A stretch of 64,000 nucleotides of DNA from a virus (Duplodnaviria; Caudoviricetes), in the IMG/VR virus record IMGVR_UViG_3300023235_001725. One strand, given 5' to 3'. Both the position numbers and the translations under genes were made by a program. Positions within the stretch are counted from its first letter, which is position 1. Each line of letters begins with the position of its first letter. Under the pieces are notes generated by a model. It was given only the letters and a program-made list of their open reading frames with translations. It made no database searches and was not told where the DNA came from. This document shows positions 1 through 64,000 of the stretch, one piece after another.

Positions 1-177
1 TGGGGGACGAGCTGGAGGACGAGCTGGAGGACGAGCTGGAGGACGAGATGGCGGAGCTGGTGGAGCTGGTGGACGAGATGGCGGAGCTGGTGGAGCTGGT
101 GGACGAGCTGCCTGCTTTGTGTCAAGCTTAACGTTATGCATAGTTAAGCCTTCTTTTAATAGAATATGTTTGTTCAT
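1..177 (-). CDS. Proline-rich low-complexity protein, N-terminal part (runs off window)
   Basis: ATG at 177, open to base 1: MNKHILLKEGLTMHNVKLDTKQAARPPAPPAPPSRPPAPPAPPSRPPARPPARPPARPP; 12- and 27-nt tandem repeats; not in ORF track. Confidence 0.7.
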   Translation of the reverse strand, partial: MNKHILLKEGLTMHNVKLDTKQAARPPAPPAPPSRPPAPPAPPSRPPARPPARPPARPP

Positions 178-223
178 AATCGTTAACTTTGTGTTTTTAC
201 GTGATATTTCATCACTTTATGTA

Positions 224-298
224 GAACTTATTTTTAAATATACAAAAAAAAAGCTTACACCTCACCCACGCAAAAGTAATGAGTGAGTTTTGCGCTAA
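224..298 (-). mobile_element. IS200/IS605-family left-end fragment
   Basis: TGAT|TTAGCGCAAAACTCACTCATTACTTTTGCGTGGGTGAGGTGTAAGC subterminal hairpin; homologous to the end of the element at 47070-47324. Confidence 0.55.
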
Positions 299-355
299 AT
301 CATATAAATATGTACAAAAACCTATCTTAATCGTTTGCAACTCATAGGATTGTAA

Positions 356-1774
356 TCATACAATGCTCTTTGCTGCCTCTTCGATTTCTTTAGCCTCCTC
401 TAGGGAGTTAAATGTGGTTTTATCATCACGCTCCTTAACAATAGATGGATGCGCAAGAGACCACTCTCCTTTTGAGTTTTGACTCAAGCCTTTACAGTTC
501 ACTTCCCAAATAGCATCTTTAAGCTCCTCCTGGTTTTCAGTGACATATGTCATCATATCTTCATCCATGTTGGACGACGTTGTCTTTAAAAGCCCACACG
601 AGCTCGCGAGTTCAATTCTTGAGATGACATTCTCGTTTTTCGTTCCTTCATTACCGTATAGATATCGAACAGTTTTTAGGTCGATGTTCATGTCAAGCTT
701 CATTTTCACTTGCCAATTCGGCTTTCCGTCCTTCCAGGCTCCTTCCAGGTCTTTCACGATTGTTCCTTCCAAATCTAACGCCAGAGCTTCCTGAAAGTGT
801 TCCATCGCTTCTCTGAACGTCGTTACGATTCGAGACTCAATCAGGTCAATTCGTGTTGGCTGCTTTTCTTTAATAATCGCCTCTAATTGAGCAAGACGTT
901 CTTCGTATGGTCTAGTTGACTTTTTGTCGTAGTATTCATCTACAGTAATCATGTCCCAACACGTATACACAATTGCATCAAGCGCATTTTGAAAACTCAT
1001 ATCAGGAGTTCCAAAATCGGTTGCGTGCTTCTTCAAGAATGCTTGCTCTTTCTTTAAAGTTTCTGCGGGGCCACGGTCTTCTCGCTTTTTCTGAATGTCT
1101 ATTAGCGAGGCAACAATTCCATTGGCTATTGACCTAGCAGGGACACCTCTCACAGTCAACTCGCCGTTGAGGACATATTCATCTGTCAGGACTCGAAGTT
1201 CTTCCAGAAATGCTGCGCCAGTTAATACAGTTGGTTCTCCAGCACGAGACTCAAGTTCAATCTCACCACCACGAATGATAGCATTGGCGTAACGGCCATC
1301 CATTTTGATTTGACTGATTGCTCTGCCTGATTTCAAGATGGCTCTAACAAGGTTTTCAGCATATGACTTAGCTCCCATATAAGGAGTCTTCTCAATAAGG
1401 TCTTTGAACACTTTGTTAATTTGAGTTCGACCCATATCAATCTTTGGGCGCTTATCAATTATCCTTTCGATGACATACGCATCATCATCACTAAGCGAAG
1501 CCAATATATAAGCTAGGTGTGAAACTGCCACAGAGCCTCTTATACCGCCTTTCCTGGATAACTCTTTGAGCTGCTCTAACCCCCACGAGACTCCCATGTT
1601 TTTTCCATTGCTGGAATAACTTGGAATCTGTTTGATGTAAAACTTAACTCGCTTTGAAAGAGCGTTATAAAGAACCTCTTGAAGCAAGGTGTTTTCTTGG
1701 TGTGAAGTCAGGATGTCAACTTTGGCGTTGTCTCCTGGCTCTTGAGCAATCTGGTCAAGTATCTCTTTTATCAT
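356..1774 (-). CDS. ATP-dependent DNA ligase (T4 gp30-like)
   Basis: 472 aa; motif I QIKMDGRY, motif III VLNGEL, motif IV EGTIVK, motif V VKMKL, C-terminal OB fold. Confidence 0.92.
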   Translation of the reverse strand: MIKEILDQIAQEPGDNAKVDILTSHQENTLLQEVLYNALSKRVKFYIKQIPSYSSNGKNMGVSWGLEQLKELSRKGGIRGSVAVSHLAYILASLSDDDAYVIERIIDKRPKIDMGRTQINKVFKDLIEKTPYMGAKSYAENLVRAILKSGRAISQIKMDGRYANAIIRGGEIELESRAGEPTVLTGAAFLEELRVLTDEYVLNGELTVRGVPARSIANGIVASLIDIQKKREDRGPAETLKKEQAFLKKHATDFGTPDMSFQNALDAIVYTCWDMITVDEYYDKKSTRPYEERLAQLEAIIKEKQPTRIDLIESRIVTTFREAMEHFQEALALDLEGTIVKDLEGAWKDGKPNWQVKMKLDMNIDLKTVRYLYGNEGTKNENVISRIELASSCGLLKTTSSNMDEDMMTYVTENQEELKDAIWEVNCKGLSQNSKGEWSLAHPSIVKERDDKTTFNSLEEAKEIEEAAKSIV

Positions 1775-2399
1775 TTTGCAGTATTTTAAACCATCTGTAT
1801 CCGCCGTAAGTAGCTATGCACAAGAATATGCAATACTCAACCCCTACTAGCCAAACTCTTTTTTGGAAATAAATCCAGATGGAAATTATGTCAACTATAA
1901 TCCAGAGAATCCATGCTTCCAGTTTCTTATTCATTAACAAGAAAGTAGCTGCCACACTTAACACTGTTGTGAATGCGTCAGCTACAGGGAATGCAGCTGG
2001 CTCTGGAAACCAGCTACTATAATATACGTGAATAGTCTGAATTTGTTTCGCCAATATCACACTAGCGACCACAATAAGCATCATAAAAAATAATCGATGC
2101 TTTAAATTAACTGTGGTTATTGGGGTTTCATGCTTTTTATGCTTCCACATAAACCAGCCAAATATGCTGGTAATGGAGAAGAAGCCCTGCAGAAACATAT
2201 CTGAGTAAAGAGCTATCTGATAGAACAGATAAAAAAACGCACTAGCTGACACTATGCCAGTGGTCCAAGTGTGCCTATTTCCTTTTGCTGCGAGCCACAC
2301 GCAAACCAGTCCGAAGATGGTCCCGATGGTCTCTAGGTAGCTCAGTTGATAGAGTCCGAAGTCAATAAGCACATTTTCTATGTCAAATAATTCTTTCAA
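1755..2399 (-). CDS. pnuC: PnuC/PnuT-family nicotinamide riboside or thiamine transporter
   Basis: Multi-TM protein with LETIGTIFGLVCVWLAAK, YQIALYSDMFLQ, DAFTTVLSVAATFLL and EAWILWIIVDIISI motifs. Confidence 0.9.
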   Translation of the reverse strand: MKELFDIENVLIDFGLYQLSYLETIGTIFGLVCVWLAAKGNRHTWTTGIVSASAFFYLFYQIALYSDMFLQGFFSITSIFGWFMWKHKKHETPITTVNLKHRLFFMMLIVVASVILAKQIQTIHVYYSSWFPEPAAFPVADAFTTVLSVAATFLLMNKKLEAWILWIIVDIISIWIYFQKRVWLVGVEYCIFLCIATYGGYRWFKILQNDKRDT

Positions 2400-4597
2400 A
2401 TCTTGACTGATATGCTCACAAATGCGTTGAATCCTGCTTGCCTAAAATACCTCACTTCATCAGCGGATACACCACCGTCTCCATAATCAACCGTGTATCC
2501 ACTGGCGTTATAAACTTGATTGGTGACGTTGTTCAAAAATAAAGAAAAGTCTATTGTACTCTCCGCGTGGTAAGTCGCTCTTAAATTCAATAAACTAAAC
2601 CCATCAATCTGCTCTGTGTTGGCCAGGTCTAAATACGCTTCTCCTTGGTATTTTGTACTCATACCCAACGTGAAGTCTTTTATGTCGTACTCCACACTTG
2701 CGTTTGCTATGGTGTTCGGGGTCAATACGTGATTGAACTCCACATCGTCTTGAGTAATTCTGTTTTGAGACTGTGTCAGTTGTGCTGTAAATTTTAGTCT
2801 CTCTGTTGCTTTATAGCCTAGGTCTAGCTCCACCCCAGAACGGTAGGAGTTGTCTACGTTTCCGCTAAGCTGTAATCCGTTTGGACCAATAGCGCCTAGG
2901 AGGGTGATTTCGTTTTCGAAGCCCATAAAGTAGCCGTTGATTTGAAAGTCTAATTTACCTGAGTTAAATTTAATCCCCAACTCATGGTCCTGCACGGTTT
3001 CTGGTGTTATTTCTTGAAATATCCCACCGTTGTAAAGAGATAAATCTAAATTATCATTCCCCATAAACAAATCATTTCTAGTTGGTTCACGGGATGTTTT
3101 GCCGTAACTGTAGTAAACGCTGTATCTTTTGTTTATTTCGTAGTTTGCTCCACCACGATAGTTTAAGAAAGCCCAGTCTTGTGTAGGCATTTCTTGATTT
3201 CCTTCATAAGTGAAACTCGTTAGTCTTTGTTGAATGTCCCCATAAAGACGAAGCTTCCCTATTTCATAGCTTGCTTTCGCAAATCCACTAAACGTCTGTC
3301 TGTTTCCAGTATTCACATAATTTCTAAATGGAAGTGGCAGAATGTTAGAATCAATTTCTGTTTCTGGAGTACCAGAATCAATTTCCGATTCTGGAATGTT
3401 AGAATCAATTTCTGTTTCTGGAGTACCAGAATCAATTTCCGATTCTGGAATGTTAGAATCAATTTCTGTTTCTGGAGTACCAGAATCAATTTCCGATTCT
3501 GGAGTATCAGAATCAGTTTCCGCTTCTGCGTTTGGAATATCGGAAGAACCTGTGTGACGTCTGTCAAATTGGTTTCCATGCACACCATATGTTACTTGGA
3601 ACTTGTCTAGGTAGTGTGTGACATTAACAAGTCCTCCGTAATAATGATGAAGCAATGCAATGTTCTGAGAAGCTTCTATTCCAAAGTTACGTAGGTTGAT
3701 GTCATAGTTCCCGTTTAGGTAACTATAATAAGCTGTGGCATTCACTCTAGTGTTTCCAGTCAACTTTGTGTACTGAAGTGATGTTAGGCTGTTTGTGAAG
3801 TTGTCGTCTTCATCTATAGTGTTTCCGTTGGTTGTTGGGGATTCGTTAAGCATTTCTTGAGTCGCACCCAACCAGGCCATTCCATTCTCTTGATTTCCAA
3901 TAAATCCAACCAGCTTCAGCGTGTTGTCACCCCATTGTCTTCCGACGCCGTAAAATGCAGACTTCCCAAAGTGACTTGCGTTATCAACGAAGCCATCGGT
4001 TGCAATGCTGGAAACTCTAACATAGGCTCCGTAACCCTTTTCACTCTTTCCAGTGTTGTATTCCGCATATATCCGACCAGTTCCAAATGAGCCGTACCCA
4101 AATCCGCCTCCTAGGCTTTTTGGGGCGAAAATGTCAGCGGACGTCATGTTAATGCTTCCGCCAAATGCAGACACTCCGTTTGATGACGTTCCAACGCCTC
4201 TTTGAATTTGAATTGAACTCACAGAGTTAAAAAAGTCTGGATAATTGTTGAAATAGAGCCCTTGGTCTTCTGGCTCGTTTAAAGGGATGCCATCTAGCGT
4301 CACATTGACTCTGGTTTGGTCAATTCCTCTAATTCTAAAACTGGAGTACCCAAAGAAGTTTCCTCCGTCTGATGTAGCTGTAACAGACGGTGTGTAATTT
4401 AATATTGCCGTCGGCTCTTGACCCATATTCACCTTATCGATTTCTTGTTTATCGATGTTCTTAAATGTCACAGGTGCTCTGAGGTCTGCGCGATACGCAG
4501 TCACAGTCGCTATTTCGATTTTTTGAATAGTCGTGTCTGTTTGTGAAAACAAAGGAAAACTTGCTGTTAACAACAGAAACATTAGTACTCGTCTCAT
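2396..4597 (-). CDS. TonB-dependent outer-membrane receptor (vitamin-uptake type)
   Basis: Signal peptide, plug motif FRIRGIDQTRVNVTLDGIPLNEPED, IQIQRGVGTSSNG, beta-barrel C-terminus; stop overlaps pnuC start. Confidence 0.9.
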   Translation of the reverse strand: MRRVLMFLLLTASFPLFSQTDTTIQKIEIATVTAYRADLRAPVTFKNIDKQEIDKVNMGQEPTAILNYTPSVTATSDGGNFFGYSSFRIRGIDQTRVNVTLDGIPLNEPEDQGLYFNNYPDFFNSVSSIQIQRGVGTSSNGVSAFGGSINMTSADIFAPKSLGGGFGYGSFGTGRIYAEYNTGKSEKGYGAYVRVSSIATDGFVDNASHFGKSAFYGVGRQWGDNTLKLVGFIGNQENGMAWLGATQEMLNESPTTNGNTIDEDDNFTNSLTSLQYTKLTGNTRVNATAYYSYLNGNYDINLRNFGIEASQNIALLHHYYGGLVNVTHYLDKFQVTYGVHGNQFDRRHTGSSDIPNAEAETDSDTPESEIDSGTPETEIDSNIPESEIDSGTPETEIDSNIPESEIDSGTPETEIDSNILPLPFRNYVNTGNRQTFSGFAKASYEIGKLRLYGDIQQRLTSFTYEGNQEMPTQDWAFLNYRGGANYEINKRYSVYYSYGKTSREPTRNDLFMGNDNLDLSLYNGGIFQEITPETVQDHELGIKFNSGKLDFQINGYFMGFENEITLLGAIGPNGLQLSGNVDNSYRSGVELDLGYKATERLKFTAQLTQSQNRITQDDVEFNHVLTPNTIANASVEYDIKDFTLGMSTKYQGEAYLDLANTEQIDGFSLLNLRATYHAESTIDFSLFLNNVTNQVYNASGYTVDYGDGGVSADEVRYFRQAGFNAFVSISVKI
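3342..3503. repeat. 3 x 54-bp tandem repeat inside the TBDR gene
   Basis: Unit ATGTTAGAATCAATTTCTGTTTCTGGAGTACCAGAATCAATTTCCGATTCTGGA, encoding (PESEIDSGTPETEIDSNI)x3. Confidence 0.97.
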
Positions 4598-4711
4598 AAT
4601 TTATGTTTGAACTTGTTTTGGTGAAAAATACATCATTTTTGCGCTGTAAGATTTAGAGTTATCGAATCTTTGAATCCCAGTCTACGTTGAAATCGTTGTA
4701 AGCAATAACTG

Positions 4712-4906
4712 CTAATTACCCATATAATCAACTTTCTTATCCTTATCGTTGTTTAAAGCATTCTCAGCATATAAAGCTGCTAATTTCACTTGTCTATCAT
4801 AGCAAGTTTCTTCGCCATCTTTATTGTTTACATAAATGTTCTTTGTTAATCTCAACGCTTCTTTTATCTTTTCTAATTGATATTTGTAAATTGTTATTTC
4901 TTCCAT
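4712..4906 (-). CDS. Hypothetical protein
   Basis: 64-aa ORF with A-rich leader. Confidence 0.6.
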   Translation of the reverse strand: MEEITIYKYQLEKIKEALRLTKNIYVNNKDGEETCYDRQVKLAALYAENALNNDKDKKVDYMGN

Positions 4907-4955
4907 GTTAAGTTTTGTTTGTATTTATCCGTTAGCTACAATAATTTAAACTCTT

Positions 4956-5603
4956 TTACCACGGTTTCCGCCAACTTTGTGCGGCTTTGTAGATATCGAA
5001 AAAACTCAATGCTCTATTGTCGTGATTGAAGGCAAACTTATGCTTTTTGGACTTTACCTCTTCAAAAGGTGTCCATTCTGCGGATGCTACTTCTTCAAAA
5101 TCTGCCTTGTTTACATTTGCTCCGCTAATCAACGGTAAGCTTTCTTCGTCAGGAATTGAAAACACCACTCCGAAGCAAGCTGTGACATTCTGCTTGTTCG
5201 CAGATGGCTCCGAACTTAAATAGAATGGTTGCCCGTTTCGATATTTCTCATAAATCAGCCCCATCTTGACTCTTTTAGAATTATCATCATTAGAATCAAG
5301 TGGATACGTCTTGGATGACCAAGCGTCGATTGGGTTGAACGTGGTTTCTTCTTCTGTCTCTCTAACGGCTGCGTAATGAAGTGGCTCATCCCAATCTAAG
5401 TACCCGCATGGGCAACATCTATAACCTTGAAAGTCAGGTGTGTCTTTACCTCTTAGAGTGGTCAGTAGGAAATACTTCTTTCTCTGGTACCACTTGCCTA
5501 CTCGCATTATCACAATTGACGTTACTGCACAGCTTCTAGAGTTCCAGAATTTGCGTCCATCTTTTGCTTCTACGACTTCATTGTCTCTGTTGTTGAATTT
5601 CAT
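4956..5603 (-). CDS. Nudix hydrolase
   Basis: Nudix box GYLDWDEPLHYAAVRETEEET; FAFNH C-terminal motif. Confidence 0.88.
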   Translation of the reverse strand: MKFNNRDNEVVEAKDGRKFWNSRSCAVTSIVIMRVGKWYQRKKYFLLTTLRGKDTPDFQGYRCCPCGYLDWDEPLHYAAVRETEEETTFNPIDAWSSKTYPLDSNDDNSKRVKMGLIYEKYRNGQPFYLSSEPSANKQNVTACFGVVFSIPDEESLPLISGANVNKADFEEVASAEWTPFEEVKSKKHKFAFNHDNRALSFFDIYKAAQSWRKPW

Positions 5604-5666
5604 CGTTTTAATATACGATGAATTTTTATTTTGGTTTCAAAAACTAAAAAATAATTTGTGTAAAAC

Positions 5667-5689
5667 AAAAAAACCCTCCGAAGAGGGTT
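5667..5689 (-). terminator. Rho-independent terminator
   Basis: AACCCTC-loop-GAGGGTT hairpin followed by U-run on minus strand, after ORF 5714. Confidence 0.75.
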
Positions 5690-5713
5690 CTTAACCTTGT
5701 GTAGCCATTGTGT

Positions 5714-6547
5714 TTAACAGCCGTAATTCTCAAAGAATATTAGCAAATCTAGAAGCTCTACTACTCCATCATTGTCCAAATCCCATTCAAGACCTGAATC
5801 CAACAAGAATTCATAACTATCAAACACAGTAGGGCAGGGGCAATCCTGGTCAAACTGACCAGAATCTGTTATATCAGAAACTGTTAATTCAGTGCATAGC
5901 GGGGCTATAGATGCAGGAACGTTGTTTACTCCGCCAAAGCTAATATTGGACCTTTGGTAGGTCGCTCCTCCAATTGTAACAGTCACAACGACTTCATGTC
6001 CCCCATTGCATGGTGGCTGAAATGTCCCTGGACAGTTTGGGTTAAGAATTGTGTCACCCTCCGTTATAAGATAAGTGGCAAACTGTAAATCCCCATCTGT
6101 ATTAACTATGGCTCCTGAAACATTCCATTCAACATTATCTACCAATTCAGTAACTGCAGGAGGTGGAGCTGTGCCGTCCTGCTGTCTTTCGTACAGGAAA
6201 AATTCCCACTTTGCCACAAAACAGTTTACGTCTTGAAAATCGCCATTCCATACTGGAATGAAATCTGGAACTCTTGTTCTGTACTGAGAAATAAAACTAA
6301 GCAAATCTTCAGTATTATAACAAAGAGGTCTTCGACTTCTAGCGAATGCTTCTTCAAACATTTCGGCATCAAATCTTACCTCATCAAGTTTGTCATTGAA
6401 CCACACAGCCATTTCTTCAGGAGTCTCAAATGTGATTTGATATTCCTTATTTTCTGCTTGAGAAAAAGGTATTTCTTCAAACACTTCCTTCTGGCAACCT
6501 TGGGTCACAAGAAGGGCAAATGCTACAAATAATATGATTTTTTTCAT
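5714..6547 (-). CDS. Putative lipoprotein with C-terminal EF-hand/dockerin-like motif
   Basis: Likely start MKKIILFVAFALLVTQGC (lipobox-like); C-terminal DLDNDGVVELLDLLIF. Confidence 0.7.
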   Translation of the reverse strand: MKKIILFVAFALLVTQGCQKEVFEEIPFSQAENKEYQITFETPEEMAVWFNDKLDEVRFDAEMFEEAFARSRRPLCYNTEDLLSFISQYRTRVPDFIPVWNGDFQDVNCFVAKWEFFLYERQQDGTAPPPAVTELVDNVEWNVSGAIVNTDGDLQFATYLITEGDTILNPNCPGTFQPPCNGGHEVVVTVTIGGATYQRSNISFGGVNNVPASIAPLCTELTVSDITDSGQFDQDCPCPTVFDSYEFLLDSGLEWDLDNDGVVELLDLLIFFENYGC

Positions 6548-6741
6548 AAGATGATGTTTCTTATAAATAATCATTAATCATGAAAAGTTTTACCTTGTAG
6601 ACCGATTGTGAAATACTAACGATGAACCTTTACAGTTAAGGTATGGGTCGGTTAATTATAATTAACACTCTGATTACTCACAAGATTAGTAACGCAGTGA
6701 GTAATTTAGATATGCGCTGAATTAAAGAAAAGGTTTCAAAC

Positions 6742-6749
6742 TATTTATA
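6742..6749 (+). promoter_or_regulatory. Late-promoter-like TATTTATA motif
   Basis: 17 nt upstream of ATG 6767; the same or near-identical motif precedes structural-type ORFs at 29311, 48299, 50359, 57829 and 61381. Confidence 0.55.
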
Positions 6750-6766
6750 AAAAGAAGCTTACTTCC

Positions 6767-8119
6767 ATGAGAAAAGGATACATATATTATAAAGACCCAC
6801 GAGACAATAGCTTTGTTAAACCGAAGCAGGGTCAATACTATTTGACTTTGGACCAAAATGGGTTGATGGAGGTTCGTGGGGACCAGGGTCAAAGCGTTTC
6901 TCAGACTCAGTTTATTGGGACTGGCTCCACAACACCTGGTGAATATCTGCCGATTGCTGGCGGGATTGTAAATGGTGGTGTATTGTTTAAAGGAGATGTA
7001 GACTTTACAAGCCCAGTTGAGATGGGTTCAATAAACGCGACAACAAGAATATCTTCTGGAGGAACAGACCTTTCGGTGTTGTTTTCAAACGCCGCAGGCC
7101 CTTTGTCCACATACACCAATGGAGCTGATAATCGCATTATAACTTCGACTTCCGCAAACGGTATAAATGGAGAATCCAACCTAACTTTCAATGGGTCAGC
7201 TTTGGTTGTGACGGGCTCAATAAACGCGACAACAACAATATCTTCTGGAGGAACAGACCTTTCGGCGTTGTTTTCAAACGCCGCAGGCCCTTTGTCCACA
7301 TACACTAATGGAGCTGATAATCGGATTATAACTTCGACTGCCGCAAACGGTATAAATGGAGAATCCAACCTAACTTTCAATGGGTCAGCTTTGGTTGTGA
7401 CGGGCTCAATAAACGCGACAACAACAATATCTTCTGGAGGAACAGACCTTTCGGCGTTGTTTTCAAACGCCGCAGGCCCTTTGTCCACATACACTAATGG
7501 AGCTGATAATCGGATTATAACTTCGACTGCCGCAAACGGTATAAATGGAGAATCCAACCTAACTTTCAATGGGTCAGCTTTGGTTGTGACGGGCTCAATA
7601 AACGCGACAACAACAATATCTTCTGGAGGAACAGACCTTTCGGCGTTGTTTAGAGGAGCAGGAGATACTGCTGGTTGGGTAACAAATTTAGTTAATTACA
7701 CAACATTAAATGAGGCCACAGAGAATCCTATATTAATTAGGACGACTCGAACAACAGCTGTCTCAGCTGGAGGAGTTTATTACTTGTCTACAAACGGAAC
7801 TTGGAATCAAGCAGATGCTTCTGCGTCTGGAACCTCAATAGGTTTTCTTGGTATGGCGCAAACTACGTCTTCGGACAACCCAGGCATGCTAGCTAGTGGG
7901 ATTGTGTTAATTGATTCTTCAAGCTTTGATGGCACTGCTGTTACTGGGGGCACTATTTACCTAAGTGAATCAACGTCTAAATTCACATTTGCTCCACCAA
8001 CAACATCTGGGGCCGTTGTTAGGGCGGTTGGACATTTTATAGAGGACTTTTCTTCTGGCAGAAGCGCTTATTATAGTATCTATTTTAACCCAAGCCATGA
8101 TTATTTTGTTATTTCATGA
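6767..8119 (+). CDS. Tail-fibre-like virion protein with internal repeats
   Basis: 450 aa, G/S/T/N-rich; repeated ADNRIITST.ANGINGESNLTFNGSAL; C-terminal GTIYLSE..VVRAVG domain typical of fibre proteins. Confidence 0.7.
   Translation: MRKGYIYYKDPRDNSFVKPKQGQYYLTLDQNGLMEVRGDQGQSVSQTQFIGTGSTTPGEYLPIAGGIVNGGVLFKGDVDFTSPVEMGSINATTRISSGGTDLSVLFSNAAGPLSTYTNGADNRIITSTSANGINGESNLTFNGSALVVTGSINATTTISSGGTDLSALFSNAAGPLSTYTNGADNRIITSTAANGINGESNLTFNGSALVVTGSINATTTISSGGTDLSALFSNAAGPLSTYTNGADNRIITSTAANGINGESNLTFNGSALVVTGSINATTTISSGGTDLSALFRGAGDTAGWVTNLVNYTTLNEATENPILIRTTRTTAVSAGGVYYLSTNGTWNQADASASGTSIGFLGMAQTTSSDNPGMLASGIVLIDSSSFDGTAVTGGTIYLSESTSKFTFAPPTTSGAVVRAVGHFIEDFSSGRSAYYSIYFNPSHDYFVIS
7027..7650. 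repeat. About 3.3 x 189-bp near-perfect tandem repeat (63 aa)
   Basis: TCAATAAACGCGACAACA recurs at 189-bp spacing (about 7027, 7216, 7405, 7594). Confidence 0.95.
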
Positions 8120-8673
8120 TTTATAAAGACTCAAAAATATTATTTAACAAAGAGAGCATTCAAACTGAAGGAGGCAACATTGTTATGCATGAATGGGAGT
8201 CTCCTATCATGCAGCATGTGGCAAATTTTGTTTGTCAAGACGGAGGTGATATAATAGAAATGGGATTTGGCATGGGAATATCAGCTAATTTTATACAACA
8301 GCACCACATTAAATCGCATACTATATGTGAGATTCATTCAGAAGTAATTCCATTATTGGAAGAATGGGCAGATAATAGAGAAAATGTTAAAATCATTACT
8401 GGGTGTTGGTGGGAGAATAGAGAGCTTCTTGAGGCTTATGATGGAGTGTTTTTTGATACATACCTTGATGCAAAGGCAAGTAGTTTTAAAAAATTGATTC
8501 CTAAAATATGCAATGACCAAGCTAAAGTGACTTGGTGGAACAATCTTCCTAGAGACTGGAATGAGCATAAGTTTAAAAATGTAGAGTTTGAAACACTGCA
8601 TGTGAACCCTCCTCAGAATGATTACTTTAACCATAAGGAGTATCACATGCCTAAATATACCCATCATGGCTGA
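8116..8673 (+). CDS. Class I SAM-dependent methyltransferase (GAMT/Rmt2-like)
   Basis: Motif I IIEMGFGMGISA, TICEIH, GVFFDTY. Confidence 0.8.
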   Translation: MIYKDSKILFNKESIQTEGGNIVMHEWESPIMQHVANFVCQDGGDIIEMGFGMGISANFIQQHHIKSHTICEIHSEVIPLLEEWADNRENVKIITGCWWENRELLEAYDGVFFDTYLDAKASSFKKLIPKICNDQAKVTWWNNLPRDWNEHKFKNVEFETLHVNPPQNDYFNHKEYHMPKYTHHG

Positions 8674-9298
8674 GACATTAACTTTGGGACCTCTTTCAAA
8701 TTTTGTGCCTGGGAGGTCAAGTTCTTGGGGTCAAGCAATCCGTTTACACAGAAATCAAGCGGGTTCTTCTGTTGCCTTTACTGTATCAGCTAATAGACGG
8801 AATACTTGGTATAACTGTTTTGATTCCTCTCAGATTCCAGAAGGCGCCACCATAGACGGCGTAGAATTAGTTTTAACGGGAAGCACGTCATCTAATGCGA
8901 TTGGGACAGCTGGCTCCACTGGAGCCAATGAAGAGGCAACTTATAATATTCGCCTGTATAATGGAACAGCATACTCAAACATACTTTACACAAACACTTT
9001 TGTTGGTGGGAACGATTACTACGGCGGCACACTCGGAGGCCCCAACGACTTGTCTGGCTTATCTTGGGCAGATGGTGACCAGGCAGATTTTGGATTTGAC
9101 ATAGAAGTCTCTTCTGTTGTGGGAACACCAATTGCAATTGCAAGTCGTGGTTGTGCATTGAAAGTTTATTATACCGATAGTCAAGAAATAGCTCCAATAT
9201 CTGGTATTCAATCTAAAAGCCAAAGAACTCTGAGTCAAATTCAATCAATAAATGGTGTTTCTACAGCTCTTATTAGGTCAATAAATCAGAGGGGTTGA
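8666..9298 (+). CDS. Hypothetical virion-associated protein
   Basis: Likely start MAETLTLG; beta-rich; C-terminal IQSINGVSTALIRSIN tail motif. Confidence 0.65.
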   Translation: MAETLTLGPLSNFVPGRSSSWGQAIRLHRNQAGSSVAFTVSANRRNTWYNCFDSSQIPEGATIDGVELVLTGSTSSNAIGTAGSTGANEEATYNIRLYNGTAYSNILYTNTFVGGNDYYGGTLGGPNDLSGLSWADGDQADFGFDIEVSSVVGTPIAIASRGCALKVYYTDSQEIAPISGIQSKSQRTLSQIQSINGVSTALIRSINQRG

Positions 9299-9301
9299 TA
9301 C

Positions 9302-9469
9302 TTATAAAATCTTAACGAATTCTCTTTTGCCAACTTTGACAACCTGACCCGACTCTACTGGGCCGTTTTCAGTTACCGCACCTCCTTCCACCTGAACACC
9401 TCCTTCTGAAATCAATCTTCTTGCTGCTGAGTTGCTACAATCTCTGACTGCAACTACAGCTTGAATCAA
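9302..9469 (-). CDS. Small S4-like RNA-binding domain ORF (possibly frameshifted remnant)
   Basis: LIQAVVAVRDCSNSAARRLISEGGVQVEGG...VVKVGKREFVKIL resembles the TyrRS C-terminal S4 domain; only a TTG start; not in ORF track. Confidence 0.55.
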   Translation of the reverse strand: MIQAVVAVRDCSNSAARRLISEGGVQVEGGAVTENGPVESGQVVKVGKREFVKIL

Positions 9470-9659
9470 GTCTTTTGCTTCAATATTTTTAATAACAGCT
9501 GGGATTTCTTTCTTCTGAACCTGGTTCTATGACTTTAAAATCACTTACTGACTGTAGGTCAACCTTTCCTTTTCTACTCACAAGTTTTTAATTTACTATA
9601 AATAGACTACAAAAGTAACAAAGATTTCATAACTGTTACTTTTGTTTATGAAATCAAAG

Positions 9660-9750
9660 TGGAAGCGGAGGGGCTCGAACCCCCATTGTTTACCCAAAGG
9701 GACTAGATTTACAGTCTAGTGCGACACAACCGATAGTCGACCTCACTTCC
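9660..9750 (-). tRNA. tRNA-Tyr(GTA)
   Basis: Acceptor GGAAGTG/CGCTTCC, anticodon arm CTAGA-CTGTAAA-TCTAG, long variable arm, T-loop TTCGAGC. Confidence 0.9.
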
Positions 9751-9814
9751 ATAATAGTCATTTTTCACAACCCCTATTGAGGTTACTTCCGAAGAAAGTG
9801 GCATGACTGCCATG

Positions 9815-9904
9815 TGAGAGTGGAGGGACTCGAACCCCCAACGTTTACCCAGAGGGACCAGGGTTACAACCTGGCACAACACAACCGATAGTTGCCTCAC
9901 TCCC
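9815..9904 (-). tRNA. tRNA-Tyr(GTA)
   Basis: CCAGG-TTGTAAC-CCTGG anticodon arm, long variable arm, T-loop TTCGAGT. Confidence 0.88.
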
Positions 9905-10008
9905 ATTTAAAAATTGATTCCTCACCAACCAAGGACCAGCATGTCGCGAACAACTGGGCAGAGTAGAGGCCTTCTCTCTGCAACGGATTCGAACCGTTTT
10001 GGAATTTG

Positions 10009-10083
10009 TGGAGATGATGGGACTCGAACCCACATACGACGCTACGTGCAAGGCAGCCGCTCAGCCAATTGAGCTACATCCCC
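10009..10083 (-). tRNA. tRNA-Ala(TGC)
   Basis: GGGGATG acceptor with G3:U70, loop CTTGCAC. Confidence 0.9.
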
Positions 10084-10176
10084 ATTAGCAGGACATGTTC
10101 CCCAACGGCTTAACCTGATGAGGGGAATACCCACCAGACGCTCGTCGCATATCCTGTTTTCTTTAATCTTTTATTG

Positions 10177-10251
10177 TGGAGAAGATGGGAATTGAACCCA
10201 CGGTCTTCTGTCTGCCAGACAGATGCATTAGCCAGCACATGCTTCAACCCC
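10177..10251 (-). tRNA. tRNA-Ala(GGC)
   Basis: G3:U70, TCTGT-CTGGCAG-ACAGA; two acceptor-stem mismatches. Confidence 0.8.
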
Positions 10252-10260
10252 ATAAACAAT

Positions 10261-10372
10261 CAATCTCAGGGCGTCATCCCCAAGCCTTTAATGCGACGCT
10301 CAATGCGCCTACATCTCAGTGAGTCCTTTTTCGCTGACGAAGCGACTCGGCTACCTAAGGCACCTAAGATTG
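10261..10372 (-). ncRNA. Unassigned structured RNA between tRNAs
   Basis: 10-bp closing stem CAATCTTAGG/CCTGAGATTG around a GC-richer interior; no credible ORF. Confidence 0.4.
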
Positions 10373-10375
10373 AAT

Positions 10376-10451
10376 TGGCGGTGTGCATGGGAGTCGAACC
10401 CACAATCTCATCCGTGACAGGGACAAATGTTACCATCAACACCTCCACACC
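10376..10451 (-). tRNA. tRNA-Asp(GTC), CCA encoded
   Basis: GGTGTGG acceptor, G73, loop CTGTCAC. Confidence 0.88.
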
Positions 10452-10498
10452 GTGTCGTTTTTTTGTTTATTAAGGTCATAAGCGTAAATGACCAAGGG

Positions 10499-10572
10499 CG
10501 GTAGCGAAGGAATTCGAATCCTCAATCTCCTCCGTGACAGGGAGGCAACATGCGCCAATATGATGCGCCACC
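10499..10572 (-). tRNA. tRNA-Asp(GTC)
   Basis: GGTGGCG/CGCTACC, CTCC-CTGTCAC-GGAG; near-identical to 10808-10881. Confidence 0.88.
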
Positions 10573-10579
10573 ATTTTTT

Positions 10580-10642
10580 CAGGTAATTCTAAGAAGAGTG
10601 ATTTTATGTTCCTATAACGAAGTAACTCTTCTTTCAACACTG
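10580..10642 (-). ncRNA. Y-RNA-like small RNA
   Basis: CAG-TGTTGA-AAGAAGAGT-TACTTC...ACTCTTCTT-AGAATTAC-CTG; same architecture as 60697-60760 upstream of Ro60; degenerate half copies at 10669-10760. Confidence 0.6.
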
Positions 10643-10807
10643 AAAATTTTTAAATATGGTGGGGAGGGCAGGTCTTAATCTGCAATTATAGTTTATGATA
10701 CTAATTTTCGAAGTAACTCTTTCTATCAACACTGTTGCCAGGTAAAAAGCGAAAAAGTATTAATTATTCCTCCCCATAATAAATTGTGGTACTTTAATGC
10801 ACCAAAG

Positions 10808-10881
10808 CGGTGACGAAGGAATTCGAATCCTCAATCTCCTCCGTGACAGGGAGGCAACATGCGCCAATATGATGCGCCACC
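10808..10881 (-). tRNA. tRNA-Asp(GTC)
   Basis: GGTGGCG/CGTCACC, G73, loop CTGTCAC. Confidence 0.88.
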
Positions 10882-11034
10882 ATTTTCCCAAGATATTATG
10901 ACGATTACATCGGTGTAATATCTTGGGTTTTTTAATTAACTTTATTATCAATATGTCAAAGAACTCTTATTGTTTTCAAAAACTCCTACTCGTGTGGACA
11001 TTTACTAGAAACTCTTGTAAACTAACACTTTGTG

Positions 11035-11108
11035 TCGGGAGAGAGGGATTTGAACCCTCGACCTGAGCATCCCAAATGCCCCGTGCTACCTGACTGCACT
11101 TCCTCCCG
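11035..11108 (-). tRNA. tRNA-Pro(TGG)
   Basis: CGGGAGG acceptor, GGGCA-TTTGGGA-TGCTC, T-loop TTCAAAT. Confidence 0.9.
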
Positions 11109-11150
11109 ATATTAATATTTCAATTAATCTTCTGGCTCCGTTGAGTCCAG

Positions 11151-11200
11151 AAACAAAAAAAACCCCCAGGTCATTCGTTTGATTGAATGACCTGGGGGTT
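11151..11200 (-). terminator. Attenuator terminator upstream of Pro/Asp/Ala/Tyr tRNA cluster
   Basis: 16-bp perfect stem AACCCCCAGGTCATTC/GAATGACCTGGGGGTT plus U-tract; competing copy GAATGACCTGG at 11252-11262. Confidence 0.85.
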
Positions 11201-11225
11201 TTCCCTAATGGTTTATGTCTCTACA

Positions 11226-11351
11226 TCAACTGTTGTTCAGTTTAGACATAACCAGGTCATTCTGCTTGCTCCCGCTATAATCGGGCGCACAGCCAGTCGC
11301 TGCCATCGGCATCGGTTGGTTTGAAATCGCTATGTCTGTAAAGTTGAACAT
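11226..11351 (-). promoter_or_regulatory. Leader peptide (41 aa) of tRNA-cluster attenuator 1
   Basis: MFNFTDIAISNQPMPMAATGCAPDYSGSKQNDLVMSKLNNS*; GCG CCC GAT TAT (A-P-D-Y) about 13 nt before the antiterminator. Confidence 0.75.
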
Positions 11352-11573
11352 TGAATGTGTTTTGTTTTTTAAAAGTGCTTCTCAAAAGAGTTGCTCTTGG
11401 TAATAAATACGAGGCAAAAATAGAAAGGTTACTTAGAACTCACAAGTTTTTTCTCGTTTATTTTCAATTTATTATGTAATTCAATGATAGTTAGCATTTT
11501 AAAAGTAAAAGTTTTTTTCAAAAAAATATGTCTTTGGTAAAAAGTGCTTCATTTTAGGGGTAAAGTAAACTGT

Positions 11574-11987
11574 TTATTCGGAGATTTTCCTAAGCTGTCT
11601 CTTGAACCACGAGCGCTTTTTGTCTGGTATTGTCTCTGGATATGCAAGTTCTTCTAGTGATTTGTGTGGATTAAATAAGCGAACTCCTTTATATAAAAAG
11701 GACTCCATCATCTCATGCTTAACGATTTGCTCGAAAGCAAGCCACGCTGTCATCACTAAGCCTTTTTCGCTAGTATCTAGTGGAGCTGTGTAGTCTCGGC
11801 CAAAGCCAGTGCCCATTTCCCCAGTTAAAGTGTCTGGTCTCCAGAATCTACATCTCAGCAAGAATATGTCGTCTGTCTTCTGTATCTCGAACTGAGGTTT
11901 TCCTGTTTCGTGCATTTGGATTCCAGATGGTGCGAAACTAATCTGGTTCAGGATGTTTTGAGCTTCTTCTTGAGTGTAGTTTTCCAT
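11574..11987 (-). CDS. Hypothetical phage protein
   Basis: 137-aa ORF, CGTATAT motif upstream. Confidence 0.75.
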   Translation of the reverse strand: MENYTQEEAQNILNQISFAPSGIQMHETGKPQFEIQKTDDIFLLRCRFWRPDTLTGEMGTGFGRDYTAPLDTSEKGLVMTAWLAFEQIVKHEMMESFLYKGVRLFNPHKSLEELAYPETIPDKKRSWFKRQLRKISE

Positions 11988-12019
11988 GCTTAAATATACG
12001 TAGGATTATAAATAAGGTT

Positions 12020-12307
12020 TCATTCACCTTTAGGGGTGTGCTGCTCATCTTTGAACTCCCAGTAGTACACTGTTTCTCGCTTCCCGTCTAGATACTCCTG
12101 AAGATGCATCATTGCTATCTTCATTCTCTCAATAGTTTCTTCGACTTGAGGTTTTAATTCCTCTTTCGTCATCTCGCCAGTCCAGACCTTATTCTTTCGA
12201 GGTTGATATTGGTCAACAATTACTTGCTCTGAATCCTTCTCAGAGAAAATTTGAAGTATGTAGTTCATGCTGCCCGTGAAGGTAAGCTTGCTTTTATCGA
12301 TATCCAT
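12020..12307 (-). CDS. Hypothetical protein
   Basis: 95-aa ORF in operon order. Confidence 0.7.
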   Translation of the reverse strand: MDIDKSKLTFTGSMNYILQIFSEKDSEQVIVDQYQPRKNKVWTGEMTKEELKPQVEETIERMKIAMMHLQEYLDGKRETVYYWEFKDEQHTPKGE

Positions 12308-12319
12308 TGTTACAGTATA

Positions 12320-13171
12320 TTACTTTTGGTTCATGTGTGGCTCACTAATCAACCATGCCGAATCGCTCTGAAACTTTGCGTTATTTATGTCGTCACCCAT
12401 TCTGGAAAGAAACTCCGACAGCAGTTTCTTTCCTGCTTTGGCATCTGCTTTAGCATCCGTCTTGAGCTTTGTGCTAAGCTTGCCTAGGAACTCCGATAAG
12501 GCATCATACCTTAAATTTCCAATGTCCTCTGCTAATTGTTCAGCAGAACCTTGAAATCTATCGATGTACTCTGGGTGTTGCTTTTGAAGCATTGCAGATG
12601 CGTGAGTGGCCCAGAACTTTTCTGACTCCAAAATGTACTCCTGCACGATGTCTTCTCCATTGCCTCCGAGCTCTTTGCCCATTGCGTTTCGAATCATTGT
12701 GGCTGGAGTCATTAGCTCTACGTCTGGATACATGTTTGCCTGGATGGCAACCACTCCAAAGTCAGATGCGACAGTTTCTCCAGTCTCAAAATCAGACTCT
12801 TCTTTCTCTAATTGCTCACGACTGTAAACGATAACAACCAAATGAGTGGCTGTGGGCAGTTTGTAGTTGTGTGGCAACAAAAGATTTTTAGACAGGAACG
12901 GAAGCTCTCCTTCTCGTCTAGCCTTCCAGGCGCAACGGAGATACTTCTGATTGTCTTGAGTTATTTCAACCGTGCCAGGCTTCGCAGTTGTGAAATTAGG
13001 AACGATGATGTACTTGCAAAAAGGATACAGAGAAGGTTTTACTGTGGCCTTACCTGAATCCAAAAGAGAGTTCACCTGTGTGGCGAACTCTTCTTTTGAT
13101 GTATCTATCTGCGTTCCACCGCCACCTTTAAAGTGGGCGTTCCCTGCAAAGTCTGTTACGTAGATTCTCAT
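12320..13171 (-). CDS. DUF3228-like protein
   Basis: PFCKYIIVPNFT, ARREGELPFL and VIVYSREQLEKE motifs; start overlaps clpB stop. Confidence 0.65.
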   Translation of the reverse strand: MRIYVTDFAGNAHFKGGGGTQIDTSKEEFATQVNSLLDSGKATVKPSLYPFCKYIIVPNFTTAKPGTVEITQDNQKYLRCAWKARREGELPFLSKNLLLPHNYKLPTATHLVVIVYSREQLEKEESDFETGETVASDFGVVAIQANMYPDVELMTPATMIRNAMGKELGGNGEDIVQEYILESEKFWATHASAMLQKQHPEYIDRFQGSAEQLAEDIGNLRYDALSEFLGKLSTKLKTDAKADAKAGKKLLSEFLSRMGDDINNAKFQSDSAWLISEPHMNQK

Positions 13172-15849
13172 GCTTCTACTTCTGTTTTTATTTCTTTCAC
13201 CTCTTTCTTAGGCTTCAAAGTCTTCTCGTTTTTGAAAGACAACTCTTCTCCTTTTCTTCCGATAAGGATTGGTGTTTTCTTCCCAACGTTACCGCCTAGA
13301 ATCTCAAAACTCAATGGCTCACGGACAAGTTCCGTAATCGCTCTTTTAACTGGTCTCGCTCCAAACTGTGGGTCGTAGCCTTTTATTCCAAGCAACTCCA
13401 CTGCCTCTGCGGTCCAGTTCAACTCGTACTCTTCCTCTTCCATGTTCTTTCTGAAAGATTTGAGTTGCAATTCAACAATCTGGTTAATTGCGGTTTGGTC
13501 GAGCGGGTTGAAAATAACAACCTCGTCAAGTCGGTTAAGAAGCTCAGGGCGCATTGTTTGCTTGAGTTCTTCCATAACGTCCTCGTTGATTGCTTTGACA
13601 AGCTCTGGCGTTATTACGTTTCCTGAATCCTCGAATTCATCTTGGATAACTCTGGACCCAATGTTTGAAGTCATGATGATGATGGTGTTCTTAAAGTTCA
13701 CCAATCGTCCTTTGTTGTCTGTTAGACGTCCATCGTCTAGAACCTGCAGAAGCACGTTCAACACATCTGGGTGAGCCTTCTCAATCTCGTCCAACAACAC
13801 AACATTGTATGGGCGCTTTCGGACTGGCTCCGTCAATTGACCTCCTTCGTCATATCCAATATACCCTGGAGGCGAACCTACAAGTCGAGAAACAGTGTGC
13901 TTCTCTTGGTACTCAGACATGTCAATTCGAATCATGTGAGTTTCGTCATCAAATAGGTACTCAGCAAGCGCTTTTGCCAACTCTGTTTTTCCAACTCCCG
14001 TTGTTCCCAAGAATAGAAATGAACCAATAGGCTTCTTTGGGTCACCAATACCTGGGACACGATTCACTCGGATTGACTTCGCAACTTCTGATACAGCCTC
14101 TATTTGTCCGATAACTCGCTTTTGCAATTCATCTTCAATGTAAAGAAGTTTCTCATTATCACTCTTTGTCATTTTCGAGACTGGAATTCCAGTCCAAGCC
14201 GAAACAACTTCTGCAATCTCTAACTCAGTCACAACTTCTTTTAGAAGCTTGTGGTGAGATTGAATCTCAATCAGTTTCTCTCTAGCTACTGCTTGTTGCT
14301 TTTCGTTCTCTGGCAACTCACCGTGAAGGAGCTTTGCAGCTCCTTCAAGGTCTGAGTTCTTTGTGAACTGCTCCGCCTGGAAAGACAATTCTTCTTGGGC
14401 TCGCTTGAGTTCTTGAATCTCGTCAATGTACTTCTTTTCACGAAGCCACTTCGCATTCAAATCTTCTTGCGTCTCAATTAGCTCAGACAATTTGTCGAGC
14501 ATCTCTCGCTTGCGCTTCTCAGATGCATTTGAATCTGAGCCCATTGCTGCGAGCTCAATTCGAATTTGTGTGATTTCTCTGTCAACTTCATCCAGCACTT
14601 CTGGCTTGGAGTTAATCTCCAAACGAATTTTAGATGCAGCTTCATCAATCAGGTCGATTGCTTTGTCTGGAAGGTTTCTATCGGTAATGTATCTGTCCGA
14701 CATCTTCACTGCCGCAATCAAGGCATCATCTGAAAACTGAACCTTGTGAAAGTTTTCATACCTACTTTGAAGACCGCGTAATATTGCAACTGTTGTTCCA
14801 GGAGTTGGTTCTTCGACCATTACTTTTTGAAATCTACGCTCCAAAGCTGAATCTTTCTCGATGTGTTTCTGGTACTCGTTCAGAGTTGTTGCTCCAACCG
14901 TTGCCATTTCTCCACGAGCCAAAGCGGGCTTCAAAAGCTCTCCTGCACTCAAAGCTCCACCACCTGAACCTGCGTCCAAGATTGTGTGAATCTCGTCAAT
15001 GAACAAAATGAACTCTTTGTTAGAGTCCTCAACTTCTTTGATAACACCTTTAAGACGTTGTTCAAATTCTCCTTTAAATGAAGCCCCTGCAATTAGAGAA
15101 GCCATGTCAAGAGAGAACAAAGTGCACCCTTTCATATTGACTGGGACATCTCCGCTAAATATTCTTTGTGCCAATCCTTCAACAATAGCTGTTTTACCAA
15201 CTCCTGCCTCTCCAATCAAAATTGGATTGTTCTTGGTGCGTTTTGAAAGGATGTGAAGGGCACGACGCATTTCCGTGTCTCGCCCAATAACTGGGTCAAG
15301 CTTGTTTTGCTCCGCACGTTCGTTTAAGTTGACGGCGTATGCATCCAAGTTGGGAGTTTTGCTTTCTCCTCCTTCTGCGATGAATTCATTCTCACCTTGA
15401 ATATCTTCAAGCGCTGAATCGAGGTGCTTCTCTTCGATATCCATCGAGATAAGTACATTTGTGGCAGTGGAGTTCACACGGAAAAATGCTCGAAGCAAGT
15501 GTTTTGGTTGGCAGAGTTGTTCTCCACCTTGTTCGTTTTCTCCAAACCCAATTGCTATTACCAGAAGTTGATTCATCACCTCAGACATCTCTGGACGACC
15601 TTCGTACTGAACAACTTTGGTGTTCTCTAAGAAAGTCTTTGACAACGTGTTCATCTCTTCGATGGTATATGTCTTACCGCTGTCTTCGTTTACTTTATCT
15701 AGGATAATTGCAACCAAATTATCTTGTTCAACCAGTATAGCACGTAAAACGTGTATTGGCTCAACTTGTTTGTGAGAGAATGACATTGCTTGACGCTGTG
15801 CTCTTGCAAGCGTATCATGTGCCCCTGGGGAAAATTGTTCGTTATTCAA
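13168..15849 (-). CDS. clpB: Chaperone ClpB
   Basis: 893 aa; Clp-[16 protein letters not shown], coiled-coil middle domain, [19 protein letters not shown]. Confidence 0.96.
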
Positions 15850-15922
15850 GATTCTTTTGTTTTTAGGTTCTGCGTTTCTGAATGTTTTCTTTTAATATAC
15901 GAGCACTTTGTCAAAAGGTTAC

Positions 15923-15958
15923 AAAAAAAAAGGCAACTTTGAGGAAAGTTGCCTTTTT
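15923..15958. terminator. Bidirectional intrinsic terminator
   Basis: AAGGCAACTTT-GAGG-AAAGTTGCCTT flanked by A- and T-runs. Confidence 0.8.
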
Positions 15959-15971
15959 GTATTGAGCTGTT

Positions 15972-17399
15972 TTAGAAGCTTTCCTGCTTTCTTAACGGGT
16001 CAAAATCAAAGGATTGTTTTTCTTGTTCCTTTTTGTATTTTGGATGGAAAACTGGTTTCCCAGAACTTGACTTACCTAATCCTTCTTCCTCTGCTAGCTC
16101 ATAGACATTCTTAAGGTCTTCTGAGAGCTTTTCTTTTACCTCGCTTATAATTTTTACAGTGATTTTCTCAATTTGATTAGACACTGCGTAAGCTATTGTG
16201 GCTTCTGATAGTTGCTTAATCTCTGCGCCTGTCATTCCTTCACCTTTGTTGTGAACAACTGGTAGAAGCTCTTCTCGAAGGGTGTCTTTTTCTTTTTTAG
16301 ACATCTCTTTGAAAAAGATGATGTCTTCAAAGTATATGTCAGCACACAGCAATGCGTCCATTCCTTTTAAAGCTCCAAAGTGAATTATTTTATCCACTCT
16401 TCCTGGGCGCTTTAGAATTCTAGGCTCAATTCGGTCTGGGTGATTAGTTGTCATTACAATGTATGCTCCACTTTTGTTGATTGGCTGGTCTATTCCATCT
16501 AAGAAATTTAAGATAGAAGATGTAGCATCTCTTAAAGTTGATTCTGCGTCTTCCAAGATGACAAATGTTGACATTTTATACTTTGCGCATCTGTCTAAAT
16601 GATACGCAACTGCTGATAAGTCTGTGGAGAAAACAACACATTTTTCTTTACTTAGACTTGTGGCTAAGCGCATAGAAATGGACGACTTTCCTGTTCCAGG
16701 AGGCCCGACAAGCATTACTTTTCTGGTCCCTGGCTGATTGAACTTCGTAAACATGGTTACGTTGCTGTAAAAGAATTCCATGTCATCTTTTAAAATTGAG
16801 GTCGATGGGTGGACAACTGGTGTCTCTTTTAACTCCTTAACTCTTTCATATTCAAGCTCCCCTCCAGCTCCACCTCGAATACGGAAGACTCCTTTCTTAG
16901 GCCTGGTGATTCTCTTATTCTCCTCAGAGAGGATTTCGAAAAAGTTCAACCAAGTCTCTTTTGTGGCTACATAAACACCTTCTAAGCATTTAGTTTTTCC
17001 TTCTCCAATCATCCATTTTGAAAAACACATAAAGCTTCCGTCAGAAAAATCAACTCTATACGCACCCATTCTATCTCCTAAATAAAGCTCCTTCTGCTTT
17101 AGTTTTCGCCCGCCTTGGTCATGGTCTTTTGTGGCTAGAGAAAAACAGTAGTCCGTAATTGAACTCTGCTCAATCGGCGTGATGTTTGTTATTTTAAACT
17201 TATTGCCTCTTGTTTTTTCTGTTCTTTTTTTGAGTTCTATAAACATATTTAGCTCATATTCATTGGTTAGTGTCACCAATAAATCCTCTTCTCTAAACTC
17301 TGTATTAGTCTTAGTTGCGTGAGACGTAAAGTATTCCAAAGTTGCATCTCTTAACTCATCAGCTCTAGAGGCTGGTGGAGTTTGTTTTTTTTCGTCCAT
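15972..17399 (-). CDS. AAA+ ATPase
   Basis: Walker A GPPGTGKS, Walker B VILEDAE, LNFLDG, TTNHPDRIEPRILKRPGRVD. Confidence 0.9.
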   Translation of the reverse strand: MDEKKQTPPASRADELRDATLEYFTSHATKTNTEFREEDLLVTLTNEYELNMFIELKKRTEKTRGNKFKITNITPIEQSSITDYCFSLATKDHDQGGRKLKQKELYLGDRMGAYRVDFSDGSFMCFSKWMIGEGKTKCLEGVYVATKETWLNFFEILSEENKRITRPKKGVFRIRGGAGGELEYERVKELKETPVVHPSTSILKDDMEFFYSNVTMFTKFNQPGTRKVMLVGPPGTGKSSISMRLATSLSKEKCVVFSTDLSAVAYHLDRCAKYKMSTFVILEDAESTLRDATSSILNFLDGIDQPINKSGAYIVMTTNHPDRIEPRILKRPGRVDKIIHFGALKGMDALLCADIYFEDIIFFKEMSKKEKDTLREELLPVVHNKGEGMTGAEIKQLSEATIAYAVSNQIEKITVKIISEVKEKLSEDLKNVYELAEEEGLGKSSSGKPVFHPKYKKEQEKQSFDFDPLRKQESF

Positions 17400-17445
17400 T
17401 TTTTACTGTGTTGTGTTATGCTTTTGTTTGCCCTAAATTCCACCA

Positions 17446-18036
17446 TTAGAATCCATATTTTCCGCCACGTCCAATGAAAGATAATTTCCACCCCTCTTTA
17501 AAGGATTGCAGTTTGTGTAAAAACGCAAAATCTACTTCTAGTGGTACTGATTTATCTCTGGTCACTACATCTTCTACTCCGCTAGAGCTGATATAGCACT
17601 TTAATCCTTTGCTTATGTTTTCTCTAGCAATTAAACCTTGAGGAGTATCTAAAAGATGGATTCGTCCAACAACCCTCCTTCCCTCAGCGTCATACATCAT
17701 GTCCATAATTTGGAAAGCGATATCGTCTTCATTAAGTTCTTCTTCCTCCCAGTCTTGAGCAAGCTTTATTTCGAAGTCATTGACATTCAAAAGCTCTTGA
17801 GCGCTTATTTCGTCTTCCTTGTCTGCAATCATGCTTTTTTCCAAGACACCAAAAGCAAGGCCTCGGTCTATCATTGTTCTCTTGTATTCAAAAACAGTTT
17901 GCTTGACGCTGTTTTCGTCAAGTTTGGCGTCTTTATGTTCGCCAGTTAACTGGTCAATAACCACAAGTGTACCGTCAAGGATAAAGTTATCCTGGTCTAA
18001 CACTGTTAAATTGTTTGATGGTCTATGTTTACTCAT
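17446..18036 (-). CDS. T4 gp21-like prohead protease paralogue (degenerate)
   Basis: VVGRIHLLDTPQGLIA...KGLKCYISSSG resembles the gp21 GKAKILDTP.G...LGVSSRG segment; GELDHP His motif not seen. Confidence 0.55.
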   Translation of the reverse strand: MSKHRPSNNLTVLDQDNFILDGTLVVIDQLTGEHKDAKLDENSVKQTVFEYKRTMIDRGLAFGVLEKSMIADKEDEISAQELLNVNDFEIKLAQDWEEEELNEDDIAFQIMDMMYDAEGRRVVGRIHLLDTPQGLIARENISKGLKCYISSSGVEDVVTRDKSVPLEVDFAFLHKLQSFKEGWKLSFIGRGGKYGF

Positions 18037-18695
18037 TGTTTTATAGCTCGTTCTGAGACTGCTTCAAAATATCTTCTAACTTGTTTCTCACTCTCTGATG
18101 AGAATATCATTTCACATTCTTTTTCACACTGCTCGTAAATCCATCCTGCATCATCAGGAATCATTGTATAATCGTATTCGCCTTCTCCTTTAGGTTTTCT
18201 GTAAACATTATAAGATGGTTTCCAGATGCCTACTTCACGAAGAAAGTCAGAAAATTTACTCTTGGTCTCATTAGAGTATTTATATCTTTCTTGACCCTCT
18301 TCCAAAGAGACTTTTATGCTTCCTGATTTTGTTCTTCTTGTTGCTGCTTTCCAATCACAAAGCATTTCACACCAATCAAGTATTGACATTGTCATTATTC
18401 CTTTAGCGTAGTGCTGTGGATGATGAGAATTGTTCTTGTAATGATGTTCAAGAGCTGGTTGAATTGACTCTAAGTTCTTTTTATAATCTTCTGTGCCATA
18501 CTTGAGTTTCTTTAAAGAGCTCGCTTTAGCAAAGTAAGGTGCCTCGTGTTTTGAGTATTTAGAAAAATCATGTCTCCATGCTCTTTTCATTAGAGCCCGA
18601 CAAACCTTCCACATGTACCTGGCTACCCAAAGCTTATGAAGAGTCAACTTCCAGTTTTCTTTAATTATTGAGCCTAAACTTGCTTTTTCTCTCAT
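18033..18695 (-). CDS. DUF5662-like HD-fold phage protein
   Basis: RHDFSKYS, HHYKNNSHHPQHY, EMLCDWKAA. Confidence 0.75.
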   Translation of the reverse strand: MREKASLGSIIKENWKLTLHKLWVARYMWKVCRALMKRAWRHDFSKYSKHEAPYFAKASSLKKLKYGTEDYKKNLESIQPALEHHYKNNSHHPQHYAKGIMTMSILDWCEMLCDWKAATRRTKSGSIKVSLEEGQERYKYSNETKSKFSDFLREVGIWKPSYNVYRKPKGEGEYDYTMIPDDAGWIYEQCEKECEMIFSSESEKQVRRYFEAVSERAIKQ

Positions 18696-18734
18696 TTCTA
18701 TAACAAAACTAAGGATTATAATGATAAAAACAAC

Positions 18735-18765
18735 AAAAGCCTCGTAATTAATTACGAGGCTTTTT
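18735..18765. terminator. Intrinsic terminator
   Basis: AAAAGCCTCGTAAT-TA-ATTACGAGGCTTTT. Confidence 0.75.
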
Positions 18766-18851
18766 GGCTTGTGTTTTTTCAGTAGAAAATCATGGTCTTG
18801 TTTTTTTACTTTAAAAACACGAGCCTAAATCTTACAAGCTTTAAGGGTGGC

Positions 18852-19694
18852 TTACTCCATCGACATCATGATATCATAAACTAGGTTATAAACGTCGTAG
18901 AATTTCTTTGACTGTTTAATCTCTACTGGTCGTTCATATCCTATTTCAGCTGTGACATCAATTTTTTTCACAAACTTAGCAGGAGCGTTCCCCATGACAT
19001 AGATTTCATCCGCCAAATAAACAGCTTCGCGGATGTCGTGCGTAATAAAAAGGATTGTCGGTTTGTATTCATAAAATAGGTTTAACGTCAGTTGTTGCAT
19101 CTGGTTACGAGTCTTAACATCAAGGGCTCCAAACGGCTCATCCATTAACATGATGCTTGGGTTCGCCAAGATGCTTCGGGCAATTGCAACACGCTGAAGT
19201 TGACCACCACTCAAAAGCGGATACTGAGCAAATTTGTTTTCATGACCTTTAAGTCCAACCTTTTCAATAATCTCCAAAGCCTGCCTGTTTCGTTCAGCTT
19301 TGCTTAAATAGGTTTCGCTTGATTTGCCAAGCCTTTCTTTTACGAACCGCAACGGGCTCTCCATGAAAGCATTATTTCGATACTCCAATCCCAGTTGAAC
19401 ATTTCTCAACACAGAATACCAGTCGTATGAACTATACTTTTGAAAAACTTGTCCAACTTTATTTGACTTGTCTTGTGCTGGCTTTCCGTTCACCATTACA
19501 GTTCCAGAGGTAGGAATATCTAGTCCCGATATGAATCGTAGAAGTGTACTCTTTCCGCAACCAGATGGTCCCAGGATAACAATCAGGTTTCCTTTTTCTT
19601 TTTTAGGAACGACCAAATCCAGATTCTCAATGATTTTGACCTCGCCGCTGTCGTATGACTTGCACACGTTTCTTAGTTCTAAGATATTGCTCAT
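18852..19694 (-). CDS. ABC transporter ATP-binding subunit (NitT/TauT type)
   Basis: [32 protein letters not shown]. Confidence 0.95.
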
Positions 19695-20524
19695 TTGTTA
19701 GATTTGTTTTGATGCTTCCAAGGGAATATTTTTCTATCAATTAGAGTTAGAATTTTATCCTGAAGGAATCCAATTAAGAAAATAACAAACAACACCGCGA
19801 ATACACTTGCGTATTCGCTCTGTCGAGCCATTTGCCAACACAGCACTCCAACTCCGCCTTGCGCTGAATTAATGTTCTCAGCAATGATGATGTAGGTCCA
19901 TGAAATTGCTGTAAGATTGATGATATCCGTAAATACCAGCCCTAAGCCTTTTGGCAAATAGATTGTTTTAAATATTTCCCACTCAGAAGCATTAAGTGTT
20001 CTAGCTGTGTTCTCATACATTTTTTTGACTTCGTCTACTCTAGCAATCATCGCAGGAAGCAAGTAAACAATTATGCCACATGCAAGAAATTGAATCTTCA
20101 TTGTCTCTCCGATTCCAAACCAGATAATAAAGAGAGCAATCAATGCCGCAATTGGTAAGTAACGAGCAGACTGGATGTACTTTTCAAAAATTGCTCTTAT
20201 AGGTGATTTAAGAGCGATTAAGAAGCCTAATGGGATAGCGATGATTGCGGCCTCAAGAAACCCTAAAAAGTTCCTTACAAGACTTTTCTCGATGTGTTCC
20301 AATAAGCCTTTCTGTCTTGTTGCTTCAGGGTCAATAAGTCCGTCAAATGCGCCTAGCACATCTAGCGGCTTTGGAAGAATTTGTTCTGGTATTCCACCGA
20401 ACTCAGTTAGTAGGTACCATCCTGCTAATATTACAAGCAACCCTAAGAATCCTATGAAGGTTTTCTCTCGCTTTGTCAACTGAGCCTTTATCTTCCAGAT
20501 GTGTTTTGTAGTGAATATTTTCAT
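19691..20524 (-). CDS. ABC transporter permease (NitT/TauT type)
   Basis: Multi-TM; [11 protein letters not shown]-like [16 protein letters not shown]. Confidence 0.92.
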
Positions 20525-20611
20525 GGTGTGACTGGATATAAAAAGGGCGCAGTTCTGGTGTTTCTACTCAGCCTCTGCGCCCTTTGCAGTTTGTTTATGA
20601 ACTATTTTCCC

Positions 20612-22228
20612 TTACTGGGTAATCAATTCGAAGTCAACCGTTCTGTAAGCCTGGTTAGCTCCTTGAGCTCCTGCTTTAACAGCTTTCTTTGGACCATTGC
20701 CAACAGCTACTATTCTGTTTGGGTCGATGCTCCACGCTGTAACCATATAGTCTTTAACTGACTCGGCACGTTCCTTTGAAAGGCGCTCGTTAATCATTGA
20801 CGAGCCTTGTGCATCAGTGTTTCCTACAATTCGAATGGTCGCTCCCATGTTTGTTCGGGCAACTGTTCCAAATTCAGATTTAATGTAATTTTTTGCATTG
20901 AAATCTAGGTTTGAGCTTCCTGTTTTAAAGTACACTTGAAGTGCTTTAGAGGATATTGCTGCCACAGTCTCTGTGTTGGCAAAGGTTGGTGAAGGCGCAT
21001 TTTCAATCACTGTGTTTTCAGCAACATAACCTGGCTTATTCATTAATCCTTTTTCCTCCATACGTTTAGCAACTTCCTGGACGATGCTTCGGTCAGAAAC
21101 CTGCCCCCAATTCGGGAATGAAGCAATCACTCCTGATTTTACAAATCGTTTTCCAGTTTCATCGTACAGCTCTTGTGCGGTTACATTTTCATATGCTCGG
21201 TTAAGGCCAAAGAAGTTAACGTTGTCCGCTATTGATGTGTAGTATACATCGCTAAGTGAAGCGTAGGCATCTTCGTAAGTAACAAACCCTTCAAGATTGT
21301 CTACAAGAATTTGCGCTCCTTTTTGACGTGCTTCATCTGAGGTTTGAAGTTCAGCTGCTCCCATTGCCCATCCTTCGAAAAGGTTTACAAGGTTTTCGAA
21401 GTTTGCATCTTTAAAGCTTTTCTTCACAAGGAATCCATCGGCGATAATATGTGTTGCGGTTTTTGTATCCATCAACACTCTTGCTGCATTTGAGTCCTTC
21501 ATCTTAGCGTTGATTGTCTCAACACAGTTGAAGTTGTCTGGTGCCCATACAATTGCGGCATCCGCTTGTCCTGAATTAAATACTTGAGCTGCATCTAAAG
21601 CACTTGGGCATGGTGCTGGGACGATGTCATCCAATGTCAGTCCTCCTGCTTCTAATACATACATCAAAAATGCGTGTGATGGTGTTCTCTCTGAGTAGGC
21701 TATCGTTTTTCCTCGTAAGTCCTGGGCTGAATTAATTCCAGCATCCGTTCGAACCACACAGGCATCTCCACCACGTGAGAAATCTGATTGCCATACATAC
21801 TCTACTCCTGACTTAGCTAGTCCTGCCGCTTCCGCAGGAAAACTTTCCACTGTTGACCAGAGCAAGTCCACTTCATCCCCAATAAGAGCTGAACGAGATG
21901 CTAATTGGTCTTCAAGAAGAACAAACTGGACATCAAAGCCATAGTTTGAACGGAACCTTGAGCCAGAGTTAGGAGAAAATCCGTTGTTCCAGTATTGTGC
22001 TGCAAGGTAGCCAGGCCACGTTACAACTCCAATTCGGAACACTTGAGTTCCATCCTCAGACACTGGAGCCATTGGCTCTAAAATCTGTGTTTCGTCGTCT
22101 CCTGCGACGACAATATTGTCTCCTCCTTGTCCAATATAGCCATTGCTATATGCGAAGTAGAGACCCCCTATTAGTGCAATCACTAAGAGGATTGACGTGA
22201 TACGCCCTTTACTGACTTGTACTGCCAT
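20612..22228 (-). CDS. ABC substrate-binding protein fused to OmpA-like domain
   Basis: TWPGY, SDFSRGGD, LRGKTIA; C-terminal VYFKTGSS..GNTDAQG..LSKERAESV OmpA_C. Confidence 0.9.
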   Translation of the reverse strand: MAVQVSKGRITSILLVIALIGGLYFAYSNGYIGQGGDNIVVAGDDETQILEPMAPVSEDGTQVFRIGVVTWPGYLAAQYWNNGFSPNSGSRFRSNYGFDVQFVLLEDQLASRSALIGDEVDLLWSTVESFPAEAAGLAKSGVEYVWQSDFSRGGDACVVRTDAGINSAQDLRGKTIAYSERTPSHAFLMYVLEAGGLTLDDIVPAPCPSALDAAQVFNSGQADAAIVWAPDNFNCVETINAKMKDSNAARVLMDTKTATHIIADGFLVKKSFKDANFENLVNLFEGWAMGAAELQTSDEARQKGAQILVDNLEGFVTYEDAYASLSDVYYTSIADNVNFFGLNRAYENVTAQELYDETGKRFVKSGVIASFPNWGQVSDRSIVQEVAKRMEEKGLMNKPGYVAENTVIENAPSPTFANTETVAAISSKALQVYFKTGSSNLDFNAKNYIKSEFGTVARTNMGATIRIVGNTDAQGSSMINERLSKERAESVKDYMVTAWSIDPNRIVAVGNGPKKAVKAGAQGANQAYRTVDFELITQ

Positions 22229-22308
22229 GATTTTCGATTTTAAAATTGTGCACTTATGCGCGGTTTATGATTGTTTGAATATGCTTTAACGGTTTGTGTA
22301 TGGGTTGG

Positions 22309-23010
22309 TTATTTTAGTATTATTTTCGTAAAGTTCTCAAAATCTGTTTCAAAATATTTTTCTTCAAAATCATATCTTGAAGGGGATATGGGCAAATAAA
22401 ACCTAATTGCTCCTTCTTTTGATTTCATAACAGGAAAAGTGAATTCGGCTGAATATTCACTTTTCTCTCTTGCCAGTTCTGTTTGAATTAAATCAAGAAA
22501 TTTTGTTTCATCATATTTATCATATTTTGAACCGATACTTACCCAATATTGAGTTTTTAATTCTACAAGACTCTCAATATTCAATAATTTTTGATATTCT
22601 GCTTTGGTATAAATGTATCCAATTGTTTGTTTAAATTTATACCAATCTCGGTAGATATTAGGATATTCGAATCGTCCATTCCACTTGTCTACTATTAGAA
22701 CATAATATGTAGTTCCTTTATAAGTAGTTGTTCTTGTTTGCACTTTTTGAAAGTTTTGGCCTCTACTCGACATCATATGCGGACCTTGCAACGATTTGTA
22801 TTTAACCTTATAATCCTTGTTGTCTGAAATTACGTTTTCATAATCTATCCATTCACCAAGCGTAGAGTTGTTAGCCCATCCTGTTGCTTTTAAAAGAGTT
22901 CCCGATGTTGTTTCAAAACTTATTTTTTCTCTATTTGTTCGTTCTTGTCCAAATATTTGTACAGTGAAAACTGTCAATAAAAGTGCGATAAGTGTTAATT
23001 TAAATTTCAT
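22309..23010 (-). CDS. Secreted hypothetical protein
   Basis: Signal peptide MKFKLTLIALLLTVFTVQIFG; more AT-rich than neighbours. Confidence 0.75.
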   Translation of the reverse strand: MKFKLTLIALLLTVFTVQIFGQERTNREKISFETTSGTLLKATGWANNSTLGEWIDYENVISDNKDYKVKYKSLQGPHMMSSRGQNFQKVQTRTTTYKGTTYYVLIVDKWNGRFEYPNIYRDWYKFKQTIGYIYTKAEYQKLLNIESLVELKTQYWVSIGSKYDKYDETKFLDLIQTELAREKSEYSAEFTFPVMKSKEGAIRFYLPISPSRYDFEEKYFETDFENFTKIILK

Positions 23011-23212
23011 TTTTCTATTTTTTATTCTTACTCGTTTGGCTTTTCAGTTTTCGCCCCGTTTTTAAAATGGTTGCTGGTCTCCACTTTTTTATTTTTTATC
23101 AAAACTGTTCTTCAAGATTATTCAAAATATTTTTTCAATTCTCTTTTCAGTCTACGATGTCGTTTCTTAAACTTGCCCATAATATACGTGCATGAACGGT
23201 AAAGGTTTCGAT

Positions 23213-24286
23213 TTAGTTAAAATACTTACTCCCGCTTCCTCCTGATGAAGCTTCGCTAGATGCAGATTGTGTTTGCGCTTGCATTTTCACTTTTTCTCTA
23301 CCGCTCTCTTTGCTTTCTCGTTGCGCCTTAGCGAACTCGACAGGCTTGTCAGTGGCATTTAAAAAGTCGAATCCTTCATCAAATGAGTTGTTTAAACTCT
23401 TCTCCCACTCGTCAAGTTTAATTAAGCCTTTTTCCAAAGAGGCTTCGTTTTTAAGGTCTACATTATCCATGAAGTCTTGCATTCCGTGAAGCATGTTCTC
23501 CATATCCATAACTCGGAACTCAGTTTGTTCAGTGACATAATCCCAAGCTTCGTCATAAAGCTGCTTCTGTGATGTCCCGCCCTTAACAATGGCCCATGCA
23601 TCAGATATAACTCCGTGAGAAGTCTTCATCATTTCGTACTCCTCTTTCTTAAGTCCAACCTTGAATGAAATTTCTGAAATCATCGTGTCACTGGCTTTCT
23701 CCATTCTCTTAATGACTTTCAGCAAAAATGACATCTTGTCTACCATCGCCTGGTACTTCTGGATTATAGTCTCAAGTTGTATAGCTCTTCCAGCATTTCT
23801 ACCTTCTAGAGTTTTATCACCTCTTTTTCGAGCCGCTAGTGCTAAGCTTTTATACTCTTCGTACTCCTCTGAGCGCTTTTGCCGCTTTCCTTCAACATTG
23901 GAAATCTGACGCATCATAACCTTGCGCCCTTTAACCATTTTTATTCTCTTCTTTTTAAGGTCATCAACGTAGCCTTCAAGAATAGCTATCGGGTTGGTTT
24001 TCACACCAACTGCTCCCGCAAGGTTTTTCATCCAAGACTTCATAACGTATCGGATGGAAGTTTTTAATCTTTCATCTCTCCATGCGAAGATAATTAAAGC
24101 CGCAATGAATCCTAGAACCACAATTCCGACCACTGAGGCCAGAATGCTTGACACAAAAGCAATAATCGCTGAGGCTGAAAACGCCGCAGCAACGGCACCT
24201 ATTGCTAGTAAAATTATCGCTCCTATCCCTTCTGGTTTTTTCCAGAACGACTTTTTTCTTTCTTCGTAATTTTCTTCTCCTAACAT
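23213..24286 (-). CDS. PspA/IM30-like coiled-coil membrane protein
   Basis: Two N-terminal TM helices, NPIAILE motif, long coiled coil. Confidence 0.6.
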   Translation of the reverse strand: MLGEENYEERKKSFWKKPEGIGAIILLAIGAVAAAFSASAIIAFVSSILASVVGIVVLGFIAALIIFAWRDERLKTSIRYVMKSWMKNLAGAVGVKTNPIAILEGYVDDLKKKRIKMVKGRKVMMRQISNVEGKRQKRSEEYEEYKSLALAARKRGDKTLEGRNAGRAIQLETIIQKYQAMVDKMSFLLKVIKRMEKASDTMISEISFKVGLKKEEYEMMKTSHGVISDAWAIVKGGTSQKQLYDEAWDYVTEQTEFRVMDMENMLHGMQDFMDNVDLKNEASLEKGLIKLDEWEKSLNNSFDEGFDFLNATDKPVEFAKAQRESKESGREKVKMQAQTQSASSEASSGGSGSKYFN

Positions 24287-24305
24287 CTGTTTCGGGTTTT
24301 AGTGG

Positions 24306-25019
24306 TTAAACAGATGCAGCCGCATCTTGTAGTGATTCAACTGCTTCAACAGCTAGTTTGTGCTCGTTTACAAGGACGAGCAGAGTTGATTCAAAGTTTG
24401 CTGCTTTTTGGTCGATGTTACGACGTCCAGTGAAGATTTCACCTTTCAAAGTGTTTAATCGCTCAATGTTCTTATTTTTTTCAGTGTTGAGCGCGTCGAT
24501 TTGGCTGCTGATTGATTTGTTTTGTTCCTCAAGTTCACGAGCTTCGTTCTCTTGTTGTCCAACTGTTTCTCCAATCAAGTTTTTCACATGAGCTTCAAAG
24601 CCATCAGCTTCTCCTTCAATGATTTCTCGATACAATTTTGCAGTGCTCAACAAACGCTCTTTAGTGAGCAATCCACCTGAATACGCCTGAGCAGTTTTAA
24701 AAGCATTTGCAGCCCTTGATTCAGCTGTTGCGCCAGTAGCAATTTTTAGTCCCTCTTTGAATTCAAAAAAGTCGATTCCTTTAGTTCGAGGGTCGGTGTT
24801 GTTAAAGTTTAAAAGCTCTTCATCGAGTGTTTTTCTAATCTCAGAGTCAACTATCCCTTTTACTTCGCCATCTGCTGCAGGGAATGTTGACGCTGATGGA
24901 ATTGGCTCCACTATACCCGTCGGCGCTTTATCGCCGAGAACAGTTTGGTCGCTTAATTTTGCAAGACCCGTTTTTATTAGAGTGGATTCAAACCAGCTCA
25001 ATTTTCTCTTTTCTGCCAT
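24306..25019 (-). CDS. Hypothetical coiled-coil protein
   Basis: 237 aa, GIDFFEFK motif; co-oriented with the ABC/OmpA cluster. Confidence 0.7.
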   Translation of the reverse strand: MAEKRKLSWFESTLIKTGLAKLSDQTVLGDKAPTGIVEPIPSASTFPAADGEVKGIVDSEIRKTLDEELLNFNNTDPRTKGIDFFEFKEGLKIATGATAESRAANAFKTAQAYSGGLLTKERLLSTAKLYREIIEGEADGFEAHVKNLIGETVGQQENEARELEEQNKSISSQIDALNTEKNKNIERLNTLKGEIFTGRRNIDQKAANFESTLLVLVNEHKLAVEAVESLQDAAASV

Positions 25020-25173
25020 GATTTATTTATTTCGTTAAATGCGTTACGGTTTAAATATACGAATACAAAATTAAAAGGTTACAATGTTCGGCAAAAAGGT
25101 CTTAAACGCAAATTGCCTGTCACACCAGTATACGGTGGACAGGCAATTTGGTTACATAAATATTTATTTTTCC

Positions 25174-25488
25174 TTATTCTACGATAAATCCGTGTTGGTT
25201 TTTTTCGTTCGTTGTAAGATAGTACGGAATTCTATATAAACTCGGCCCGTACATATTAGTTGTTGAGCTGTAAATTGTCATAATTTTTTCGTTTGTTTTA
25301 ACTTTACAGAGCCACCCGCTTCCTGTTTTCCTGGCGTCGCTTAATGCTTCCAGTTTAACATTGACGCCTCTTTCACATTCGTAAAAGATATCGCCTTTTT
25401 TAATTTCGCGGATTCCCAAAAAAGGACTCTCGTCAAATGCCTCATATTGAAACATTTGTGGACTATACATTTTCTGCATTTTTTCCAT
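25174..25488 (-). CDS. Hypothetical phage protein
   Basis: 104-aa ORF flanked by hairpins. Confidence 0.7.
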   Translation of the reverse strand: MEKMQKMYSPQMFQYEAFDESPFLGIREIKKGDIFYECERGVNVKLEALSDARKTGSGWLCKVKTNEKIMTIYSSTTNMYGPSLYRIPYYLTTNEKNQHGFIVE

Positions 25489-25595
25489 AGCTATTAATAT
25501 TAATCAAAGAACGTTTCTTCAATTATAAATAAGCACAAAGCCCCAAAAAACGGGGCTTGTGAAATACTTTTTATAGCTATATTTGGAGCAATGTA

Positions 25596-26213
25596 CTACA
25601 CCACCAGCGGAGTAAAGCTATGTAGCTCGTCCATGTAGGTCCACATATTATCGCAGTGACCTTTCGTGTAAAGCTTGGCCCTGTACTCAGGATATTCTTT
25701 GTTGTAAAGGGACGCTTTTCCAGCGCGTTCTCGGTTGACAATACGGTCAGCGTTTTTTCCAACGATGTAATCTCGTTCGATAGCCATTTCATCATAAAGC
25801 TTATCTGGTTTTCTCTCTTTTCGGTTGCGACCTTTTTCATCAGTCAAAGCGTAGCATATGTCTGCAATCACTTTCGGGTCTCCCCATGAGCTTCCGATTG
25901 TTGAGTTGACAAACTCAACAATATCATTGTAGGTCCAACCACAATCCTCAATCATATCATGAAAGATTGCTGCGACTCTTCGTCTGTAGCCAGGTATGGT
26001 TTTGTCTCCGAATCCGAAATCACAGATTGCATCATCAACTCGGTCTAGATGAACTTGGTAGTTCCAGCCGCTCCAGTCTTGCATGAAGTGCGCTCTGAGT
26101 GAAATGCTTCTTGCGTCTCTTAATAGTCTCTCCCAAGGGATGATGTTTCTCGGCGTTAGTGGAGTTGCGTGTCCTGGGTTGTCTCGCTTGTGGTTTTGGA
26201 GTCTATCTTTCAT
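25596..26213 (-). CDS. HD-domain (p)ppGpp hydrolase-like protein (RelA/SpoT-HD, Mesh1 type)
   Basis: YQVHL..V, AAIFHDMIEDC, ALTDE, KNADRIVN. Confidence 0.75.
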   Translation of the reverse strand: MKDRLQNHKRDNPGHATPLTPRNIIPWERLLRDARSISLRAHFMQDWSGWNYQVHLDRVDDAICDFGFGDKTIPGYRRRVAAIFHDMIEDCGWTYNDIVEFVNSTIGSSWGDPKVIADICYALTDEKGRNRKERKPDKLYDEMAIERDYIVGKNADRIVNRERAGKASLYNKEYPEYRAKLYTKGHCDNMWTYMDELHSFTPLVV

Positions 26214-26407
26214 CTTCTTCTTCTTTAATGGGACACCAATCTGGCATCTCCGATTCCTTTGCTTGACATGAAGAAGTCGGGTCTGTTTTTTCTAAGCCGA
26301 CTGCTGCCATAATTCCGTATTGAATTTCCATTTTAATATGACGTTTATCAATGCTGTTCATAGTGTAATATACGGTGTTTACTATGAAAGGTTACGACTA
26401 TGAAAGG

Positions 26408-26662
26408 TTACGACTCTTTAAGCTCTGAAGAAATAATGTTTTGGACCAGCTCGAATACAGTAATAGTTTTTAATATTTCGAAATCTTTGTGGCGCACGTG
26501 TTTATTGTGCTGCGCGGCAAGACGAAAAAGCTTGTGGTCTTTGAACTTATTTAAAATAGAGGCGTTGTCTGTAACTTCGCCTGCTGCGAATTGAATGCAG
26601 TTCAGTAAAGTTTTATACTGTTCGCTTTTAGACCAGGTTTCAAACGTTCTTTTTCTTGCCAT
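26408..26662 (-). CDS. Hypothetical protein
   Basis: 84-aa ORF. Confidence 0.6.
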   Translation of the reverse strand: MARKRTFETWSKSEQYKTLLNCIQFAAGEVTDNASILNKFKDHKLFRLAAQHNKHVRHKDFEILKTITVFELVQNIISSELKES

Positions 26663-26757
26663 AATTAGCTCGTTTTGCCTCTAGACCAATAATTGCTTCG
26701 CGGTATTGCTCTTGGGTCATTCCCTTCTTATTAGCAAACGCTTCTAGCTCCCAACGT

Positions 26758-26964
26758 TTAAACGCTGGCCTCCAAAATAGTCTCTATGGGAGGTTGAGCC
26801 AATACATCCTTAAACAATTTTGTATCAGCATAATCCTCCTGCACAACACCATTTACGATGTTATCCCAAAACTTCCAGTTCTTTCTATCGGTGGAATCTG
26901 TTCCAGGAGAGAAAGTTACGTGGTAAGTTTTGCCGTTGCGGCCATATTTGCGTGACAGTGACAT
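26758..26964 (-). CDS. Hypothetical protein
   Basis: 68-aa ORF, CGTATA motif upstream. Confidence 0.6.
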   Translation of the reverse strand: MSLSRKYGRNGKTYHVTFSPGTDSTDRKNWKFWDNIVNGVVQEDYADTKLFKDVLAQPPIETILEASV

Positions 26965-26997
26965 TATAATTTAGTATACGAATATACTACTTTTTGG

Positions 26998-27549
26998 TTA
27001 CATGTCGTCAAACATGAACCAATGCTTCTTCTCTTTTAATAGATTATAAGAAGCATGTTCCTCTGTTTCCTCGTTATACTCACCAGAGTTTGCCCAAGTG
27101 TCTCCATTGACAGAAGTTTGATTCCAGCCCAATCCAAGCAGGTCTGGGTCATCTTTGAGAGCCTCCTCTATTAAATCTGCTTGTTCTTTGAGCGATGTTT
27201 CAAACTCAAACTCACGGAACGCCAAAACTAGCTTCTCTAGATTCTCTCGCTTCACAACGACATTGTCGAAAGTGGAGTTCATAGCTATCTTGTGGGTATC
27301 GGTGATGTATGGGTGTTTGATAATATCCCATACCTCTTTCATGTCCTCTTGTTTCATTGAGGATATTCTAGAGTAGTCTTTAGTTAGGTCTTCGCCTATA
27401 GATTTCGCCCATTCTGGAATAAACTTGGGGAGATATTTCTTTTCTAAATGGGTCCAGATGGCCATAGCTCCTCTGAAAGCATTTTTGACTTCGCCGATTT
27501 CCTCAGCGTCACCATCTTTCTTAAACTTGTAAATTTCTGTATAACTCAT
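26998..27549 (-). CDS. Hypothetical phage protein
   Basis: 183-aa ORF, CGTATAT motif upstream. Confidence 0.75.
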   Translation of the reverse strand: MSYTEIYKFKKDGDAEEIGEVKNAFRGAMAIWTHLEKKYLPKFIPEWAKSIGEDLTKDYSRISSMKQEDMKEVWDIIKHPYITDTHKIAMNSTFDNVVVKRENLEKLVLAFREFEFETSLKEQADLIEEALKDDPDLLGLGWNQTSVNGDTWANSGEYNEETEEHASYNLLKEKKHWFMFDDM

Positions 27550-27578
27550 GCCCTATATACGGGTATTGTAGGAGAAGG

Positions 27579-27821
27579 TTACTCTCGAAGTCCGCTGTTA
27601 CGGTATTCGACAAGCTCCTCTATTGCTCTTACTAGCTGAGCTGTGGTGAGAAGGTTAACCATCTCTTTGGGAGCATTGAAGGAGTCTACGTTTACCTTGA
27701 TGCCTGTGCAACATCCGTCACAGTTTATTTTTTGAAAACCTTCTCGGTCTTCTTGAGATAAAGTGAACCTTGCTGTCACCTCCTCATTGTCTTTTGAGTG
27801 GTCTAGTTTTCCGTCGTGCAT
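27579..27821 (-). CDS. Hypothetical protein
   Basis: 80-aa ORF abutting previous stop. Confidence 0.6.
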   Translation of the reverse strand: MHDGKLDHSKDNEEVTARFTLSQEDREGFQKINCDGCCTGIKVNVDSFNAPKEMVNLLTTAQLVRAIEELVEYRNSGLRE

Positions 27822-27823
27822 GA

Positions 27824-28945
27824 TTAAGTTAATTGTTTTACTGTTCCTATTACTGAAAAAGGACTTGCCAGGGGAATCCAGTTTTCAATACTATTAGATG
27901 CGCTTGGCACGTCTTTAAATCTAAGCGTTATATGTTGGATTTCATTTTTACTAAAGTACCCCTTTACCCCAAAAGCAATTGCGTCATCGCTAATCCCTAG
28001 TGTTTCAACGCTAAGCTCTATGTCCTTGTTTACATCGCCACGCATTTTAATGCCTAAAGGCAATTGACCAAGTTTAACAGTCATGTGATACCCTTGTGGA
28101 AACTTCCATTTGAACGGAACTTTGACACCCATGCCTCTCATGGCTTCTCTTGCGGCTTTTATTAGCTTGTTCACTTCTTTAGGGTCATGAACCTCTATCA
28201 TAGCGATAACCATGTGAGTTTTCTTAACTCGTCCATGAATTACACTGTGAATTGCTTTGTGAATAAAAGTTCTAAAATCCATTGAAGATTCATGTAAGTC
28301 AATACCTTTCTCTTTCTTTTTATTCGCAACTCTCCTTTTAAGAGAGTTATATCCTAGACTGGAAATGCCTTCATCAAAACCCATTTTGATAAAAAGCTGA
28401 TTAAGCTCTTCGAACTCCATGTTTTTCCATTTTTCTATTAAAAAAGAAACATCTTTATCAGATAAATCAACTTTTTCAATGACAGGGATTAATTTAGCCC
28501 CAAGCAACATGGCTGCTATAGCTCTATGTCGTCCTTCTTGATTGCTTTTTCCTTTTGTGTAAAATCCAATAGGAAACTTATCTCCTTGTTTCATTGCCTC
28601 AGCATACGTCTTTACTTTTTTTCTATCATCAAGCTCAGCTGGTCCCATAGCATCATCATAACTAAGGCCTCCAAAGCCGCTTGCAATTTTGTAAATGTAC
28701 TGTTTAGGGCTAATAAAAACAAGTTTAGCAGTTTTCCATTTTTCTAAAATTGAATATAGAGGATACTCAAATTCTACATATTTTAAAATAGAATCCATAT
28801 CAAAATAAGCACACCCATCGCACTCAGTCGAAGAGATTTCTAAAAGTGTCTTTCGTACTATTTTTCTTAGTCCTTCCATTCTTTTTTCGTCTAAACGATT
28901 GTAGTGTGGAAGATTGAATGAACGGTCTAATGATATCTCTTTCAT
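27824..28945 (-). CDS. ParB/Srx-like domain fused to 2H phosphoesterase domain
   Basis: NQEGRHRAIAA (ParB-like); two HxT motifs YHMTVKLG and QHITL (2H family). Confidence 0.65.
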   Translation of the reverse strand: MKEISLDRSFNLPHYNRLDEKRMEGLRKIVRKTLLEISSTECDGCAYFDMDSILKYVEFEYPLYSILEKWKTAKLVFISPKQYIYKIASGFGGLSYDDAMGPAELDDRKKVKTYAEAMKQGDKFPIGFYTKGKSNQEGRHRAIAAMLLGAKLIPVIEKVDLSDKDVSFLIEKWKNMEFEELNQLFIKMGFDEGISSLGYNSLKRRVANKKKEKGIDLHESSMDFRTFIHKAIHSVIHGRVKKTHMVIAMIEVHDPKEVNKLIKAAREAMRGMGVKVPFKWKFPQGYHMTVKLGQLPLGIKMRGDVNKDIELSVETLGISDDAIAFGVKGYFSKNEIQHITLRFKDVPSASNSIENWIPLASPFSVIGTVKQLT

Positions 28946-28948
28946 AAG

Positions 28949-29311
28949 CTATACGTTGTAGCTGTTGTGTGCAAAAGATATTATATCGCCAAAGTATTGT
29001 TGAAGATTATTCAACTCCAAATACAAGTTTAACATTTCCTCAACGGAAAGTGTTTCAACTTGTTTGTTGGATTGTTTAAATTTAATCTCTGATTCCAAAG
29101 CTGACTTAACCTCTGGAGTAGGCTGCTTCTCTAGTATGGATATAAGTTCTGACTCCATGCCAAAAATTCCTTCTTGGTCCAAGAACGCCTTAAGAGGTTC
29201 AGTCTCAATCATGACTGGCGTACCCATAGACTCATTCTCTTGAGAGTAATCCTGGCTAGGAAATTCAATTTCCAGTAGCGCCTTGCGTATTTGACTTCTA
29301 AGCTTATTCAT
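28949..29311 (-). CDS. Hypothetical late protein
   Basis: Start MNKLRSQIRKALLE just after TATTTATA. Confidence 0.7.
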   Translation of the reverse strand: MNKLRSQIRKALLEIEFPSQDYSQENESMGTPVMIETEPLKAFLDQEGIFGMESELISILEKQPTPEVKSALESEIKFKQSNKQVETLSVEEMLNLYLELNNLQQYFGDIISFAHNSYNV

Positions 29312-29418
29312 GCCTATAAATAGACGCAAATGTTACTCTTGCAGATGAATATCGTCATACGCTGCGCATCTTTCCTTCGACGCGCAGCCTGACATTGTTA
29401 TTAGGACAACTGCTACAA

Positions 29419-29676
29419 TCAGCAGTCGTATAATTCGTCCCATATCTCTTTTTGGGTTTTAGGCTTCGGTGGCCGCTTATAATTAGGTGAACACCCATCA
29501 CAACTGCATGATTTCCAAGTAGTGCGCAGAAAGGTCCAGTCTTCTCCCAAGCGAGCTTTCTCGATGTTCTCGTACTTCCAGGGAGTATCACCCCAGTGAG
29601 AGAACCAGTCGTTAAGCCGCTTTTCGAACTTCACTCGTTTCTTGTTGCGTCGATACGCCCTCTTCGTGTTTTTCAT
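29419..29676 (-). CDS. Hypothetical basic protein with CSCDGC motif
   Basis: 85-aa ORF. Confidence 0.65.
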   Translation of the reverse strand: MKNTKRAYRRNKKRVKFEKRLNDWFSHWGDTPWKYENIEKARLGEDWTFLRTTWKSCSCDGCSPNYKRPPKPKTQKEIWDELYDC

Positions 29677-29889
29677 GACTCATGTGGTTACAGCCGCAGT
29701 CGGTTTCTTCCGACCACAGCTCGTTACATGAGTTTTGTATTCCCCAAGGGAATGAACCATCTTAACTTTGGCATGGAGTTTTTATTTGTAATATACGTAT
29801 AAAACTTTAAAAAGTTTCACTCGTCGCAGCCAGGGTAATCCTCGCAATATGGGAAGTCTTCCAAATCGTTTTATTATAAGTAGCTCCGA

Positions 29890-30192
29890 TTATGGCCATG
29901 TCTCCAGATATATGTTTGTCATTATCATGTTTCCAACCTCTACTCTTGCTGTGCCTAGAAATTTATATTTGAAAGTGGTAAGTTTAAATCCTGAGCGCGT
30001 TATAGAACGAGTCTTAACTCCACCCATAAAAACTATAGGATGCAAACTATGAGGCCCAATAGATGACAACTGTGATTCTATCAAAAATACATCTCCAGGA
30101 GTCAGGTCGCTTAATTCAGGCGGATTTTTATATTCATGAATGAAGCTCCTGCTTTTGATGTGCACTATTTGAAAAGGTATTATGTATTCCAT
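29890..30192 (-). CDS. Hypothetical protein
   Basis: 100-aa ORF. Confidence 0.55.
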   Translation of the reverse strand: MEYIIPFQIVHIKSRSFIHEYKNPPELSDLTPGDVFLIESQLSSIGPHSLHPIVFMGGVKTRSITRSGFKLTTFKYKFLGTARVEVGNMIMTNIYLETWP

Positions 30193-30212
30193 TCAAAACG
30201 GTAAAATTTTTG

Positions 30213-30296
30213 TGACCAAGGAGGGATTCGAACCCACAAGTGCCTTTCGGACACCAACTTAGGAGGTTGGCGCAATATCCATTCTGCCACCTGGCC
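30213..30296 (-). tRNA. tRNA-Arg(CCT) with long variable arm
   Basis: CCAAC-CTCCTAA-GTTGG; variable arm TGTCCGAAAGGCACTT; A73; A at D-loop position 20. Confidence 0.8.
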
Positions 30297-30354
30297 AAAT
30301 CTCACCCAACAAATACAAGAACTTATGCTTCCACATTCCCGAAGGAGCCTTGCT

Positions 30355-30745
30355 TTTAAGATGTCCCCACAATAGGGTTAGAGCTACGCTTGTTGTCAGG
30401 GAATCGTTCCTGTCTGATTTCGTGATACGGCATCAACTACCCATCTCTGTGGCACTACCCACTTCTATTCATGCGACGACACACTAGCCTCCTGTGGGGA
30501 TATTTATTAGGGCCCGTTTCTTAAATGTCAGCGGCTGGAATCAGAGGCCTTCTGTCCAGCGGGACCGTCTTGCTGTTCCGAGGAACAGAGCAGAGGACGA
30601 CACAAGGTCTTTAACTGAGGCGCATAGCTATCGTGCCATTTCTTTACGGAGTCACTGTATCTCCACCCGCTACACCGCCATCTTTCGATGGAACTACCCT
30701 TGGAGTTGTCATCCGTTATGGGCTTTTCAGTGCCAGTTAAAATAA
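30355..30745 (-). ncRNA. Long structured non-coding RNA region (one or two RNAs)
   Basis: No credible ORF; hairpins CCATC-GAAA-GATGG and CTGTTCC-TCG-GAACAG; ATCCCCACAG/TTGTGGGGAC closing stem; RNase-P-like motif fragments. Confidence 0.5.
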
Positions 30746-30753
30746 TACCAAAA

Positions 30754-30857
30754 ATACTCGGTGTGCTATTACGCTAAAAGCTCTCAGATGGTCCCTTTAA
30801 CACCTCACGTCGCTACTCTTTAGATGATGGCTGCTTCCAAGCCTACATTCCAAGTAT
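30754..30857 (-). ncRNA. Stand-alone 23S rRNA uL11-binding (H43-H44) mimic
   Basis: ATACTTGG-AATGTAGGCTTGGAAGCAGCCATCATCTAAAGAGTAGCG-[39 nt]-TAATAGCACA-CCGAGTAT versus 23S consensus GGAUGUUGGCUUAGAAGCAGCCAUCAUUUAAAGAAAGCGUAAUAGCUCAC. Confidence 0.8.
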
Positions 30858-30859
30858 TT

Positions 30860-31270
30860 TTAAATTACACCTGAATAAACCACAACAGTCTGCCCTTTCT
30901 TCTTCTTAGGCTTACCTTGTGTTAACTCAAAAACTTCTGTAAGTATTTCGTTTTCCCCTGAAAGGCGTGTAACAACTAAACTATAAGTTTCAAGATGAGG
31001 CCCGTTGATAGGTACTCCTCCAACAATATCGATGTCAATAGAGCGTGTGTCACCATTGACAGTATTAGAAACAACGCCTCCTGTGGTGTTTTTTGGCAGC
31101 CAGACCTCAATCTTAACTTGATATTCATTTCCTCCTAGAGCAGTGATTGTAACGACGGGTTCATACACGGCAATGGATTCTTCGTCGTTATAGACGGGTT
31201 CTGCTGCAAAAGCAGAGGGCAGAAAAAACATTGAAATAAATACAATGATAATAGATGCGTAAGATTTCAT
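30860..31270 (-). CDS. Secreted hypothetical protein
   Basis: Signal peptide ending AFA; beta-rich body. Confidence 0.7.
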   Translation of the reverse strand: MKSYASIIIVFISMFFLPSAFAAEPVYNDEESIAVYEPVVTITALGGNEYQVKIEVWLPKNTTGGVVSNTVNGDTRSIDIDIVGGVPINGPHLETYSLVVTRLSGENEILTEVFELTQGKPKKKKGQTVVVYSGVI

Positions 31271-31446
31271 AAGCGTTATTTGTTTTTGTTTATATTACTA
31301 TTATACGGAGCTTTTCGAAAAAAGTTTCATTTGCTGTCTTTAAAAAACACAAGAAGCTTTACTAGCACCACATTGCCTGGGCTAGGAACCCAGGGTGTGT
31401 AAAGCATTAGGCGTCTCAGGAGATAAATCTCCATTCTTGCATTTAG

Positions 31447-31518
31447 TGACCCCGCCAGGATTCGAACCTGGGACCGATTCCTTAGAAGGGAATTGCTCTT
31501 CCACTGAGCTACGGGGCC
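31447..31518 (-). tRNA. tRNA-Arg(TCT)
   Basis: ATTCC-CTTCTAA-GGAAT, canonical cloverleaf. Confidence 0.92.
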
Positions 31519-31537
31519 AAATGTAAATATACGAAAA

Positions 31538-32539
31538 TCATTCCTCCAATAAAAAATGATTCGAAATAACTTTAAAAGAGACTCTATCTTGTCCATCGCC
31601 GCTTACCCAAACATCTCCTTCTTTCTGAGTCTCTGGATTTAACTGGCTTGGTCCATCAGCCATTTCTAGGATGGCATCTACAGATTCAGGCAATGCCATA
31701 GACGCTGAGACAAGTGGAACTAACTTTAGGCTCATTTGAGTGGCTAATTCTTGACAATCTTTTTTCGAGAGGTATGCGTATTCATCAATGTTGAATATGT
31801 TATAAACTCGGTATTCTTTTGTCACAAGCTCATATGGATTATCGCTGATTCCAGGCCCAACCAACTCGCCTTGAATAGCAATATTTTTACCGTAAGCTTT
31901 TAATTTCTCTTCTAGCCCTTCTTCTATCGCCGAAGACCACAAAGCATTGCTTTCAAGTTTTTTATATTGATAGTTTCTTCCACAAACGCCAAATTCGTTT
32001 GCGTTATGAAAAACTGTCATCGAGAGTCCATTAAGTTTTTCAGTTACGAAAAAAGTTCGCCCCTTTAAAAGCTCTATCTCCGAATCTAAGTTTTGAATTC
32101 TTTCCTCTTCTGTCTTTTTAATAAACGACGGAAAAACTCCAATTGCACTTTCCATCATTTCTTTTGGAATAGGTGGGTCGTACTTGATTATCTGTAACTG
32201 CTCAGTTACATCTTCTCCAATTTTAAAATCTCCTGAAGAAAGAACTGACAAAGGAAGTATGAGGCCTTGTGATATTTGACCTCGAAGTTTCATTGTTCTT
32301 AATCGGAACCCCGAAACTCCATATGGCAATTCTCTAAAACAAGATTTTCGAAGAAACTCAAATTCTTCTTTCACAGGCAATAAAGAATCTATCTCACAAT
32401 AAACTACCATGTCGCCAACATTGAATTCTCCTTTTTTGACCACTGACCTCCAACCACCAACTTTTGCAAGTTCGATACGGTCAGCTTTTTTAATAGGATG
32501 TAGTGATTCTATTCTCCGAATGGTTGCTAGTTTTCTCAT
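31538..32539 (-). CDS. RNA ligase (Rnl2-related, DRB0094 family)
   Basis: Start MRKLATIRRI; N-terminal OB domain ADRIELAKVGGW, motif I TEKLNG, QGELVGPGI, EGDV, FKVISN. Confidence 0.9.
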   Translation of the reverse strand: MRKLATIRRIESLHPIKKADRIELAKVGGWRSVVKKGEFNVGDMVVYCEIDSLLPVKEEFEFLRKSCFRELPYGVSGFRLRTMKLRGQISQGLILPLSVLSSGDFKIGEDVTEQLQIIKYDPPIPKEMMESAIGVFPSFIKKTEEERIQNLDSEIELLKGRTFFVTEKLNGLSMTVFHNANEFGVCGRNYQYKKLESNALWSSAIEEGLEEKLKAYGKNIAIQGELVGPGISDNPYELVTKEYRVYNIFNIDEYAYLSKKDCQELATQMSLKLVPLVSASMALPESVDAILEMADGPSQLNPETQKEGDVWVSGDGQDRVSFKVISNHFLLEE

Positions 32540-32582
32540 GTAAGCAAATATACGCATTCAATTGGGTTTTGTTTCAAATAAG

Positions 32583-32666
32583 CACGCCGAGCAGAAGTCG
32601 AATCTGCACATCCCTTACGGGCAAGGGTTTTGGAGACCCTCTGTCTCACCAATGAATAGCCGACGT
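32583..32666 (-). tRNA. tRNA-Trp(CCA) with long variable arm
   Basis: AGGGT-CTCCAAA-ACCCT, variable arm TGCCCGTAAGGGAT, G73. Confidence 0.8.
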
Positions 32667-32693
32667 GTATTAATTCTAACGTTGTAATTTTAG

Positions 32694-32776
32694 CGCTGGT
32701 CGTAGGAGTCGAACCCACAAATCCCGAAGGCGACAGGGTTGGAATCTGTCTCTCTCACCTATGAAGTAGGACCAGC
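32694..32776 (-). tRNA. tRNA-Trp(CCA) with long variable arm
   Basis: GCTGGTC/GACCAGC acceptor, loop TTCCAAC, variable arm GCCTTCGGGAT, G73. Confidence 0.75.
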
Positions 32777-32830
32777 GTATCGTATCTGTTTGGTCAGGTT
32801 AATCCTGACCTGGTCGATACAAACCATAAG

Positions 32831-32904
32831 TGACCCCGCCGAGATTCGAACTCGGAACCCTCAGTTTAGAAAACTGATATTCTGTCCAATTGAATTACGG
32901 AGCC
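32831..32904 (-). tRNA. tRNA-Arg(TCT)
   Basis: TCAGT-TTTCTAA-ACTGA. Confidence 0.88.
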
Positions 32905-32906
32905 AT

Positions 32907-33731
32907 TTAATTTCTTATATATGTGTTTACAAATCTTTTAACTCCCCCAGGCTTCATATTCAAAGCTTCGCAAGCTTGTTTCACCCAACCTCTTTTATTA
33001 AAATCAATATGAGACATGAGGTTTTTTCTTTTATTAACTTCTTCCTGTGAGAGCTTAAATTTGTTTTTAAACCCATCTTTCATCTTTCTACCTTTTACCC
33101 ACCCTTGACTAAAGAAATCTTCAATAGTCTGTTTGTTAACTTTTTTAGAATCAACTCCATTATTAATCCAGCAAGTATTAAATTGAGAATTAGATTTACC
33201 AATTCCTTTTCCTTTCTTTACTATTCTCAACTTTTTAATTGTCTCAGGTGTATGCTCTTTTCCTGACCAATCATAATGGTCTTGAATGTTTGGTATTCTT
33301 CCCTCTTTGTAGGCTTTTTTTAATCCTTTTAACCTAGCTTCCTCCCATTTCTTTTTAAACTTCGGGTTTTCATCTGCTTTTTTCTTAGCTGCTTTAGCAG
33401 CACAAATAGACCTATGCCTCTGATGCTCATCACTGATAAATCCCCCTCTGCCTCCTGGCATTAGATTCATACAGTCATTCTTAGCAATTTCCTCCAATGT
33501 CACGACCTCTTTTTCCTTATCAATCAACTCCTTTCGAGAATTGCAAAACTCAAGTATCTCTCTGGAGTGACATTCAGCTCCATGCTTATTGACAGAACGT
33601 CGAAGACGCTTACCTGAACCCAGGTATCCATCTTCAACTACATCGGTGGAATGCATCCCAATATAATATCTACCCGTTAGGGTATTAGTGGTTTTGTAGA
33701 TGTAATGAAACTTCTTTTCTTTTCTAGGCAT
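32907..33731 (-). CDS. GIY-YIG homing endonuclease (Seg-like, NUMOD3 repeat)
   Basis: HYIYKTTNTLTGRYYIGMH, YLGSG, HTPETIKKL; inserted inside the tRNA cluster. Confidence 0.88.
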   Translation of the reverse strand: MPRKEKKFHYIYKTTNTLTGRYYIGMHSTDVVEDGYLGSGKRLRRSVNKHGAECHSREILEFCNSRKELIDKEKEVVTLEEIAKNDCMNLMPGGRGGFISDEHQRHRSICAAKAAKKKADENPKFKKKWEEARLKGLKKAYKEGRIPNIQDHYDWSGKEHTPETIKKLRIVKKGKGIGKSNSQFNTCWINNGVDSKKVNKQTIEDFFSQGWVKGRKMKDGFKNKFKLSQEEVNKRKNLMSHIDFNKRGWVKQACEALNMKPGGVKRFVNTYIRN

Positions 33732-33782
33732 GGTGTATTATTTCTAATACATAGCTTCAAAAAGTACAAAACCGCCCAGGGG

Positions 33783-33867
33783 TGGACGAAGTGGGGTTCG
33801 AACTCTCGCACCCCGAAGGGCCTACTGCCTTTCCAAGACAGCCTCTTTACCATTTGAGTATCTATCC
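33783..33867 (-). tRNA. tRNA-Ser(GGA)
   Basis: CTGTC-TTGGAAA-GGCAG, long variable arm; weak T-stem. Confidence 0.75.
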
Positions 33868-33870
33868 ATA

Positions 33871-33960
33871 TGGAGGCGAAGATGGGGGTCGAACCCACGT
33901 AACATTTTACTGCCCTACCGCTTTAGCAAAGCGGCCTCTTTACCATTTGAGTACCTCGCC
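33871..33960 (-). tRNA. tRNA-Ser(GCT), CCA encoded
   Basis: CCGCT-TTGCTAA-AGCGG, long variable arm. Confidence 0.9.
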
Positions 33961-33996
33961 ATATGGCTCTAGTTTGAGTCGAGAGTCACGACTTTG

Positions 33997-34084
33997 AGGA
34001 AGCGAAGGGAATCCAACCCTCGTCACAATTAAGTGAGCCAGTTTTCAAGACTGGTGCGACAATGACAACATTCGCGTCACTTCC
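33997..34084 (-). tRNA. tRNA-Ser(TGA)
   Basis: CCAGT-CTTGAAA-ACTGG, long variable arm, atypical D- and T-loops. Confidence 0.8.
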
Positions 34085-34116
34085 ATAAAAACCCAACATG
34101 TCAAAGAACTGTATTG

Positions 34117-34202
34117 AGGAAGATAGAGGGTTCGAACCCCTGCCGAGCAAACGACACCCAGGGGTTCAAGCCCTGTTCCACACCACTTGCGAGGTACCTT
34201 CC
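34117..34202 (-). tRNA. tRNA-Ser(TGA)
   Basis: CAGGG-CTTGAAC-CCCTG, long variable arm. Confidence 0.88.
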
Positions 34203-34216
34203 TTATTTTTTGGACA

Positions 34217-34249
34217 CAAAAAAAGCCCTAAGATTTCTCCTAGGGCTTT
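34217..34249 (-). terminator. Attenuator terminator upstream of Ser/Arg/Trp tRNA cluster
   Basis: AAAGCCCTAGGA-GAAA-TCTTAGGGCTTT plus U-tract; competing CCTAGGGC at 34295-34302. Confidence 0.85.
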
Positions 34250-34274
34250 CCTTGATATCGTTTATGAATTCACA

Positions 34275-34358
34275 TTAACGCATAACTCGGTCAGGCCCTA
34301 GGTTTTTCCTAGAACTCCATCTTGATGACGACCAATTTATGTTTGGGAGTGTTTTCAT
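34275..34358 (-). promoter_or_regulatory. Leader peptide (27 aa) of tRNA-cluster attenuator 2
   Basis: MKTLPNINWSSSRWSSRKNLGPDRVMR*; TGG TCG TCA TCA AGA TGG AGT TCT AGG at 34308-34334. Confidence 0.82.
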
Positions 34359-34461
34359 TGTTTTTGTTCTTTACCTTCAAGTTTTATTTCTCAGGGACGA
34401 GAAGGAATTAGTTGTCAATATATAGTTGGGAAAAATATTTTCTCGTTCTATAATTGAGACG

Positions 34462-34469
34462 CAAAGATA
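34462..34469 (-). promoter_or_regulatory. Bacteroidota-type -7 promoter element TATCTTTG
   Basis: Matches TAnnTTTG; similar elements at 32545-32552 and 56057-56064. Confidence 0.65.
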
Positions 34470-34560
34470 TACAATAAGTTGCATCTATTCCAAGTTTTTA
34501 TGTAAATATTTAAAAATTATTTTACAATTTACTGATTTTTAGTGTATTGTGAAATAGTAG

Positions 34561-36704
34561 TAAATTATTCCTTTACAGGATGAGGTGATAAACAGGGGTA
34601 TGATGTCAAACCAAGAAGTGCAAAATGTTGTGATTCCCTTACAGGATGAGATGATAAACAGGGGAGGGAGCAACTTCAAATACCTACAAGCTGTTGTGAT
34701 TCCCTTGCAGAATGAGATGATAAACAGGTCTAACGATGGAATAACCACCTTAGGCGAAGTTGTGATTCCCTTGCAGAATGAGATGATAAACAGGTTTAAA
34801 AGTTGAATGCGCCCCGTGCATCCCGTTGTGATTCCCTTGCAGAATGAGATGATAAACAGGTGAGCATTATTCTCTAAACAAAATTTATCTCGAATAAATT
34901 TCAGCCTATTTCAGATTAAACAACAACAATGGAAAATGAAATCGACCGTCTAAATTATCTTTTAACAGCTGTAAACACAGAGAACACATTGAAAGGGCTT
35001 GCACTTGCTGAAATCACCAAAATCTGCTGTCAAAAGTCAAAGAATTTCAGAGATATAAAGCAAATCGAAGACATCCTTCTTAAACTAAAAAATAATCAGC
35101 AGAAATTCCGTTTTAAACAGGAGATAAAATATTTCAAACAGATGGCAGGTAGTTGTGATTCCCTTGCAGAATGAGATGATAAACAGGCGGATTACGATTA
35201 GCCACAGCACCCAACAGTTGTGATTCCCTTGCAGAATGAGATGATAAACAGGCACAGCCAAATAAAGAATTACCAAGATGGTGTTGTGATTCCCTTGCAG
35301 AATGAGATGATAAACAGGTACCAAAACAGAAACATATTTGCTTGCCATGTTGTGATTCCCTTGCAGAATGAGATGATAAACAGGAGGGAATTGATACATC
35401 AGAAAGCCTTTATGTTGTGATTCCCTTGCAGAATGAGATGATAAACAGGGGCAATCGCCTTGAATAATTTTGCTGTTCAGTTGTGATTCCCTTGCAGAAT
35501 GAGATGATAAACAGGAGACTATAATGAATACCGATTTGAGGAAGAGTTGTGATTCCCTTGCAGAATGAGATGATAAACAAGGCAAAGGTCGGGAGCTTGC
35601 AAGCAGATATAGTTGTGATTCCCTTGCAGAATGAGATGATAAACAGGACAAAGGATAAGAAGGGCGTGTAGCTATTAGTTGTGATTCCCTTGCAGAATGA
35701 GATGATAAACAGGCAAAGCAACATCGAATGGAAGCAAGAGAGTAGTTGTGATTCCCTTGCAGAATGAGATGATAAACAGGTTCACCTTCGTTTCGAGGTG
35801 GTTTTTGTCTGTTGTGATTCCCTTGCAGAATGAGATGATAAACAGGGAAGCTTTTGGAACTAATTCCGCTAATCGAGTTGTGATTCCCTTGCAGAATGAG
35901 ATGATAAACAGGGGAATCGAATTCCTTTAGTACGTTCCTTTTGTTGTGATTCCCTTGCAGAATGAGATGATAAACAGGTAGATTAAATCTTAGTCTTCAA
36001 GACCAATCGTTGTGATTCCCTTGCAGAATGAGATGATAAACAGGGACGGTATGCATTCAAAATATCATTGCGCTGTTGTGATTCCCTTGCAGAATGAGAT
36101 GATAAACAGGTAGATTAAATCTTAGTCTTCAAGACCAATCGTTGTGATTCCCTTGCAGAATGAGATGATAAACAGGGACGGTATGCATTCAAAATATCAT
36201 TACGCTGTTGTGATTCCCTTGCAGAATGAGATGATAAACAGGCTACTTCAACTTGACCCAAAAAGACATACAGTTGTGATTCCCTTGCAGAATGAGATGA
36301 TAAACAGGTGCAGTCCAATTCATGATAAACGCATTAAAGTTGTGATTCCCTTGCAGAATGAGATGATAAACAGGTCAATTTCATGTTGGGTGCTGTGACT
36401 AAAGGTTGTGATTCCCTTGCAGAATGAGATGATAAACAGGTTTATTTAAACAATGCAAAAAACAAACCAAGTTGTGATTCCCTTGCAGAATGAGATGATA
36501 AACAGGTGGACCACTCAACCCAAATAACCCGCGCATGTTGTGATTCCCTTGCAGAATGAGATGATAAACAGGTGCACAAAGCTTTAATTATCAAAGGTTC
36601 ACGTTGTGATTCCCTTGCAGAATGAGATGATAAACAGGTGTTTGAAGTTGGCGAACTTGATTCTAAGAGTTGTGATTCCCTTGCAGAATGAGATGATAAA
36701 CAGG
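34561..36704. CRISPR. CRISPR array, 29 repeats of 36 bp, spacers 29-31 bp
   Basis: Repeat GTTGTGATTCCCTTGCAGAATGAGATGATAAACAGG; two leftmost repeats degenerate; one 291-bp interruption (34861-35151); 27 normal spacers; probably transcribed on minus strand with the cas operon. Confidence 0.98.
34929..35174 (+). CDS. Small ORF inside the CRISPR-array insertion
   Basis: MENEIDRLNYLLTAV...; A-rich leader; stop lies inside the next repeat, so the native 3' end is probably lost. Confidence 0.45.
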   Translation: MENEIDRLNYLLTAVNTENTLKGLALAEITKICCQKSKNFRDIKQIEDILLKLKNNQQKFRFKQEIKYFKQMAGSCDSLAE

Positions 36705-36790
36705 GTACCTGTGGCTAATGCGCTAATAAACAAGCAACAACCACATGTACTGGATGGAAAAAAGACGTCAAAGAGCGCTTGCACAAGGAG

Positions 36791-37507
36791 TCAGATGTAG
36801 AGTTTTGAGTTTGTAATCTCCATAACCATTCCAAACCCTATTCCTGTAGATTGTCCCAAACCATAGTCGTGAATAGCTTGAGCAATCTTTTTGTTGCAAT
36901 GTACAACAACGCTGCATACATTTGCTTTGTTCACACTGGTTTTACTTGGGGCTCCAGAAGAACTCATCAAAATATCTCTAACCTTATTGTGGTTTGATTT
37001 CTGAACTTCAATTCTAAAGCCGTCAAATTTTAAAGTGTTGTCAATGTTTGACAAACGTCTTTTTGTTTGTTCAGACAACTCCTCTTCAAACCCATCATCA
37101 TTTAGGGTGTGAAATTCATAACGGCCTCCATTTTTTTTCTTTAGCAAAATGCCAGTTTCAGTGGTTTTAAAAACAGTAAAACCATCATACAAGTCTTCTT
37201 GGATGAACTCAATGCCCGTCAGTTTCATTCCAAATCCAAAATCTTTATTTGCTCCTGCTCCTGCGAGAAGTTTATTTAAAAAGCTCTCGTCTCCAGAGGA
37301 TATAAACAAACTGCCTCCATGAGCGTACTCAATGGATGTTCCGCCTTCTGTAATCGTTCCTCCAATCATCCTAGAGATAACATAGTTAGAAGGTTGATTG
37401 TGATAGAGATTATCTTTTCCTAAGCATTTATGAATGTAACTCACAACGTGCTTAAGGTTATTTGGAACCAACTCCTTTGCGGAGCTAAATTTTAACTGTA
37501 TTCTCAT
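36791..37507 (-). CDS. cas6: Cas6 endoribonuclease (I-B/III-like, not Cas6f)
   Basis: C-terminal G-rich loop YGLGQSTGIGFGMV; 238 aa; adjacent to array. Confidence 0.88.
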   Translation of the reverse strand: MRIQLKFSSAKELVPNNLKHVVSYIHKCLGKDNLYHNQPSNYVISRMIGGTITEGGTSIEYAHGGSLFISSGDESFLNKLLAGAGANKDFGFGMKLTGIEFIQEDLYDGFTVFKTTETGILLKKKNGGRYEFHTLNDDGFEEELSEQTKRRLSNIDNTLKFDGFRIEVQKSNHNKVRDILMSSSGAPSKTSVNKANVCSVVVHCNKKIAQAIHDYGLGQSTGIGFGMVMEITNSKLYI

Positions 37508-38385
37508 GACTCTATTGTAAGTTTAGTGGATATATCTCCTACTCTATCATAACCCTCAATGCTTAGCCTGTTTCCCGATACCACTCTTTCAATCCAAACC
37601 AAGCCTCCATCCAATATAGTTGCCACACCAGCTGAGTTTTCAAGGACTTCTTTGTCTTCTTCATCAAGCGGCACAATAAGGGTTCCGCTCAAGCGAATCG
37701 TTTTATCTATGCCATTGGGAACAACCAGCATAAGTCCTTTTGCGATAGAGTCCTTAGCCATCTCCATAGGGTCGTTTTTATCAGTAGGAGTCTTATTTCT
37801 CAGCCAGTTAACGACACCCGTTTTTCCAACTTTACGTTCTCTAAAATGAGAGAGCAAAGCTTGTTTAGAGGCTGAGTTTAAAGATTGCTTAAAAATATCA
37901 GGCACATCTTCTACTGGAACTTTTCTAATATTTGAGTGGCCCGTTGCCTCTATGAGCATTGTGATGAAATCACCATAATGCTCTTTTAGGTAGGCTTCAA
38001 TCAAATCCCAAGTGAGGTTTGTTATTTTGGCGTTTGAGTTCCAAAAAGCTTTCCTTGTGCGGCATATCTCTTTAATTTCTCGAACATCCCCTTTTTTAGT
38101 AACCCAAGTGGGCACTTCAATCTTTAGGAAGCTGTTTTTTGCCTTCTCAATCAATCTATCCTGCTTCTGATAGACACAGGCCCCAAAAAAAGGGACTGGT
38201 CTTTCATTAAAAAGCACGTGCAAGACATTTGAAATCTGATGATGTGTTAAGTAGGACTCAAATTGAGGGAGCCCCTTTCGAATCTCACCTGCGTCTTTAT
38301 TTCCAAGAAACAATTTATCTTTCGTGTCTTTATGGTTACGAAACAAAACTGCATCTTTAAACTTCAAAACCATAAATTCTTTCAT
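37504..38385 (-). CDS. cas5: Cas5fv-like subunit (type I-F2 variant)
   Basis: LTHHQISNVLHVLFNER and LSGTLIVPLD..EVLENSAGVATILDGGLVWI resemble Cas5fv motifs; enlarged at 293 aa. Confidence 0.65.
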   Translation of the reverse strand: MKEFMVLKFKDAVLFRNHKDTKDKLFLGNKDAGEIRKGLPQFESYLTHHQISNVLHVLFNERPVPFFGACVYQKQDRLIEKAKNSFLKIEVPTWVTKKGDVREIKEICRTRKAFWNSNAKITNLTWDLIEAYLKEHYGDFITMLIEATGHSNIRKVPVEDVPDIFKQSLNSASKQALLSHFRERKVGKTGVVNWLRNKTPTDKNDPMEMAKDSIAKGLMLVVPNGIDKTIRLSGTLIVPLDEEDKEVLENSAGVATILDGGLVWIERVVSGNRLSIEGYDRVGDISTKLTIES

Positions 38386-39464
38386 GCTGGGGTGGTTTCG
38401 GTTTTCTTTACTTTCTCTGCTTTTTGCTTTGCGGCTTTGGCTTTCTTTTCCACGCTATTCTTTTTTAAAGTTGCTCGTTCTTCTTCCGCGTACTTCTTTA
38501 ATTCTTCATGAAGTTTTTTTGCATCTCCAGTAACATCTTCCGTATATGCTTCAAACACTTCATACTGCAGAGCTTGAATATTTTCTATTGAATTGATTTC
38601 GACCCAACCCTCTTCGCTGTTAAACCTGTCAATCAAAGGATTGGAAACCAGTTTCACCATCAGCTTCTCTTTGCGTGCATAAGCACTGCTTCGACTGATG
38701 TCCAACGTAAGAAGCTTTTCTAAAAATACAGAAACTAATAAACGAACCTGGTCATCTGTGAATTTGAATCCACGCTCAGCAATGTTTACAGAACTTCCTC
38801 TCATTTGGAAAAATCCAAGCTCATTATCAAATGAGCCAAAGTGAATGTCGGCGTACTTTTTGAATAAATCAAAATGGTCGGGATTAAAACCATAACGTCC
38901 CATGATTTCGTCACAAGAGTAAAACTGAAGCTCTTTCAGGTTTATAGCACCTTGAGATGAATACTTAATCTTCCCAATTGTTTCTTTTTTGTAGATAGAA
39001 TTATCACTTTTTTCTTCGTCTGCTTCATAGCTGATTTTCTCACCAGACTTTGAATGGAATTCGAGACGCGAAAGAGCATCGCACGTTTGTTCGGCAGCTA
39101 CTAGTGTAATGGCTCCTTTTCTTTTTAACGTATCGTTTTTAATGGCATGCAAGTGCCCATTAAGAATGCTTTCTGGATGGGCAAGGTTTGCATAAAGTAA
39201 ATCTTTATTGTGTGTAAGCTTTGGTGTTTGAGACACTTTATCATACATCGCATGCTTCATGCAGGTAGGCGAAATAACTAATTTGTAACGAGGCTCTTTT
39301 CCATCGTTGTAAATGTTTCTCTTTGCATACATTACGTTGCTATGGTATGATTTTAAGAAAGGGAATTTTTCTCCAATATGGAACCGTTGCTCATTGCTAT
39401 CGTAATTAACAACGCCATTGCCTTCAATTTCAATTTTAAAAAGAATTGACTTTACTTTGCTCAT
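38382..39464 (-). CDS. cas7: Cas7fv-like backbone subunit (type I-F2 variant)
   Basis: KSILFKIEIEGNGVVNY, LVISPTCMKH, KETIGKIKYSSQGAINLKELQF and TDDQVRLLV parallel Shewanella Cas7fv motifs as recalled. Confidence 0.8.
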   Translation of the reverse strand: MSKVKSILFKIEIEGNGVVNYDSNEQRFHIGEKFPFLKSYHSNVMYAKRNIYNDGKEPRYKLVISPTCMKHAMYDKVSQTPKLTHNKDLLYANLAHPESILNGHLHAIKNDTLKRKGAITLVAAEQTCDALSRLEFHSKSGEKISYEADEEKSDNSIYKKETIGKIKYSSQGAINLKELQFYSCDEIMGRYGFNPDHFDLFKKYADIHFGSFDNELGFFQMRGSSVNIAERGFKFTDDQVRLLVSVFLEKLLTLDISRSSAYARKEKLMVKLVSNPLIDRFNSEEGWVEINSIENIQALQYEVFEAYTEDVTGDAKKLHEELKKYAEEERATLKKNSVEKKAKAAKQKAEKVKKTETTPA

Positions 39465-39506
39465 GGTAATCTGTTTAAAGGTTAATATGTAATTTCTATG
39501 AATTGT

Positions 39507-41834
39507 TTACTCGTAAATTGGCTGGTCAAACTCTTCCAGTAAAGTTTTTTTAATATATCCGTAAATGTCATGATATTCCATATCCATCCTCGGATACGGC
39601 ATTGATTTGTATTTCGCCATTATACGCAATAATTCAAGATTTGTGCTATGCTTTGGAACTTTTAAAAATCTAGTGTAATCAAAAGCGCAATCTGGCTCAT
39701 CGTTAAGATGTTTAATTATCTTAAATACTTTTGCTAGTGCGTTGGAGTCTTCATGGAAGTCTTCGGGTATAGAATCATAAATAGGAGTTGATTTAGGCTG
39801 TGTCCATTCTTTTTTTGCCCATTTTTTAGCAGTAAAAAAGATTTCATTTCCTTTGCTTCTATAGCTAGTTTCTTGTATTTTATGGACTTCCGAGTTTTCA
39901 CTTTTAATCGTTAACCTATTAGGATAAATTTTCTCATGTAAATCCATGCGGCTTTGTCGATATTTTGTGTTTAACCAGATTCTTCTTAAGGCTTCATTTT
40001 CTTTACAATGTTTATTATACAAAGAATATAGGTTATCTAAAGTTGTTTCCCCTTGACTTTGTGTTAGAAAATTAAACCATAAGTCAGACAGTTCTCGTGA
40101 GTACATTGTTTCGCGGGCTCTATTCTCACTTCGTCCAGAATTATCTGAAGGGATTCGATATGTTAGAATTTCAGACTGGTCATCATAATCTCCCCACCTG
40201 TCGACACGGCCTACTCTTTGAAGAGTAGCTTCTGGAGACAGGCAACTTTCAATCAAATGCCTAAAAGAAACATCTAAAGATGCCTGTGCTATTGGGCTCG
40301 CTATTACGTGTTCTTTTTCAATATTTCTGTCGGATTGCTTTCCATAGTTTTGAAGAATAACGCTTAATCGCGCTTGATTGTCGTCGTCCTCAAATTTTCC
40401 ATGAAACAAAATAGTATCTTCATTGTGTTTGTGCTTATTTCTTTGACACTCAACTATAGAATTAGAGATAAAAAGAACAGGGCTTTTTTTACTTTCAGAT
40501 ATTCTAGAACGCCCCTCTTTTGTAGTGAGTTTGTATGATTTATTGTGGACAGCAGGAGCATGTTCAAATTTTCCAGGCAAATGGGCTGTTGAGTTGTCAA
40601 ATGAATCCCAATAAACTGATAAATCAAGTGGGGTTGCGGACAGCAGTAAAGAGCGTCCGTTTGTCATCTGATGTCTTACCTTCATTAGATTTATAAAACC
40701 AGCCAGTAAAGCCCCGTCCGACACTAGCTCATGATACTCATCAAATACAACATCTGCATCGGATACCATTAATAAATCAATATCGTTACAATGCTCTTTT
40801 GTCGGACGTAAAAAGTTATCTACGTTGGTTACAATGATATCGCTTGAAAACTTTATTCCTAAATCTGAATTTGAGGCCTGTTGTTTTCCAGCGTAATATA
40901 ATTCTACTGAAGTTTCAATTCCTGCATTTTTAAGCTCTCTTAAGATGTTGTGGTACACTGATTGTGCCACAGCATTTCTTGGACACACCCAAATAAGCCG
41001 TTTATTGTTGACAGTGCTCCAAAGTAAACCTAGAAGTGTTTTTCCGTATCCAGCAGGGGCGTTGATTTGAACAGTCTTAAACGAGGTCGTCCTAGATGCT
41101 AAAGCAACTTGTTGTGTCCATCTTTTTTCATGTCCAGGATATGGGCATTTAGTAAAAGCGTAACGGTGTTGTTGAATCAGTCGTTCATTTATAGTTTTTT
41201 TAATTTCATCAACTGTAAAATCTCCTAATTCACTAACTAAGTGGTCAGCTCTTACCACGCACATGCGAATAATCGTGTTGTCAACGTTGAGGTCGCTCGT
41301 CTCGTTAAAATCTCTAATATAGTAATGAGGGCTTGATGTTTCAGCTATTCTTGGCCTATCAAGGACTTGGCCAGGAAATAATTCTTCGACGAATTCAATC
41401 ATTCTATCGATAGAATTATCTTTCTTCTTCCGAACCCACTCAAGAATAGACGCATCTGTGTGCTTGCCCATTACATTGTTAATGCCGTGATGCCAGTATA
41501 CTGCTTCAGCAACTTGTCTTAGCTCCTCTGAGTCAAAGCTGATGTACATTCTTACAAATGCCCATCCCACTTCATTGTGCGAAAAAATAATGTCTTTTTT
41601 CTTTGTTTTAGTGGATTTACCATTTAAAGAGTTTCGGAGTAAAGTTTGAAACTCGGTTTCGGCTTTTCCAATATCATGAAGAAGCGCCGCTTTGCGGATA
41701 ACTGATATAAAATGTTTTTTTTCTGTATCTGAGGTAACTATAACTGAGTCGGCAATATATTCCGCAACCTCAGCAACCTTTCGACTGTGCTCAATCAGGG
41801 TTTCGCCAGTACTTTTTGCTAATAACTCATCCAT
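39507..41834 (-). CDS. cas3: Cas3 HD nuclease-helicase (no Cas2 fusion)
   Basis: EHS...LLHDIGK HD domain, RADH, APAGYGKT, FDEYH, LSAT, QASLDV, QRVGRVDR; 775 aa. Confidence 0.95.
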   Translation of the reverse strand: MDELLAKSTGETLIEHSRKVAEVAEYIADSVIVTSDTEKKHFISVIRKAALLHDIGKAETEFQTLLRNSLNGKSTKTKKKDIIFSHNEVGWAFVRMYISFDSEELRQVAEAVYWHHGINNVMGKHTDASILEWVRKKKDNSIDRMIEFVEELFPGQVLDRPRIAETSSPHYYIRDFNETSDLNVDNTIIRMCVVRADHLVSELGDFTVDEIKKTINERLIQQHRYAFTKCPYPGHEKRWTQQVALASRTTSFKTVQINAPAGYGKTLLGLLWSTVNNKRLIWVCPRNAVAQSVYHNILRELKNAGIETSVELYYAGKQQASNSDLGIKFSSDIIVTNVDNFLRPTKEHCNDIDLLMVSDADVVFDEYHELVSDGALLAGFINLMKVRHQMTNGRSLLLSATPLDLSVYWDSFDNSTAHLPGKFEHAPAVHNKSYKLTTKEGRSRISESKKSPVLFISNSIVECQRNKHKHNEDTILFHGKFEDDDNQARLSVILQNYGKQSDRNIEKEHVIASPIAQASLDVSFRHLIESCLSPEATLQRVGRVDRWGDYDDQSEILTYRIPSDNSGRSENRARETMYSRELSDLWFNFLTQSQGETTLDNLYSLYNKHCKENEALRRIWLNTKYRQSRMDLHEKIYPNRLTIKSENSEVHKIQETSYRSKGNEIFFTAKKWAKKEWTQPKSTPIYDSIPEDFHEDSNALAKVFKIIKHLNDEPDCAFDYTRFLKVPKHSTNLELLRIMAKYKSMPYPRMDMEYHDIYGYIKKTLLEEFDQPIYE

Positions 41835-41907
41835 AAATAAAAAGACTTTTTCATTAGCCTTGGTTTAATATACGATGAATTAATAAAAAAGTTTCAACTA
41901 ACGTTGT

Positions 41908-42513
41908 TTACCACTCTACTATGGATAATTGTTTTGGGTCCCGACCTATCTCTTTAATCTCCGCCAAACATTCCTTCATGGTTATTCCCACTTGGTCCTT
42001 CGAAGATTGAATCACACCATCTGGGTTTACGCAGCACTCGACCGCATTCTTGAATCCAAACTGGGGCTCATCCCACCTTAAAGTGCGCTCCACTTTTGGG
42101 TTGTACTTCCCTGCTACTTTATAATGCATAATGCAATCTAATGAACAAAAGAAACCATGCGCAAATCCTTTGGGGATGTACAGCTGTTTCTTATTGTCTC
42201 CAGACAATTCGAACTCTGCGTGCTGAGTAAATGTTTTTGAGTATGGGCGCAAGTCTACGATAAAATCCGTGACGCTACCCTGTATTACACTAACAAGCTT
42301 TGCTTGGGCATGTGGTGGGAGCTGGTAATGAAGCCCTCTTAGAGTGCCTCTGGTGGAGTGAGATATGTTATCTTGGATAAACACTGGGGCTGCTCCAGTA
42401 GCTAATGCAAACTTCTCGTGATTGAATGATTCAAAAAATGAGCCTCGTATATCTTTAAAAACTTTAGGTGTTATAATGTATACTCCTTCAAACTTTGTAT
42501 TCTCTATCTCCAT
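41908..42513 (-). CDS. rfbC: dTDP-4-dehydrorhamnose 3,5-epimerase
   Basis: KDIRGSFFESF, QDNISHS, LRGLHYQ, DLRPYS, IPKGFAHGF. Confidence 0.93.
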   Translation of the reverse strand: MEIENTKFEGVYIITPKVFKDIRGSFFESFNHEKFALATGAAPVFIQDNISHSTRGTLRGLHYQLPPHAQAKLVSVIQGSVTDFIVDLRPYSKTFTQHAEFELSGDNKKQLYIPKGFAHGFFCSLDCIMHYKVAGKYNPKVERTLRWDEPQFGFKNAVECCVNPDGVIQSSKDQVGITMKECLAEIKEIGRDPKQLSIVEW

Positions 42514-42517
42514 GTGT

Positions 42518-42775
42518 TCATTCTATGAGTTGCCATCCAAAATCTAGATAATCTTTTCTAGATATAATTAAGCGTTTTCTTGGGTGCTTGTCAAAAAACT
42601 TCTTGAGGGCGCCACACTTTTCATACTCTTCACCGTTCTCAAAAAAGAAAATGGATTCATTTATTAGAAAAGTGGGAATCAGTTTTCCAAGTGTTCCTGG
42701 ATGTGCACTTACTGCTTCAAAAAGTAAGTTGTACATTTTAATATCTACGCTGGTTATGTTTGTTCGACCTTTCAT
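42518..42775 (-). CDS. Hypothetical protein
   Basis: 85-aa ORF in operon order. Confidence 0.55.
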   Translation of the reverse strand: MKGRTNITSVDIKMYNLLFEAVSAHPGTLGKLIPTFLINESIFFFENGEEYEKCGALKKFFDKHPRKRLIISRKDYLDFGWQLIE

Positions 42776-42871
42776 TGTATTAATAAATACAGGTCTAAAA
42801 TCAAAAACTAGCCATATTGAAACCAGCTGTTTTTTGCCGTATTACTGGCTATTTAATGCTTTCTGTTAAAG

Positions 42872-43306
42872 CTACATACTGATGCCTCCGCTAATTGTCT
42901 TAGCATCAATGTCTCCACTTTTAGTTGATACCAAACCAGCAATGTCTCCTTTTACATCAACATCTCCAGAAGCTGTTTTAACGCTGCCTTCAATGTTTCC
43001 TCCGACTTCGATATCACCAGAAGCGCTTTGAACGTCTCCGCGAATATCTCCTCCTACTTCAATGTCTCCGCTTGCTGAGGTTATTCGCCCTGAGTTACCT
43101 GTGACGTTTAAATTTCCAAAGGCTCCTTGGACCAGCTCTACATCGCCTTCAACAGTAATATTCACGACCCGCTTGCTATCTCCAACATGAACTTGTTCTC
43201 CATCGATGTAAATTTCTCCGTCTCCACTAATATTAACAACTTTACCTTCGTACTTATTTGAATCAATTCTAAAAATTGCCATAAATAATTTAATTAATTT
43301 GTTCAT
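42872..43306 (-). CDS. Beta-helix repeat protein (DUF4097/adhesin-like)
   Basis: Repeated SASGDIEVGG units. Confidence 0.75.
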   Translation of the reverse strand: MNKLIKLFMAIFRIDSNKYEGKVVNISGDGEIYIDGEQVHVGDSKRVVNITVEGDVELVQGAFGNLNVTGNSGRITSASGDIEVGGDIRGDVQSASGDIEVGGNIEGSVKTASGDVDVKGDIAGLVSTKSGDIDAKTISGGISM

Positions 43307-43360
43307 TTAAAAAAAGTATAGTGATTCTCTTTTTTTTTAGATATAAGCCTTATGTGGGTT

Positions 43361-43795
43361 TCAAGAAAACTCTGTTGAGGTTGAAAACCTCAACCCAAAC
43401 CACTTGTTATCAGTCTTTGTGCCATCCACCATATAATAAGGTTTTGAGATTTCTGGATGCATTTCTTCCCACTGGTCTGCATATTTATCACCAGTAAGGC
43501 CTCCTCGTTTCGCTTTAACCTGCTTCCAAAAATCATCTGCAGTAATGGGTGTATCGTACTCGTCTAAAATTTGATGATTCAACAGAAACTTTGTCAGAGA
43601 CTCTAATGAATCATAGTGCATCCAATTATTGTGGTTGAAACAAAACTCCCAACCATGAGAAGACTTTCCAATGTGGATTATCGTATCAAAAAAAGCTTTT
43701 TTTAGCTCTTTTAAGCGTTCTTGGTCCACAAGAGATTTGAGCACCTCTTTTTCATCATTGCTCACGATTCTGATTGCGTAGTAGTTTGTTCCCAT
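43361..43795 (-). CDS. Conserved hypothetical phage protein
   Basis: MGTNYY, IHIGKSSHGWEF, ILDEYD. Confidence 0.75.
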   Translation of the reverse strand: MGTNYYAIRIVSNDEKEVLKSLVDQERLKELKKAFFDTIIHIGKSSHGWEFCFNHNNWMHYDSLESLTKFLLNHQILDEYDTPITADDFWKQVKAKRGGLTGDKYADQWEEMHPEISKPYYMVDGTKTDNKWFGLRFSTSTEFS

Positions 43796-43830
43796 TTTTT
43801 GAATATACGAAGAAATTAAGAAAAAGTTTC

Positions 43831-44268
43831 TTATTGGTTGAATTGCTTTTTGAGCATCTCTCGGATTGCGGAGGTATCTCTTGTTCCCTCAACGACTCCT
43901 TTTCCTATGTTCTCCAGGTTAGCCTTGTTGTCAATTGCTTTAGACAACCACTCTAAAGGCTCTTCTTGAATTACCAGCTGCTGAAGCATTTTTTTCCAAG
44001 TTGGAAGTGGCAGGAAATCAAAATCAATTTCTGTTCCTGCTGTTTCTGCGTTCTGTGTTTCCACTTCCAATAATCTATCATAATGTTCTCCGTTACCAAA
44101 AATAGCTTCGGCGAACTCATGCTTAAAGATTAAGCTGTTATAGCCTCCGTTAGTAGTCATCTGACCCCAGTGTATTTTTGTTCTGTCTATTTTGTGTCCA
44201 CCTTTCTCAGCTTCATCAATGGCTTTGTTAATTATATCTGTCCAAGTCATGCTTTTTGTGTTTTGCAA
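43831..44268 (-). CDS. Hypothetical phage protein
   Basis: IFKHEFAEAIFG...WKKMLQQLVIQEEPLEWL. Confidence 0.7.
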   Translation of the reverse strand: MQNTKSMTWTDIINKAIDEAEKGGHKIDRTKIHWGQMTTNGGYNSLIFKHEFAEAIFGNGEHYDRLLEVETQNAETAGTEIDFDFLPLPTWKKMLQQLVIQEEPLEWLSKAIDNKANLENIGKGVVEGTRDTSAIREMLKKQFNQ

Positions 44269-44451
44269 AAAATACTTATTAAGCGTTAAATTTTAAAGTC
44301 TATGCTTTTCGTGATTCCCATGTTTAGCTACCAAAGATACAGAAAAAAGCATTTTACTTTGCGTTTGTTTTTTATTATGTTAAATTTGTGTTTCCAATGT
44401 TAAGTTAATGTTATGAACTATTTATTGGAGTAATCGCACAAAACATACATT

Positions 44452-44808
44452 ATGAAAAAGATATTAATTTTACTTATTATACTATGTACTCTCACCACTA
44501 CAGCTCAAGGGGAGTTGGAATGTGACTCACTTTTTAGCTGTTTCAGTTATTATGAAAGTGGTGAAGTCAAATTTAAAGGAACAGCTGATTGTCAAGAAAG
44601 AGCTCACGGAAAGTTTGTTGAGTTCCGAAAAAGCGGAGAAATACTTGGAGTTGGAGAATTCTCGCACGGAGTTCGAGTAGGAGTTTGGATTACATATTCA
44701 ACACTTGAGAAGTCTTCCTATGTTATATACTTCGATAAACACGGAAACAAGATAAGGGCTGAAAAGCTTGTTGGGGATTTAATTGTCGAAGCAAAGGAGT
44801 ACAAATAG
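44452..44808 (+). CDS. Secreted MORN-repeat-like protein
   Basis: Signal peptide; YYESGEVK, HGKFVEF, RVGVWITY. Confidence 0.65.
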   Translation: MKKILILLIILCTLTTTAQGELECDSLFSCFSYYESGEVKFKGTADCQERAHGKFVEFRKSGEILGVGEFSHGVRVGVWITYSTLEKSSYVIYFDKHGNKIRAEKLVGDLIVEAKEYK

Positions 44809-44820
44809 CAGGTGTATTCT

Positions 44821-45234
44821 CTATGCAAGGAAGCTTTGCAAAGGCTTCATCGCGTATATTCCATGTGTTCGTATTGTCACCATTGGACTTGAGCCAACCT
44901 CTTCACCTTCAATGATAAAACCTTTTTCTGAAAAAGAGTCGTAAACTAGAGGGTATAAGATTAAAACCTCTTCCTGAACGTGGCGCCCAATCTTTCCTCG
45001 TATAAAGGCGTGCACATTTTTAATTTTAGACGTTATAGCTTTTTTCTTTCCTGCTGGATTTACAATAAAGTTAACGTTTTTCATCTCTAGCTCAGTCGCA
45101 TGGGCCACAACCAGGCTTTTCTGTTTAATGCTAAAAACTGTGCCTTTTCTATTTAAACATCGATATACGTCGACTGACTGAGAGTAATTGAGTTCTCTCT
45201 CTTTAAAAGGTGTTATGCTACTATTTGACATCAT
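44821..45234 (-). CDS. Hypothetical phage protein
   Basis: VDVYRCLNRKGTVFSI, KNVHAFIRG. Confidence 0.7.
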   Translation of the reverse strand: MMSNSSITPFKERELNYSQSVDVYRCLNRKGTVFSIKQKSLVVAHATELEMKNVNFIVNPAGKKKAITSKIKNVHAFIRGKIGRHVQEEVLILYPLVYDSFSEKGFIIEGEEVGSSPMVTIRTHGIYAMKPLQSFLA

Positions 45235-45252
45235 GCTGTAAATACAATGTTT

Positions 45253-46869
45253 TTACTTAACTAAGAAACCAACTTCATAAGTCATCCATCTGAGTTTTTC
45301 TTCAAGGATTTTATAGGCTACCGTTAGTTTTTTAAATAAATCTGGCTTGTCTTTTTTCCAATGCTCCTTTAGTTGAGAATAACCCGCATCCCACCTGTCC
45401 AAATGGAGTTCTGGGTGAGCTTTGGCATAAACCATTCGTTCTGGGCCGCTCCAATATAGCATTTTATTAGCTATCTCCAACACATCTACTGCATCTTGAG
45501 ACATGTGTTTCACATTGCTCTGAATCATACTGTTCATTATCGTGGCTGACCTGTCTTGTTTATGTTCAATGTCTATTAGACATGGGTCGCCCCAGAAAAA
45601 GCTGTTTCTTACATCATATTCCTGCTTTTTAAAAACAATTCCGCCTATCGAACTTTGATGTGACGCTGAATGGAACAAAGAGTAAACTAAAGAGTCTGCA
45701 GCGTATTGATTCCATAGTTCAGCAGAGGTGTTTGGGGCCATGTATTCGTCTTTTTGGTTAATCCAGGTGGAATACGGTCCCACGTGAGTCTTTCGTGCCG
45801 CAAACAAGCTACAAACCTTCTTTAGATTATCTGGTATAATAGAGAACCCGTTTCCTTTTGACGCAGCCCAGCTATATAGCGCTACTTGTTGTGGGTTTTC
45901 ATAAATATTGTTTGATGCATTCAGAAAATATCCAATCGCTCCATCAACAAGGCTTCCTCGCATTGTTTTGCCTTCCACTTTCCATTTTAATGCACTTGTG
46001 AACTGAGGAATGTTTTTATTTGACCTTAATCCTTTTGTCTCTTCCCTTGCCCAGATAGATGCTGCTTCTCTTTGGTCTGTGTTGTATAATTCTTTACGTT
46101 TTGGAAGAACTCCTTTGATGCGAGGGTCTGCAATCACTTCATAACTCCAAGATGTTCGTTCATCTAATCCTGGGGTCATCAAAGTGAAGGTTATTCCCCA
46201 GTCTGACTTTACCTCCATGAATTCTGATGCTGGAAACAAAAAACCGTCTTGGACCCTAAAATTCTTAAACATCCTTTCTCTAAAAGTTTTAAAACTTGAC
46301 CCAGTTAAAAAAAGAGGTGGTGAAAACACGGCAATTACAACATTGGAAATACCATATGCTTCTTTTATCGCATTGATGCGATAAAGAAACTGAGCGTAGA
46401 GCTGTTGAGATGACTTTCCCCAACCGTTTTCTCGCATTTCATTATTAATCCAAGTCTTGGCTGTTCCTGATTTATGGCTTGAGGTTGCTCCTTTATTGTT
46501 AGCGGTTGCGTATGGAGGATTTATTAAAAAGACGATTGGTTTGTCATCTTTTATTGCTTGTTTTAAAGCTGGCGACTGAGTCGTTAGCTTTTCAGAGTCA
46601 TCATTAAGGAAGTCAAACTGAAAAGCTTGCTGATTTGAAACTGTTTCACACTTATCAATATCAGCTTTATGAAGAGTTGAACTATACAATTCTTTAAATT
46701 CATATCCTTGGGTAAGGTTCATAAAGCCCGAAGCACAGTCCCACACCACATACTCTTGTTTCCAGTTTTTTCCCAAGTTGTCCTGAATCAGCCTATGTGC
46801 TTCGTCCACCCATATTTGAGGTGTATAAAATTCGCCTTCTCTTTTCTTTTTATCCAATGTGATAGTCAT
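45253..46869 (-). CDS. N6-adenine DNA methyltransferase with C-terminal specificity-like region
   Basis: Likely start MTITLDK; GEFYTP, VWDCASGFMNL, catalytic NPPY. Confidence 0.85.
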   Translation of the reverse strand: MTITLDKKKREGEFYTPQIWVDEAHRLIQDNLGKNWKQEYVVWDCASGFMNLTQGYEFKELYSSTLHKADIDKCETVSNQQAFQFDFLNDDSEKLTTQSPALKQAIKDDKPIVFLINPPYATANNKGATSSHKSGTAKTWINNEMRENGWGKSSQQLYAQFLYRINAIKEAYGISNVVIAVFSPPLFLTGSSFKTFRERMFKNFRVQDGFLFPASEFMEVKSDWGITFTLMTPGLDERTSWSYEVIADPRIKGVLPKRKELYNTDQREAASIWAREETKGLRSNKNIPQFTSALKWKVEGKTMRGSLVDGAIGYFLNASNNIYENPQQVALYSWAASKGNGFSIIPDNLKKVCSLFAARKTHVGPYSTWINQKDEYMAPNTSAELWNQYAADSLVYSLFHSASHQSSIGGIVFKKQEYDVRNSFFWGDPCLIDIEHKQDRSATIMNSMIQSNVKHMSQDAVDVLEIANKMLYWSGPERMVYAKAHPELHLDRWDAGYSQLKEHWKKDKPDLFKKLTVAYKILEEKLRWMTYEVGFLVK

Positions 46870-47069
46870 GCTTTTAATATGAGCATGAGCGTAAAAAAAA
46901 GAAAGGAACAAATAATAAAACGGTGCATACGCACAATGCTGATAGCAAACTTTATTATACACCTTGTTAGTTATACACAGTACGGTTATTTAAGGTAGAA
47001 TTTTGATACGAAGAAAGAATAAACTTTTTAAAAATGTGCGGTGAAAATTTTAATTCTGAATATTTATAT

Positions 47070-47324
47070 GTGAACTACCCATCTACAGCAAGCTGATGGA
47101 AGGGCTTCTAAAAAAATATAAATGCAAAGAGCAGATACATATTCAGAATTTACAGCGTTTCGTAGACTTGCCCATTGGCAACGCCTCACCGCCTTTTTAT
47201 TTATCCTGCGAAGTTGGCCCCAACCCACAGCTTAATATTTTGTTTCGCTTATGATTTTATGCAAACAACGAAAAAGAACTTATTTGTAAATATATAAAAA
47301 ACGCTTACATCTCACCCACGCTAA
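47070..47324 (-). mobile_element. Internally deleted IS200/IS605 (tnpB-type) element
   Basis: Left end after TGAT, tnpB-like 3' tip (AKQNIK...), right-end hairpin GAAGCCCTTCCATCAGCTTGCTGTAGATGGGTAGTTCAC; 255 bp, no intact ORF. Confidence 0.65.
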
Positions 47325-47329
47325 ATCAT

Positions 47330-47647
47330 ATGGAACAAGAAAAAAAATTAAAGAACTTCATTAAAACTACAATCATAGAGTTTTTTAATGAACAATATGA
47401 AAATATTCAACATTATGATTTATTTGAATATTATGAAAAACAACCAAAAGAATTAAAGGTAATTGTAGATAAATATTTGAATTTATTAGATAAACGTAAA
47501 GGTTATGATGTGATTAAGAAATTTCACGATGCAGTTTATAAAATAGGTTATACGTTTGATAGTGGATTAGATGCTGAACCACACGGTTTAAGACCCATAG
47601 GGGTTAAATTAAATCAGTTGGTAGGTTGGGAAGATATAGATAATTAA
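47330..47647 (+). CDS. Hypothetical cassette protein
   Basis: N-terminus LKNFIKTTIIEFFNE. Confidence 0.75.
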   Translation: MEQEKKLKNFIKTTIIEFFNEQYENIQHYDLFEYYEKQPKELKVIVDKYLNLLDKRKGYDVIKKFHDAVYKIGYTFDSGLDAEPHGLRPIGVKLNQLVGWEDIDN

Positions 47648-47903
47648 AACACGAATGTAGTATTGTGTATAACGCCACTTTTCATTTGTGAAAATTTTAT
47701 CACCAATATTCTCATTTACAAACTGCTTAAAGTTCTTAACTTTATCAATCATTTCTCTCATATCTTTACTCACTGGTCTGTTCATTTTCTTGGTTGTTTG
47801 TTAGTGTATGCCGTACACTGTATTGAATTTATTCGCTTGTTATGTGTAAGTGTTACATTCATCGTTCTAATCAACATTTAGGTTAAAAAATTTAAAAGAC
47901 AAT

Positions 47904-48299
47904 TTACCCCAATATTTTTTGAACCCAATCAGGTAATTTACTAAATTTAATTAATTTACATTTTACTGTTGGTAAATTATTTCTAATTGATTTTTGAATC
48001 CTGTGATTTCCATCAAGAATATATTTAATAGATTTATCATCATTCATCAAAATCAATACTGGGTATTGTATGTCGGATTTTTCTATTTTATCAATTTCTT
48101 CTGTGTTTCCGTCCCAAGTTAATACAATATTTTTTAGTTTATTGGTATCCATTTCTTGAACTTTAATGTTTTTTGTAAGGTCTAATATCTGAACTAACGT
48201 AACTGTTTGGTTGTCATTATTTGTCCAAGATGTATCTTCTAAACCTTCATTCAAAAATTCTCTTATAGTTGTTTTAATAAATCCTCTCAAATCTTTCAT
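47904..48299 (-). CDS. ParB/Srx-like cassette protein
   Basis: MKDLRGFIKTTIREFLNE; YPVLI, ILDGNHRIQK; TATTTATA at 48314-48321. Confidence 0.75.
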   Translation of the reverse strand: MKDLRGFIKTTIREFLNEGLEDTSWTNNDNQTVTLVQILDLTKNIKVQEMDTNKLKNIVLTWDGNTEEIDKIEKSDIQYPVLILMNDDKSIKYILDGNHRIQKSIRNNLPTVKCKLIKFSKLPDWVQKILG

Positions 48300-48502
48300 T
48301 GTTTTCTTTTATATATAAATACTTAGAATTTAAATTTTTGTTTATTTCTTCGTATCAACATTTTACCTTAATTAACCACACCCACACATAACAACGTGTA
48401 TAATAAAGTTTGCTATCAAGTTCAGTGGTAATTTAAAAGTTCATCTAAGCAAACCTTCTCATACACCCATTCGTTACCCACAATGTAAAAAGCCGCCAAG
48501 CT

Positions 48503-49021
48503 TTACGGCTGTATGTTTAGCAACTCTTTTTCTCTTTTTCTAATACTTCTATAATCTATAAAGTTATGTGTTCCTTTATTCGCTTTTTCGCCAAATATTA
48601 TAATACTCATTCCCATCCATAAACCTCGTGGTTCATCATTAAAATTTACTTCACCGTTTATAAAACGTATTTCTGCATCAATCATAGTTTCTGCCCACCA
48701 TTTTGTATTACTTCTTACTGGTATTAAGCAAACTTTTGTGCCACCATTTATTAACGCTTCGTTATGTGCTTTTTTAACCCATTTACTTAAATTTCTATCA
48801 AATGGAGGGTTCATCCAACAATTACCAATCCAATCTTTATTTAAAGAATTATCTTCTTTAGTCCAGTATTTTGGTAATTTATGATTTAATGAACTTGCAC
48901 AAACATCAGTAGTTATTGCAAACTCTTTTATTAAAGGTTGTACAATCGTTTTAGGTGTACTATACTCAATGCTTTTACTCTCAAAAGAGTTGTTTTTATT
49001 TCCAATTTTATCTATTCCCAT
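48503..49021 (-). CDS. Phage-type DNA N6-adenine methyltransferase (Dam_phage family)
   Basis: EYSTP, DVCAS, CWMNPPF, LIPVRSNTKWW. Confidence 0.88.
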   Translation of the reverse strand: MGIDKIGNKNNSFESKSIEYSTPKTIVQPLIKEFAITTDVCASSLNHKLPKYWTKEDNSLNKDWIGNCWMNPPFDRNLSKWVKKAHNEALINGGTKVCLIPVRSNTKWWAETMIDAEIRFINGEVNFNDEPRGLWMGMSIIIFGEKANKGTHNFIDYRSIRKREKELLNIQP

Positions 49022-49207
49022 TCTGTATGTATTTGCCCTCGTACCTCACGCACGGCTTTTTAAAAAGTGGGTAACACCGTATAAAAAACATTGCTAAATT
49101 GTGCAATATCAAAGGTCTGTTAATATTAATTTACTTTATTTCTAATCGTTAATTCTGTGCTTTCTAAACGCAACATTTCTTATACATGTACGTTAGCAGA
49201 AATAAAA

Positions 49208-49414
49208 TTATCCAGCCACCACACCATCAATAACCTTTCGTAGTTCAACATTTATTTCATCTCGCAAGTCCAACAATTCATCCATTGTTAAGTAACTTAA
49301 ACTATCTTCATTCAGCCATAGTTCAAATGACCTTCTACCAGTTGAATGATAGATACGAATTGTTTCAATCTTCGTTTTCAGTGTTTCCGTTTGTCCCCCG
49401 TCTTTGATTTTCAT
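49208..49414 (-). CDS. Hypothetical cassette protein
   Basis: Single ORF between two attC-type sites. Confidence 0.65.
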   Translation of the reverse strand: MKIKDGGQTETLKTKIETIRIYHSTGRRSFELWLNEDSLSYLTMDELLDLRDEINVELRKVIDGVVAG

Positions 49415-49523
49415 TTTTGTTTCAATTTATATTTACGAGCATCCCACGCTCAAAAGGGATAATTTTACATCTGCTAATGCTAACAACGTATAAAGTGCAT
49501 TAAAACGCCACTTATACTAAGCA

Positions 49524-49724
49524 TTAGCAAACATTAAAATCCACCTCTCTACCTTCTCCGCAAATATGGTAAAAGTCTTCTTTGTGGGCTTGCTCTCCTT
49601 TTTTCCAAACCCTTATATAAACATTTCTCGTAATTTTATTTCTCCTTGCTTTTATACCGTTTAGCTCTCCGTACTCAAACGGTTTGCTAACAAAGTATAA
49701 ATAACATTGCTTAATTAGGTTCAT
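49524..49724 (-). CDS. Hypothetical cassette protein starting inside an attC-type site
   Basis: MNLIKQCYLYFVSKP; N-terminus encoded by the palindrome arm. Confidence 0.6.
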   Translation of the reverse strand: MNLIKQCYLYFVSKPFEYGELNGIKARRNKITRNVYIRVWKKGEQAHKEDFYHICGEGREVDFNVC

Positions 49725-49783
49725 AGTTTTAAATTTAGTGCTGCAAGTCGCAACGTTTCTTATACTAGTCATTAGCACCAATA

Positions 49784-50359
49784 CTACGAAAGTACTTCGA
49801 TTGAAAGTATTTTAATTTTAGTTTCATCGAATATCAATAAATTTAATTCTTTTGTTTCGATGATATATGTTCCGTCATAACCATTAAGTTTCAACCAATC
49901 ATATACCCAAGTTTGCTCAATTGATGAATAATCACCATCCAATAAATTATTATACTTTCTATCAATGTCATCATCAGGAAATTTATCCTCGATATATTCT
50001 AAAAGATTTTTACCAATTACATAATATTCTACGCCAATTTTATCATTTACTTTACTTTTTTCATAATACATTAATAAATCATAGGTTGATGGTAACTTTC
50101 TAAAATCTATAATATTATTAGTTAAAACTTGAATTTTGTAAATATGTGGTGAATAATTACCAGCATAGTATTTAGCAAATTCAATATTTGATGTTAAAAA
50201 TATTGGTGATTTGTAATTTATATCAAATAAAGTTCCGTTTTTTATCTTGAATTTATCGAATTTTTCTTTAGAACCGTGATACCAAGTATTATCATTTACT
50301 ATAAGTTGCTCATTAAGATATTCTCTAATCGTTGTCACTATAAACTTTCTCAATTCCAT
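49784..50359 (-). CDS. ADP-ribosyltransferase-fold-like cassette protein
   Basis: Start MELRKFIVTTIREYLNE; WYHGS..F..F, IFLTSNIEFAKYY, GYDG, LLIFD motifs. Confidence 0.6.
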   Translation of the reverse strand: MELRKFIVTTIREYLNEQLIVNDNTWYHGSKEKFDKFKIKNGTLFDINYKSPIFLTSNIEFAKYYAGNYSPHIYKIQVLTNNIIDFRKLPSTYDLLMYYEKSKVNDKIGVEYYVIGKNLLEYIEDKFPDDDIDRKYNNLLDGDYSSIEQTWVYDWLKLNGYDGTYIIETKELNLLIFDETKIKILSIEVLS

Positions 50360-50562
50360 TCTTTTATATATAGATATTCCAAAATTAAATTTCTGACAAA
50401 CAAACCGTACTGGTGCTAACGCTATGTATATTCCAGTTTTGTGAAAAACAAAACCGATAACATACATTTAACGTTATGCTCCATGCCTTAGTTCAGTTCT
50501 TCAATTTAACATTTGTGATAAAAAACAAAAAGAATTTTGCCAACGCACCTTATTTTTCAAGA

Positions 50563-51081
50563 CTATCTCTGTTTATTAATTTCTTTCATCACTTCACTAT
50601 AATTCATATTAGGTTCGACATCGTAATAATTAATTACATCCTTAAAAACATCTTCACCATCAAATCCATCTCCAAGTATAAAATTTGAACTTTTAAACAC
50701 TACAAGTTCTTGTTGTAGACTATCTTTATGATGCCAAGAAATATCTTCAATTTCTTCAATAGCCTTATTGAACGATTTTTCATCATCAAATCCATATCCT
50801 GATAAACCCCATTCGGGTTCACTATTCCACATACCATTTGTAACATCTTTTCTTGGTGGATATGGTACATATTTACCGTCCCCAACTCTCTCGTTGTAAT
50901 CATCCATAGCATCTTTCTCCGTTTCAAACCATGCTTGCATATTTCCACTAAAATTACGTCTAGTATCATCATCTGCATCGCTTGTCCATCTTAGAAAATA
51001 TTTGGAATTATTAAGATTTTCATTTACAAATTCCTTAAAGTTCTTAACTTTATCAATCATTTTTCTCACATCTTCGCTCAT
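50563..51081 (-). CDS. Hypothetical cassette protein
   Basis: Start MSEDVRKMIDKVKNFKEFVNE. Confidence 0.7.
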   Translation of the reverse strand: MSEDVRKMIDKVKNFKEFVNENLNNSKYFLRWTSDADDDTRRNFSGNMQAWFETEKDAMDDYNERVGDGKYVPYPPRKDVTNGMWNSEPEWGLSGYGFDDEKSFNKAIEEIEDISWHHKDSLQQELVVFKSSNFILGDGFDGEDVFKDVINYYDVEPNMNYSEVMKEINKQR

Positions 51082-51212
51082 AGTATCTTTATATAAAAAT
51101 AGTTTCAAATAAACATCATCCTTTAATAATTCAACACGTAGCATAACGCTATGTATATTCCAGTTTTGTGAAAAACAAAACCGATAACATACATTTAACG
51201 CTGTGTGTAATG

Positions 51213-51395
51213 CTACACTTTTGTACGTCTTGGCGGTGGCTTAGATTTTTTGGTTCTGATTTCTTGGAAGTCACACTCTTTGTCGTAAAATTTACTACAA
51301 CATCTTGCGCCTATTCCAAACAATGAGCGTTTAATATTTTCATTGGTACACCAAGCACCTTTGTTATTATATTTACAATTTATCTTTCTTTCCAT
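51213..51395 (-). CDS. Hypothetical Cys-rich cassette protein
   Basis: 60-aa ORF between attC-type sites. Confidence 0.6.
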   Translation of the reverse strand: MERKINCKYNNKGAWCTNENIKRSLFGIGARCCSKFYDKECDFQEIRTKKSKPPPRRTKV

Positions 51396-51460
51396 TTCAA
51401 TATTATTTAATTAATAATCCGCACTACACACAGCACTTTGTATAGTGCATAGTTCGTTCC

Positions 51461-51706
51461 TCACAACGCCACCATACAAGGGGCGTTGCCATTAGAGTTT
51501 AACCAAACATAAGCTGTCGGGTCATACTTTTTTGGCTTTCCTAAATATTGGCTTTTATCGCAAACCTTACACTCTCGTCTAAATCCTTGTTCGTATATCT
51601 GTTTACATTTTTTATCTTTAAATCTAGTCCATTTGCTTATCTCCCAAAAGTGTAAGGAAAAACGGCAACTAACATTGTATAAAAAACATTGCTTAATTCT
51701 ATTCAT
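51461..51706 (-). CDS. Hypothetical cassette protein starting inside an attC-type site
   Basis: MNRIKQCFLYNVSCRF, homologous N-terminus to 49524-49724. Confidence 0.6.
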   Translation of the reverse strand: MNRIKQCFLYNVSCRFSLHFWEISKWTRFKDKKCKQIYEQGFRRECKVCDKSQYLGKPKKYDPTAYVWLNSNGNAPCMVAL

Positions 51707-51761
51707 AATTTTAAATTTAGTGCTGCAAGAACAGGTCTTTGAACTTGGGTCAAATCGTCCA

Positions 51762-52451
51762 TTAAAAAACTCTCTGTGTTAGTCTCTCAAATCCGTCCTT
51801 CCATGTTTCGTGTTTATCAAATCTTTCACCACAACCAGTGGTTCCACCTTTCCAGCTTCCTCTTCTCTTTCCTACTTCTGAAGAGAATTCAACGTCAATT
51901 GTACGACTCACTTGGCTGAACATAGTTGTTCGTTTGAACCATCTCATTCTCCATTCTCTCTCCGAGATGGATATATCGGCATTAACCACGTTCAGTTCTC
52001 CATTTGGAGTGTGCTTATCAACATACGGCATATTAGTTCTCCACATTTTCTCTTTCCATTCGTCTTTATAAAAGTCTTGTTTGTCGCCTTTTATTGAATG
52101 AACCCATGTTCCATCCTTCAGTTTAATGCTGTGGCGAACGTGGTCGAGATTCCAGGGCATATTAATGTATTTAGATTTCTTTCCGTAACGAATAACAAAG
52201 CTCTGACTCTGCCAACCATCCTGATACCAATAACAGCCGTACTGTTCTGAGTCGCCGTAATCCTTTCTCTTGTGTGACCAGGGCATACTCCAAAACAGGC
52301 TCCAGAATAGGAATGCTATATGGATTTGGGGTCTCTCATCATCAGAATACCCGTGGCACTCGTAAGTTAAGTGAAAAGCAACTGGTTTTCCCCAGCTGTA
52401 TCTATAAAATGATATATTATCGTTTTCAAACTTCTTTGTGGGGTTTCGCAT
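51762..52451 (-). CDS. Hypothetical phage protein
   Basis: 229 aa; VEFSSEVGKRRGSWKGGTTGCG. Confidence 0.75.
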   Translation of the reverse strand: MRNPTKKFENDNISFYRYSWGKPVAFHLTYECHGYSDDERPQIHIAFLFWSLFWSMPWSHKRKDYGDSEQYGCYWYQDGWQSQSFVIRYGKKSKYINMPWNLDHVRHSIKLKDGTWVHSIKGDKQDFYKDEWKEKMWRTNMPYVDKHTPNGELNVVNADISISEREWRMRWFKRTTMFSQVSRTIDVEFSSEVGKRRGSWKGGTTGCGERFDKHETWKDGFERLTQRVF

Positions 52452-52523
52452 TCTACAAATGTAATCAATTTTACAAATATAAAAACTGTTCGAAGGGCGG
52501 CCTTTTTCTATCTGTAATTCAAG

Positions 52524-52595
52524 AGGGGCGTAGGGGGTTCGAACCCCTGACGTACAGGGTTAAAGCCTGATGTTCTACCTCTGAACTAACGCCCC
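52524..52595 (-). tRNA. Putative ochre suppressor tRNA (anticodon TTA)
   Basis: GGGGCGT/ACGCCCC acceptor, U73, CAGG-CTTTAAC-CCTG with canonical 7-nt loop, T-loop TTCGAAC. Confidence 0.8.
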
Positions 52596-52789
52596 TTGTG
52601 GTAATGTGCTATCCGATACAGCCAGTCTCCACAATACGGTGAAGATAGAATATCTTTCTTAGCCTGCATAACTCTTCGTAACGAGGAATATGGACCAGAG
52701 TATTTGGTCCAAGCCACCCTGGGGCGATGCTTAGCTGTATAGTTTGAAGTCCATTCTATATAATATCTCGTGTTATCTACAGTAGCCAT
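52586..52789 (-). CDS. Hypothetical protein
   Basis: 67-aa ORF; last codons overlap the tRNA 5' end. Confidence 0.5.
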   Translation of the reverse strand: MATVDNTRYYIEWTSNYTAKHRPRVAWTKYSGPYSSLRRVMQAKKDILSSPYCGDWLYRIAHYHKGR

Positions 52790-52808
52790 AGCATTAAAAT
52801 AGTGGTTA

Positions 52809-53540
52809 CTAACTAGGTTTTGAAGTTATCAACCATTCTTTTAATGTCATGAATTCTTTCACCTTACCTGGGACAGAATTTTCTAGTTTGGCTAACTTTA
52901 TGTTGATTTTATCTTTGTTTTTTCTATCATAGATGTAGTCTATTATGCCTGGATTCTCTTTAAAGTACCATATCGCATATTCTAGTGTTCTCTCTATTTC
53001 TTCATCAATGGTTTTTGATTCATCAATATGCGTCAATACAATGGTTGGAAAATAAGAGCAGCATGGAATGGCGTCATTGCAGTTTGTTGACATATGTATA
53101 CCATACTTTGATTTCTCTGGACTTTCTAACTCGAATATTTCCACGGACAAAGATTCTCCGATACTGTACAAGGATTTCATCCACGAAGGATTTCTTTCTG
53201 GATTAAACTCTGTGTCTTTTACAATGTAAGTCTGTTTTGATATTTTGCTTGCCATTTCTTGCGCTGATTCTTCTTTAGCATTTAATTGGTCTATTTTTTT
53301 AAACACATCTCCATACTCAGAGAAGATTAAATCTGTTTTTTCACAAAACTCATCTATTATATCAAAGAAGTTTGATGCCATTGGGCTCATGTAGTACATC
53401 AGTACAAAGTTGTAAGACATTCTGTCTCCATTCCAGTATTGGACTTCAAAACTAATTTCACCACCCAACTCGGTGCCAAAATTAATATCCACACACTCAA
53501 ACTTGTCATTATAATCCATTACTTTTTTAAACCAATCCAT
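52809..53540 (-). CDS. Hypothetical protein
   Basis: Likely start MDWFKK; long acidic ORF. Confidence 0.7.
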   Translation of the reverse strand: MDWFKKVMDYNDKFECVDINFGTELGGEISFEVQYWNGDRMSYNFVLMYYMSPMASNFFDIIDEFCEKTDLIFSEYGDVFKKIDQLNAKEESAQEMASKISKQTYIVKDTEFNPERNPSWMKSLYSIGESLSVEIFELESPEKSKYGIHMSTNCNDAIPCCSYFPTIVLTHIDESKTIDEEIERTLEYAIWYFKENPGIIDYIYDRKNKDKINIKLAKLENSVPGKVKEFMTLKEWLITSKPS

Positions 53541-53554
53541 TATTTTTTTTGTTT

Positions 53555-53971
53555 TTAATCCTCGCAAGGCAAGTGACCATATTTATGAAAATACTTTAAT
53601 GGACGTTTCAATTTTCCATTAATCCAAAAACCCCATTTTCGTCGTGGCTTAAACGCTAATACAAATGTCCAGCAAGACACATCTTTAGGAAGCACTACAT
53701 TATGTATATGTTCTGCTTTTCTAAAGCGAATGCTTCCTTGTCTTAACTTATCGATTCCATTTGGGCTTATGTCTAAATAGCCTCCTTTCAGTATGAAAGT
53801 GATAAAATCCCAAGCATGGTCATGCTGGTGCGCGATTGGTTCACTTCTTATGAAGTTGTGAACTCGGAACGAAAATAAGTAGAAATTGAACACCCATCTG
53901 TAAGCATACGGGCAACTTTTTTCACCTAAAGCTTCGTTCCATCTGAACTGAATTGGTCTGAACTTTTTCAT
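53555..53971 (-). CDS. Cupin-like phage protein
   Basis: HQHDHAWDFITFILKGGYL, HIHNV, KWGFW. Confidence 0.7.
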   Translation of the reverse strand: MKKFRPIQFRWNEALGEKSCPYAYRWVFNFYLFSFRVHNFIRSEPIAHQHDHAWDFITFILKGGYLDISPNGIDKLRQGSIRFRKAEHIHNVVLPKDVSCWTFVLAFKPRRKWGFWINGKLKRPLKYFHKYGHLPCED

Positions 53972-54090
53972 TTCTTGATTCGGATTATAGCTGAGGGTAC
54001 AGTTTTGTAATCCTCAACAAATGAATAATCTGGGACCATTGTCACGGAGTAGTTCTTATCTTGAAGCCACTCACGGAATTCTTTGTGCAG

Positions 54091-54480
54091 TTAAGTCTCT
54101 CCAACCATCCAAAAAGGAGATGTTAAGCTTGAGATTGTTCCGCCTGGTGCAAGTTGGTCATACATGTGCATGATGTGTTTGCAATCGACATTGTCTCGAA
54201 AGTTAGGACAGGCAATGACGTAATCATATGGTGTCTGGGCTTCGAATCGGAAGAAGTCTGAGCCAACCAACTCATATTCTTTTTCTTTCAGTGTGACTCG
54301 GCATTCTTGATTAAGTTCTACACAGTCAATTTTACACTGTTGGAATTTTTCTTGAACCCCGTCCGCCAATACTCCTGTGCCTGCAGATGGTTCTAGTATT
54401 CTCGCTCCAGGCTTCGGGTTTAATCTCTCACATAAAGCATCAATCACCACTTGGGGTGTAATTCTGTTTGTCTCTACCAT
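54091..54480 (-). CDS. Short class I SAM-dependent methyltransferase-like protein
   Basis: ILEPSAGTG, DCVELN, DF; CPNF in place of NPPF. Confidence 0.7.
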   Translation of the reverse strand: MVETNRITPQVVIDALCERLNPKPGARILEPSAGTGVLADGVQEKFQQCKIDCVELNQECRVTLKEKEYELVGSDFFRFEAQTPYDYVIACPNFRDNVDCKHIMHMYDQLAPGGTISSLTSPFWMVGET

Positions 54481-54502
54481 AGCTTTCGTTTTTTTTATTG
54501 TT

Positions 54503-54593
54503 TGGTGAACGGAATAGGAATCGAACCTACAACTTTTCTTATGGCCGCTAAGCCATCTAGTTTTGCGCCTTCCATCCTTTTAAGTACTCGTTC
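54503..54593 (-). ncRNA. Degenerate tRNA-like RNA, CCA encoded
   Basis: Acceptor GAACGAG/TCCGTTC-A-CCA and T-arm GTAGG-TTCGATT-CCTAT; no canonical anticodon arm. Confidence 0.55.
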
Positions 54594-54634
54594 GAACATT
54601 TCCTTAAAAATCTTGGTGCAATCCGCCCATGTTG

Positions 54635-54686
54635 TGGCGTGGGGAGAAACGAATCTCACGCGAATCTTCTTTCAGATTCTCACGCC
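54635..54686 (-). ncRNA. Mini-tRNA type A
   Basis: GGCGTG acceptor, one hairpin GAATCT..AGATTC, T-like arm GAGA-TTCGTT-TCTC. Confidence 0.65.
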
Positions 54687-54746
54687 ATGTGGGGGAAGTT
54701 GTTTATGAGAACAGCGCCTCCCCAAGCATCTCACTGCTCATTATAA

Positions 54747-54913
54747 TGGTCCCGCGAGAGGGTTCTGCCCCCCATCATTTCTTCAACATCAACTACTAAC
54801 TCACTCTTGTGGCCACGCAAGTGAGTTTTTGTGTTTGCATCCCGAACTGAGTCCTTTCGGTTCGTCTTCCACATTATCAGTGTGGTGCTTTAACATATCT
54901 AAGCTATCGCAGG
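54747..54913 (-). ncRNA. tRNA-Ile(GAT)-like RNA with about 90-nt insertion in variable region, CCA encoded
   Basis: CCTGCGA/TCGCGGG acceptor, CCACA-CTGATAA-TGTGG, insert with TTGCGTGGCCACAAG hairpin, degenerate T-loop. Confidence 0.65.
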
Positions 54914-54919
54914 AAATTG

Positions 54920-55062
54920 TCCTGGAGGAAGGGCTCGAACCCCCGACCCCCACCGTTCGATTCCAATTCTCTACTTCACAACCCTTGTGGCCACGCAGGT
55001 TGCGTTTCAATCCTTTTCCTCATTTATCAGGGTGGTGCTCTAACCAACTGAGCTACTCCAGG
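54920..55062 (-). ncRNA. tRNA-Ile(GAT) with about 70-nt insertion in the anticodon loop
   Basis: CCTGGAG/CTCCAGG, canonical D and T arms, CCACC-CTGATAA-[insert]-GGTGG; insert contains CTGCGTGGCCACAAG. Confidence 0.7.
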
Positions 55063-55065
55063 AAG

Positions 55066-55111
55066 TGCCGCTAACAGGAATCTCACCTATTCTAGTGCTA
55101 ATGCAAGCGGC
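55066..55111 (-). ncRNA. Mini-tRNA type B
   Basis: GCCGCT/AGCGGC stem, connector GCATTAGCACTAG, T-like arm TAGG-TGAGATT-CCTG. Confidence 0.6.
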
Positions 55112-55112
55112 G

Positions 55113-55192
55113 TGGTGGTGAGGGAAGGACTTGAACCTTCGACCTCCAGGGTTTTAAAGCCTGGTGCTCTGAACCAACTGAGCTACCTCACC
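55113..55192 (-). tRNA. Non-canonical tRNA with 9-nt anticodon loop (CTTTAAAAC), CCA encoded
   Basis: GGTGAGG/CCTCACC, canonical D/T arms, CCAGG-CTTTAAAAC-CCTGG. Confidence 0.7.
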
Positions 55193-55195
55193 AAG

Positions 55196-55241
55196 AGGCC
55201 CCAGGAAGACTTTCTCTTCCTCTAGTGCTAATGCAGGGGCC
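55196..55241 (-). ncRNA. Mini-tRNA type B
   Basis: GGCCCC/GGGGCC stem, connector GCATTAGCACTAGA, arm GGAAG-AGAAAGT-CTTCC. Confidence 0.6.
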
Positions 55242-55242
55242 G

Positions 55243-55296
55243 TGGTGGCGTGGGAAGAAACGAATCTCCCGCGAATCCCTAATGGACTCTCACGCC
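55243..55296 (-). ncRNA. Mini-tRNA type A, CCA encoded
   Basis: GGCGTG/CACGCC-A-CCA, hairpin GAGTCC-ATTA-GGGATTC, T-like arm GGAGA-TTCGTT-TCTTC. Confidence 0.68.
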
Positions 55297-55332
55297 TTTT
55301 TTAAATTCCAACACGTCAATGAACTTTTGTTG

Positions 55333-55406
55333 TGACAGGAGAAAGATTCGAACTCTCGTCCCCAGGTTTTTAAGGCCTGGTGCTCTAACCGCTGAGCTAT
55401 CCCGTC
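55333..55406 (-). tRNA. Non-canonical tRNA with 9-nt anticodon loop (CCTTAAAAA)
   Basis: GACGGGA/TCCTGTC, CCAGG-CCTTAAAAA-CCTGG, T-loop TTCGAAT. Confidence 0.7.
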
Positions 55407-55455
55407 TGGTGGCGGATTCAGGACTTTAACCTGAACTGGTGCTTATGCATCCGCC
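55407..55455 (-). ncRNA. Mini-tRNA type B, CCA encoded
   Basis: GGCGGAT/ATCCGCC-A-CCA, connector GCATAAGCACCAGT, arm TCAGG-TTAAAGT-CCTGA. Confidence 0.68.
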
Positions 55456-55459
55456 GTAG

Positions 55460-55506
55460 TGGTGCGGGGACAATCGAATGTCCCATGAGCCAAAAGCTCT
55501 CGCACC
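55460..55506 (-). ncRNA. Mini-tRNA type A
   Basis: GGTGCG/CGCACC-A, hairpin GAGC-TTTT-GGCTC, T-like arm GGACA-TTCGAT-TGTCC. Confidence 0.65.
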
Positions 55507-55527
55507 GTGATATGGAAACCTGCATCA

Positions 55528-55947
55528 TCATGCGGCTTCTTTACAATTACAACTCTTGAGAGTTGGTTGATTCGTAAATTCTTTGAAAGCAAGTGGTAGA
55601 CTAGATAACCAACGGGCAGATTCTTTCCCTGGTTCTACGGTAATAGACGTGAACTGGTTGTCGAGGTCAGGCTCCTGGAAGGAACTGAAATTAATACCTT
55701 TTTGCGTGAGTTTGTCTCGGAGCTCGATGAGTTCTTGCTCGTCTTTGACTGATAAGAATCCTAAATATGGATTCGATAACCATTTTTCATAAATGGCTGT
55801 GTATTCTTGATTGAATACGTGGAATGAATGCATTCCTTGAGTTGCCTGCGCTCCAGGAGCGAGGTCTCGTCTTACGACGATGTAAAGCTTTAAGTTTTTC
55901 TTCTCTGTAGAAGGGTGTACTTACTGGTTGTCTAATGCTTTTTTCAT
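55528..55947 (-). CDS. Pth2-like peptidyl-tRNA hydrolase with in-frame TAA at codon 9
   Basis: MKKALDNQ*VHPSTEKKNLKLYIVVRRDLAPGAQATQGMH...LSVKDEQEL...FQEPDL; no ATG/GTG/TTG between TAA (55921-55923) and the YIVVRRDL motif. Confidence 0.7.
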
Positions 55948-56306
55948 GACTCTTATTTTTTGTTTGTTTCTGAACCTACTTCTTCAACTTCCGTGCCATC
56001 TGATATTAGATGTCATTTTGTCAGGCTGTAGAGTTGGCTCTCAATACAATCTACGACAAAGATATAAAAAAGTTTCACTTATTTCAATCTTTTTTTGAAA
56101 ATAAATCATCCGACAGCCCTGAGAAGTCCATTCCCTTTGTGTTTTCAGAGATTTCATCATTACTCTCAAATTCTGTATTTATTGCAACTCCTCTTCTTTT
56201 TTTATACTCGGAACGGACTCTTTTCGTCAGTGTTGTCTGCTCCTAGTCCGCTAACAAGTACCTGACAAAGGAAGCTGCAATACTGGCAGCAATGCGTCTT
56301 TGTTTT

Positions 56307-56600
56307 TTACCAATCATAATTGCTTACCCCGTGAAGGAGTAGGAAGAATAACAACCATCCACCACCACTCTTATCTAGGGAGTATAGAGCGACTGCTCCT
56401 GCAATCAACCCCAAAGGAACTATGTTTTTCTTTAACACTTCCGCGAAAGATTTGTCGTTTTTCGCGCTTGCTTCTGCTTCATCTAGTGCCGCAGCGGTTT
56501 TTTTCCTCAAATCAACAACCGTAGTTGCCTCCGTTTTGAGATTTAATTCATTCAACGCTGATTCCAGCTCTTTGAATTTAGGTCTATTCTTTGCGCTCAT
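56307..56600 (-). CDS. Hypothetical membrane protein
   Basis: C-terminal hydrophobic segments. Confidence 0.65.
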   Translation of the reverse strand: MSAKNRPKFKELESALNELNLKTEATTVVDLRKKTAAALDEAEASAKNDKSFAEVLKKNIVPLGLIAGAVALYSLDKSGGGWLLFFLLLHGVSNYDW

Positions 56601-57054
56601 TTGCTTTTTGTAGTAGGTGTAATGTTATGTCACTCCAGTTTGTAAATCTTTCATCGTGGCCATAATGGATGTGTTCACCACCGTAATCTGGCTGACCGTG
56701 TTCGTTTCCATCATCAACAAGCGCTGCTCCAGAGAGTCTTCCTTTGTAGGATGTAATCGTAAGTTCTTTTAGAAATGATTCCCCAAAGTGTTTTTGGACC
56801 CACATTGCTTTTCCTGTCCAACAGGCATTGTTTCGAATTGAAGGAGCTGTCAGAAATTTAATGTCGTAGTGGTCTTTAAGTTTTTCGTAAGCCTCCATAA
56901 ATCCAAACATAGGGTCAAGATTAATCCAGAAATCCAAATGTGAATGTGGGAACTGTTCATCAGGATGTCTTTTTCGCCACTCTGATGTACCTTTCGCAAA
57001 ATCAACTGCACAATGGTCCATGTCTATGTCTATGATTGGTCTTAAGTTTTTCAT
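56584..57054 (-). CDS. 5'(3')-deoxyribonucleotidase (HAD, NT5C type)
   Basis: IDIDMD, FLTAPS, KAMWVQKHFG, LVDD. Confidence 0.85.
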   Translation of the reverse strand: MKNLRPIIDIDMDHCAVDFAKGTSEWRKRHPDEQFPHSHLDFWINLDPMFGFMEAYEKLKDHYDIKFLTAPSIRNNACWTGKAMWVQKHFGESFLKELTITSYKGRLSGAALVDDGNEHGQPDYGGEHIHYGHDERFTNWSDITLHLLQKANERKE

Positions 57055-57242
57055 ATAATTTTATTCACATTGCCAGGGTTTGAGCTCCTGGTAGATAGCG
57101 TTTGTTGGTAATTTTACTCTTCCTTCAAGGCTTCGTCTATTCTTTTTATTAATCTTTCAGCCTCATTGCCTCCATCATCCCAAGGCTGTATGAAGTTTGC
57201 ACAATCAATTAATAATTGTTTAATTTTATTGGTCATGCAGCG

Positions 57243-57452
57243 TTAGGTATCGATTCTCATTTTAGATAAAGACCTTGTTAAGTCTAAAGACGCTCTTTTT
57301 AAGGCTCCAGAAGTTTTGTCTCCTCTAATCCAGGAATGTTTGGGGTTTTTTTCAAAAAGGTGTTTATTTGAATCACTTTTTTTGAATTCTTTCAATCTTT
57401 TTAGAAATCTTTCTATTTCCGATTCAACTTCTTTTATATTTTCTATTCTCAT
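57243..57452 (-). CDS. Hypothetical phage protein
   Basis: 69 aa; SGALKRASLDLTRSLSKMR. Confidence 0.65.
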   Translation of the reverse strand: MRIENIKEVESEIERFLKRLKEFKKSDSNKHLFEKNPKHSWIRGDKTSGALKRASLDLTRSLSKMRIDT

Positions 57453-57506
57453 AATGAGGAAAAGTTTTTAGCTGATTGCAGCTTTAAAATAAATGCTAAG
57501 ATACAG

Positions 57507-57728
57507 TTAAGATTTTGTTTTTTCGTCACAGTCTGAGTGGTACTGTTGCTCGTCTTTCGGAGAAGTTTCTATTTGATATCTTAATAGTTTTTCCGCAACT
57601 GTTTTTAGATATTCAATTTCTTCTTCTCCCATTGCACAGCTTGCTTTCGTTTCTTGTAAGTGAGATTTAAGTCGTCTTGCAAATGTTTTGTCGTTTATTA
57701 TTCTGTTTTCTTTAATTGGATTTTCCAT
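57507..57728 (-). CDS. Hypothetical protein
   Basis: 73-aa ORF, CGTATAT upstream. Confidence 0.6.
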   Translation of the reverse strand: MENPIKENRIINDKTFARRLKSHLQETKASCAMGEEEIEYLKTVAEKLLRYQIETSPKDEQQYHSDCDEKTKS

Positions 57729-57828
57729 TTTGATTTTTATATATACGGTAATATATAAAAAAAGTTACATAAATCAATAGTTTGGAAACCACTATTTCTT
57801 TACAGGCTATTTATTAAAAACGAAATAC

Positions 57829-58098
57829 ATGAAAGCTTTTAAACAATTCTGGCGAGACCTTTTTACAAAAGATTTCTGGGACTTCACACTCTTGAGCAAG
57901 TCTAAAAAATGGAGACTTGTTCTTGTTACAGCACTTGTGACTTATGCCATTTTCTCATGCATTAAAGATTTTCCAAGTGTTGGTTGGAAAATAGGCGGCT
58001 CAGCAATAGCTGTTGGTTGGTGGTTTTTAAATGCTGCTCAGCTATACAGCACATATTACAAGGTTACATACAAGCTTAAAACGCAAGATAAAAAATGA
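57829..58098 (+). CDS. Small membrane protein
   Basis: Two TM segments; TATTTATT upstream. Confidence 0.65.
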   Translation: MKAFKQFWRDLFTKDFWDFTLLSKSKKWRLVLVTALVTYAIFSCIKDFPSVGWKIGGSAIAVGWWFLNAAQLYSTYYKVTYKLKTQDKK

Positions 58099-58547
58099 GC
58101 AGAATCCTAAAGGACATGCTTACTGAGACCAGTAAAGGGCGGACAAAGTACAGCCAGGGTCGTATCTACTTGTTCGTTTCCTTTGGTGTTTTTTTTCTCT
58201 TGAATGTCATTTTAGCATTTTGTGCTATTACGAATTATACTCTAGAGGATAAAGACACACTTCTTGTGGTGTCTGAGAACTTGAGATGGGCTTTAGGTAC
58301 GTTTGGACTCTATGTTCTTGGCGGTAAAGGCATTGGTGCTTTTAGGGATAAACAAACTGGAATATCAAATGACTACCAGCACGAAGCTCAATACCCTAGC
58401 GGAGGTTATTATCCGCCATATGGAGGCCACTCGCACCCTGGGGGAGGGAAGCCGACCTTTGATGATGCTGACACATATCACGATGATTATTCAGACTCTC
58501 CTAATGAGGACGAGTATTATGCGCAGGACGATGAAGAGGTGGATTAA
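58095..58547 (+). CDS. Membrane protein (holin-like topology possible)
   Basis: KYSQGRIYLF, two TM helices, acidic tail. Confidence 0.6.
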   Translation: MSRILKDMLTETSKGRTKYSQGRIYLFVSFGVFFLLNVILAFCAITNYTLEDKDTLLVVSENLRWALGTFGLYVLGGKGIGAFRDKQTGISNDYQHEAQYPSGGYYPPYGGHSHPGGGKPTFDDADTYHDDYSDSPNEDEYYAQDDEEVD

Positions 58548-58891
58548 ATTTTTCTACTAAGCGTTTTTTCCCAATCCGACTGGGCTTTTTTACGCTCCAC
58601 TAAGAAGTTGGCGCTAACTTCTTTTTCTTTACATTCAGTTAAAAAAGCATCCTCTATTGAAAGGTCAAACCTAAACCATTCTCTCCAATGATGATTGGCG
58701 GTTTTTGAAATATGCATCAACTGCTCAACCTCTTTGTAATTACAAGTGCTATAGTAGTTTATTAGATGAAGTTGGGTTGGGTTTCCAGTTTGAAGTTCTC
58801 CTAGCCTGGCTTTAGGGTGGTTAGATGTGTGTCCTATTTTATATAGGTCCGTATCTCCTTGTCGCACTAGATAAACATATCCTTTTCTCAT
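58544..58891 (-). CDS. GIY-YIG (T5orf172-like) domain protein
   Basis: Start MRKGYVYLV; YKIGHT, RLGELQTGNP, EWF. Confidence 0.85.
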   Translation of the reverse strand: MRKGYVYLVRQGDTDLYKIGHTSNHPKARLGELQTGNPTQLHLINYYSTCNYKEVEQLMHISKTANHHWREWFRFDLSIEDAFLTECKEKEVSANFLVERKKAQSDWEKTLSRKI

Positions 58892-59062
58892 AAAGAAGAA
58901 TACTCTACATCGATGTAAAAGTAAAGAAAACCCTGCCAAAATTAATCGACAGGGTTTTCTAAAAGCTTTTAATCCTTGTGTGACCTAAGTGATTGGCATC
59001 CACCCGTAGGTGAACCGATGTGTTTTTCGGGGATACACGTTTGCCACAAGTACTATTATCCC

Positions 59063-60583
59063 TTATTCCTTAGTTGCAAGCTCAGCAAAATCAACATAAT
59101 TGTTGATAGTGTTGATAAGCGCTCTTTTGTCGACTTCTAGATTGTCAATGACATCAAAAATCTTTTCAGAGAATCCTCTTAGCGCGAATACGTTCTTCTC
59201 TGGGAACTGCATGCTTCCGCTTGCAGCCAAGTTGAACTCGTAAACTTTACAGTCCTGAGCACCGTACTTCTTCTTGTACGCTGCAAACTGAGTTTTTGGA
59301 GTATTGTACTCCATCCACGCTTGCATGTCCGAGAAGATGAATACACGGTCGTATTTCGCCTTCATCTTAACGAAGATGTCTTGGAAGTTCGTTCCGTGAC
59401 CAACCCTGTACTTGCCAACGTTGCCGTAGCCTTGGTTTGTATCAACAATCCAGTTTGCCATACCCATTACTGAGTCATTCACGTTAACTGGAAGGTACAT
59501 TGCGTGTGTTCCAAACGACATTACATCAGCATCACTAGCCTTGGCCATCATGGCTCCAAATAGAGCTGCCACTTTATTCCTGTAAGTTTTACCTCCAGCA
59601 ATTGGGCAATCCATAGAACCTGACAGGTCAATTACGACTGCAGTGTTTCCATCAAACTTTGGAATGTTAGAACAAGCTAGGTCTACGGCGGTGTTAAGCG
59701 CTCTTTGAACTTTCTTAGACTTTGTTCCAGTCAACACTGTAATCTCGTCGAGTGCAGTGATGTATCTGAATGGAAGAATCAGTGACTTCTTAATTCTTGC
59801 CTCTGTAGTCAACAGCTCGCATGCCTTGTTAAGAACCTCGTCAGAAGCATCTTGGATGATGTTTCTAAGGTTTCTTAGAAGAGCAAACTGTCCAATCTTA
59901 CCTGACATAACCAAGTCAGACCAAGCCTCAGCTTTGTTTGCGGCTTTCTCCTCAGAGGTCTTCGCTCCCTGGCCAGCTGCGGACAGCTTAGACTCGAAAG
60001 TGTTTTCACTCTTTAGGGTTCCAGCAACAAGCTCGGCAAGTGCCTTCTCGTTTCTAGCCGTTCCTTTTGGACGAACCAAGTTTACAACGTCAACAAGCGA
60101 TACTTCATTCTTGTCTCCTCTGTACTTGGCAAGCTGGTATGCATCGAACTTTCCGAAAGCTTTCTTGAAACCTTTCTTTAGCGCGTTTGGCAAAGATGCT
60201 TTCTTACCCTCTCTACCGAAGTAGTAGGACATAATCTCAGTCATGTCGTCTGGACGACGTACAATAGCTGCGTAAAACTCTTTAGCCCAGGCCTTACCTG
60301 AGGCGTGCTTAGCGATTTCACCCGCAAGTACGTGGGTGATAGAACGCATTCCAAACTCGTTACGGGCATAGACAGCCGCCTTTGCTGCGAACTCTGGGTC
60401 CACTTTGCTAAGAACGGATGTCAACTCCTTTATTTGGTCTCCTGCCTTCGAATAGAAGTCATCAGACACAAACGAGTTCAACAGAATCGTCACAAGCTCT
60501 AACTCTGGAGTCGACTTATAAGCCTCTCCTCCCGCTTTGTTGGTAGTCATTTCTACCTTTGATTTTTCGTTAAATTTTGACAT
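59063..60583 (-). CDS. TROVE-domain Ro60-like RNA-binding protein
   Basis: Start MSKFNEK; NKAGGEAY, ARNEFGMRS, FDAYQLAKYR, ALLRNLRN, vWA DLSGSM, FSDMQ, GFSEKIF. Confidence 0.95.
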   Translation of the reverse strand: MSKFNEKSKVEMTTNKAGGEAYKSTPELELVTILLNSFVSDDFYSKAGDQIKELTSVLSKVDPEFAAKAAVYARNEFGMRSITHVLAGEIAKHASGKAWAKEFYAAIVRRPDDMTEIMSYYFGREGKKASLPNALKKGFKKAFGKFDAYQLAKYRGDKNEVSLVDVVNLVRPKGTARNEKALAELVAGTLKSENTFESKLSAAGQGAKTSEEKAANKAEAWSDLVMSGKIGQFALLRNLRNIIQDASDEVLNKACELLTTEARIKKSLILPFRYITALDEITVLTGTKSKKVQRALNTAVDLACSNIPKFDGNTAVVIDLSGSMDCPIAGGKTYRNKVAALFGAMMAKASDADVMSFGTHAMYLPVNVNDSVMGMANWIVDTNQGYGNVGKYRVGHGTNFQDIFVKMKAKYDRVFIFSDMQAWMEYNTPKTQFAAYKKKYGAQDCKVYEFNLAASGSMQFPEKNVFALRGFSEKIFDVIDNLEVDKRALINTINNYVDFAELATKE

Positions 60584-60635
60584 CTCGTCGTTGTTTATAA
60601 TTGTTGTTATTCTATTAATTCTTTGTTTTTGGCGC

Positions 60636-60675
60636 ATAAAAAAAAAGCACCACATCTTTGCAGAGGGTGCTTTTT
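60636..60675 (-). terminator. Terminator-like hairpin between Y-like RNAs and the TROVE start
   Basis: AAAAAGCACC...GGTGCTTTTT with U-run on minus strand. Confidence 0.55.
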
Positions 60676-60696
60676 CGAAAAATATAATGCCTTGGT

Positions 60697-60760
60697 CGGG
60701 TAATCCTGGAGAGAGTGGTTTTTCTATTTGTAGTTGAAGTAACTCATCTCCTTAACACCG
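60697..60760 (-). ncRNA. Y-RNA-like small RNA
   Basis: CGG-TGTTAA-GGAGATGAGT-TACTTC...ACTCTCTCC-AGGATTAC-CCG; covarying with 10580-10642. Confidence 0.65.
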
Positions 60761-60778
60761 TAAGGCAAATAACTGTTC

Positions 60779-61041
60779 GAGGTAAAATAGAGGGGGGTGA
60801 TAAGGTTGAAAGTTCTTTCTCTTTCGGTCATACGGTCTACCGTAATCGTGATTGTACTGTTCCAATCCGTCACCAGCTCATTAATGGCTGAAAATCCAAG
60901 TCTATCCTTGGTGTCTGGGTTTCTGTTTATGGTCTTTTCGAAACGGTCTTTCGACTATTCCAAAAAAGCCTGTTTGCTTGTTTGTTTATAGTTGAAGTAA
61001 CCCCTAGGAAACGTCAAAAACGTTCACACCTCTCAACACTC
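60779..61041 (-). ncRNA. Long Y-RNA-like RNA
   Basis: GAG-TGTTGA-GAGGTGTG...CACCCCCCTCT-ATTTTAC-CTC terminal bulged stem enclosing about 220 nt incl. GGTTACTTC. Confidence 0.5.
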
Positions 61042-61380
61042 TGAAAGTCGTAAACTCTTGGTATATTTTGGAAAAAAATTGTTAAATGTGGAAATGAAGT
61101 AACTCTCTTTACCATTCTTACCTTAAGTTGTATTTCAATATGGCAATCGGAACCGTTGTTCCTACCAGTGAAATTAAATAGGGACAAATTTTAGAAACTC
61201 GTCTCTCGTTCAATCGCTCTGCAAATATAATTATGTTTTTGGAAACCACAAGCATAATTGCAAAAAAAATATACTTTTCTTATAACTATCTGACTATTAG
61301 GGTTAAAAGATTACAGCGGTGGAATAATTTATGAGTCTTTAGATATTATCGTTATAGATTCATATTTATAGAAAAGAAAA

Positions 61381-61656
61381 GTGATGAGCGAGAAGCAAGA
61401 ACAACCAGATAGCGCACCTGATGCGCCACAAACTCCGCAGACTACGGAATTTCAAATAGAAGAATCGGGAGAAGTAAGCATGCTTGAAATGGCTTGCCTT
61501 ATCAACAGTATTTTAGATTATTATACAGACGAGTCTGAAATTGATGGCGATGATTGGAAAAAGAAGACAGGCGTTGTCAAGGGGTTTGTTCCAGAAAGCG
61601 TTGATAAAGAAGTTGAAAAAGCTTTTGTGGCTCAGTTGAGAAAGTTTCAAGACTGA
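61381..61656 (+). CDS. Hypothetical late protein
   Basis: TATTTATA upstream; acidic 91 aa. Confidence 0.65.
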   Translation: MMSEKQEQPDSAPDAPQTPQTTEFQIEESGEVSMLEMACLINSILDYYTDESEIDGDDWKKKTGVVKGFVPESVDKEVEKAFVAQLRKFQD

Positions 61657-61659
61657 TGT

Positions 61660-62520
61660 ATGTTCGAAGATACTAATCTACACTTGTTTTTAGCAGCAAC
61701 TGTCCCAGCGTTAAGTTATTTGGGTTTTATCTACTTTTTTGGTCGAAAACTAATCAACTGGAAATCATCTATCATATATCTCCTTTTCGGATTTGTGTCC
61801 ATTTTTTTTGTAGAAATGATTCAGTTTATTTTCCCACATATTCAAGACTTAATGTTCGTGAATAAAGATTTGGTGGAGATTGATTTTAATACAATGCAAG
61901 TAAACTACTCTCCTACCGTGTGGAGTTGGGTGTGTTTAGCTTTCATTCAAATTGCTTTGCTAGAAGAAATTATTAAGGGGGCAGCTTTTAAACTTACTTC
62001 ACTGCCTAGACGTCACAAGCTACGGAAAGAGAAGGACTCTTTGTTCGCAATCATGTTTTATAGTTGTTGCGTGGCTGTGGGGTTTGCAATTTTTGAAAAT
62101 GTTACCTATGCCATGAGATTCCTTCCTGCTCAAGGAGATGTTGCTACTCAATATTTAATGTCTCAACGTAGTATTTTTTCAGTCACCTCACACATGATAG
62201 CAGGATTAATTATGGGCTATGGTTTTGCTGTAGGTAGCATTAAGTCTGGGTTTAGGAAGATTCTCTATCCCTTAATTGGTTTTTTTGGAGGAATGATGTA
62301 TCACGGGACTTTTGACTACTTACTAATAACTGCCGATAGCCACGAGTCGTTTGAACTGTTTAAAGGATACTTTATCCATCTGCCAACAACAATGTTGATG
62401 GTTATGAGTCTGGTGTTTACATTTCTATTGGGGTCGCATCTTCGCTCTTACTCGTTGCGGTATAATAGAGTTCATCGAAAACGAAAACTATCAACTCTAA
62501 AAATGAAAAGCTCTGATTAA
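61660..62520 (+). CDS. PrsW-family intramembrane metalloprotease
   Basis: LLEEIIKG, GFAIFEN, SHMIAG, YHGTFD. Confidence 0.88.
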   Translation: MFEDTNLHLFLAATVPALSYLGFIYFFGRKLINWKSSIIYLLFGFVSIFFVEMIQFIFPHIQDLMFVNKDLVEIDFNTMQVNYSPTVWSWVCLAFIQIALLEEIIKGAAFKLTSLPRRHKLRKEKDSLFAIMFYSCCVAVGFAIFENVTYAMRFLPAQGDVATQYLMSQRSIFSVTSHMIAGLIMGYGFAVGSIKSGFRKILYPLIGFFGGMMYHGTFDYLLITADSHESFELFKGYFIHLPTTMLMVMSLVFTFLLGSHLRSYSLRYNRVHRKRKLSTLKMKSSD

Positions 62521-62956
62521 GGTCTGAAAGAATAATGACACCGTCGTGGTTCTTTATAGAAAAGCGCGTGTTTATATCTAAGGTTAAGTCTCGAAACATC
62601 TTTCTAGGCTCTTCTCCTTCTTTGAGGGTGAAGTCTGCAAAAAAAGGATTTATTACTTCATTTTCGTGAGATACAACTATTTCTCTCCTGACTGTGATAT
62701 TAGAAACATCTTGAAAAAAAGACATATCCATAGCGGAGTAAACGGTGTTCACCACATAGTAATCCTCGCAAGTATAATTTTCAATAAAGTCCTTTATGTG
62801 AAACATTAAGTTCATTATCTCCGCTACAGTCACTCCTGGGTCGATAAATGTTTTCTCTGATAGATTTGCCAGTAAAAAGCTGGGTAGCTCATCGCCACCC
62901 AGCTTTACTGTCTGCCCGTCAAACTCTAGTACGTTATTCGGCTTTATTTTTAGCAT
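62417..62956 (-). CDS. Hypothetical protein
   Basis: 179 aa directly after the Clp ATPase. Confidence 0.7.
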   Translation of the reverse strand: MLKIKPNNVLEFDGQTVKLGGDELPSFLLANLSEKTFIDPGVTVAEIMNLMFHIKDFIENYTCEDYYVVNTVYSAMDMSFFQDVSNITVRREIVVSHENEVINPFFADFTLKEGEEPRKMFRDLTLDINTRFSIKNHDGVIILSDLNQSFSFLELIVFVFDELYYTATSKSEDATPIEM

Positions 62957-64000
62957 TCGTATTTCTTTTTTGGATAAACACCTTTTTATCTTTCTCTCTA
63001 TAAGAGAAGGTTATTGAGGCTCCTTCTTTTATTTCGCCCTTGAGGACAGCTTGCGCAAAAGTGTTCTCCAAATGTGATGTTATAGCTCTTTTAAGGGGTC
63101 TTGCTCCAAACTTCTTATCATAACCTACGTCTGCTATGAAATCTTTCACACTGTCTGACACTTTAACCTTATAACCTCTTTGTTCAATTCTGCTTATAAC
63201 AACTTGTAGTTCCAAGCTAACAATGTCCATTATCTCGTCCTTTGTAAGTGGCATGAAGATTATTTTCTCGTCAATGCGGTTGATTAGCTCTGGTCTGAAA
63301 AAATTTCCAAGCTCTCCCATGATAAGTTTCTCAATATCTTCTTGCTCTGTTTCTTTTGCAGCAAATCCAAGTGATTTATTCTTAAACAGCTTATCAGTTC
63401 CAATATTTGATGTCATAATGATGACAGTGTTTTTAAAGTTAATCTCTTGCCCATGATTATCCGTCAGTTTGCCTTCGTCAAAAATTTGAAGCATAATATT
63501 GAATACGTCTGGATGCGCTTTCTCTATTTCATCAAACAATAGTATGGAGTAAGGTTGGTTCTTAATTTTTTCAGTCAACAAACCCTTGTCTTCATGGCCA
63601 ATGTAACCAGGGGGAGACCCAATCAACTTAGCGACCGATATCTTCTCCATGTATTCACTCATATCAAACCTAATGAAAGACTCTGGGAGGTCAAACATGT
63701 ACTCAGCTAGCATTTTGCTTAAGTATGTCTTACCTACTCCTGTTGAACCTAAAAACAATAAAGATGCAATTGGTTTGTTTGGGTCCTGTATGCCTACGCG
63801 AGACCTTTGGACTGCCTCACAAATTTTTTCAATAGCTACTTTCTGTCCGATGACTCTATCTGAAAGGTATGTTTGCATTTTCAAGAGCTTATTGCTTTCA
63901 TTATCTGTAAGCTTAGACACAGGTATACCTGTGTGGGATGCGATGATTGCTGCTACGTCTTTTTTTGTGATAGGTTGTTTGTCATCTTTTAAGGACTGCT
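62934..64000 (-). CDS. ClpA/B/C-family ATPase, C-terminal AAA+ module (5' partial)
   Basis: Frame open to window edge (...IASHTGIPVSKL); GSTGVGKT, RFDMSEY, FDEIEKAH, FRPELINRID, GARP. Confidence 0.93.
   Translation of the reverse strand, partial: QSLKDDKQPITKKDVAAIIASHTGIPVSKLTDNESNKLLKMQTYLSDRVIGQKVAIEKICEAVQRSRVGIQDPNKPIASLLFLGSTGVGKTYLSKMLAEYMFDLPESFIRFDMSEYMEKISVAKLIGSPPGYIGHEDKGLLTEKIKNQPYSILLFDEIEKAHPDVFNIMLQIFDEGKLTDNHGQEINFKNTVIIMTSNIGTDKLFKNKSLGFAAKETEQEDIEKLIMGELGNFFRPELINRIDEKIIFMPLTKDEIMDIVSLELQVVISRIEQRGYKVKVSDSVKDFIADVGYDKKFGARPLKRAITSHLENTFAQAVLKGEIKEGASITFSYREKDKKVFIQKRNTNAKNKAE

Follow-up and report, generated by a model that had tools for sequence, protein, structure and literature searches.

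A predicted leader-peptide attenuator with codons matched to the tRNAs of a phage tRNA and RNA ligase operon

The phage sequence IMGVR_UViG_3300023235_001725 (an IMG/VR virus record; Duplodnaviria, Caudoviricetes), from a giant, uncultured phage of a salt lake, encoded a cluster of tRNA genes together with an RNA ligase, preceded by a short leader. Judging from comparison with relatives and from modelled folding, this leader is likely to be a classical ribosome-mediated transcription attenuator of the leader-peptide type, placed before the tRNA and RNA ligase operon. Positions are those of the window, the whole stretch of 64,000 nucleotides that was analysed (Table 1). The unit combined the hallmarks of such an attenuator: a conserved short ORF, a cluster of codons related to the products of the operon, an intrinsic terminator before the first gene, and a 2:3 pairing exclusive of a 1:2 pairing. 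An attenuator had been proposed here from the letters of the DNA alone (the sequence-only reading), and two diverged relatives bore this out: they conserve the ORF with its codon run as well as the terminator and the two alternative helices, and the paired bases show compensatory changes. Under this model, the tRNAs are probably made only when ribosomes decode the codons of the run slowly.

Table 1. Positions of the leader elements and of the genes of the tRNA operon in the window
Feature	Coordinates	Strand	Details
CRISPR array	34874-34561	minus (co-oriented)	about 200 nt upstream of leader; same arrangement in L055
Putative Bacteroidetes-type promoter	34493-34462	minus	TTGG 34493-34490, 20-nt spacer, -7 box TATCTTTG 34469-34462
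5' untranslated leader	34461-34359	minus	alignment of three loci
Leader ORF	34358-34275	minus	27 codons and TAA; encodes MKTLPNINWSSSRWSSRKNLGPDRVMR, then stop
Nine-codon run (W-S-S-S-R-W-S-S-R)	34334-34308	minus	TGG TCG TCA TCA AGA TGG AGT TCT AGG; ORF codons 9-17
Region 1	upper stem 34315-34308, lower stem 34335-34330	minus	5' strand of 1:2 helix, inside codon run
Region 2	34302-34287	minus	CCTAGGGC (34302-34295) and GACCGA (34292-34287)
Intrinsic terminator (regions 3 and 4)	34253-34218	minus	5' arm 34253-34238, GAAA loop, 3' arm 34233-34218
Ser(UGA)-like class-II tRNA	34202-34118	minus	sub-threshold tRNA-Sec-model match, 28.7 bits, E 0.012
Ser(UGA), class II	34084-33998	minus	ARAGORN, lowered threshold only
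Ser(GCU), class II	33960-33871	minus	ARAGORN default
Ser(GGA), class II	33868-33780	minus	ARAGORN default
GIY-YIG (SegE-like) homing-endonuclease ORF within tRNA cluster	33731-32907	minus	Pfam PF19835, E 5.9e-06
tRNA-Arg(UCU)	32904-32830	minus	ARAGORN default
tRNA-Trp(CCA)	32776-32693	minus	long variable arm
tRNA-Trp(CCA)	32667-32583	minus	long variable arm
RNA ligase in tRNA operon (PHA02142 OB-fold domain and RNA_ligase domain)	32557-31538	minus	Pfam E 1.4e-36, 3.8e-21
tRNA-Arg(UCU), distal	31518-31446	minus	ARAGORN default
Arg(CCU), class II, distal	30296-30212	minus	ARAGORN default

The nine codons of the W-S-S-S-R-W-S-S-R run were found exactly as the sequence-only reading had given them. 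The nine kinds of cognate codon (TGG, TCN, AGY and AGR) together made up 14% of six-frame triplets and 11% of long-ORF codons in the window; at the latter frequency the chance of a nine-codon run is about 2.5e-9 per position, and 0.0023 runs of at least nine cognate codons were expected in the window. The sole other long run of cognate codons lay at the edge of the window and was a simple tandem repeat. The codon run is not due to chance. An A-rich stretch precedes the ATG of the ORF, and the leader is without a Shine-Dalgarno sequence.

The complete unit of leader, terminator and tRNA genes was found in two diverged relatives, reached through the RNA ligase within the operon: L055/L056 and L057, whose ligases were respectively 73% and 69% identical to that of the window. 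The leader was also contained in four salt-lake runs, without any differences. The ORF comprised 27 codons in L055 (8951-9034, stop TGA) and 28 codons in L057 (5479-5565, stop TAA); its ATG and its stop shared alignment columns in all three loci, and the single indel within it was 3 nt long. The WSSSRWSSR peptide was invariant, as were 24 of the 27 nucleotide columns that encode it (89%), and the three variable sites were all synonymous third positions, whereas flanking residues varied at 12 of 18 positions (Fisher p about 0.001). The period-3 pattern of substitution, the in-frame indel and the kept start and stop favour translation. Region 1 of the run doubles as a helix strand, and part of the conservation of the run could be structural rather than coding. 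Within the terminator 27 of 32 columns were invariant (84%), compared with 40-60% elsewhere in the leader. The 5' untranslated leader (59% of ungapped columns invariant in the three-locus alignment) had indels that were not multiples of 3, among its features being a 34-nt insertion found in the window only and a partly conserved hairpin at about 34445-34428, just 3' of the -7 box.

The sequence-only reading had named an absence of codon-tRNA correspondence in homologous loci as grounds for its refutation. The correspondence was present: WSSSRWSSR was kept together with Ser, Arg and Trp or Trp-like tRNAs in both relatives, with four Ser tRNAs, Arg(UCU), an odd tRNA whose anticodon loop has 6 nt, a Trp-like tRNA and Arg(CCU) in L055, and five Ser tRNAs, Arg(UCU) and two Trp tRNAs in L057. 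The further claim of a match at the level of isoacceptors stood for the window, in which all nine codons can be read by downstream tRNAs, but not for L055, which has AGA in place of AGG and yet keeps tRNA-Arg(CCU).

Both the antiterminator and the U-tailed terminator that had been placed after the run were present, and the 1:2, 2:3 and 3:4 helices all carried compensatory changes in the relatives. In the GC core of the terminator, 34246-34238 is paired with 34233-34225; the U7 tract (34224-34218) ends 15 nt ahead of the first tRNA-like gene (34202), and the isolated hairpin had a folding energy of about -21.5 kcal/mol in the window. The segment CCTAGGGC in region 2 is perfectly complementary to GCCCTAGG (34246-34239) in the 5' arm of the terminator, which gives the 2:3 antiterminator, and it can also pair with GTTCTAGG (34315-34308) within the codon run, which gives the 1:2 anti-antiterminator with GACCGA closing the lower stem. 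The minimum-free-energy fold of the leader consisted of the 1:2 helix and the 3:4 terminator (z = -6.5). Under constrained folding of the three loci, free transcripts cut before region 4 folded into 1:2, and a ribosome masked on run codons 2-7 gave the 2:3 antiterminator at -20 to -31 kcal/mol, energies comparable to those of the three terminator hairpins (-21.5 to -25.8 kcal/mol). A stall masked on the last run codon, the sole late position modelled, covered region 2 and left no antiterminator, in agreement with a caution of the sequence-only reading that late stalls may do so. The terminator was the most stable fold at equilibrium in every case, and the model therefore needs kinetic, co-transcriptional control.

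Covariation rested on a handful of pairs in three independent sequences from one phage lineage. The 34308/34302 pair was G-C in the window and L057 and A-U in L055, where AGG>AGA in region 1 was offset by C>U in region 2, and the 34335/34287 pair in the lower 1:2 stem was U-A in the window and L055 and A-U in L057. Two terminator pairs, 34241/34230 and 34252/34219, were A-U in the window and G-C in L057, with both sides changed. An A>G change in region 3 of L057 went along with U>C in both region 4 and region 2; MAFFT shifts region 2 of L057 by one base, and part of the 2:3 covariation is thus a structure-based reading.

An upstream promoter element, as had been suggested, was present in the form of the box TATCTTTG with TTGG 20 nt upstream, and its role as a promoter is putative. 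The segment TATCTTTGC was invariant across all three homologous loci. Bacteroidetes sigma-A promoters, by the Bacteroides/Flavobacterium consensus, have a -33 TTTG and a -7 TAnnTTTG about 19-21 nt apart. The stretch that separates the terminator from the first tRNA is too short to hold a promoter, and no second TAnnTTTG box was found on the minus strand between 34469 and 32552, that is, to beyond the first seven tRNAs. Further boxes on the same strand, at 32552 and 31525, could be separate promoters. The earlier suggestion that distal tRNAs may have promoters of their own thus stands as a possibility for the distal Arg tRNAs but found no box to support it for the first seven. The distal Arg tRNAs may not share one transcription unit with the leader.

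For the proposed mechanism we infer translation of the leader ORF, coupling of transcription to translation, and a working terminator. Transcription would begin at the host-type promoter, and a ribosome would translate the 27 codons before RNA polymerase has left the leader. With fast decoding of Ser (UCA/UCG, UCU, AGU), Arg (AGA, AGG) and Trp (UGG) codons, the ribosome would reach the stop codon (34277-34275), where it would either sit in the would-be antiterminator or depart and allow 1:2 to re-form; region 3 would then be free to pair with region 4, and the U-tailed terminator would halt transcription 15 nt before the first tRNA. With slow decoding, because the cognate tRNAs run short, have been cleaved or carry no amino acid, the ribosome would park on the run and keep region 1 open, and region 2 (CCUAGGGC) could pair with region 3 (GCCCUAGG) before region 4 exists, allowing read-through into the tRNAs and the RNA ligase. 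Newly made tRNAs would speed decoding of the leader and switch the operon off again, a negative feedback on decoding capacity. The trigger may be a mismatch with host codon usage, the breakdown of tRNAs in the infected cell, or anticodon nucleases of the host.

Of the nine tRNAs listed in the sequence-only reading, six were called by ARAGORN at default settings (Ser-GCU, Ser-GGA, two Arg-UCU, one Trp-CCA and Arg-CCU) and two, the second Trp-CCA and one Ser-UGA, at a lowered threshold only, leaving the first Ser-UGA with nothing beyond a sub-threshold match to the tRNA-Sec model. Both Ser-UGA genes of L055 were called at default settings. The homing endonuclease was present in L057 and absent from L055, and a weak terminator-like hairpin was seen at 33789-33772. 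In the window, this hairpin and the endonuclease gene lie between the four Ser tRNAs and the Arg/Trp tRNAs, two sets that adjoin each other in L055. The position of the RNA ligase was conserved in L055, L057 and L058, and a 136-aa ORF was located between the distal Arg(UCU) and Arg(CCU) genes.

Several of the 'Arg' and 'Trp' tRNAs were class II and one anticodon change away from tRNA-Ser, and therefore may be serine-accepting rescue or decoy tRNAs, which would explain why Ser, Arg and Trp share one operon and one leader. It is conceivable, if doubtful, that the leader serves with these tRNAs as the damage sensor of a counter-defence circuit. Anticodon nucleases or phage-driven host shut-off would deplete decoders of Ser, Arg(AGR) and Trp codons, ribosomes would stall on a nine-codon 'checklist', and the operon would then supply replacement tRNAs along with an RNA ligase able to reseal cleaved ones.

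Further relatives were sought by several routes. Other RNA-ligase relatives in IMG/VR and JGI metagenome contigs were at most 60% identical and had no tRNA synteny, and the same lack of synteny applied to two further RNA-ligase relatives at about 55% (L060-L062). Exact and degenerate pattern searches of viral contigs for the codon run and the CRISPR repeat gave no match; the single match of the pattern search to a genome contig (L059, a Vicinamibacteria MAG) was discarded as chance, lying at the end of an ordinary gene. Cas6 had no relatives in IMG/VR, and relatives of the GIY-YIG endonuclease, a huge mobile family, yielded no new syntenic locus besides L057. Megablast and blastn against GenBank phages returned only a 30-nt chance match, and no leader ORF was seen near the tRNA clusters of L002 and L004. 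A cmscan of 29800-35000 at E <= 10 gave no match to Rfam leader families (Trp_leader, His_leader, Leu_leader, Thr_leader, Bacteroid-trp and others), T-boxes or riboswitches.

An attenuator of this structure might sense a different cue, with the codon-tRNA match secondary: WSSSRWSSR could be a nascent arrest peptide, or the leader could respond to translation stress in general (antibiotics, damaged ribosomes or free amino acids, for instance). Arrest-peptide or general-stress sensing is the mode of the TnaC, bmrCD and vmlR leaders. The peptide is strictly invariant while synonymous codons drift, the AGG>AGA change in L055 switches the isoacceptor, and other leaders are known to respond to translation stress of a general kind (for example PMC4191407). 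Against this, the nine residues use only the three amino acids of the tRNAs that follow, a coincidence with a chance of about 1e-8 or less; a tRNA product offers direct feedback logic, and the residues on either side, on which an arrest peptide usually depends, are not conserved. We consider such a cue unlikely. An RNA-only switch, resembling a riboswitch or T-box and binding a ligand or tRNA without translation, would fit the strongly structured leader (the z-score given above), but the cmscan at E <= 10 gave neither of these nor any known leader family, and the signs of translation named above (period-3 substitutions, an in-frame indel, a start and a stop that are kept) speak against it, making it a very improbable reading.

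The hairpin might also act in ways that involve no switch. A constitutive, leaky terminator or a processing or stability hairpin, next to an ORF that encodes a micro-protein or is simply tolerated, would accord with the dominance of the terminator at equilibrium; CCTAGG is self-complementary, and the near-palindromic CCTAGG-like core of the four segments could produce multiple pairings without selection for switching. In L057, however, the core (CCCAGGG/CCCTGGG/CTCAGGG) is no longer palindromic and yet 2:3 and 3:4 both still pair, region 2 of L055 carries a change that offsets AGG>AGA, and a micro-protein would not be expected to keep the W/S/R run alone while both flanks vary. These changes leave a leaky or processing hairpin with little probability. 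Slimmer still is the chance that the hairpin terminates the upstream CRISPR array or a cas operon and that the ORF arose by chance. The array lies on the same strand 200 nt upstream, an arrangement shared with L055, but L057, which has no array, shows the same promoter box, ORF, helices and terminator right after an unrelated 85-aa gene, for which reason we rejected a CRISPR-array terminator; a conserved promoter box moreover stands between array and ORF, and this reading provides no promoter for the tRNAs. A leader-peptide attenuator remains the explanation that we prefer.

The sequence-only reading had gone further, seeing in this leader and in another unit of the window, attenuator 1, a general phage tRNA-surveillance system. 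This generalization held in part. Attenuator 1 had a good terminator and antiterminator, but its cognate codons (11 of 41) were not significantly enriched (p = 0.15), and no leader was seen at the third tRNA cluster in the window. The only close relative contig of attenuator 1 (L063) stops in the promoter region, just before the leader, and another relative, L064, was not syntenic.

If the attenuator operates as proposed, the phage would gauge decoding speed at chosen codons and make tRNAs and an RNA repair enzyme on demand only. Regulation would then account for when phages turn on their tRNAs, and why, which is an old question, and the leader would offer a compact and portable sensor of the supply of particular tRNAs. 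A full-text literature search found no published report of a codon-matched leader controlling transcription of tRNA genes. To our knowledge, leader-peptide attenuation has been described only for genes of amino-acid biosynthesis or transport, a synthetase and resistance genes, and not for tRNA genes.

Among known systems, thrL senses Thr and Ile, and ilvL of ilvGMEDA senses Leu, Val and Ile, with trpL, hisL and pheL belonging to the same class. Like thrL and ilvL, the phage leader has a short, presumably translated ORF whose regulatory codons stand for two or more amino acids, a run that overlaps region 1 of a 1:2, 2:3 and 3:4 arrangement, and an intrinsic terminator immediately ahead of the first structural gene, and stalling is predicted to favour the antiterminator. 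Unlike them, it would regulate tRNAs and an RNA ligase instead of biosynthetic enzymes, and the loop would be closed by the decoder and not by the amino acid. It also differs from enterobacterial leaders in being phage-encoded, with a Bacteroidetes-type promoter, no Shine-Dalgarno sequence and no similarity to any Rfam leader family. In pheST of E. coli, the pheM leader peptide controls phenylalanyl-tRNA synthetase; here too, leader-peptide attenuation would tune a component of the decoding machinery by how well its own codons are read, but the target would be the tRNAs, which cover three amino acids with six anticodons, in place of a synthetase for one amino acid. T-box riboswitches, found mainly in Firmicutes at synthetase and amino-acid genes, bind tRNA directly without translation. 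They would share with the phage leader a choice between terminator and antiterminator set by the state of specific tRNAs and acting on translation-related genes, whereas the phage leader has coding signatures and no T-box match.

In Bacteroidetes, Bacteroid-trp, upstream of tryptophan biosynthesis genes, is read as a leader with a Trp-codon peptide and a terminator, and as such it would show the mechanism operating in the likely host phylum. The phage leader differs in preceding tRNAs, not tryptophan biosynthesis, and had no match to the Bacteroid-trp covariance model. The motif (Rfam RF01692) figures in a table of PMC2864571 as a candidate cis-regulatory leader in Bacteroidetes. Phage tRNAs counter tRNA-targeting immunity, according to the available portions of PMC10264068, PMC11555353 and PMC11464382, and our reading, if true, would tie phage tRNA expression to this recent work on tRNA-targeting defence. 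Like those counter-defence tRNAs, which in these excerpts replace or repair cleaved host tRNAs (T4 also using RNA-repair enzymes), the operon described here brings together tRNAs and an RNA ligase; the available text of the three papers concerns the tRNAs themselves, whereas here it is a leader that would control them.

A codon-matched attenuator had been proposed for the leader preceding the Ser/Arg/Trp tRNA genes in the sequence-only reading, and both its nine-codon W-S-S-S-R-W-S-S-R run and its U-tailed terminator were confirmed in the window, the run within a 27-codon ORF and the terminator ending in its U tract, with 15 nt separating it from the first tRNA-like gene. Cognate codons (TGG, TCN, AGY, AGR) accounted for 14% of triplets over all six frames and 11% of long-ORF codons in the window, and runs of at least nine were expected 0.0023 times in its whole length; the only other long run was a simple tandem repeat at the window edge.

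Features of the leader locus, its tRNA operon and related loci
Feature	Coordinates	Strand	Details
cas3...cas6 module, type I	36791-41834		beyond CRISPR array; cas3, cas6 by Pfam
CRISPR array	34874-34561	minus	36-nt repeat, 30-nt spacers; upstream of box, co-oriented with leader
TATCTTTG box	34469-34462	minus	upstream of ORF; TTGG 20 nt 5' of box
Leader ORF	34358-34275	minus	27 codons, product MKTLPNINWSSSRWSSRKNLGPDRVMR, then stop; sequence reading
Codon run	34334-34308	minus	codons 9-17: TGG TCG TCA TCA AGA TGG AGT TCT AGG
Terminator hairpin	34253-34218	minus	3' of ORF; GC-rich core, GAAA loop, seven U residues; fold
Ser(UGA)-like tRNA	34202-34118	minus	sub-threshold tRNA-Sec-model match
Ser(UGA) tRNA	34084-33998	minus	not in ARAGORN default output
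Ser(GCU) tRNA	33960-33871	minus
Ser(GGA) tRNA	33868-33780	minus
GIY-YIG endonuclease ORF	between Ser(GGA) and Arg(UCU) 32904-32830	minus
Arg(UCU) tRNA	32904-32830	minus
Trp(CCA) tRNA	32776-32693	minus	long variable arm
Trp(CCA) tRNA	32667-32583	minus	long variable arm
RNA ligase	32557-31538	minus
Arg(UCU) tRNA	31518-31446	minus
Arg(CCU) tRNA	30296-30212	minus	long variable arm
L055 leader ORF	ATG at 8951		MNTFTNISWSSSRWSSRFTLGPDRDMC, then stop; TGG TCA TCG TCA AGA TGG AGT TCT AGA
L057 leader ORF	ATG at 5479		MYTVVNTSWSSSRWSSREDSQGPGHAMR, then stop; TGG TCA TCG TCA AGA TGG AGT TCT AGG
Attenuator 1	11351-11151		41-codon ORF, then 20-bp terminator, before Pro/Asp/Ala/Tyr tRNAs

Folding of the 176-nt leader gave two hairpins and was far more stable than that of shuffled sequences (z = -6.5). 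In the first, the codon run (region 1) paired with CCUAGGGC...GACCGA (region 2), and regions 3 and 4 made up the second, the terminator. Region 2 was in addition a perfect 8-nt complement of GCCCUAGG, the terminator 5' arm, which bears out the proposed antiterminator; in these models, the helices are predicted to take the classical arrangement of anti-antiterminator (1:2), antiterminator (2:3) and terminator (3:4). To mimic the moment of decision, we masked ~29 nt around the ribosomal A site in transcripts truncated 5' of region 4. Unmasked transcripts of the leader and its two homologues adopted the 1:2 fold, and masks on run codons 2-7 gave a 2:3-closed structure in all three (-20 to -31 kcal/mol). 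As the earlier caveat had foreseen for stalls on the last codons, a mask on the last run codon covered region 2 and the antiterminator was absent. Once at the stop codon (34277-34275), a ribosome would lie within the 2:3 loop and should hinder that structure. Terminator hairpins ranged from -21.5 to -25.8 kcal/mol. At equilibrium the terminator was always the preferred fold, which is also the case for classical attenuators, and the decision must therefore be kinetic.

The RNA ligase encoded in the operon had a few closer relatives at 73, 69, 66 and 65% identity in a large protein collection, and the phage contigs carrying them (L055/L056, L057 and L058) were syntenic with the window. The leader was present in both L055 and L057, where the W/S/R run again preceded Ser, Arg and Trp or Trp-like tRNAs. 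In a three-way MAFFT alignment of these loci with the window, 89% of columns were invariant in the codon run and 84% in the terminator, compared to 40-60% in the promoter region, 5' UTR, rest of the ORF, spacer and linker. All three variable sites in the run were synonymous third positions, whereas 12 of 18 aligned residues outside it varied (Fisher p ~0.001). The single indel within the ORF was 3 nt long, compared with 2 and 34 nt for those outside. The stop codon kept its position (TAA, TGA, TAA), and the leader frame was the only one that ran uninterrupted between the aligned start and stop codons in each of the three loci. This comparative evidence supports the earlier interpretation, and we consider it likely that the leader acts as a ribosome-mediated attenuator.

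Substitutions in the predicted helices were matched by changes in their partners. In L055, AGG>AGA at the end of region 1 had its counterpart in a region 2 substitution, C>U (pair 34308/34302). In L057, the base of the 1:2 helix changed from U-A to A-U (pair 34335/34287), two terminator pairs were altered on both sides (34241/34230 and 34252/34219), and A>G in region 3 was matched by U>C in both region 4 and region 2 (window CCUAGGG / CCCUAGG / CUUAGGG to L057 CCCAGGG / CCCUGGG / CUCAGGG); thus both alternative partners followed region 3. Since MAFFT shifted region 2 of L057 by one base, this double covariation was taken from each sequence's own fold and direct reading. The alternative pairings might instead be a side effect of the CCTAGG palindrome, but the core in L057 is no longer palindromic, which argues against that explanation.

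The proposed upstream promoter element was found as a box (TATCTTTGC) that was unchanged across the window, L055 and L057; it is a putative promoter of the Bacteroidetes type, matching the -7 consensus TAnnTTTG. It was the sole TAnnTTTG box on the minus strand from 34469 to 32552, leaving no other obvious promoter for the first seven tRNAs, and the space between terminator and first tRNA was too short for one. Directly 3' of the box, at the presumed transcript 5' end, a small hairpin occurred in all three loci with differing stem sequences (window ~34428-34445, L055 ~8904-8926, L057 ~5431-5452) and may be a 5' stabilizing stem-loop. How far the attenuator acts past the Ser genes is uncertain in the window, given the endonuclease insertion, a weak hairpin resembling a terminator 3' of Ser(GGA) (33789-33772) and additional TAnnTTTG boxes (32552, 31525). 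The endonuclease gene split the tRNA cluster in the window and L057; as the Ser, Arg and Trp genes were contiguous in L055, it looks like an insertion.

Three tRNAs of the window, both Ser(UGA) and one Trp, escaped ARAGORN at its default threshold and were recovered at a lowered threshold or as sub-threshold tRNA-Sec-model matches; L055 also had two Ser(UGA) genes, both found at default settings. Downstream of its leader, L055 encoded four Ser tRNAs, Arg(UCU), a Trp-like tRNA and, past the ligase, Arg(CCU). Between its Arg(UCU) and Trp-like genes lay an odd tRNA that the window lacked (9732-9806), whose anticodon loop had only 6 nt (2-nt 'anticodon' cg in ARAGORN). L057 encoded five Ser tRNAs (one with anticodon CGA), Arg(UCU) and two Trp. 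Among bacterial tRNAs, class-II architecture is usually confined to Ser, Leu and Tyr. Here, several tRNAs whose anticodons are those of Arg (CCU, UCU) or Trp (CCA) were 80-89 nt long with long variable arms and scored higher against the tRNA-Sec model than against the general one, both in the window and in L055 (9578-9661) and L057 (7065-7153, 8068-8147). Their anticodons are one change away from Ser GCU and CGA, so these genes may derive from tRNA-Ser and may not be charged with Arg or Trp. In every relative, an RNA ligase gene was embedded in the tRNA operon (9964-10965 in L055), a second RNA-ligase-domain gene occurred 4 kb further in L055 (15018-15896), and L057 encoded a 238-aa TrpRS/TyrRS-class fragment (PF00579; 7257-7973) between Arg and Trp tRNAs; these surroundings look like a neighbourhood for tRNA supply and repair.

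The suggestion of a general tRNA-surveillance system was only partly upheld within the window. The other proposed leader, attenuator 1, had a strong terminator, an 11-nt ORF segment (GAATGACCTGG) duplicating the terminator 3' arm and a TATTTTTG box upstream, but its 11 cognate codons of 41 were not significant against a 19% background (p = 0.15), with a suggestive local cluster of GCG CCC GAT TAT. Its one close relative contig ended in the promoter region before the leader, and no leader was found at the third tRNA cluster in the window.

The stretch was contained in ~20 salt-lake metagenome runs, in which the leader did not vary, and window proteins also found on a contig of 446,956 bases suggest a giant uncultured phage as its source. 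The CRISPR array had a degenerate repeat at its tRNA-proximal end; repeat depth in Logan contigs was ~20-25 times that of the flanks and contigs broke at the repeat, so further arrays with the same repeat exist in the samples. L055 carried a homologous array in the same place (8340-8770), with no cas genes before a dTDP-sugar epimerase gene. A tRNA with anticodon UUA (UAA suppressor) was conserved between both phages (window 52523-52595, L055 114-185), despite which long ORFs in the window were intact under the standard bacterial code. The simplest reading of a 143-nt tRNA-model match (54920-55062, 49.9 bits, whole model covered) is a tRNA gene of the Leu/suppressor cluster that contains an intron. 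The window also held a strong DUF805 RNA motif match (RF03081, 78.5 bits; 23021-23089, minus) just upstream of a 233-aa ORF (23010-22309), a weak archaeal LSU rRNA match between tRNA genes (30754-30860; model positions 1172-1238, 16.6 bits, E 0.09) and, in this one phage window, cell-like proteins (2396-4597, 13168-15849, 20612-22228, 59063-60655): a TonB-dependent receptor, a ClpB-type AAA+ chaperone, an OmpA-domain/substrate-binding protein and a Ro60 (TROVE) homologue.

The leader matched no Rfam leader family or T-box, and a full-text literature search returned no description of leader-peptide control of tRNA genes; a phrase search of a genome-wide attenuator survey (PMC2965389) gave no mention of tRNA genes or operons, aminoacyl-tRNA synthetase or pheST. 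Phage tRNAs are treated as counter-defence in PMC10264068, PMC11555353 and PMC11464382. Among known systems, the multivalent leaders thrL and ilvL are closest in mechanism, and the pheST (pheM) attenuator is closest in purpose. Target and logic are new, in that the present operon encodes an RNA ligase and the decoders of the leader's own codons, so that the loop would regulate tRNA supply rather than amino-acid supply.

Follow-up and report, generated by a model that had tools for sequence, protein, structure and literature searches.

A class 2-like CRISPR repeat array adjoining a predicted minimal type I module in a giant salt-lake phage

Closest described systems

In Flavobacterium columnare, spacer acquisition by the type VI-B (Cas13b) array has been shown experimentally to depend on the Cas1 of the type II-C system (Hoikkala et al. 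2021, PMC8092290), and the VI-B and II-C repeats have a leader-distal GTTGT motif in common (PMC8092290). Mobile elements are also known to carry repeats that mirror those of their hosts, as in plasmid-borne type IV-A3 systems and host I-E systems (cited in PMC8092290), and arrays with host-like repeats have been described from huge phages (Al-Shayeb et al. 2020, PMC7162821). Here we describe a CRISPR array and cas module in a 64-kb stretch of phage DNA (hereafter, the window), drawn from a genome of ~447 kb, which combines features of several of these systems.

The window array shares with the Bacteroidota VI-B arrays fed by II-C Cas1-Cas2 (F. columnare, PMC8092290) the format of 36-nt repeats and 30-nt spacers (36/30), a repeat that is 50-69% identical, transcription from the leader, and the leader-distal ...CACAAC (GTTGT) motif; the phage family to which it belongs further resembles them in having no cas1/cas2 in the locus and variable leader-end spacers. 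Unlike VI-B loci, however, the window lacks cas13b and carries a class 1 effector (Cas3/Cas7/Cas5/Cas6), its repeat no longer has the closing GUUG/CAAC stem but has acquired a predicted Cas6-type hairpin, and the array resides on a virus rather than on a II-C-bearing chromosome. The 36-nt arrays of II-C (Cas9) systems likewise have the 36/30 format and termini of the form nnTGT...AATCACAAC, but more than 60 such arrays adjoin Cas9, cas1 and cas2, all three of which are absent from the window and the tested phage loci, and II-C systems depend on a tracrRNA and have their arrays transcribed in the direction of the leader. With the I-F2 (I-Fv) system of Shewanella putrefaciens CN-32 (PDB 5O6U, 5O7H, 9G44; PMC4937334), the window has in common a Cas8-less effector with a Cas7fv-like backbone, the gene order cas3-cas7-cas5-cas6, and a Cas5 candidate whose best fold matches, from a low-confidence model, are I-F2 Cascade chains. 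In contrast to I-F2, the window Cas3 is not fused to Cas2, no cas1 is present in the window, the Cas6 is TIGR01877/Cas6b-like rather than Cas6f, and the array format is 36/30 rather than 28/32. Finally, as in acquisition-deficient systems of other mobile elements, interference genes and an array occur here without Cas1/2, spacers match a competing element, and the repeat resembles that of an integrase-bearing system; the mimicry differs in crossing the class boundary, with a class 1 effector beside a class 2-type array, and in being conserved across a family instead of matched to one host.

Organization of the array and cas module

The array (34561-36704) comprises 29 repeats of 36 nt, running from 36704 to 34561, with the minus-strand sequence CCTGTTTATCATCTCATTCTGCAAGGGAATCACAAC. 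Its 27 spacers of 29-31 nt lie regularly between near-identical repeats and are broken by a single 291-nt interruption (Table 1). This arrangement bears out the preliminary description, which had read the format as typical of types II and VI-B and not of I-F (28/32), and all eight VI-B arrays that we sampled have the same 36/30 format. Twenty-six repeat copies are identical and one has a single change; the 2 and 9 changes in the two most distal copies mark degenerate terminal repeats, as expected at the end of an array. The spacer pair 8-9 is duplicated as pair 10-11. The 291-nt interruption is bridged by contigs of three sequencing runs and has no relative among all fetched loci; a cryptic repeat proposed within it (35086-35121) was rejected, with just 15/36 identity to the array repeat. 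Most of the array is without Logan contig cover because contigs break at the 36-nt repeat, and one contig joining 34692 to 36669 via the repeat was taken as an assembly shortcut, not as a short-array variant.

Four independent cues show that the array is read on the minus strand, from a leader on the side of cas6. Distal repeats are degenerate in the window and in five related loci; related phages share distal spacers and differ proximally to cas6 (L149 vs L151 vs L153; L167 vs L168); the leaders carry a conserved TTCTTTGAC motif; and the array and cas genes are on the same strand. In the window and seven related loci, a motif of the TTCTTTGAC type precedes the first repeat by 60-75 nt, and it is a putative promoter; a sigma-70 scan of the leader called no promoter, and no RNA run was listed among those containing the phage.

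Table 1. Features of the array, its spacers with matches and the adjoining cas genes in the window
Feature	Position	Strand	Details
Trailer block, repeats R25-R29 and spacers 25-28	34561..34860	-	R28 with 2 changes, R29 with 9 changes
Array interruption, 291 nt	34861..35151	.	Holds 81-aa plus-strand ORF (34929-35174) extending into R24
Leader-proximal block, repeats R1-R24 (36 nt) and spacers 1-23 (29-31 nt)	35152..36704	-	All copies identical except R18 (1 change)
Spacer 16	35648..35677	-	Exact match, 1405-nt contig of a salt-lake run also containing the array phage
Spacer 9 (= spacer 11, 35979-36008)	36111..36140	-	3 mismatches, 682-aa ORF of ~27.6-kb phage
Spacer 6	36309..36338	-	1 mismatch, same portal gene as spacer 2, 1119 nt from spacer-2 target
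Spacer 4	36441..36470	-	2 mismatches, ~27.6-kb phage, just upstream of 181-aa ORF
Spacer 2	36573..36602	-	Perfect match, portal gene of ~27.6-kb phage (IMG/VR contigs L187-L189)
Leader, 86 nt between cas6 stop codon and R1	36705..36790	-	TTCTTTGAC-type motif, TTTGAC at 36767-36772
cas6, 238 aa, non-Cas6f RAMP endoribonuclease, predicted repeat cutter	36791..37507	-	TIGR01877 62 bits (above cut-off), PF01881, PADLOC Cas6b 106 bits
Cas5fv-like candidate, 293 aa	37504..38385	-	Position conserved in all relatives; weak Foldseek matches
cas7fv-like backbone subunit, 360 aa	38382..39464	-	NF040577 E 7e-13 (below curated cut-off), PADLOC Cas7fv; PDB 5o6u_C (Cas7fv) and 9g44_F, both E 2e-6
cas3, 775 aa, HD nuclease and helicase, no Cas2 fusion	39507..41834	-	TIGR01596, TIGR01587, PF18019, PF22590, PADLOC Cas3fv 220 bits

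The adjoining module spans ~5 kb in the order cas3-cas7fv-cas5-cas6, and includes no Cas8 and no Cas1/2/4. Cas3 starts with its HD domain. Across 19 homologues, Cas6 retains invariant H26 and H36 together with a C-terminal glycine-rich loop, and no Cas6f model was found among its PADLOC matches. A search of 401 sampled Bacteroidota genomes did not recover the window Cas7. For the Cas5fv-like candidate, searches returned no HMM match and no PDB sequence match; the top two Foldseek matches of its AlphaFold model (pLDDT 62), 9g44_B (E 5e-3) and 5o6u_F (E 9e-3), are weak (TM ~0.3) and correspond to chains of I-F2/I-Fv Cascade structures. The same low-confidence model places helices across residues 126-217, between beta-strand segments. 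Among 50,697 cultured phage records, no near relative of the locus was identified. On this evidence, Cas3, the Cas7fv-like protein, the Cas5fv-like candidate and Cas6 probably form a phage-borne minimal type I system with its own guide-RNA array.

A family-wide repeat with likeness to VI-B and II-C repeats

Comparison with an unbiased reference set of eight VI-B direct repeats, obtained via NF038190 in 802 genomes, revealed 18-25 identities over 36 positions (50-69%) with the window repeat, while the best match to the eight for 5000 shuffles of the window repeat averaged 13.9, with a maximum of 22. In all eight cases the better-matching orientation corresponds to the cas13b coding strand. The closest is the repeat of a Bernardetiaceae MAG (25/36, including 17 contiguous 3' nt), which sits 150 nt upstream of cas13b (NF038190, 553 bits). 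A second, from the Cas13b locus of a 2.2-Mb Flavobacteriales genome, reads GTTGGGACTGCTCTCATTTTGAAGGGTATTCACAAC on the cas13b strand and matches the window repeat at 23/36 positions, with 20 matches among the last 26 nt (counted by hand); for the Bergeyella Cas13b repeat, to which this one is near-identical, the preliminary description had given 21 of the last 26. The likeness also extends inward: rather than grouping with type I repeats and showing no VI-B similarity, the phage repeats agree with the VI-B repeats at an average of 9.6 of the 22 interior positions (6-27; shuffle null 5.7, sd 0.31). Over the same positions, agreement with II-C repeats is slightly above chance (6.8/22 vs a null of 5.6).

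Resemblance to II-C repeats is seen at the termini, where T3, G4 and T5 occur at frequencies of 98, 70 and 84% in 61 II-C 36-nt repeats, and of 95, 75 and 65% in the phage repeats. Large ORFs beside II-C-type 36-nt arrays corresponded to Cas9 in 6/6 cases tested, and the class 1 arrays that these genomes also carry are of different format (30/36-37 and 28-29/32). The window repeat and the VI-B/II-C family are alike when oriented in the same way with respect to the leader and transcription. The length (36 nt), the spacers (30 nt), the termini (nnTGT...ATCACAAC) and part of the interior are those of the Bacteroidota VI-B/II-C repeat family. The termini and length rulers match this family in general.

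Predicted folds set the window repeat apart from its VI-B counterparts. Each of the eight VI-B repeats folds over its entire length into a hairpin, with GUUG/CAAC or GCUG/CAGC as the closing pairs (-5.5 to -16.6 kcal/mol), whereas the window repeat starts with CCUG and forms no closed full-length hairpin of the Cas13b type. Its minimum free energy fold (-2.0 kcal/mol) is instead a 5-bp internal hairpin (positions 16-20 / 26-30) followed by a CACAAC tail, an arrangement that fold prediction also gave for 15 of 20 family repeats. The repeat interior is thus, on its predicted fold, remodelled into a Cas6-type hairpin.

Closer examination of related loci indicates that an entire family of phage-borne modules has the array repeat as its conserved, cognate repeat. 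Relatives with Cas6 proteins at 30-69% identity have repeats of 36-37 nt with a conserved end, ...AAGG(G/T)AATCACAAC, and the termini are conserved across lineages in which Cas6 is just 30-40% identical, with the 5' interior drifting. A metagenome scan for the 3' core, ATTCYGYAAGGGAATCACAAC, recovered 23 loci, and cas6 was found upstream in 13/13 of those with enough flank, usually with cas5, cas7 and cas3 as well. None of these 13 loci contained cas13b, cas9 or II-C cas1, and tblastn found no Cas13b in the window or the phage loci tested. In all, the repeat 3' core and module occur in more than 15 phage lineages; the exact window repeat was not found in IMG/VR. The preliminary description, which proposed a class 2-style repeat serving a class 1 operon, was therefore correct in that pairing, with VI-B/II-C format and sequence lying beside cas3-cas7fv-cas5-cas6, but the repeat is a family-wide trait and not an oddity borrowed by this phage.

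Spacer targets and the source of new spacers

Spacers 2, 4, 6 and 9/11 match one ~27.6-kb phage of the same salt lakes with 0-3 mismatches (Table 1). No targets in IMG/VR were identified for spacers 1, 3 and 16 or for spacer 1 of the related locus L149, no protospacer was detected among the 50,697 cultured phage records, and 247 family spacers (79 + 168 unique) searched against all fetched loci returned array self-matches only. The 5' flanks of the protospacers carry T at -5 and -3 in 5/5 cases, with -2/-1 not uniform (n=5; p ~0.01, a rough estimate). Being offset by two bases, this motif, from five protospacers, appears closer to the PAMs of type II than to those of type I; a loose type I PAM would also be compatible with T at -3 by itself. 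All four mapped protospacers are on one strand, with the crRNA expected to be antisense to the portal gene and other minus-strand genes. Given that four spacers match a single phage, the system is probably used in phage-against-phage competition, presumably through cutting of the rival's DNA.

These features are compatible with a mechanism in which minus-strand transcription of the array would start at a putative promoter in the short leader beside cas6. Cas6 may then cut each repeat at or next to the conserved 5-bp hairpin (positions 16-20 / 26-30), which would leave CACAAC as the end of a short 5' handle, and the resulting crRNA is predicted from protein family assignments to assemble with Cas7 and Cas5, allowing Cas3 to destroy matching DNA. 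The array, with matches to at least four sites in the ~27.6-kb salt-lake phage, would in this way serve competition among phages. Features that an integrase would read (the 36-nt ruler, the 30-nt spacers and both termini) may have been kept from a VI-B-type ancestor, and a host class 2 Cas1-Cas2 would supply new spacers in trans, as with the VI-B arrays of F. columnare.

Consistent with a need for such help, the phage was described at the outset as having no cas1/cas2 at this locus, and our searches agree: neither gene was found among the 40 window ORFs with PADLOC or by phmmer with eight Cas1/Cas2 queries, a result that for this phage covers 64 kb of its ~447-kb genome. Further, neither was present in 322 kb from 36 phage family loci, where positive controls matched, or in four IMG/VR records of relatives (one of 141 kb; 4-20% complete). 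Spacers nevertheless turn over at the leader end, with family members possessing unique proximal and common distal spacers, as in the sets compared above for reading direction. Leader-end turnover together with the lack of cas1/cas2 in 322 kb makes it plausible that a II-C-type Cas1-Cas2 captures spacers in trans; the preliminary description had likewise raised host II-C/VI-B adaptation machinery as a possible source. As the likeliest reason for the class 2 format we tentatively propose, at somewhat less than even confidence, that a VI-B-type array gave rise to the present one, which receives its spacers in trans from a host class 2 (II-C-type) Cas1-Cas2. At similar, less than even confidence, a family of I-F2-like modules of huge phages may have adapted a Cas13b-type array to its needs, keeping the parts read by an integrase, rebuilding the interior for its own Cas6 and outsourcing capture to host II-C Cas1-Cas2.

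A rather unlikely alternative is that the array, equally of VI-B/II-C descent, is fed by a Cas1-Cas2 that the phage itself encodes at a distance from the module, in the 86% of its genome outside the window; the class 2 format would then only reflect a captured integrase. The longest contig of the Cas6 cluster is 446,956 bp, against 64 kb inspected; IMG/VR relatives are fragments, and some phages, for example ICP1, do carry adaptation genes (PMC7162821). Against this, the family loci, the 141-kb record and the window are all without these genes, and Cas1/2/4 are missing from almost all huge-phage CRISPR systems (PMC7162821).

We consider it improbable that there is no functional link at all, the class 2 likeness being inherited baggage or convergence, and the arrays being unfed and differing through deletion or recombination. 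Recombination is evident in internal spacer losses, the duplicated spacer pair and the 291-nt insert, and for three of the four mapped targets the match is imperfect (1-3 mismatches). However, deletion alone is insufficient to generate unique leader-end and common distal spacers in near-identical phages, spacer 2 is a perfect match to a co-occurring phage, and the repeat termini are kept where Cas6 has diverged to 30-40% identity and the 5' interior drifts. Last and least probable is dual use, in which host Cas13b, whose loading had been suggested in the preliminary description, would also or instead bind and process the phage pre-crRNA for RNA targeting of the rival phage: identity to VI-B repeats of up to 25/36 in the transcribed orientation, three family repeats that start with GTTGG and end with CACAAC (L159, L162, L167), and antisense crRNAs to one-stranded targets would favour it, but the window repeat, with its CCUG start and internal 5-bp hairpin, lacks the closed hairpin of all eight VI-B repeats, the repeat core never occurs beside cas13b, the array adjoins a Cas3-Cascade module that is intact and has a Cas6 of its own, and four of four targets on one strand are expected about 1 time in 8 by chance and are equally predicted by primed or biased acquisition.

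The phage family illustrates how a repeat can be divided by the machine that reads each part, with class 2-like termini and length rulers, and an interior fitted to a class 1 processing enzyme. The carrier of the array is a giant salt-lake phage that probably runs its own type I machinery on an array of class 2-family repeats, with a compact (~5 kb), Cas8-less module and a target pair known from the same habitat. If host II-C systems do feed these arrays, viruses would run adaptive immunity against rival viruses on four genes of their own, through a division of labour spanning the boundaries between class 1 and class 2 and between virus and host, and CRISPR types would be more interchangeable at the stage of adaptation than their classification suggests.

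The CRISPR array and its cas module

The preliminary description had delimited an array of 36-nt repeats and 30-nt spacers, and its limits and format proved exact. The repeat reads GTTGTGATTCCCTTGCAGAATGAGATGATAAACAGG on the plus strand and CCTGTTTATCATCTCATTCTGCAAGGGAATCACAAC on the minus strand, the strand read; 26 of its 29 copies are identical, one carries a single change, and the two at the 34561 end carry 2 and 9 changes. The 27 spacers measure 29-31 nt. An insert of 291 nt splits the array and, because contigs of three metagenome runs (X7, X19, X20) span it, does not represent an assembly error. No relative of this insert was found among all fetched loci, and a cryptic repeat proposed within it was rejected, being only 15/36 identical to the window repeat. 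Elsewhere, a unit of two spacers has been duplicated in tandem, so that spacers 8-9 recur as spacers 10-11, differing in a single base (AGCGTAATG vs AGCGCAATG).

Coordinates of features in the window
Feature	Position	Strand	Remarks
CRISPR array	34561-36704	read on minus	29 repeats of 36 nt
Array interruption	34861-35151		291 nt
ORF, 81 aa	34929-35174	plus	within the insert; runs on into next repeat
Tandem duplication	35943-36242		two-spacer unit
cas6	36791-37507	minus	TIGR01877 above cut-off; Cas6b-like in PADLOC
Cas5fv-like candidate	37504-38385	minus	293 aa; fold matches of model
Cas7fv-like gene	38382-39464	minus	E 2e-6 to Cas7fv of PDB 5O6U
cas3	39507-41834	minus	HD nuclease and helicase, without Cas2 fusion
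rmlC	41908-42513		dTDP-4-dehydrorhamnose 3,5-epimerase
Small-gene pair	42518-42775, 42872-43306		83-85 aa and 144 aa
tRNA, anticodon TTA	52523-52595		ARAGORN; would read TAA stop

The 86 nt between cas6 and the first repeat constitute the leader, with four cues agreeing on the direction of reading: degenerate repeats lie at the cas6-distal end, in the window and in relatives; near-identical phages share distal spacers and differ at the cas6-proximal end; eight lineages have a TTCTTTGAC-type motif 60-75 nt before their first repeat; and the array lies downstream of the cas genes on the same strand.

All four cas genes lie directly to the right of the array. For the 293-aa protein, the best two fold matches of a low-confidence model are 9g44_B (E 5e-3) and 5o6u_F (E 9e-3), both chains of I-F2/I-Fv Cascade, and with this reservation we regard it as Cas5fv-like. 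The window is part of a huge phage genome: in it are 15 tRNA genes (including that with anticodon TTA), a Lon-type protease and ligases, and the longest contig in the Cas6 cluster reaches 446,956 bp. Twenty salt-lake metagenome runs contain this phage.

Several genes near the operon were also observed. Directly upstream of cas3 lies rmlC; in a relative (L001) a dTDP_sugar_isom gene is likewise upstream of cas3, with a methyltransferase gene between. The small-gene pair upstream of the operon lies beyond rmlC in the window and immediately before cas3 in L127/L128 (L127 2513-3218), and a same-sized pair adjoins a solitary, 30% identical cas6 in another phage (L132/L133; L132 1727-2416). Judged by gene size and order alone, this could be an accessory pair or merely conserved synteny. 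The stand-alone cas6 homologue (L132 2495-3169, L133 1111-1785) has no adjoining cas3, cas7 or cas5. Among the 40 window ORFs, PADLOC returned one weak Csx3 match (E 1.9e-4), and matches to mad3/mad8, DolB and PDC-M37B models for others.

Homologues of the phage Cas6 (30-69% identity) were all found within the same gene set on phage-like contigs, in two layouts, cas3-cas7-cas5-cas6-array and cas7-cas5-cas6-array-cas3. These loci all carry 36-37-nt repeats with 30-nt spacers, the repeats possessing a common 3' part, ...AAGG(G/T)AATCACAAC, but varying over roughly their first twelve bases. When 241 million metagenome records were scanned for ATTCYGYAAGGGAATCACAAC, 23 arrays were identified; in all 13 with enough flank cas6 lies upstream, usually with cas5, cas7 and cas3, and none of these 13 has cas13b, cas9 or a II-C cas1 beside it. 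Furthermore, of the 20 family repeats examined for folding, 15 are predicted to form a 5-bp hairpin (positions 16-20 with 26-30, ATTCY/GGAAT) followed by single-stranded CACAAC, an arrangement typical of Cas6 substrates. Given this linkage and fold, the window repeat is therefore the cognate repeat of the module and not a stray.

Probable class 2 descent of the repeat

Although cognate to a class 1 module, the window repeat is of class 2 stock. A search of 802 Bacteroidota and Flavobacteriales genomes with NF038190, made blind to the repeats, gave nine VI-B loci with eight distinct direct repeats, all in 36/30 format. The window repeat is identical to these at 18-25 of 36 positions, while the best match of 5000 shuffles averages 13.9 (maximum 22), and the better-matching orientation was the cas13b coding strand in 8/8, i.e. 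transcribed against transcribed strand. One of them, GTTGGGACTGCTCTCATTTTGAAGGGTATTCACAAC, which we take to be nearly the Bergeyella repeat, shares 20 of the final 26 nt with the window repeat (hand count), so that the resemblance to a Bergeyella-type Cas13b repeat, as earlier proposed, holds on a real sequence. Class 1 arrays of the same genomes combine 30-nt repeats with 36-37-nt spacers, or 28-29-nt repeats with 32-nt spacers.

Repeats ending in AATCACAAC with a 65-67-nt period were also sought across 185,579 species, each represented by one genome, and at least 120 loci were obtained. Among the matches listed, about 70 were true 36/30 arrays from many phyla, none of them accompanied by the phage module; the large ORF beside such arrays was Cas9 in 6/6 tested, with cas1 and cas2 between Cas9 and array. 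Of the matches listed, the one most similar to the phage repeat is an array (L047) from a Bernardetiaceae MAG; it extends onto another contig of that genome, on which the repeat GTTGTCAAATCCCTAAATTTGCAAGGGAATCACAAC sits 150 nt upstream of cas13b (NF038190, 553 bits). The Cas1 observed on a 2.4-kb contig of this MAG with the closest VI-B repeat (L180; G001:C128) reaches 231 bits against PF01867, well over the roughly 90-109 bits obtained for Cas1 proteins encoded next to II-C-format arrays.

The termini T3-G4-T5 and ...ATCACAAC are common to phage, VI-B and II-C repeats. Over interior positions 6-27, to which no selection had been applied, phage repeats agree with VI-B repeats at 9.6 of 22 positions (null 5.7, sd 0.31) and with II-C repeats at 6.8 (null 5.6, sd 0.23). 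Each of the eight VI-B repeats folds over its full length into a hairpin, with GUUG/CAAC as the closing stem (in two of them GCUG/CAGC) and folding energies between -5.5 and -16.6 kcal/mol. Because phage repeats form no such full-length closed hairpin, we conclude that the family preserved the two ends of the repeat and its length rulers for repeat and spacer while remaking the interior. The suggestion that host Cas13b is loaded with phage crRNAs is argued against by the rebuilt interior and by the fold of the window repeat, which starts CCUG and reaches only -2.0 kcal/mol, although some relatives retain GTTGG...CACAAC ends. The observation of a class-2-style repeat serving a class-1 operon was confirmed; the interpretation placed on it was supported in part.

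Targets and source of the spacers

Alignment of contigs from four salt-lake runs to the window array revealed contigs matching single spacers outside any array. Probing IMG/VR with spacer 2 identified three circularly permuted contigs of one small phage of ~27.6 kb (L187-L192; 3300023231_000082, 3300025661_000033, 3300023240_000444). Its portal gene is matched by spacers 2 (0 mismatches) and 6 (1 mismatch), a 682-aa ORF by the duplicated spacer 9/11 (3 mismatches), and the region just upstream of a 181-aa ORF by spacer 4 (2 mismatches). These four sequence matches indicate that the huge phage directs its CRISPR system against a competitor with which it co-occurs. The four protospacers share a strand and are antisense to local structural genes, which is not significant at n=4. 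With spacer 16 included from a Logan contig, the 5' flanks of five protospacers (TATTC, TGTTT, TTTAT, TATCA, TATCG) have T at -5 and -3 in 5/5, with -2/-1 not fixed; the chance of this pattern is roughly estimated at ~0.01, from five sites, too few to decide. A motif set two bases away would be unusual for a type I system and common for a type II one.

Near-identical phages differ in leader-end spacers (1-2-3-4... in L149, 26-27-28-4... in L151, 36-28... in L153) and share older ones; the family is thus still acquiring spacers. As had been noted for this region, no Cas1/Cas2 was found among the 40 window ORFs; none was found either in four IMG/VR records or in the 322 kb searched around 36 loci of the family, where controls were positive. 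In Flavobacterium columnare, VI-B arrays without cas1/cas2 gain spacers via the II-C Cas1, the VI-B and II-C repeats having the same length and a common leader-distal GTTGT motif (PMC8092290); rulers, motif and polarity are all the same in the phage arrays. The leader-end turnover, the Cas1/Cas2 searches and this likeness tentatively favor, as the likeliest single explanation, a host II-C-type integrase that would feed the phage arrays in trans. Insertion by an unlinked phage-encoded integrase is less likely, and keeps some weight because the sequence searched leaves out 86% of the phage genome and the greater part of those of its relatives.

Relation to known systems

Huge phages with CRISPR systems without Cas1/2/4 and with host-like repeats are known (PMC7162821), as are, at least as cited in PMC8092290, plasmid IV-A3 systems mirroring host I-E. 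By its proteins the phage module is distantly related to I-F2, from which it differs in Cas6f, Cas2-3, cas1 and the 28/32 format. Our literature search found no paper describing the coupling of class 1 to a VI-B/II-C-type repeat, which is not proof of absence. Two points are new: a whole family of class 1 effectors is consistently paired with repeats descended from VI-B/II-C stock, and within these repeats a boundary shows between conserved termini and a remodelled interior.

Follow-up and report, generated by a model that had tools for sequence, protein, structure and literature searches.

A tract of eight single-gene units and attC-like hairpins in a phage genome, interpreted as an integron-like cassette array

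The DNA analyzed here is a window of 64,000 nucleotides from a giant salt-lake phage of the Caudoviricetes (IMG/VR record IMGVR_UViG_3300023235_001725), in which positions 46940-51732 are occupied by eight single-gene units with imperfect hairpins in between. These hairpins have the form x'TAAC, spacer, GTATAAA...TTTATAC, spacer, GTTAx, with the inner stems pairing within each hairpin; seven full sites and two half-sites were found in the window. G+C content is 31-33% in the array as compared to approx. 40% in its surroundings, consistent with the AT-rich tract described in an initial annotation, which had interpreted the region as an integron-like cassette array.

The left boundary is formed by a plus-strand half-site (46940-46974) that consists of a right arm only (AGCAAACTTTATTATAC, spacer ACCTT, GTTAGTTAT); positions 46940-46968 repeat the left arm of hairpin A exactly, in inverted orientation. 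Next to it are a 105-aa ORF on the plus strand (47330-47647; phrog_37263), which shares the N-terminal motif FIKTTI.EF.NE with g131 and the ART protein (see below), a truncated 58-aa paralogue of the 193-aa cassette gene on the minus strand (47609-47785; 88% identical over the first 68 nt), and, on the plus strand, a core without a hairpin (GTTATGTGT, 47839-47847; partner ACACATAAC at 48384), at which metagenome contigs end exactly. The inverted hairpin arm, the single plus-strand ORF and the truncated paralogue bear out the earlier suggestion that the left end is rearranged.

All cassette genes proper are located on the minus strand, the 105-aa ORF at the rearranged left end being the sole ORF of the array on the opposite strand, and the sites are given here on the plus strand. 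The first gene (47904-48299; 131 aa, phrog_17560, function unknown) is followed by site A (48384-48481; ACACATAAC ... GTTACCCAC) and by a gene for a 172-aa Dam-type N6-adenine DNA methyltransferase (48503-49021), which has its own terminator-like hairpin (48491-48510). Site B (49067-49199; GTGGGTAAC ... GTTAGCAG), with a long loop, precedes a 68-aa gene of unknown function (49208-49414) flanked by an inverted repeat with 19 of 21 positions paired, and site C (49471-49532; CTGCTAA-TGCTAAC ... ATTAGCAAAC) carries the same loop, CATTAAAAC, as bacterial sites. A 66-aa gene (49524-49724) has its start codon inside the loop of hairpin D (49682-49780; GTTTGCTAAC ... ATTAGCACCA), and the subsequent gene (49784-50359; approx. 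191 aa) showed a weak match to ART-PolyVal ADP-ribosyltransferases (26.5 bits, under the Pfam cut-off of 31.2). Site E (50411-50482; TGGTGCTAAC ... GTTATGCT), a gene of 172-193 aa and unknown function (50563-51084), site F (51140-51209; AGCATAAC ... GCTGTGTGTA), a gene for a Cys-rich 60-aa protein of unknown function (51213-51395) and site G (51425-51493; TACACACAGC ... GTTGCCATT) complete the full sites. The last cassette gene (51461-51706; 81 aa) starts inside the loop of half-site H (51663-51729; CGGCAAC-TAAC, left arm and loop, without a right arm), which forms the right boundary and is 89% identical to site D over its left arm and loop. Both array ends (46940-46974 and 51663-51729) are thus truncated hairpins, not a distinct site, and no homologue of the repeated terminal element of Polaribacter phage P12002L was found in the window. 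Outside the array, the flanking minus-strand gene (51762-52451) encodes a CBASS inhibitor of the Acb3 family.

The window sites are 62-133 nt long and have the architecture of attC sites (approx. 57-141 nt): AAC/GTT R boxes, unpaired spacers of 3-5 nt in the left arm and 5-8 nt in the right arm, an L stem and a variable loop. Moreover, the variable core 3' of one hairpin complements the core 5' of the next, across the gene. All seven core pairs proposed in the initial annotation were recovered, i.e., GTTATGTGT (47839) with ACACATAAC (48384), GTTACCCAC (48473) with GTGGGTAAC (49067), GTTAGCAG (49192) with CTGCTAA (49471), TTAGCAAAC (49524) with GTTTGCTAAC (49682), TTAGCACCA (49772) with TGGTGCTAAC (50411), GTTATGCT (50473) with AGCATAAC (51140), and GCTGTGTGTA (51200) with TACACACAGC (51425); an eighth, weak pair (GTTGCC at 51485 with GGCAAC at 51664) was also observed, so that cassette ends are complementary at all 8 junctions. 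Contiguous complementarity of the cognate pairs was 9, 9, 8, 9, 9, 8, 10 and 6 bases, whereas the 56 non-cognate pairs averaged 3.1 and did not exceed 7. When the core order was permuted, the observed sum was reached in 10 of 200,000 random assignments (approx. 1 in 40,320), i.e., by the true ordering only. Five cassettes have a longer flanking inverted repeat, of 13-22 bp, and the non-canonical GCT that replaces GTT in site F is compensated by AGC in site G. Sites E and F, on the other hand, have an interior in common (62 nt, 97% identical; 50417-50478 and 51144-51205), in essence as described earlier, while their x' cores differ, which counts against the cassette interpretation; hairpins B, D and H are 86-90% alike, and direct-repeat similarity among the window sites is confined to these two groups.

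As regex and duplex scanners were either too noisy or too strict, and RNAalifold returned no structure for 16 sites that a raw MAFFT alignment had misaligned, a hand-given structure and a covariance model were used instead. Among 52 family members, 90.7% of cells were paired, as compared to 29-42% in slid controls; 8 of the 11 L-stem pairs were changed on both sides, and none of 500 shuffles reached the observed score. A custom covariance model, proposed with the initial annotation as a check, was trained on bacterial sites only, from chromosomal arrays of Tenacibaculum, Eudoraea, Mangrovimonas, Rufibacter and Pontibacter. In the window, this model matched sites C (37.5 bits, E = 4.7e-6), D (26.1 bits, E = 0.0018) and B (23.5 bits, E = 0.0072), all on the plus strand; only 3 of 8 sites thus passed at E < 0.01, with weak matches for A (12.5 bits), H and E and no comparable match elsewhere in the window. 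The possibility that the palindromes arose by chance finds some support in the base composition of the tract, as short inverted repeats are common in AT-rich DNA, but it is refuted by the core permutation test, the stem covariation and the independent bacterial model, as well as by the recurrence of these sites in many genomes, and we give it practically no weight.

The polarity of the sites is given by the spacer asymmetry and the loop; the GTT/AAC cores, being symmetric, do not reveal it by themselves. In six phage records (the window, P12002L, L007, L008, L012 and L013) the bacterial model matches the strand antisense to the genes, whereas in bacteria it matches the sense strand. Of 84 bacterial cassettes, 67 have the longer spacer upstream, and the reverse is true in phages. 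The earlier observation that most genes run antisense to the site polarity therefore holds, also beyond the window. With genes and sites on opposite strands, phage cassettes mirror bacterial ones, and the ORFs of these six records lack the sense orientation relative to the attC top strand that a classical integron would have.

Members of this hairpin family were also identified in P12002L and five other viral contigs, with chained cores in each. In P12002L, GTTAGGCAC and GTGCCTAAC are chained around a methyltransferase gene. Qi et al. 2023 (PMC9892861) listed two sites in this phage. One of them, the predicted attC site P12002L_attC1, had been detected by HattCI and gave no recombinants when assayed with IntI1. 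This site (30002-30062) scored 34.6 bits with our bacterial model, and we found additional family members at 30903-30961, 38029-38096 and 38873-38942. An exact pattern scan of species genomes yielded >120 stretches, almost all from Bacteroidota, with 46 chained pairs among them. No match to the 7-kb tract was found by blastn in 50,697 phage records, tblastn detected no window cassette protein encoded in the other viral loci, and neither a query with Acb3 nor an exact look-up of a 173-aa protein form returned a relative or a match, respectively; a look-up of the Dam methyltransferase returned the same arrangement twice. Relatives identified through a flanking 569-aa protein showed only 36-44% identity and contained no sites fitting our first search pattern.

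The initial annotation had noted the absence of an integrase from the window, and a six-frame hmmsearch with a profile of array-linked recombinases agreed, finding no tyrosine recombinase (best E = 1.3). PF00589 was likewise absent from the complete genomes of P12002L and of a 321-kb relative. Arrays in Tenacibaculum and Eudoraea (L147 and L148), on the other hand, are located directly downstream of a co-oriented Xer/IntI-like recombinase, a neighbor that the window array lacks. In two stretches these enzymes scored 197 and 179 bits on TIGR02249, i.e., below the integron-integrase cut-off; they are short, simple tyrosine recombinases without the IntI-specific insertion and about equally close to XerA and IntI4 (PDB). 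The palindromes are members of a family whose long arrays in Bacteroidota chromosomes adjoin an IntI/Xer-like recombinase. Their explanation as a plain REP or terminator family, named at the outset as one that would refute the cassette interpretation, can be set aside given the core chaining, the covarying stems, the fixed polarity and this bacterial array family.

Mosaic contexts were observed. Hairpin B together with the Dam leader is followed by a different gene and neighbor in one other phage record (L008), and contigs from the salt-lake runs stop at cores and continue into other cores or cassettes. Contexts thus differ between phages. Contigs of eight salt-lake runs contained neither a circle nor a precise cassette deletion, which counts against cassette movement. 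These contigs showed no core-to-core joints; candidate "skips" were short-sided or came from paralogues. In integrons, exchange occurs at G|TT. Where the same hairpin occurs in two contexts, however, homology already stops where the L box meets the spacer, which fits either homologous exchange or a different cleavage point. Cassette mobility in the window phage is hence inferred from mosaicism, not shown.

These breakpoints bear on another explanation, in which the hairpins are regulatory repeats (terminators, 5' stabilizers or promoters) and genes are swapped by homologous recombination only, without a site-specific recombinase, as for the published promoter-early stem-loop motifs (PeSLs) of T4-type phages (PMC2839356, PMC4122927). 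Homology breakpoints between contexts do coincide with the ends of the conserved hairpin, the identity of E and F over approx. 60 nt and the similarity among B, D and H would suffice for homologous exchange, and a recombinase is missing from the window, from P12002L and from the 321-kb relative. In addition, folding of the hairpins is more favorable on the mRNA-sense strand, with G-U pairs in place of mismatches, two ORFs start in a hairpin loop and 5' leaders are common to several cassettes. Homologous exchange nevertheless leaves unexplained the complementary gene ends and compensating changes, which are found even between dissimilar hairpins (A/B, C/D, F/G), and the same sites form bacterial arrays beside an IntI/Xer-like recombinase. 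There was also no excess of promoter or terminator consensus, although the sigma-70-type promoter scan (34 found vs. 31 expected) is uninformative as this consensus is ill-suited to Bacteroidota. Overall, we regard this explanation as unlikely, though not negligible.

Less probable still is a static early-gene operon whose complementary ends would function at the RNA level, with each mRNA pairing its 5' and 3' flanks into a processing or stabilizing stem. The co-orientation of all cassette genes proper (the 105-aa ORF excepted), the flanking repeats of 19-22 bp in two cassettes and terminator-like GC stems with A/T runs would be compatible with such stems. Several pairs, however, comprise just 6-9 bp at distances of 170-680 nt, too short for RNase III-type stems; the GTTA/TAAC boxes, asymmetric spacer and polarity are common to bacterial arrays transcribed from the other strand, and cassette contexts vary between phages.

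We thus favor, with a probability of roughly 0.7, the interpretation of the tract as an eight-cassette integron-like array of a kind typical of Bacteroidota and their phages, served by a Xer/IntI-like recombinase in trans, with a contribution from homologous exchange; the best reading is a recombinase-less, mirror-oriented, CALIN-like array. This supports the earlier integron-cassette interpretation, while the array does not qualify as an integron in the strict sense (no IntI in the window, no recognized attI, mirrored genes). Each site is a strand-specific imperfect hairpin comprising an R box (x'TAAC/GTTAx), a spacer that is unpaired and asymmetric, an L box (GTATAAA/TTTATAC with a few additional variable pairs) and a variable loop. 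The outer variable half of the R box belongs to the cassette, so that cassette ends are complementary and, in a circular cassette, would make up the full R-box stem. Under the proposed mechanism, a tyrosine recombinase of the Xer/IntI-like kind, provided in trans by the host or by a part of the phage genome beyond the window, may act on the folded sites to excise, insert and reorder cassettes, and homologous recombination between near-identical hairpins (E/F; B/D/H) may cause extra shuffling. Whereas the anatomy, chaining, family membership, polarity and mosaic contexts of the sites and the absence of a recombinase from the window are demonstrated by the data above, recombination itself, its enzyme and the crossover point remain inferences.

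Two of the eight cassette genes are candidate anti-defense genes; the Dam methyltransferase and the weak ADP-ribosyltransferase match beside the Acb3 CBASS inhibitor suggest a store of exchangeable anti-defense genes. It is tempting to hypothesize, although we would put this at somewhat below even odds, that Bacteroidota phages run their own mirror-image version of an unrecognized integron-like system, in which unrelated phages swap cassettes, including this anti-defense store, via a Xer-like recombinase of host or phage origin, devoid of the IntI domain and perhaps cleaving at the L-box border. As phage genes would lie on the strand opposite to that of bacterial cassettes, the two pools would stay expression-incompatible.

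In bacteria, integrons are known to serve for the storage and reshuffling of accessory genes, among them anti-phage defenses. An equivalent cassette store on the phage side, if true, would represent a new route for rapid exchange of counter-defense genes, and integron-type recombination would not be tied to canonical IntI. As the family is abundant in Bacteroidota but nearly escapes current integron finders, an entire phylum and its viruses are probably missing from cassette censuses; IntegronFinder 2.0 reported almost no integrons in Bacteroidetes (10.1101/2022.02.28.482270). The mirrored orientation also offers a way to test which of the DNA strands recombines while the phage replicates.

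Among known systems, Xer/dif recombination, including archaeal XerA and the "integron-like" simple tyrosine recombinases (PMC8138268), resembles the bacterial array-linked enzyme in being short and simple, but Xer systems act on one duplex dif-like site and not on arrays of folded-hairpin cassettes. PeSLs are similar in that intergenic stem-loops are repeated around small accessory genes in a large phage's hyperplastic region, with mosaic gene content between relatives and exchange inside the repeats; however, they are direct repeats in which a conserved early promoter is fused to a terminator stem-loop and which undergo homologous recombination, and they lack cassette-specific complementary cores, GTTA/TAAC boxes and a bacterial counterpart beside a recombinase. 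Integrons, in particular sedentary chromosomal integrons and CALINs, share with the array its single-ORF units, imperfect hairpins of 58-135 nt with AAC/GTT R boxes, unpaired spacer, L stem and variable loop, as well as cassettes whose first bases complement the inverse core at the other end, a single site polarity and an AT-rich array relative to the genome. Unlike integrons, the window array has genes antisense to the site polarity, no IntI and no recognized attI or Pc; the bacterial array-linked recombinase is without the IntI insertion and stays under the integron-integrase cut-off, the L-box sequence is GTATAAA/TTTATAC, and the points of apparent exchange are at the border of L box and spacer. 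While the classical requirement of IntI beside the array is not met, that of a CALIN (at least two attC-type sites with no integrase in reach) is met within 64 kb, provided that the sites count as attC-type. CALINs have been reported in virulent phages, most prominently P12002L, without description of chaining, mirrored orientation or a chromosomal counterpart in Bacteroidota (Qi et al. 2023; PMC9892861). The P12002L CALIN contains the same site family and, like the window array, carries methyltransferases as cargo; the window array differs in being larger, with eight cassettes, and in residing in a jumbo-type phage.

The window belongs to a large phage genome that was assembled from salt-lake metagenomes and whose DNA was found in at least 24 salt-lake runs; the genes of the window, which are mostly on the minus strand, include a DNA ligase, a Clp-like ATPase and 15 tRNAs. 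G+C content is 31-33% across positions 46940-51732, as compared to approx. 40% elsewhere. This tract represents an array of eight small minus-strand ORFs with an imperfect palindrome between each, comprising seven full hairpin sites (designated A to G) and two half-sites at the array ends (H and 46940-46974). All sites share one plan on the + strand, i.e., a variable core (x') with TAAC at its end, 3-5 nt of spacer, an inner stem starting with GTATA(A/T), a loop of 8-90 nt, a return stem with TATAC at its end, a second and longer spacer (5-8 nt), GTTA, and a second variable core (x). At the left end of the array (46940-48418), which contains the sole + strand ORF and a truncated copy of a gene, the boundary is formed by the left arm of hairpin A, repeated exactly in inverted orientation (46940-46968, corresponding to 48393-48418; 29 of 30 nt agree once spacer and GTTA are counted). 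This inverted repeat of the arm suggests an inversion between hairpin arms.

While the inner stems pair inside one site, the variable cores do not pair inside their own site; rather, the core following a given site and the one preceding the next site are reverse complements of each other, with a gene in between. The eight cognate core pairs showed contiguous matches of 9, 9, 8, 9, 9, 8, 10 and 6 nt, as compared to a mean of 3.1 nt (maximum 7 nt) for the 56 wrong pairings, and among random assignments of cores the observed sum of matches was reached by the true order only. In five cassettes (one gene between two sites) the inverted repeat extends to 13-22 nt. The one non-canonical pair is compensated, with GCT for GTT in site F and AGC for AAC in site G, and a 62-nt interior is common to sites E and F. 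Match lengths, the assignment test, the GCT/AGC compensation and the E/F interior therefore bear out the initial annotation, which had described an AT-rich tract with chained cores, a covarying non-canonical pair and like interiors; recomputation confirmed each of these statements. In another viral contig (L007, 5360-5400), two hairpins are separated by only a 17-nt perfect palindrome, TTAGCTGT-A-ACAGCTAA, which is a cassette core pair without a gene (i.e., an "empty cassette").

Evidence for movement of cassettes comes from hairpins and cores that recur in different surroundings. Hairpin B and the 45-nt leader of the Dam gene are also present together in a second viral contig (L008), where the core before the hairpin is a different one and the ORF that follows (308 aa) is unrelated. 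The genes flanked by the cores GTTACCCAC/GTGGGTAAC differ between the window, Polaribacter phage P12002L and viral contig L013. Contigs from eight salt-lake runs showed assembly breaks at cores (e.g., 47839, 49772 and 50473), and loose contig ends run from shared hairpins into other cores (e.g., GTTACCTGC, GTTAGCCAC, ..CCGATAAC and ..GGGCGGTAAC); the population thus carries these hairpins in further cassette contexts as well. Neither a core-to-core deletion nor a circle junction was seen in the contigs of the eight runs, in which rare forms are invisible. In three runs (X1, X17 and X23), 50470-50547 is joined to 47708 at full depth; the 193-aa cassette contributes its 3' flank to this joint and the truncated 58-aa ORF its 5' part, behind a different hairpin, which speaks for a full-length paralogue that lies in another array, either in the same genome or in a relative of equal abundance.

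Where a hairpin occurs in two contexts, homology always stops at the border of L box and spacer rather than at G|TT. This position fits homologous exchange within the conserved hairpin as well as a non-IntI cleavage point, and does not decide between the two. Homologous exchange alone, as in the model for promoter-early stem-loops (PeSLs) of T4-type phages (PMC2839356, PMC4122927), would leave the complementary cassette ends without a reason, and it is these ends that argue most strongly for a recombination intermediate that is circular or folded. We consider it likely (probability of roughly 0.7) that the window carries a recombinase-less, mirror-oriented integron-like array of the Bacteroidota type, which is moved in trans by a Xer/IntI-like enzyme with a contribution of homologous recombination. 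Specifically, the enzyme would act in trans on folded sites to move cassettes, and recombination between similar hairpins would contribute to cassette exchange.

The relationship to bacterial sites was assessed with a covariance model built only from nine bacterial sites, each in the sense orientation of its own cassette genes. With filters off, this model matched window sites C (E = 4.7e-6), D (E = 0.0018) and B (E = 0.0072) over their full length, all three at E < 0.01; sites A, H and E showed weak matches and nothing comparable to C, D and B was found by this model in the rest of the 64 kb. Stem covariation was strong in an alignment of 52 members, in which 90.7% of cells were paired and 8 of the 11 inner pairs showed double changes, with a covariation score reached by none of 500 shuffles; this alignment had been fitted to the model, which qualifies the covariation. 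All matches in the window are on the + strand and the cassette genes on the minus strand; the same reversed polarity was observed in P12002L and in four other viral contigs (L007, L008, L012 and L013), whereas in bacterial sites outside the training set the model matches the gene-sense strand. Likewise, the strand that carries the asymmetric loop CATTAAAAC is the sense strand in bacteria but the antisense one in phages. The longer spacer precedes the gene in 67 of 84 bacterial cassettes; it follows the gene in 6 of 7 phage cassettes that were scored automatically and in 6 of 7 window cassettes that were scored by hand. The earlier remark that genes are antisense to the sites is thus right on the basis of model strand, loop and spacer asymmetry, but polarity could not have been derived from the GTT/AAC cores, as these are symmetric. 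A purely RNA-level role of the hairpins is difficult to reconcile with the situation in bacteria, where transcription of these sites is from the other strand.

Among the array genes, one encodes a Dam-type methyltransferase (76.7 bits), which is also carried by contigs in the 0.2-1 Mb size class, and one a product that matches ART-PolyVal weakly (26.5 bits, under the cut-off), while six ORFs have no known function; a gene for an Acb3 CBASS inhibitor is located directly outside the array. An anti-defence role of the array is plausible, without functional data. Between the Acb3 gene and a 67-aa ORF, ARAGORN called a tRNA with anticodon TTA (52523-52595, minus strand), which would read the UAA stop; the ORFs of the window appear intact with the standard code. 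An N-terminal peptide (..FIKTTIREFLNE..) is common to a 131-aa gene, the ART-like gene and the + strand 105-aa ORF (48225-48392, 50285-50420 and 47250-47410, respectively), and the first two also share a 5' leader (48304-48340 and 50359-50395; 81% identical). Another module of this sort is common to the 193-aa gene and the truncated 58-aa ORF. Internal proteins of phage T4 have a common targeting leader, and by analogy the shared N-terminal modules could be one as well. Hairpins D (49682-49780) and H (51663-51729) are each followed, in gene sense, by an ORF that starts in the hairpin loop and reads through arm and core; the resulting N-termini are MNLIKQCYLY and MNRIKQCFLY.

Seven viral contigs were identified with an exact pattern for the left arm of the B/D/H type. 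Complete sites are present in five of them, and in several of these five, small ORFs are surrounded by chained cores. The same sites occur in the isolated and completely sequenced P12002L, where chained cores surround methyltransferase and Mom-like genes; P12002L_attC1 is one of the family sites, and gp35 is bracketed by GTTAGGCAC/GTGCCTAAC. The attC1/gp35 locus was reported by Qi et al. 2023 as a CALIN, i.e., a cluster of attC sites lacking an integrase; in their suicide-conjugation assay with IntI1, attC1 yielded no recombinants and the atypical terminal element attC2 did (PMC9892861). The published attC2 element is present in two nearly identical copies (P12002L, 29166-29247 and 37200-37283), both at the gene-downstream end of an array and with different next cores (GTTAGGCAC and GTTACCCAC), and seems to be a site of the array terminus, not a cassette hairpin. 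In L008, which derives from a complete 53.7-kb temperate viral contig, a mini-array at 360-2222 has the chained cores GTTATGCTT/AAGCATAAC and GTTAGCAGTA/TACTGCTAAC and lies no more than 80 nt from a generic 379-aa tyrosine integrase; a 35-nt piece adjoining this integrase is repeated at 11601-11640.

When one genome for each prokaryote species was scanned with a stricter pattern that covers both arms, at least 120 stretches were identified, almost all in Bacteroidota among the matches listed (including Tenacibaculum, Aquimarina, Rufibacter, Pontibacter and Eudoraea), with at least 46 chained core pairs. Tenacibaculum sp. C7A-26P2 and Eudoraea chungangensis have at least five and eight chained cassettes, respectively, and in both a tyrosine recombinase gene is located directly upstream of the array on the same strand (14399-15208 in the Tenacibaculum stretch L147 and 14731-15804 in the Eudoraea stretch L148). 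The best models for these two recombinases were TIGR02249 (integron integrase; 197 and 179 bits, cut-off 265) and NF040815 (XerA/integron; 197 and 216 bits, cut-off 220), and comparison with PDB placed them about equally close to XerA and V. cholerae IntI4. The TIGR02249 match falls into two stretches with 16-21 residues in between as compared to approx. 60 model positions; the array-linked recombinases therefore lack the IntI-specific insertion. A profile of these recombinases found nothing in any frame of the 64-kb window, confirming that no integrase is present there, as initially noted; the same profile does detect the distant integrases of L008. PF00589 was not found in the complete P12002L genome nor in a complete 321-kb relative of the window phage.

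In Bacteroidetes, IntegronFinder 2.0 reported only In0 elements and one complete integron, in Salinibacter ruber (10.1101/2022.02.28.482270); the Bacteroidota arrays therefore seem to be missed by current tools. Our literature search found no paper describing these arrays, which is no proof of absence. As phage CALINs have already been published, the window array is not categorically new; what is new here, as compared to known integrons and CALINs, is the recombinase without the IntI insertion, the Bacteroidota-wide family and the mirrored orientation of the phage cassettes.
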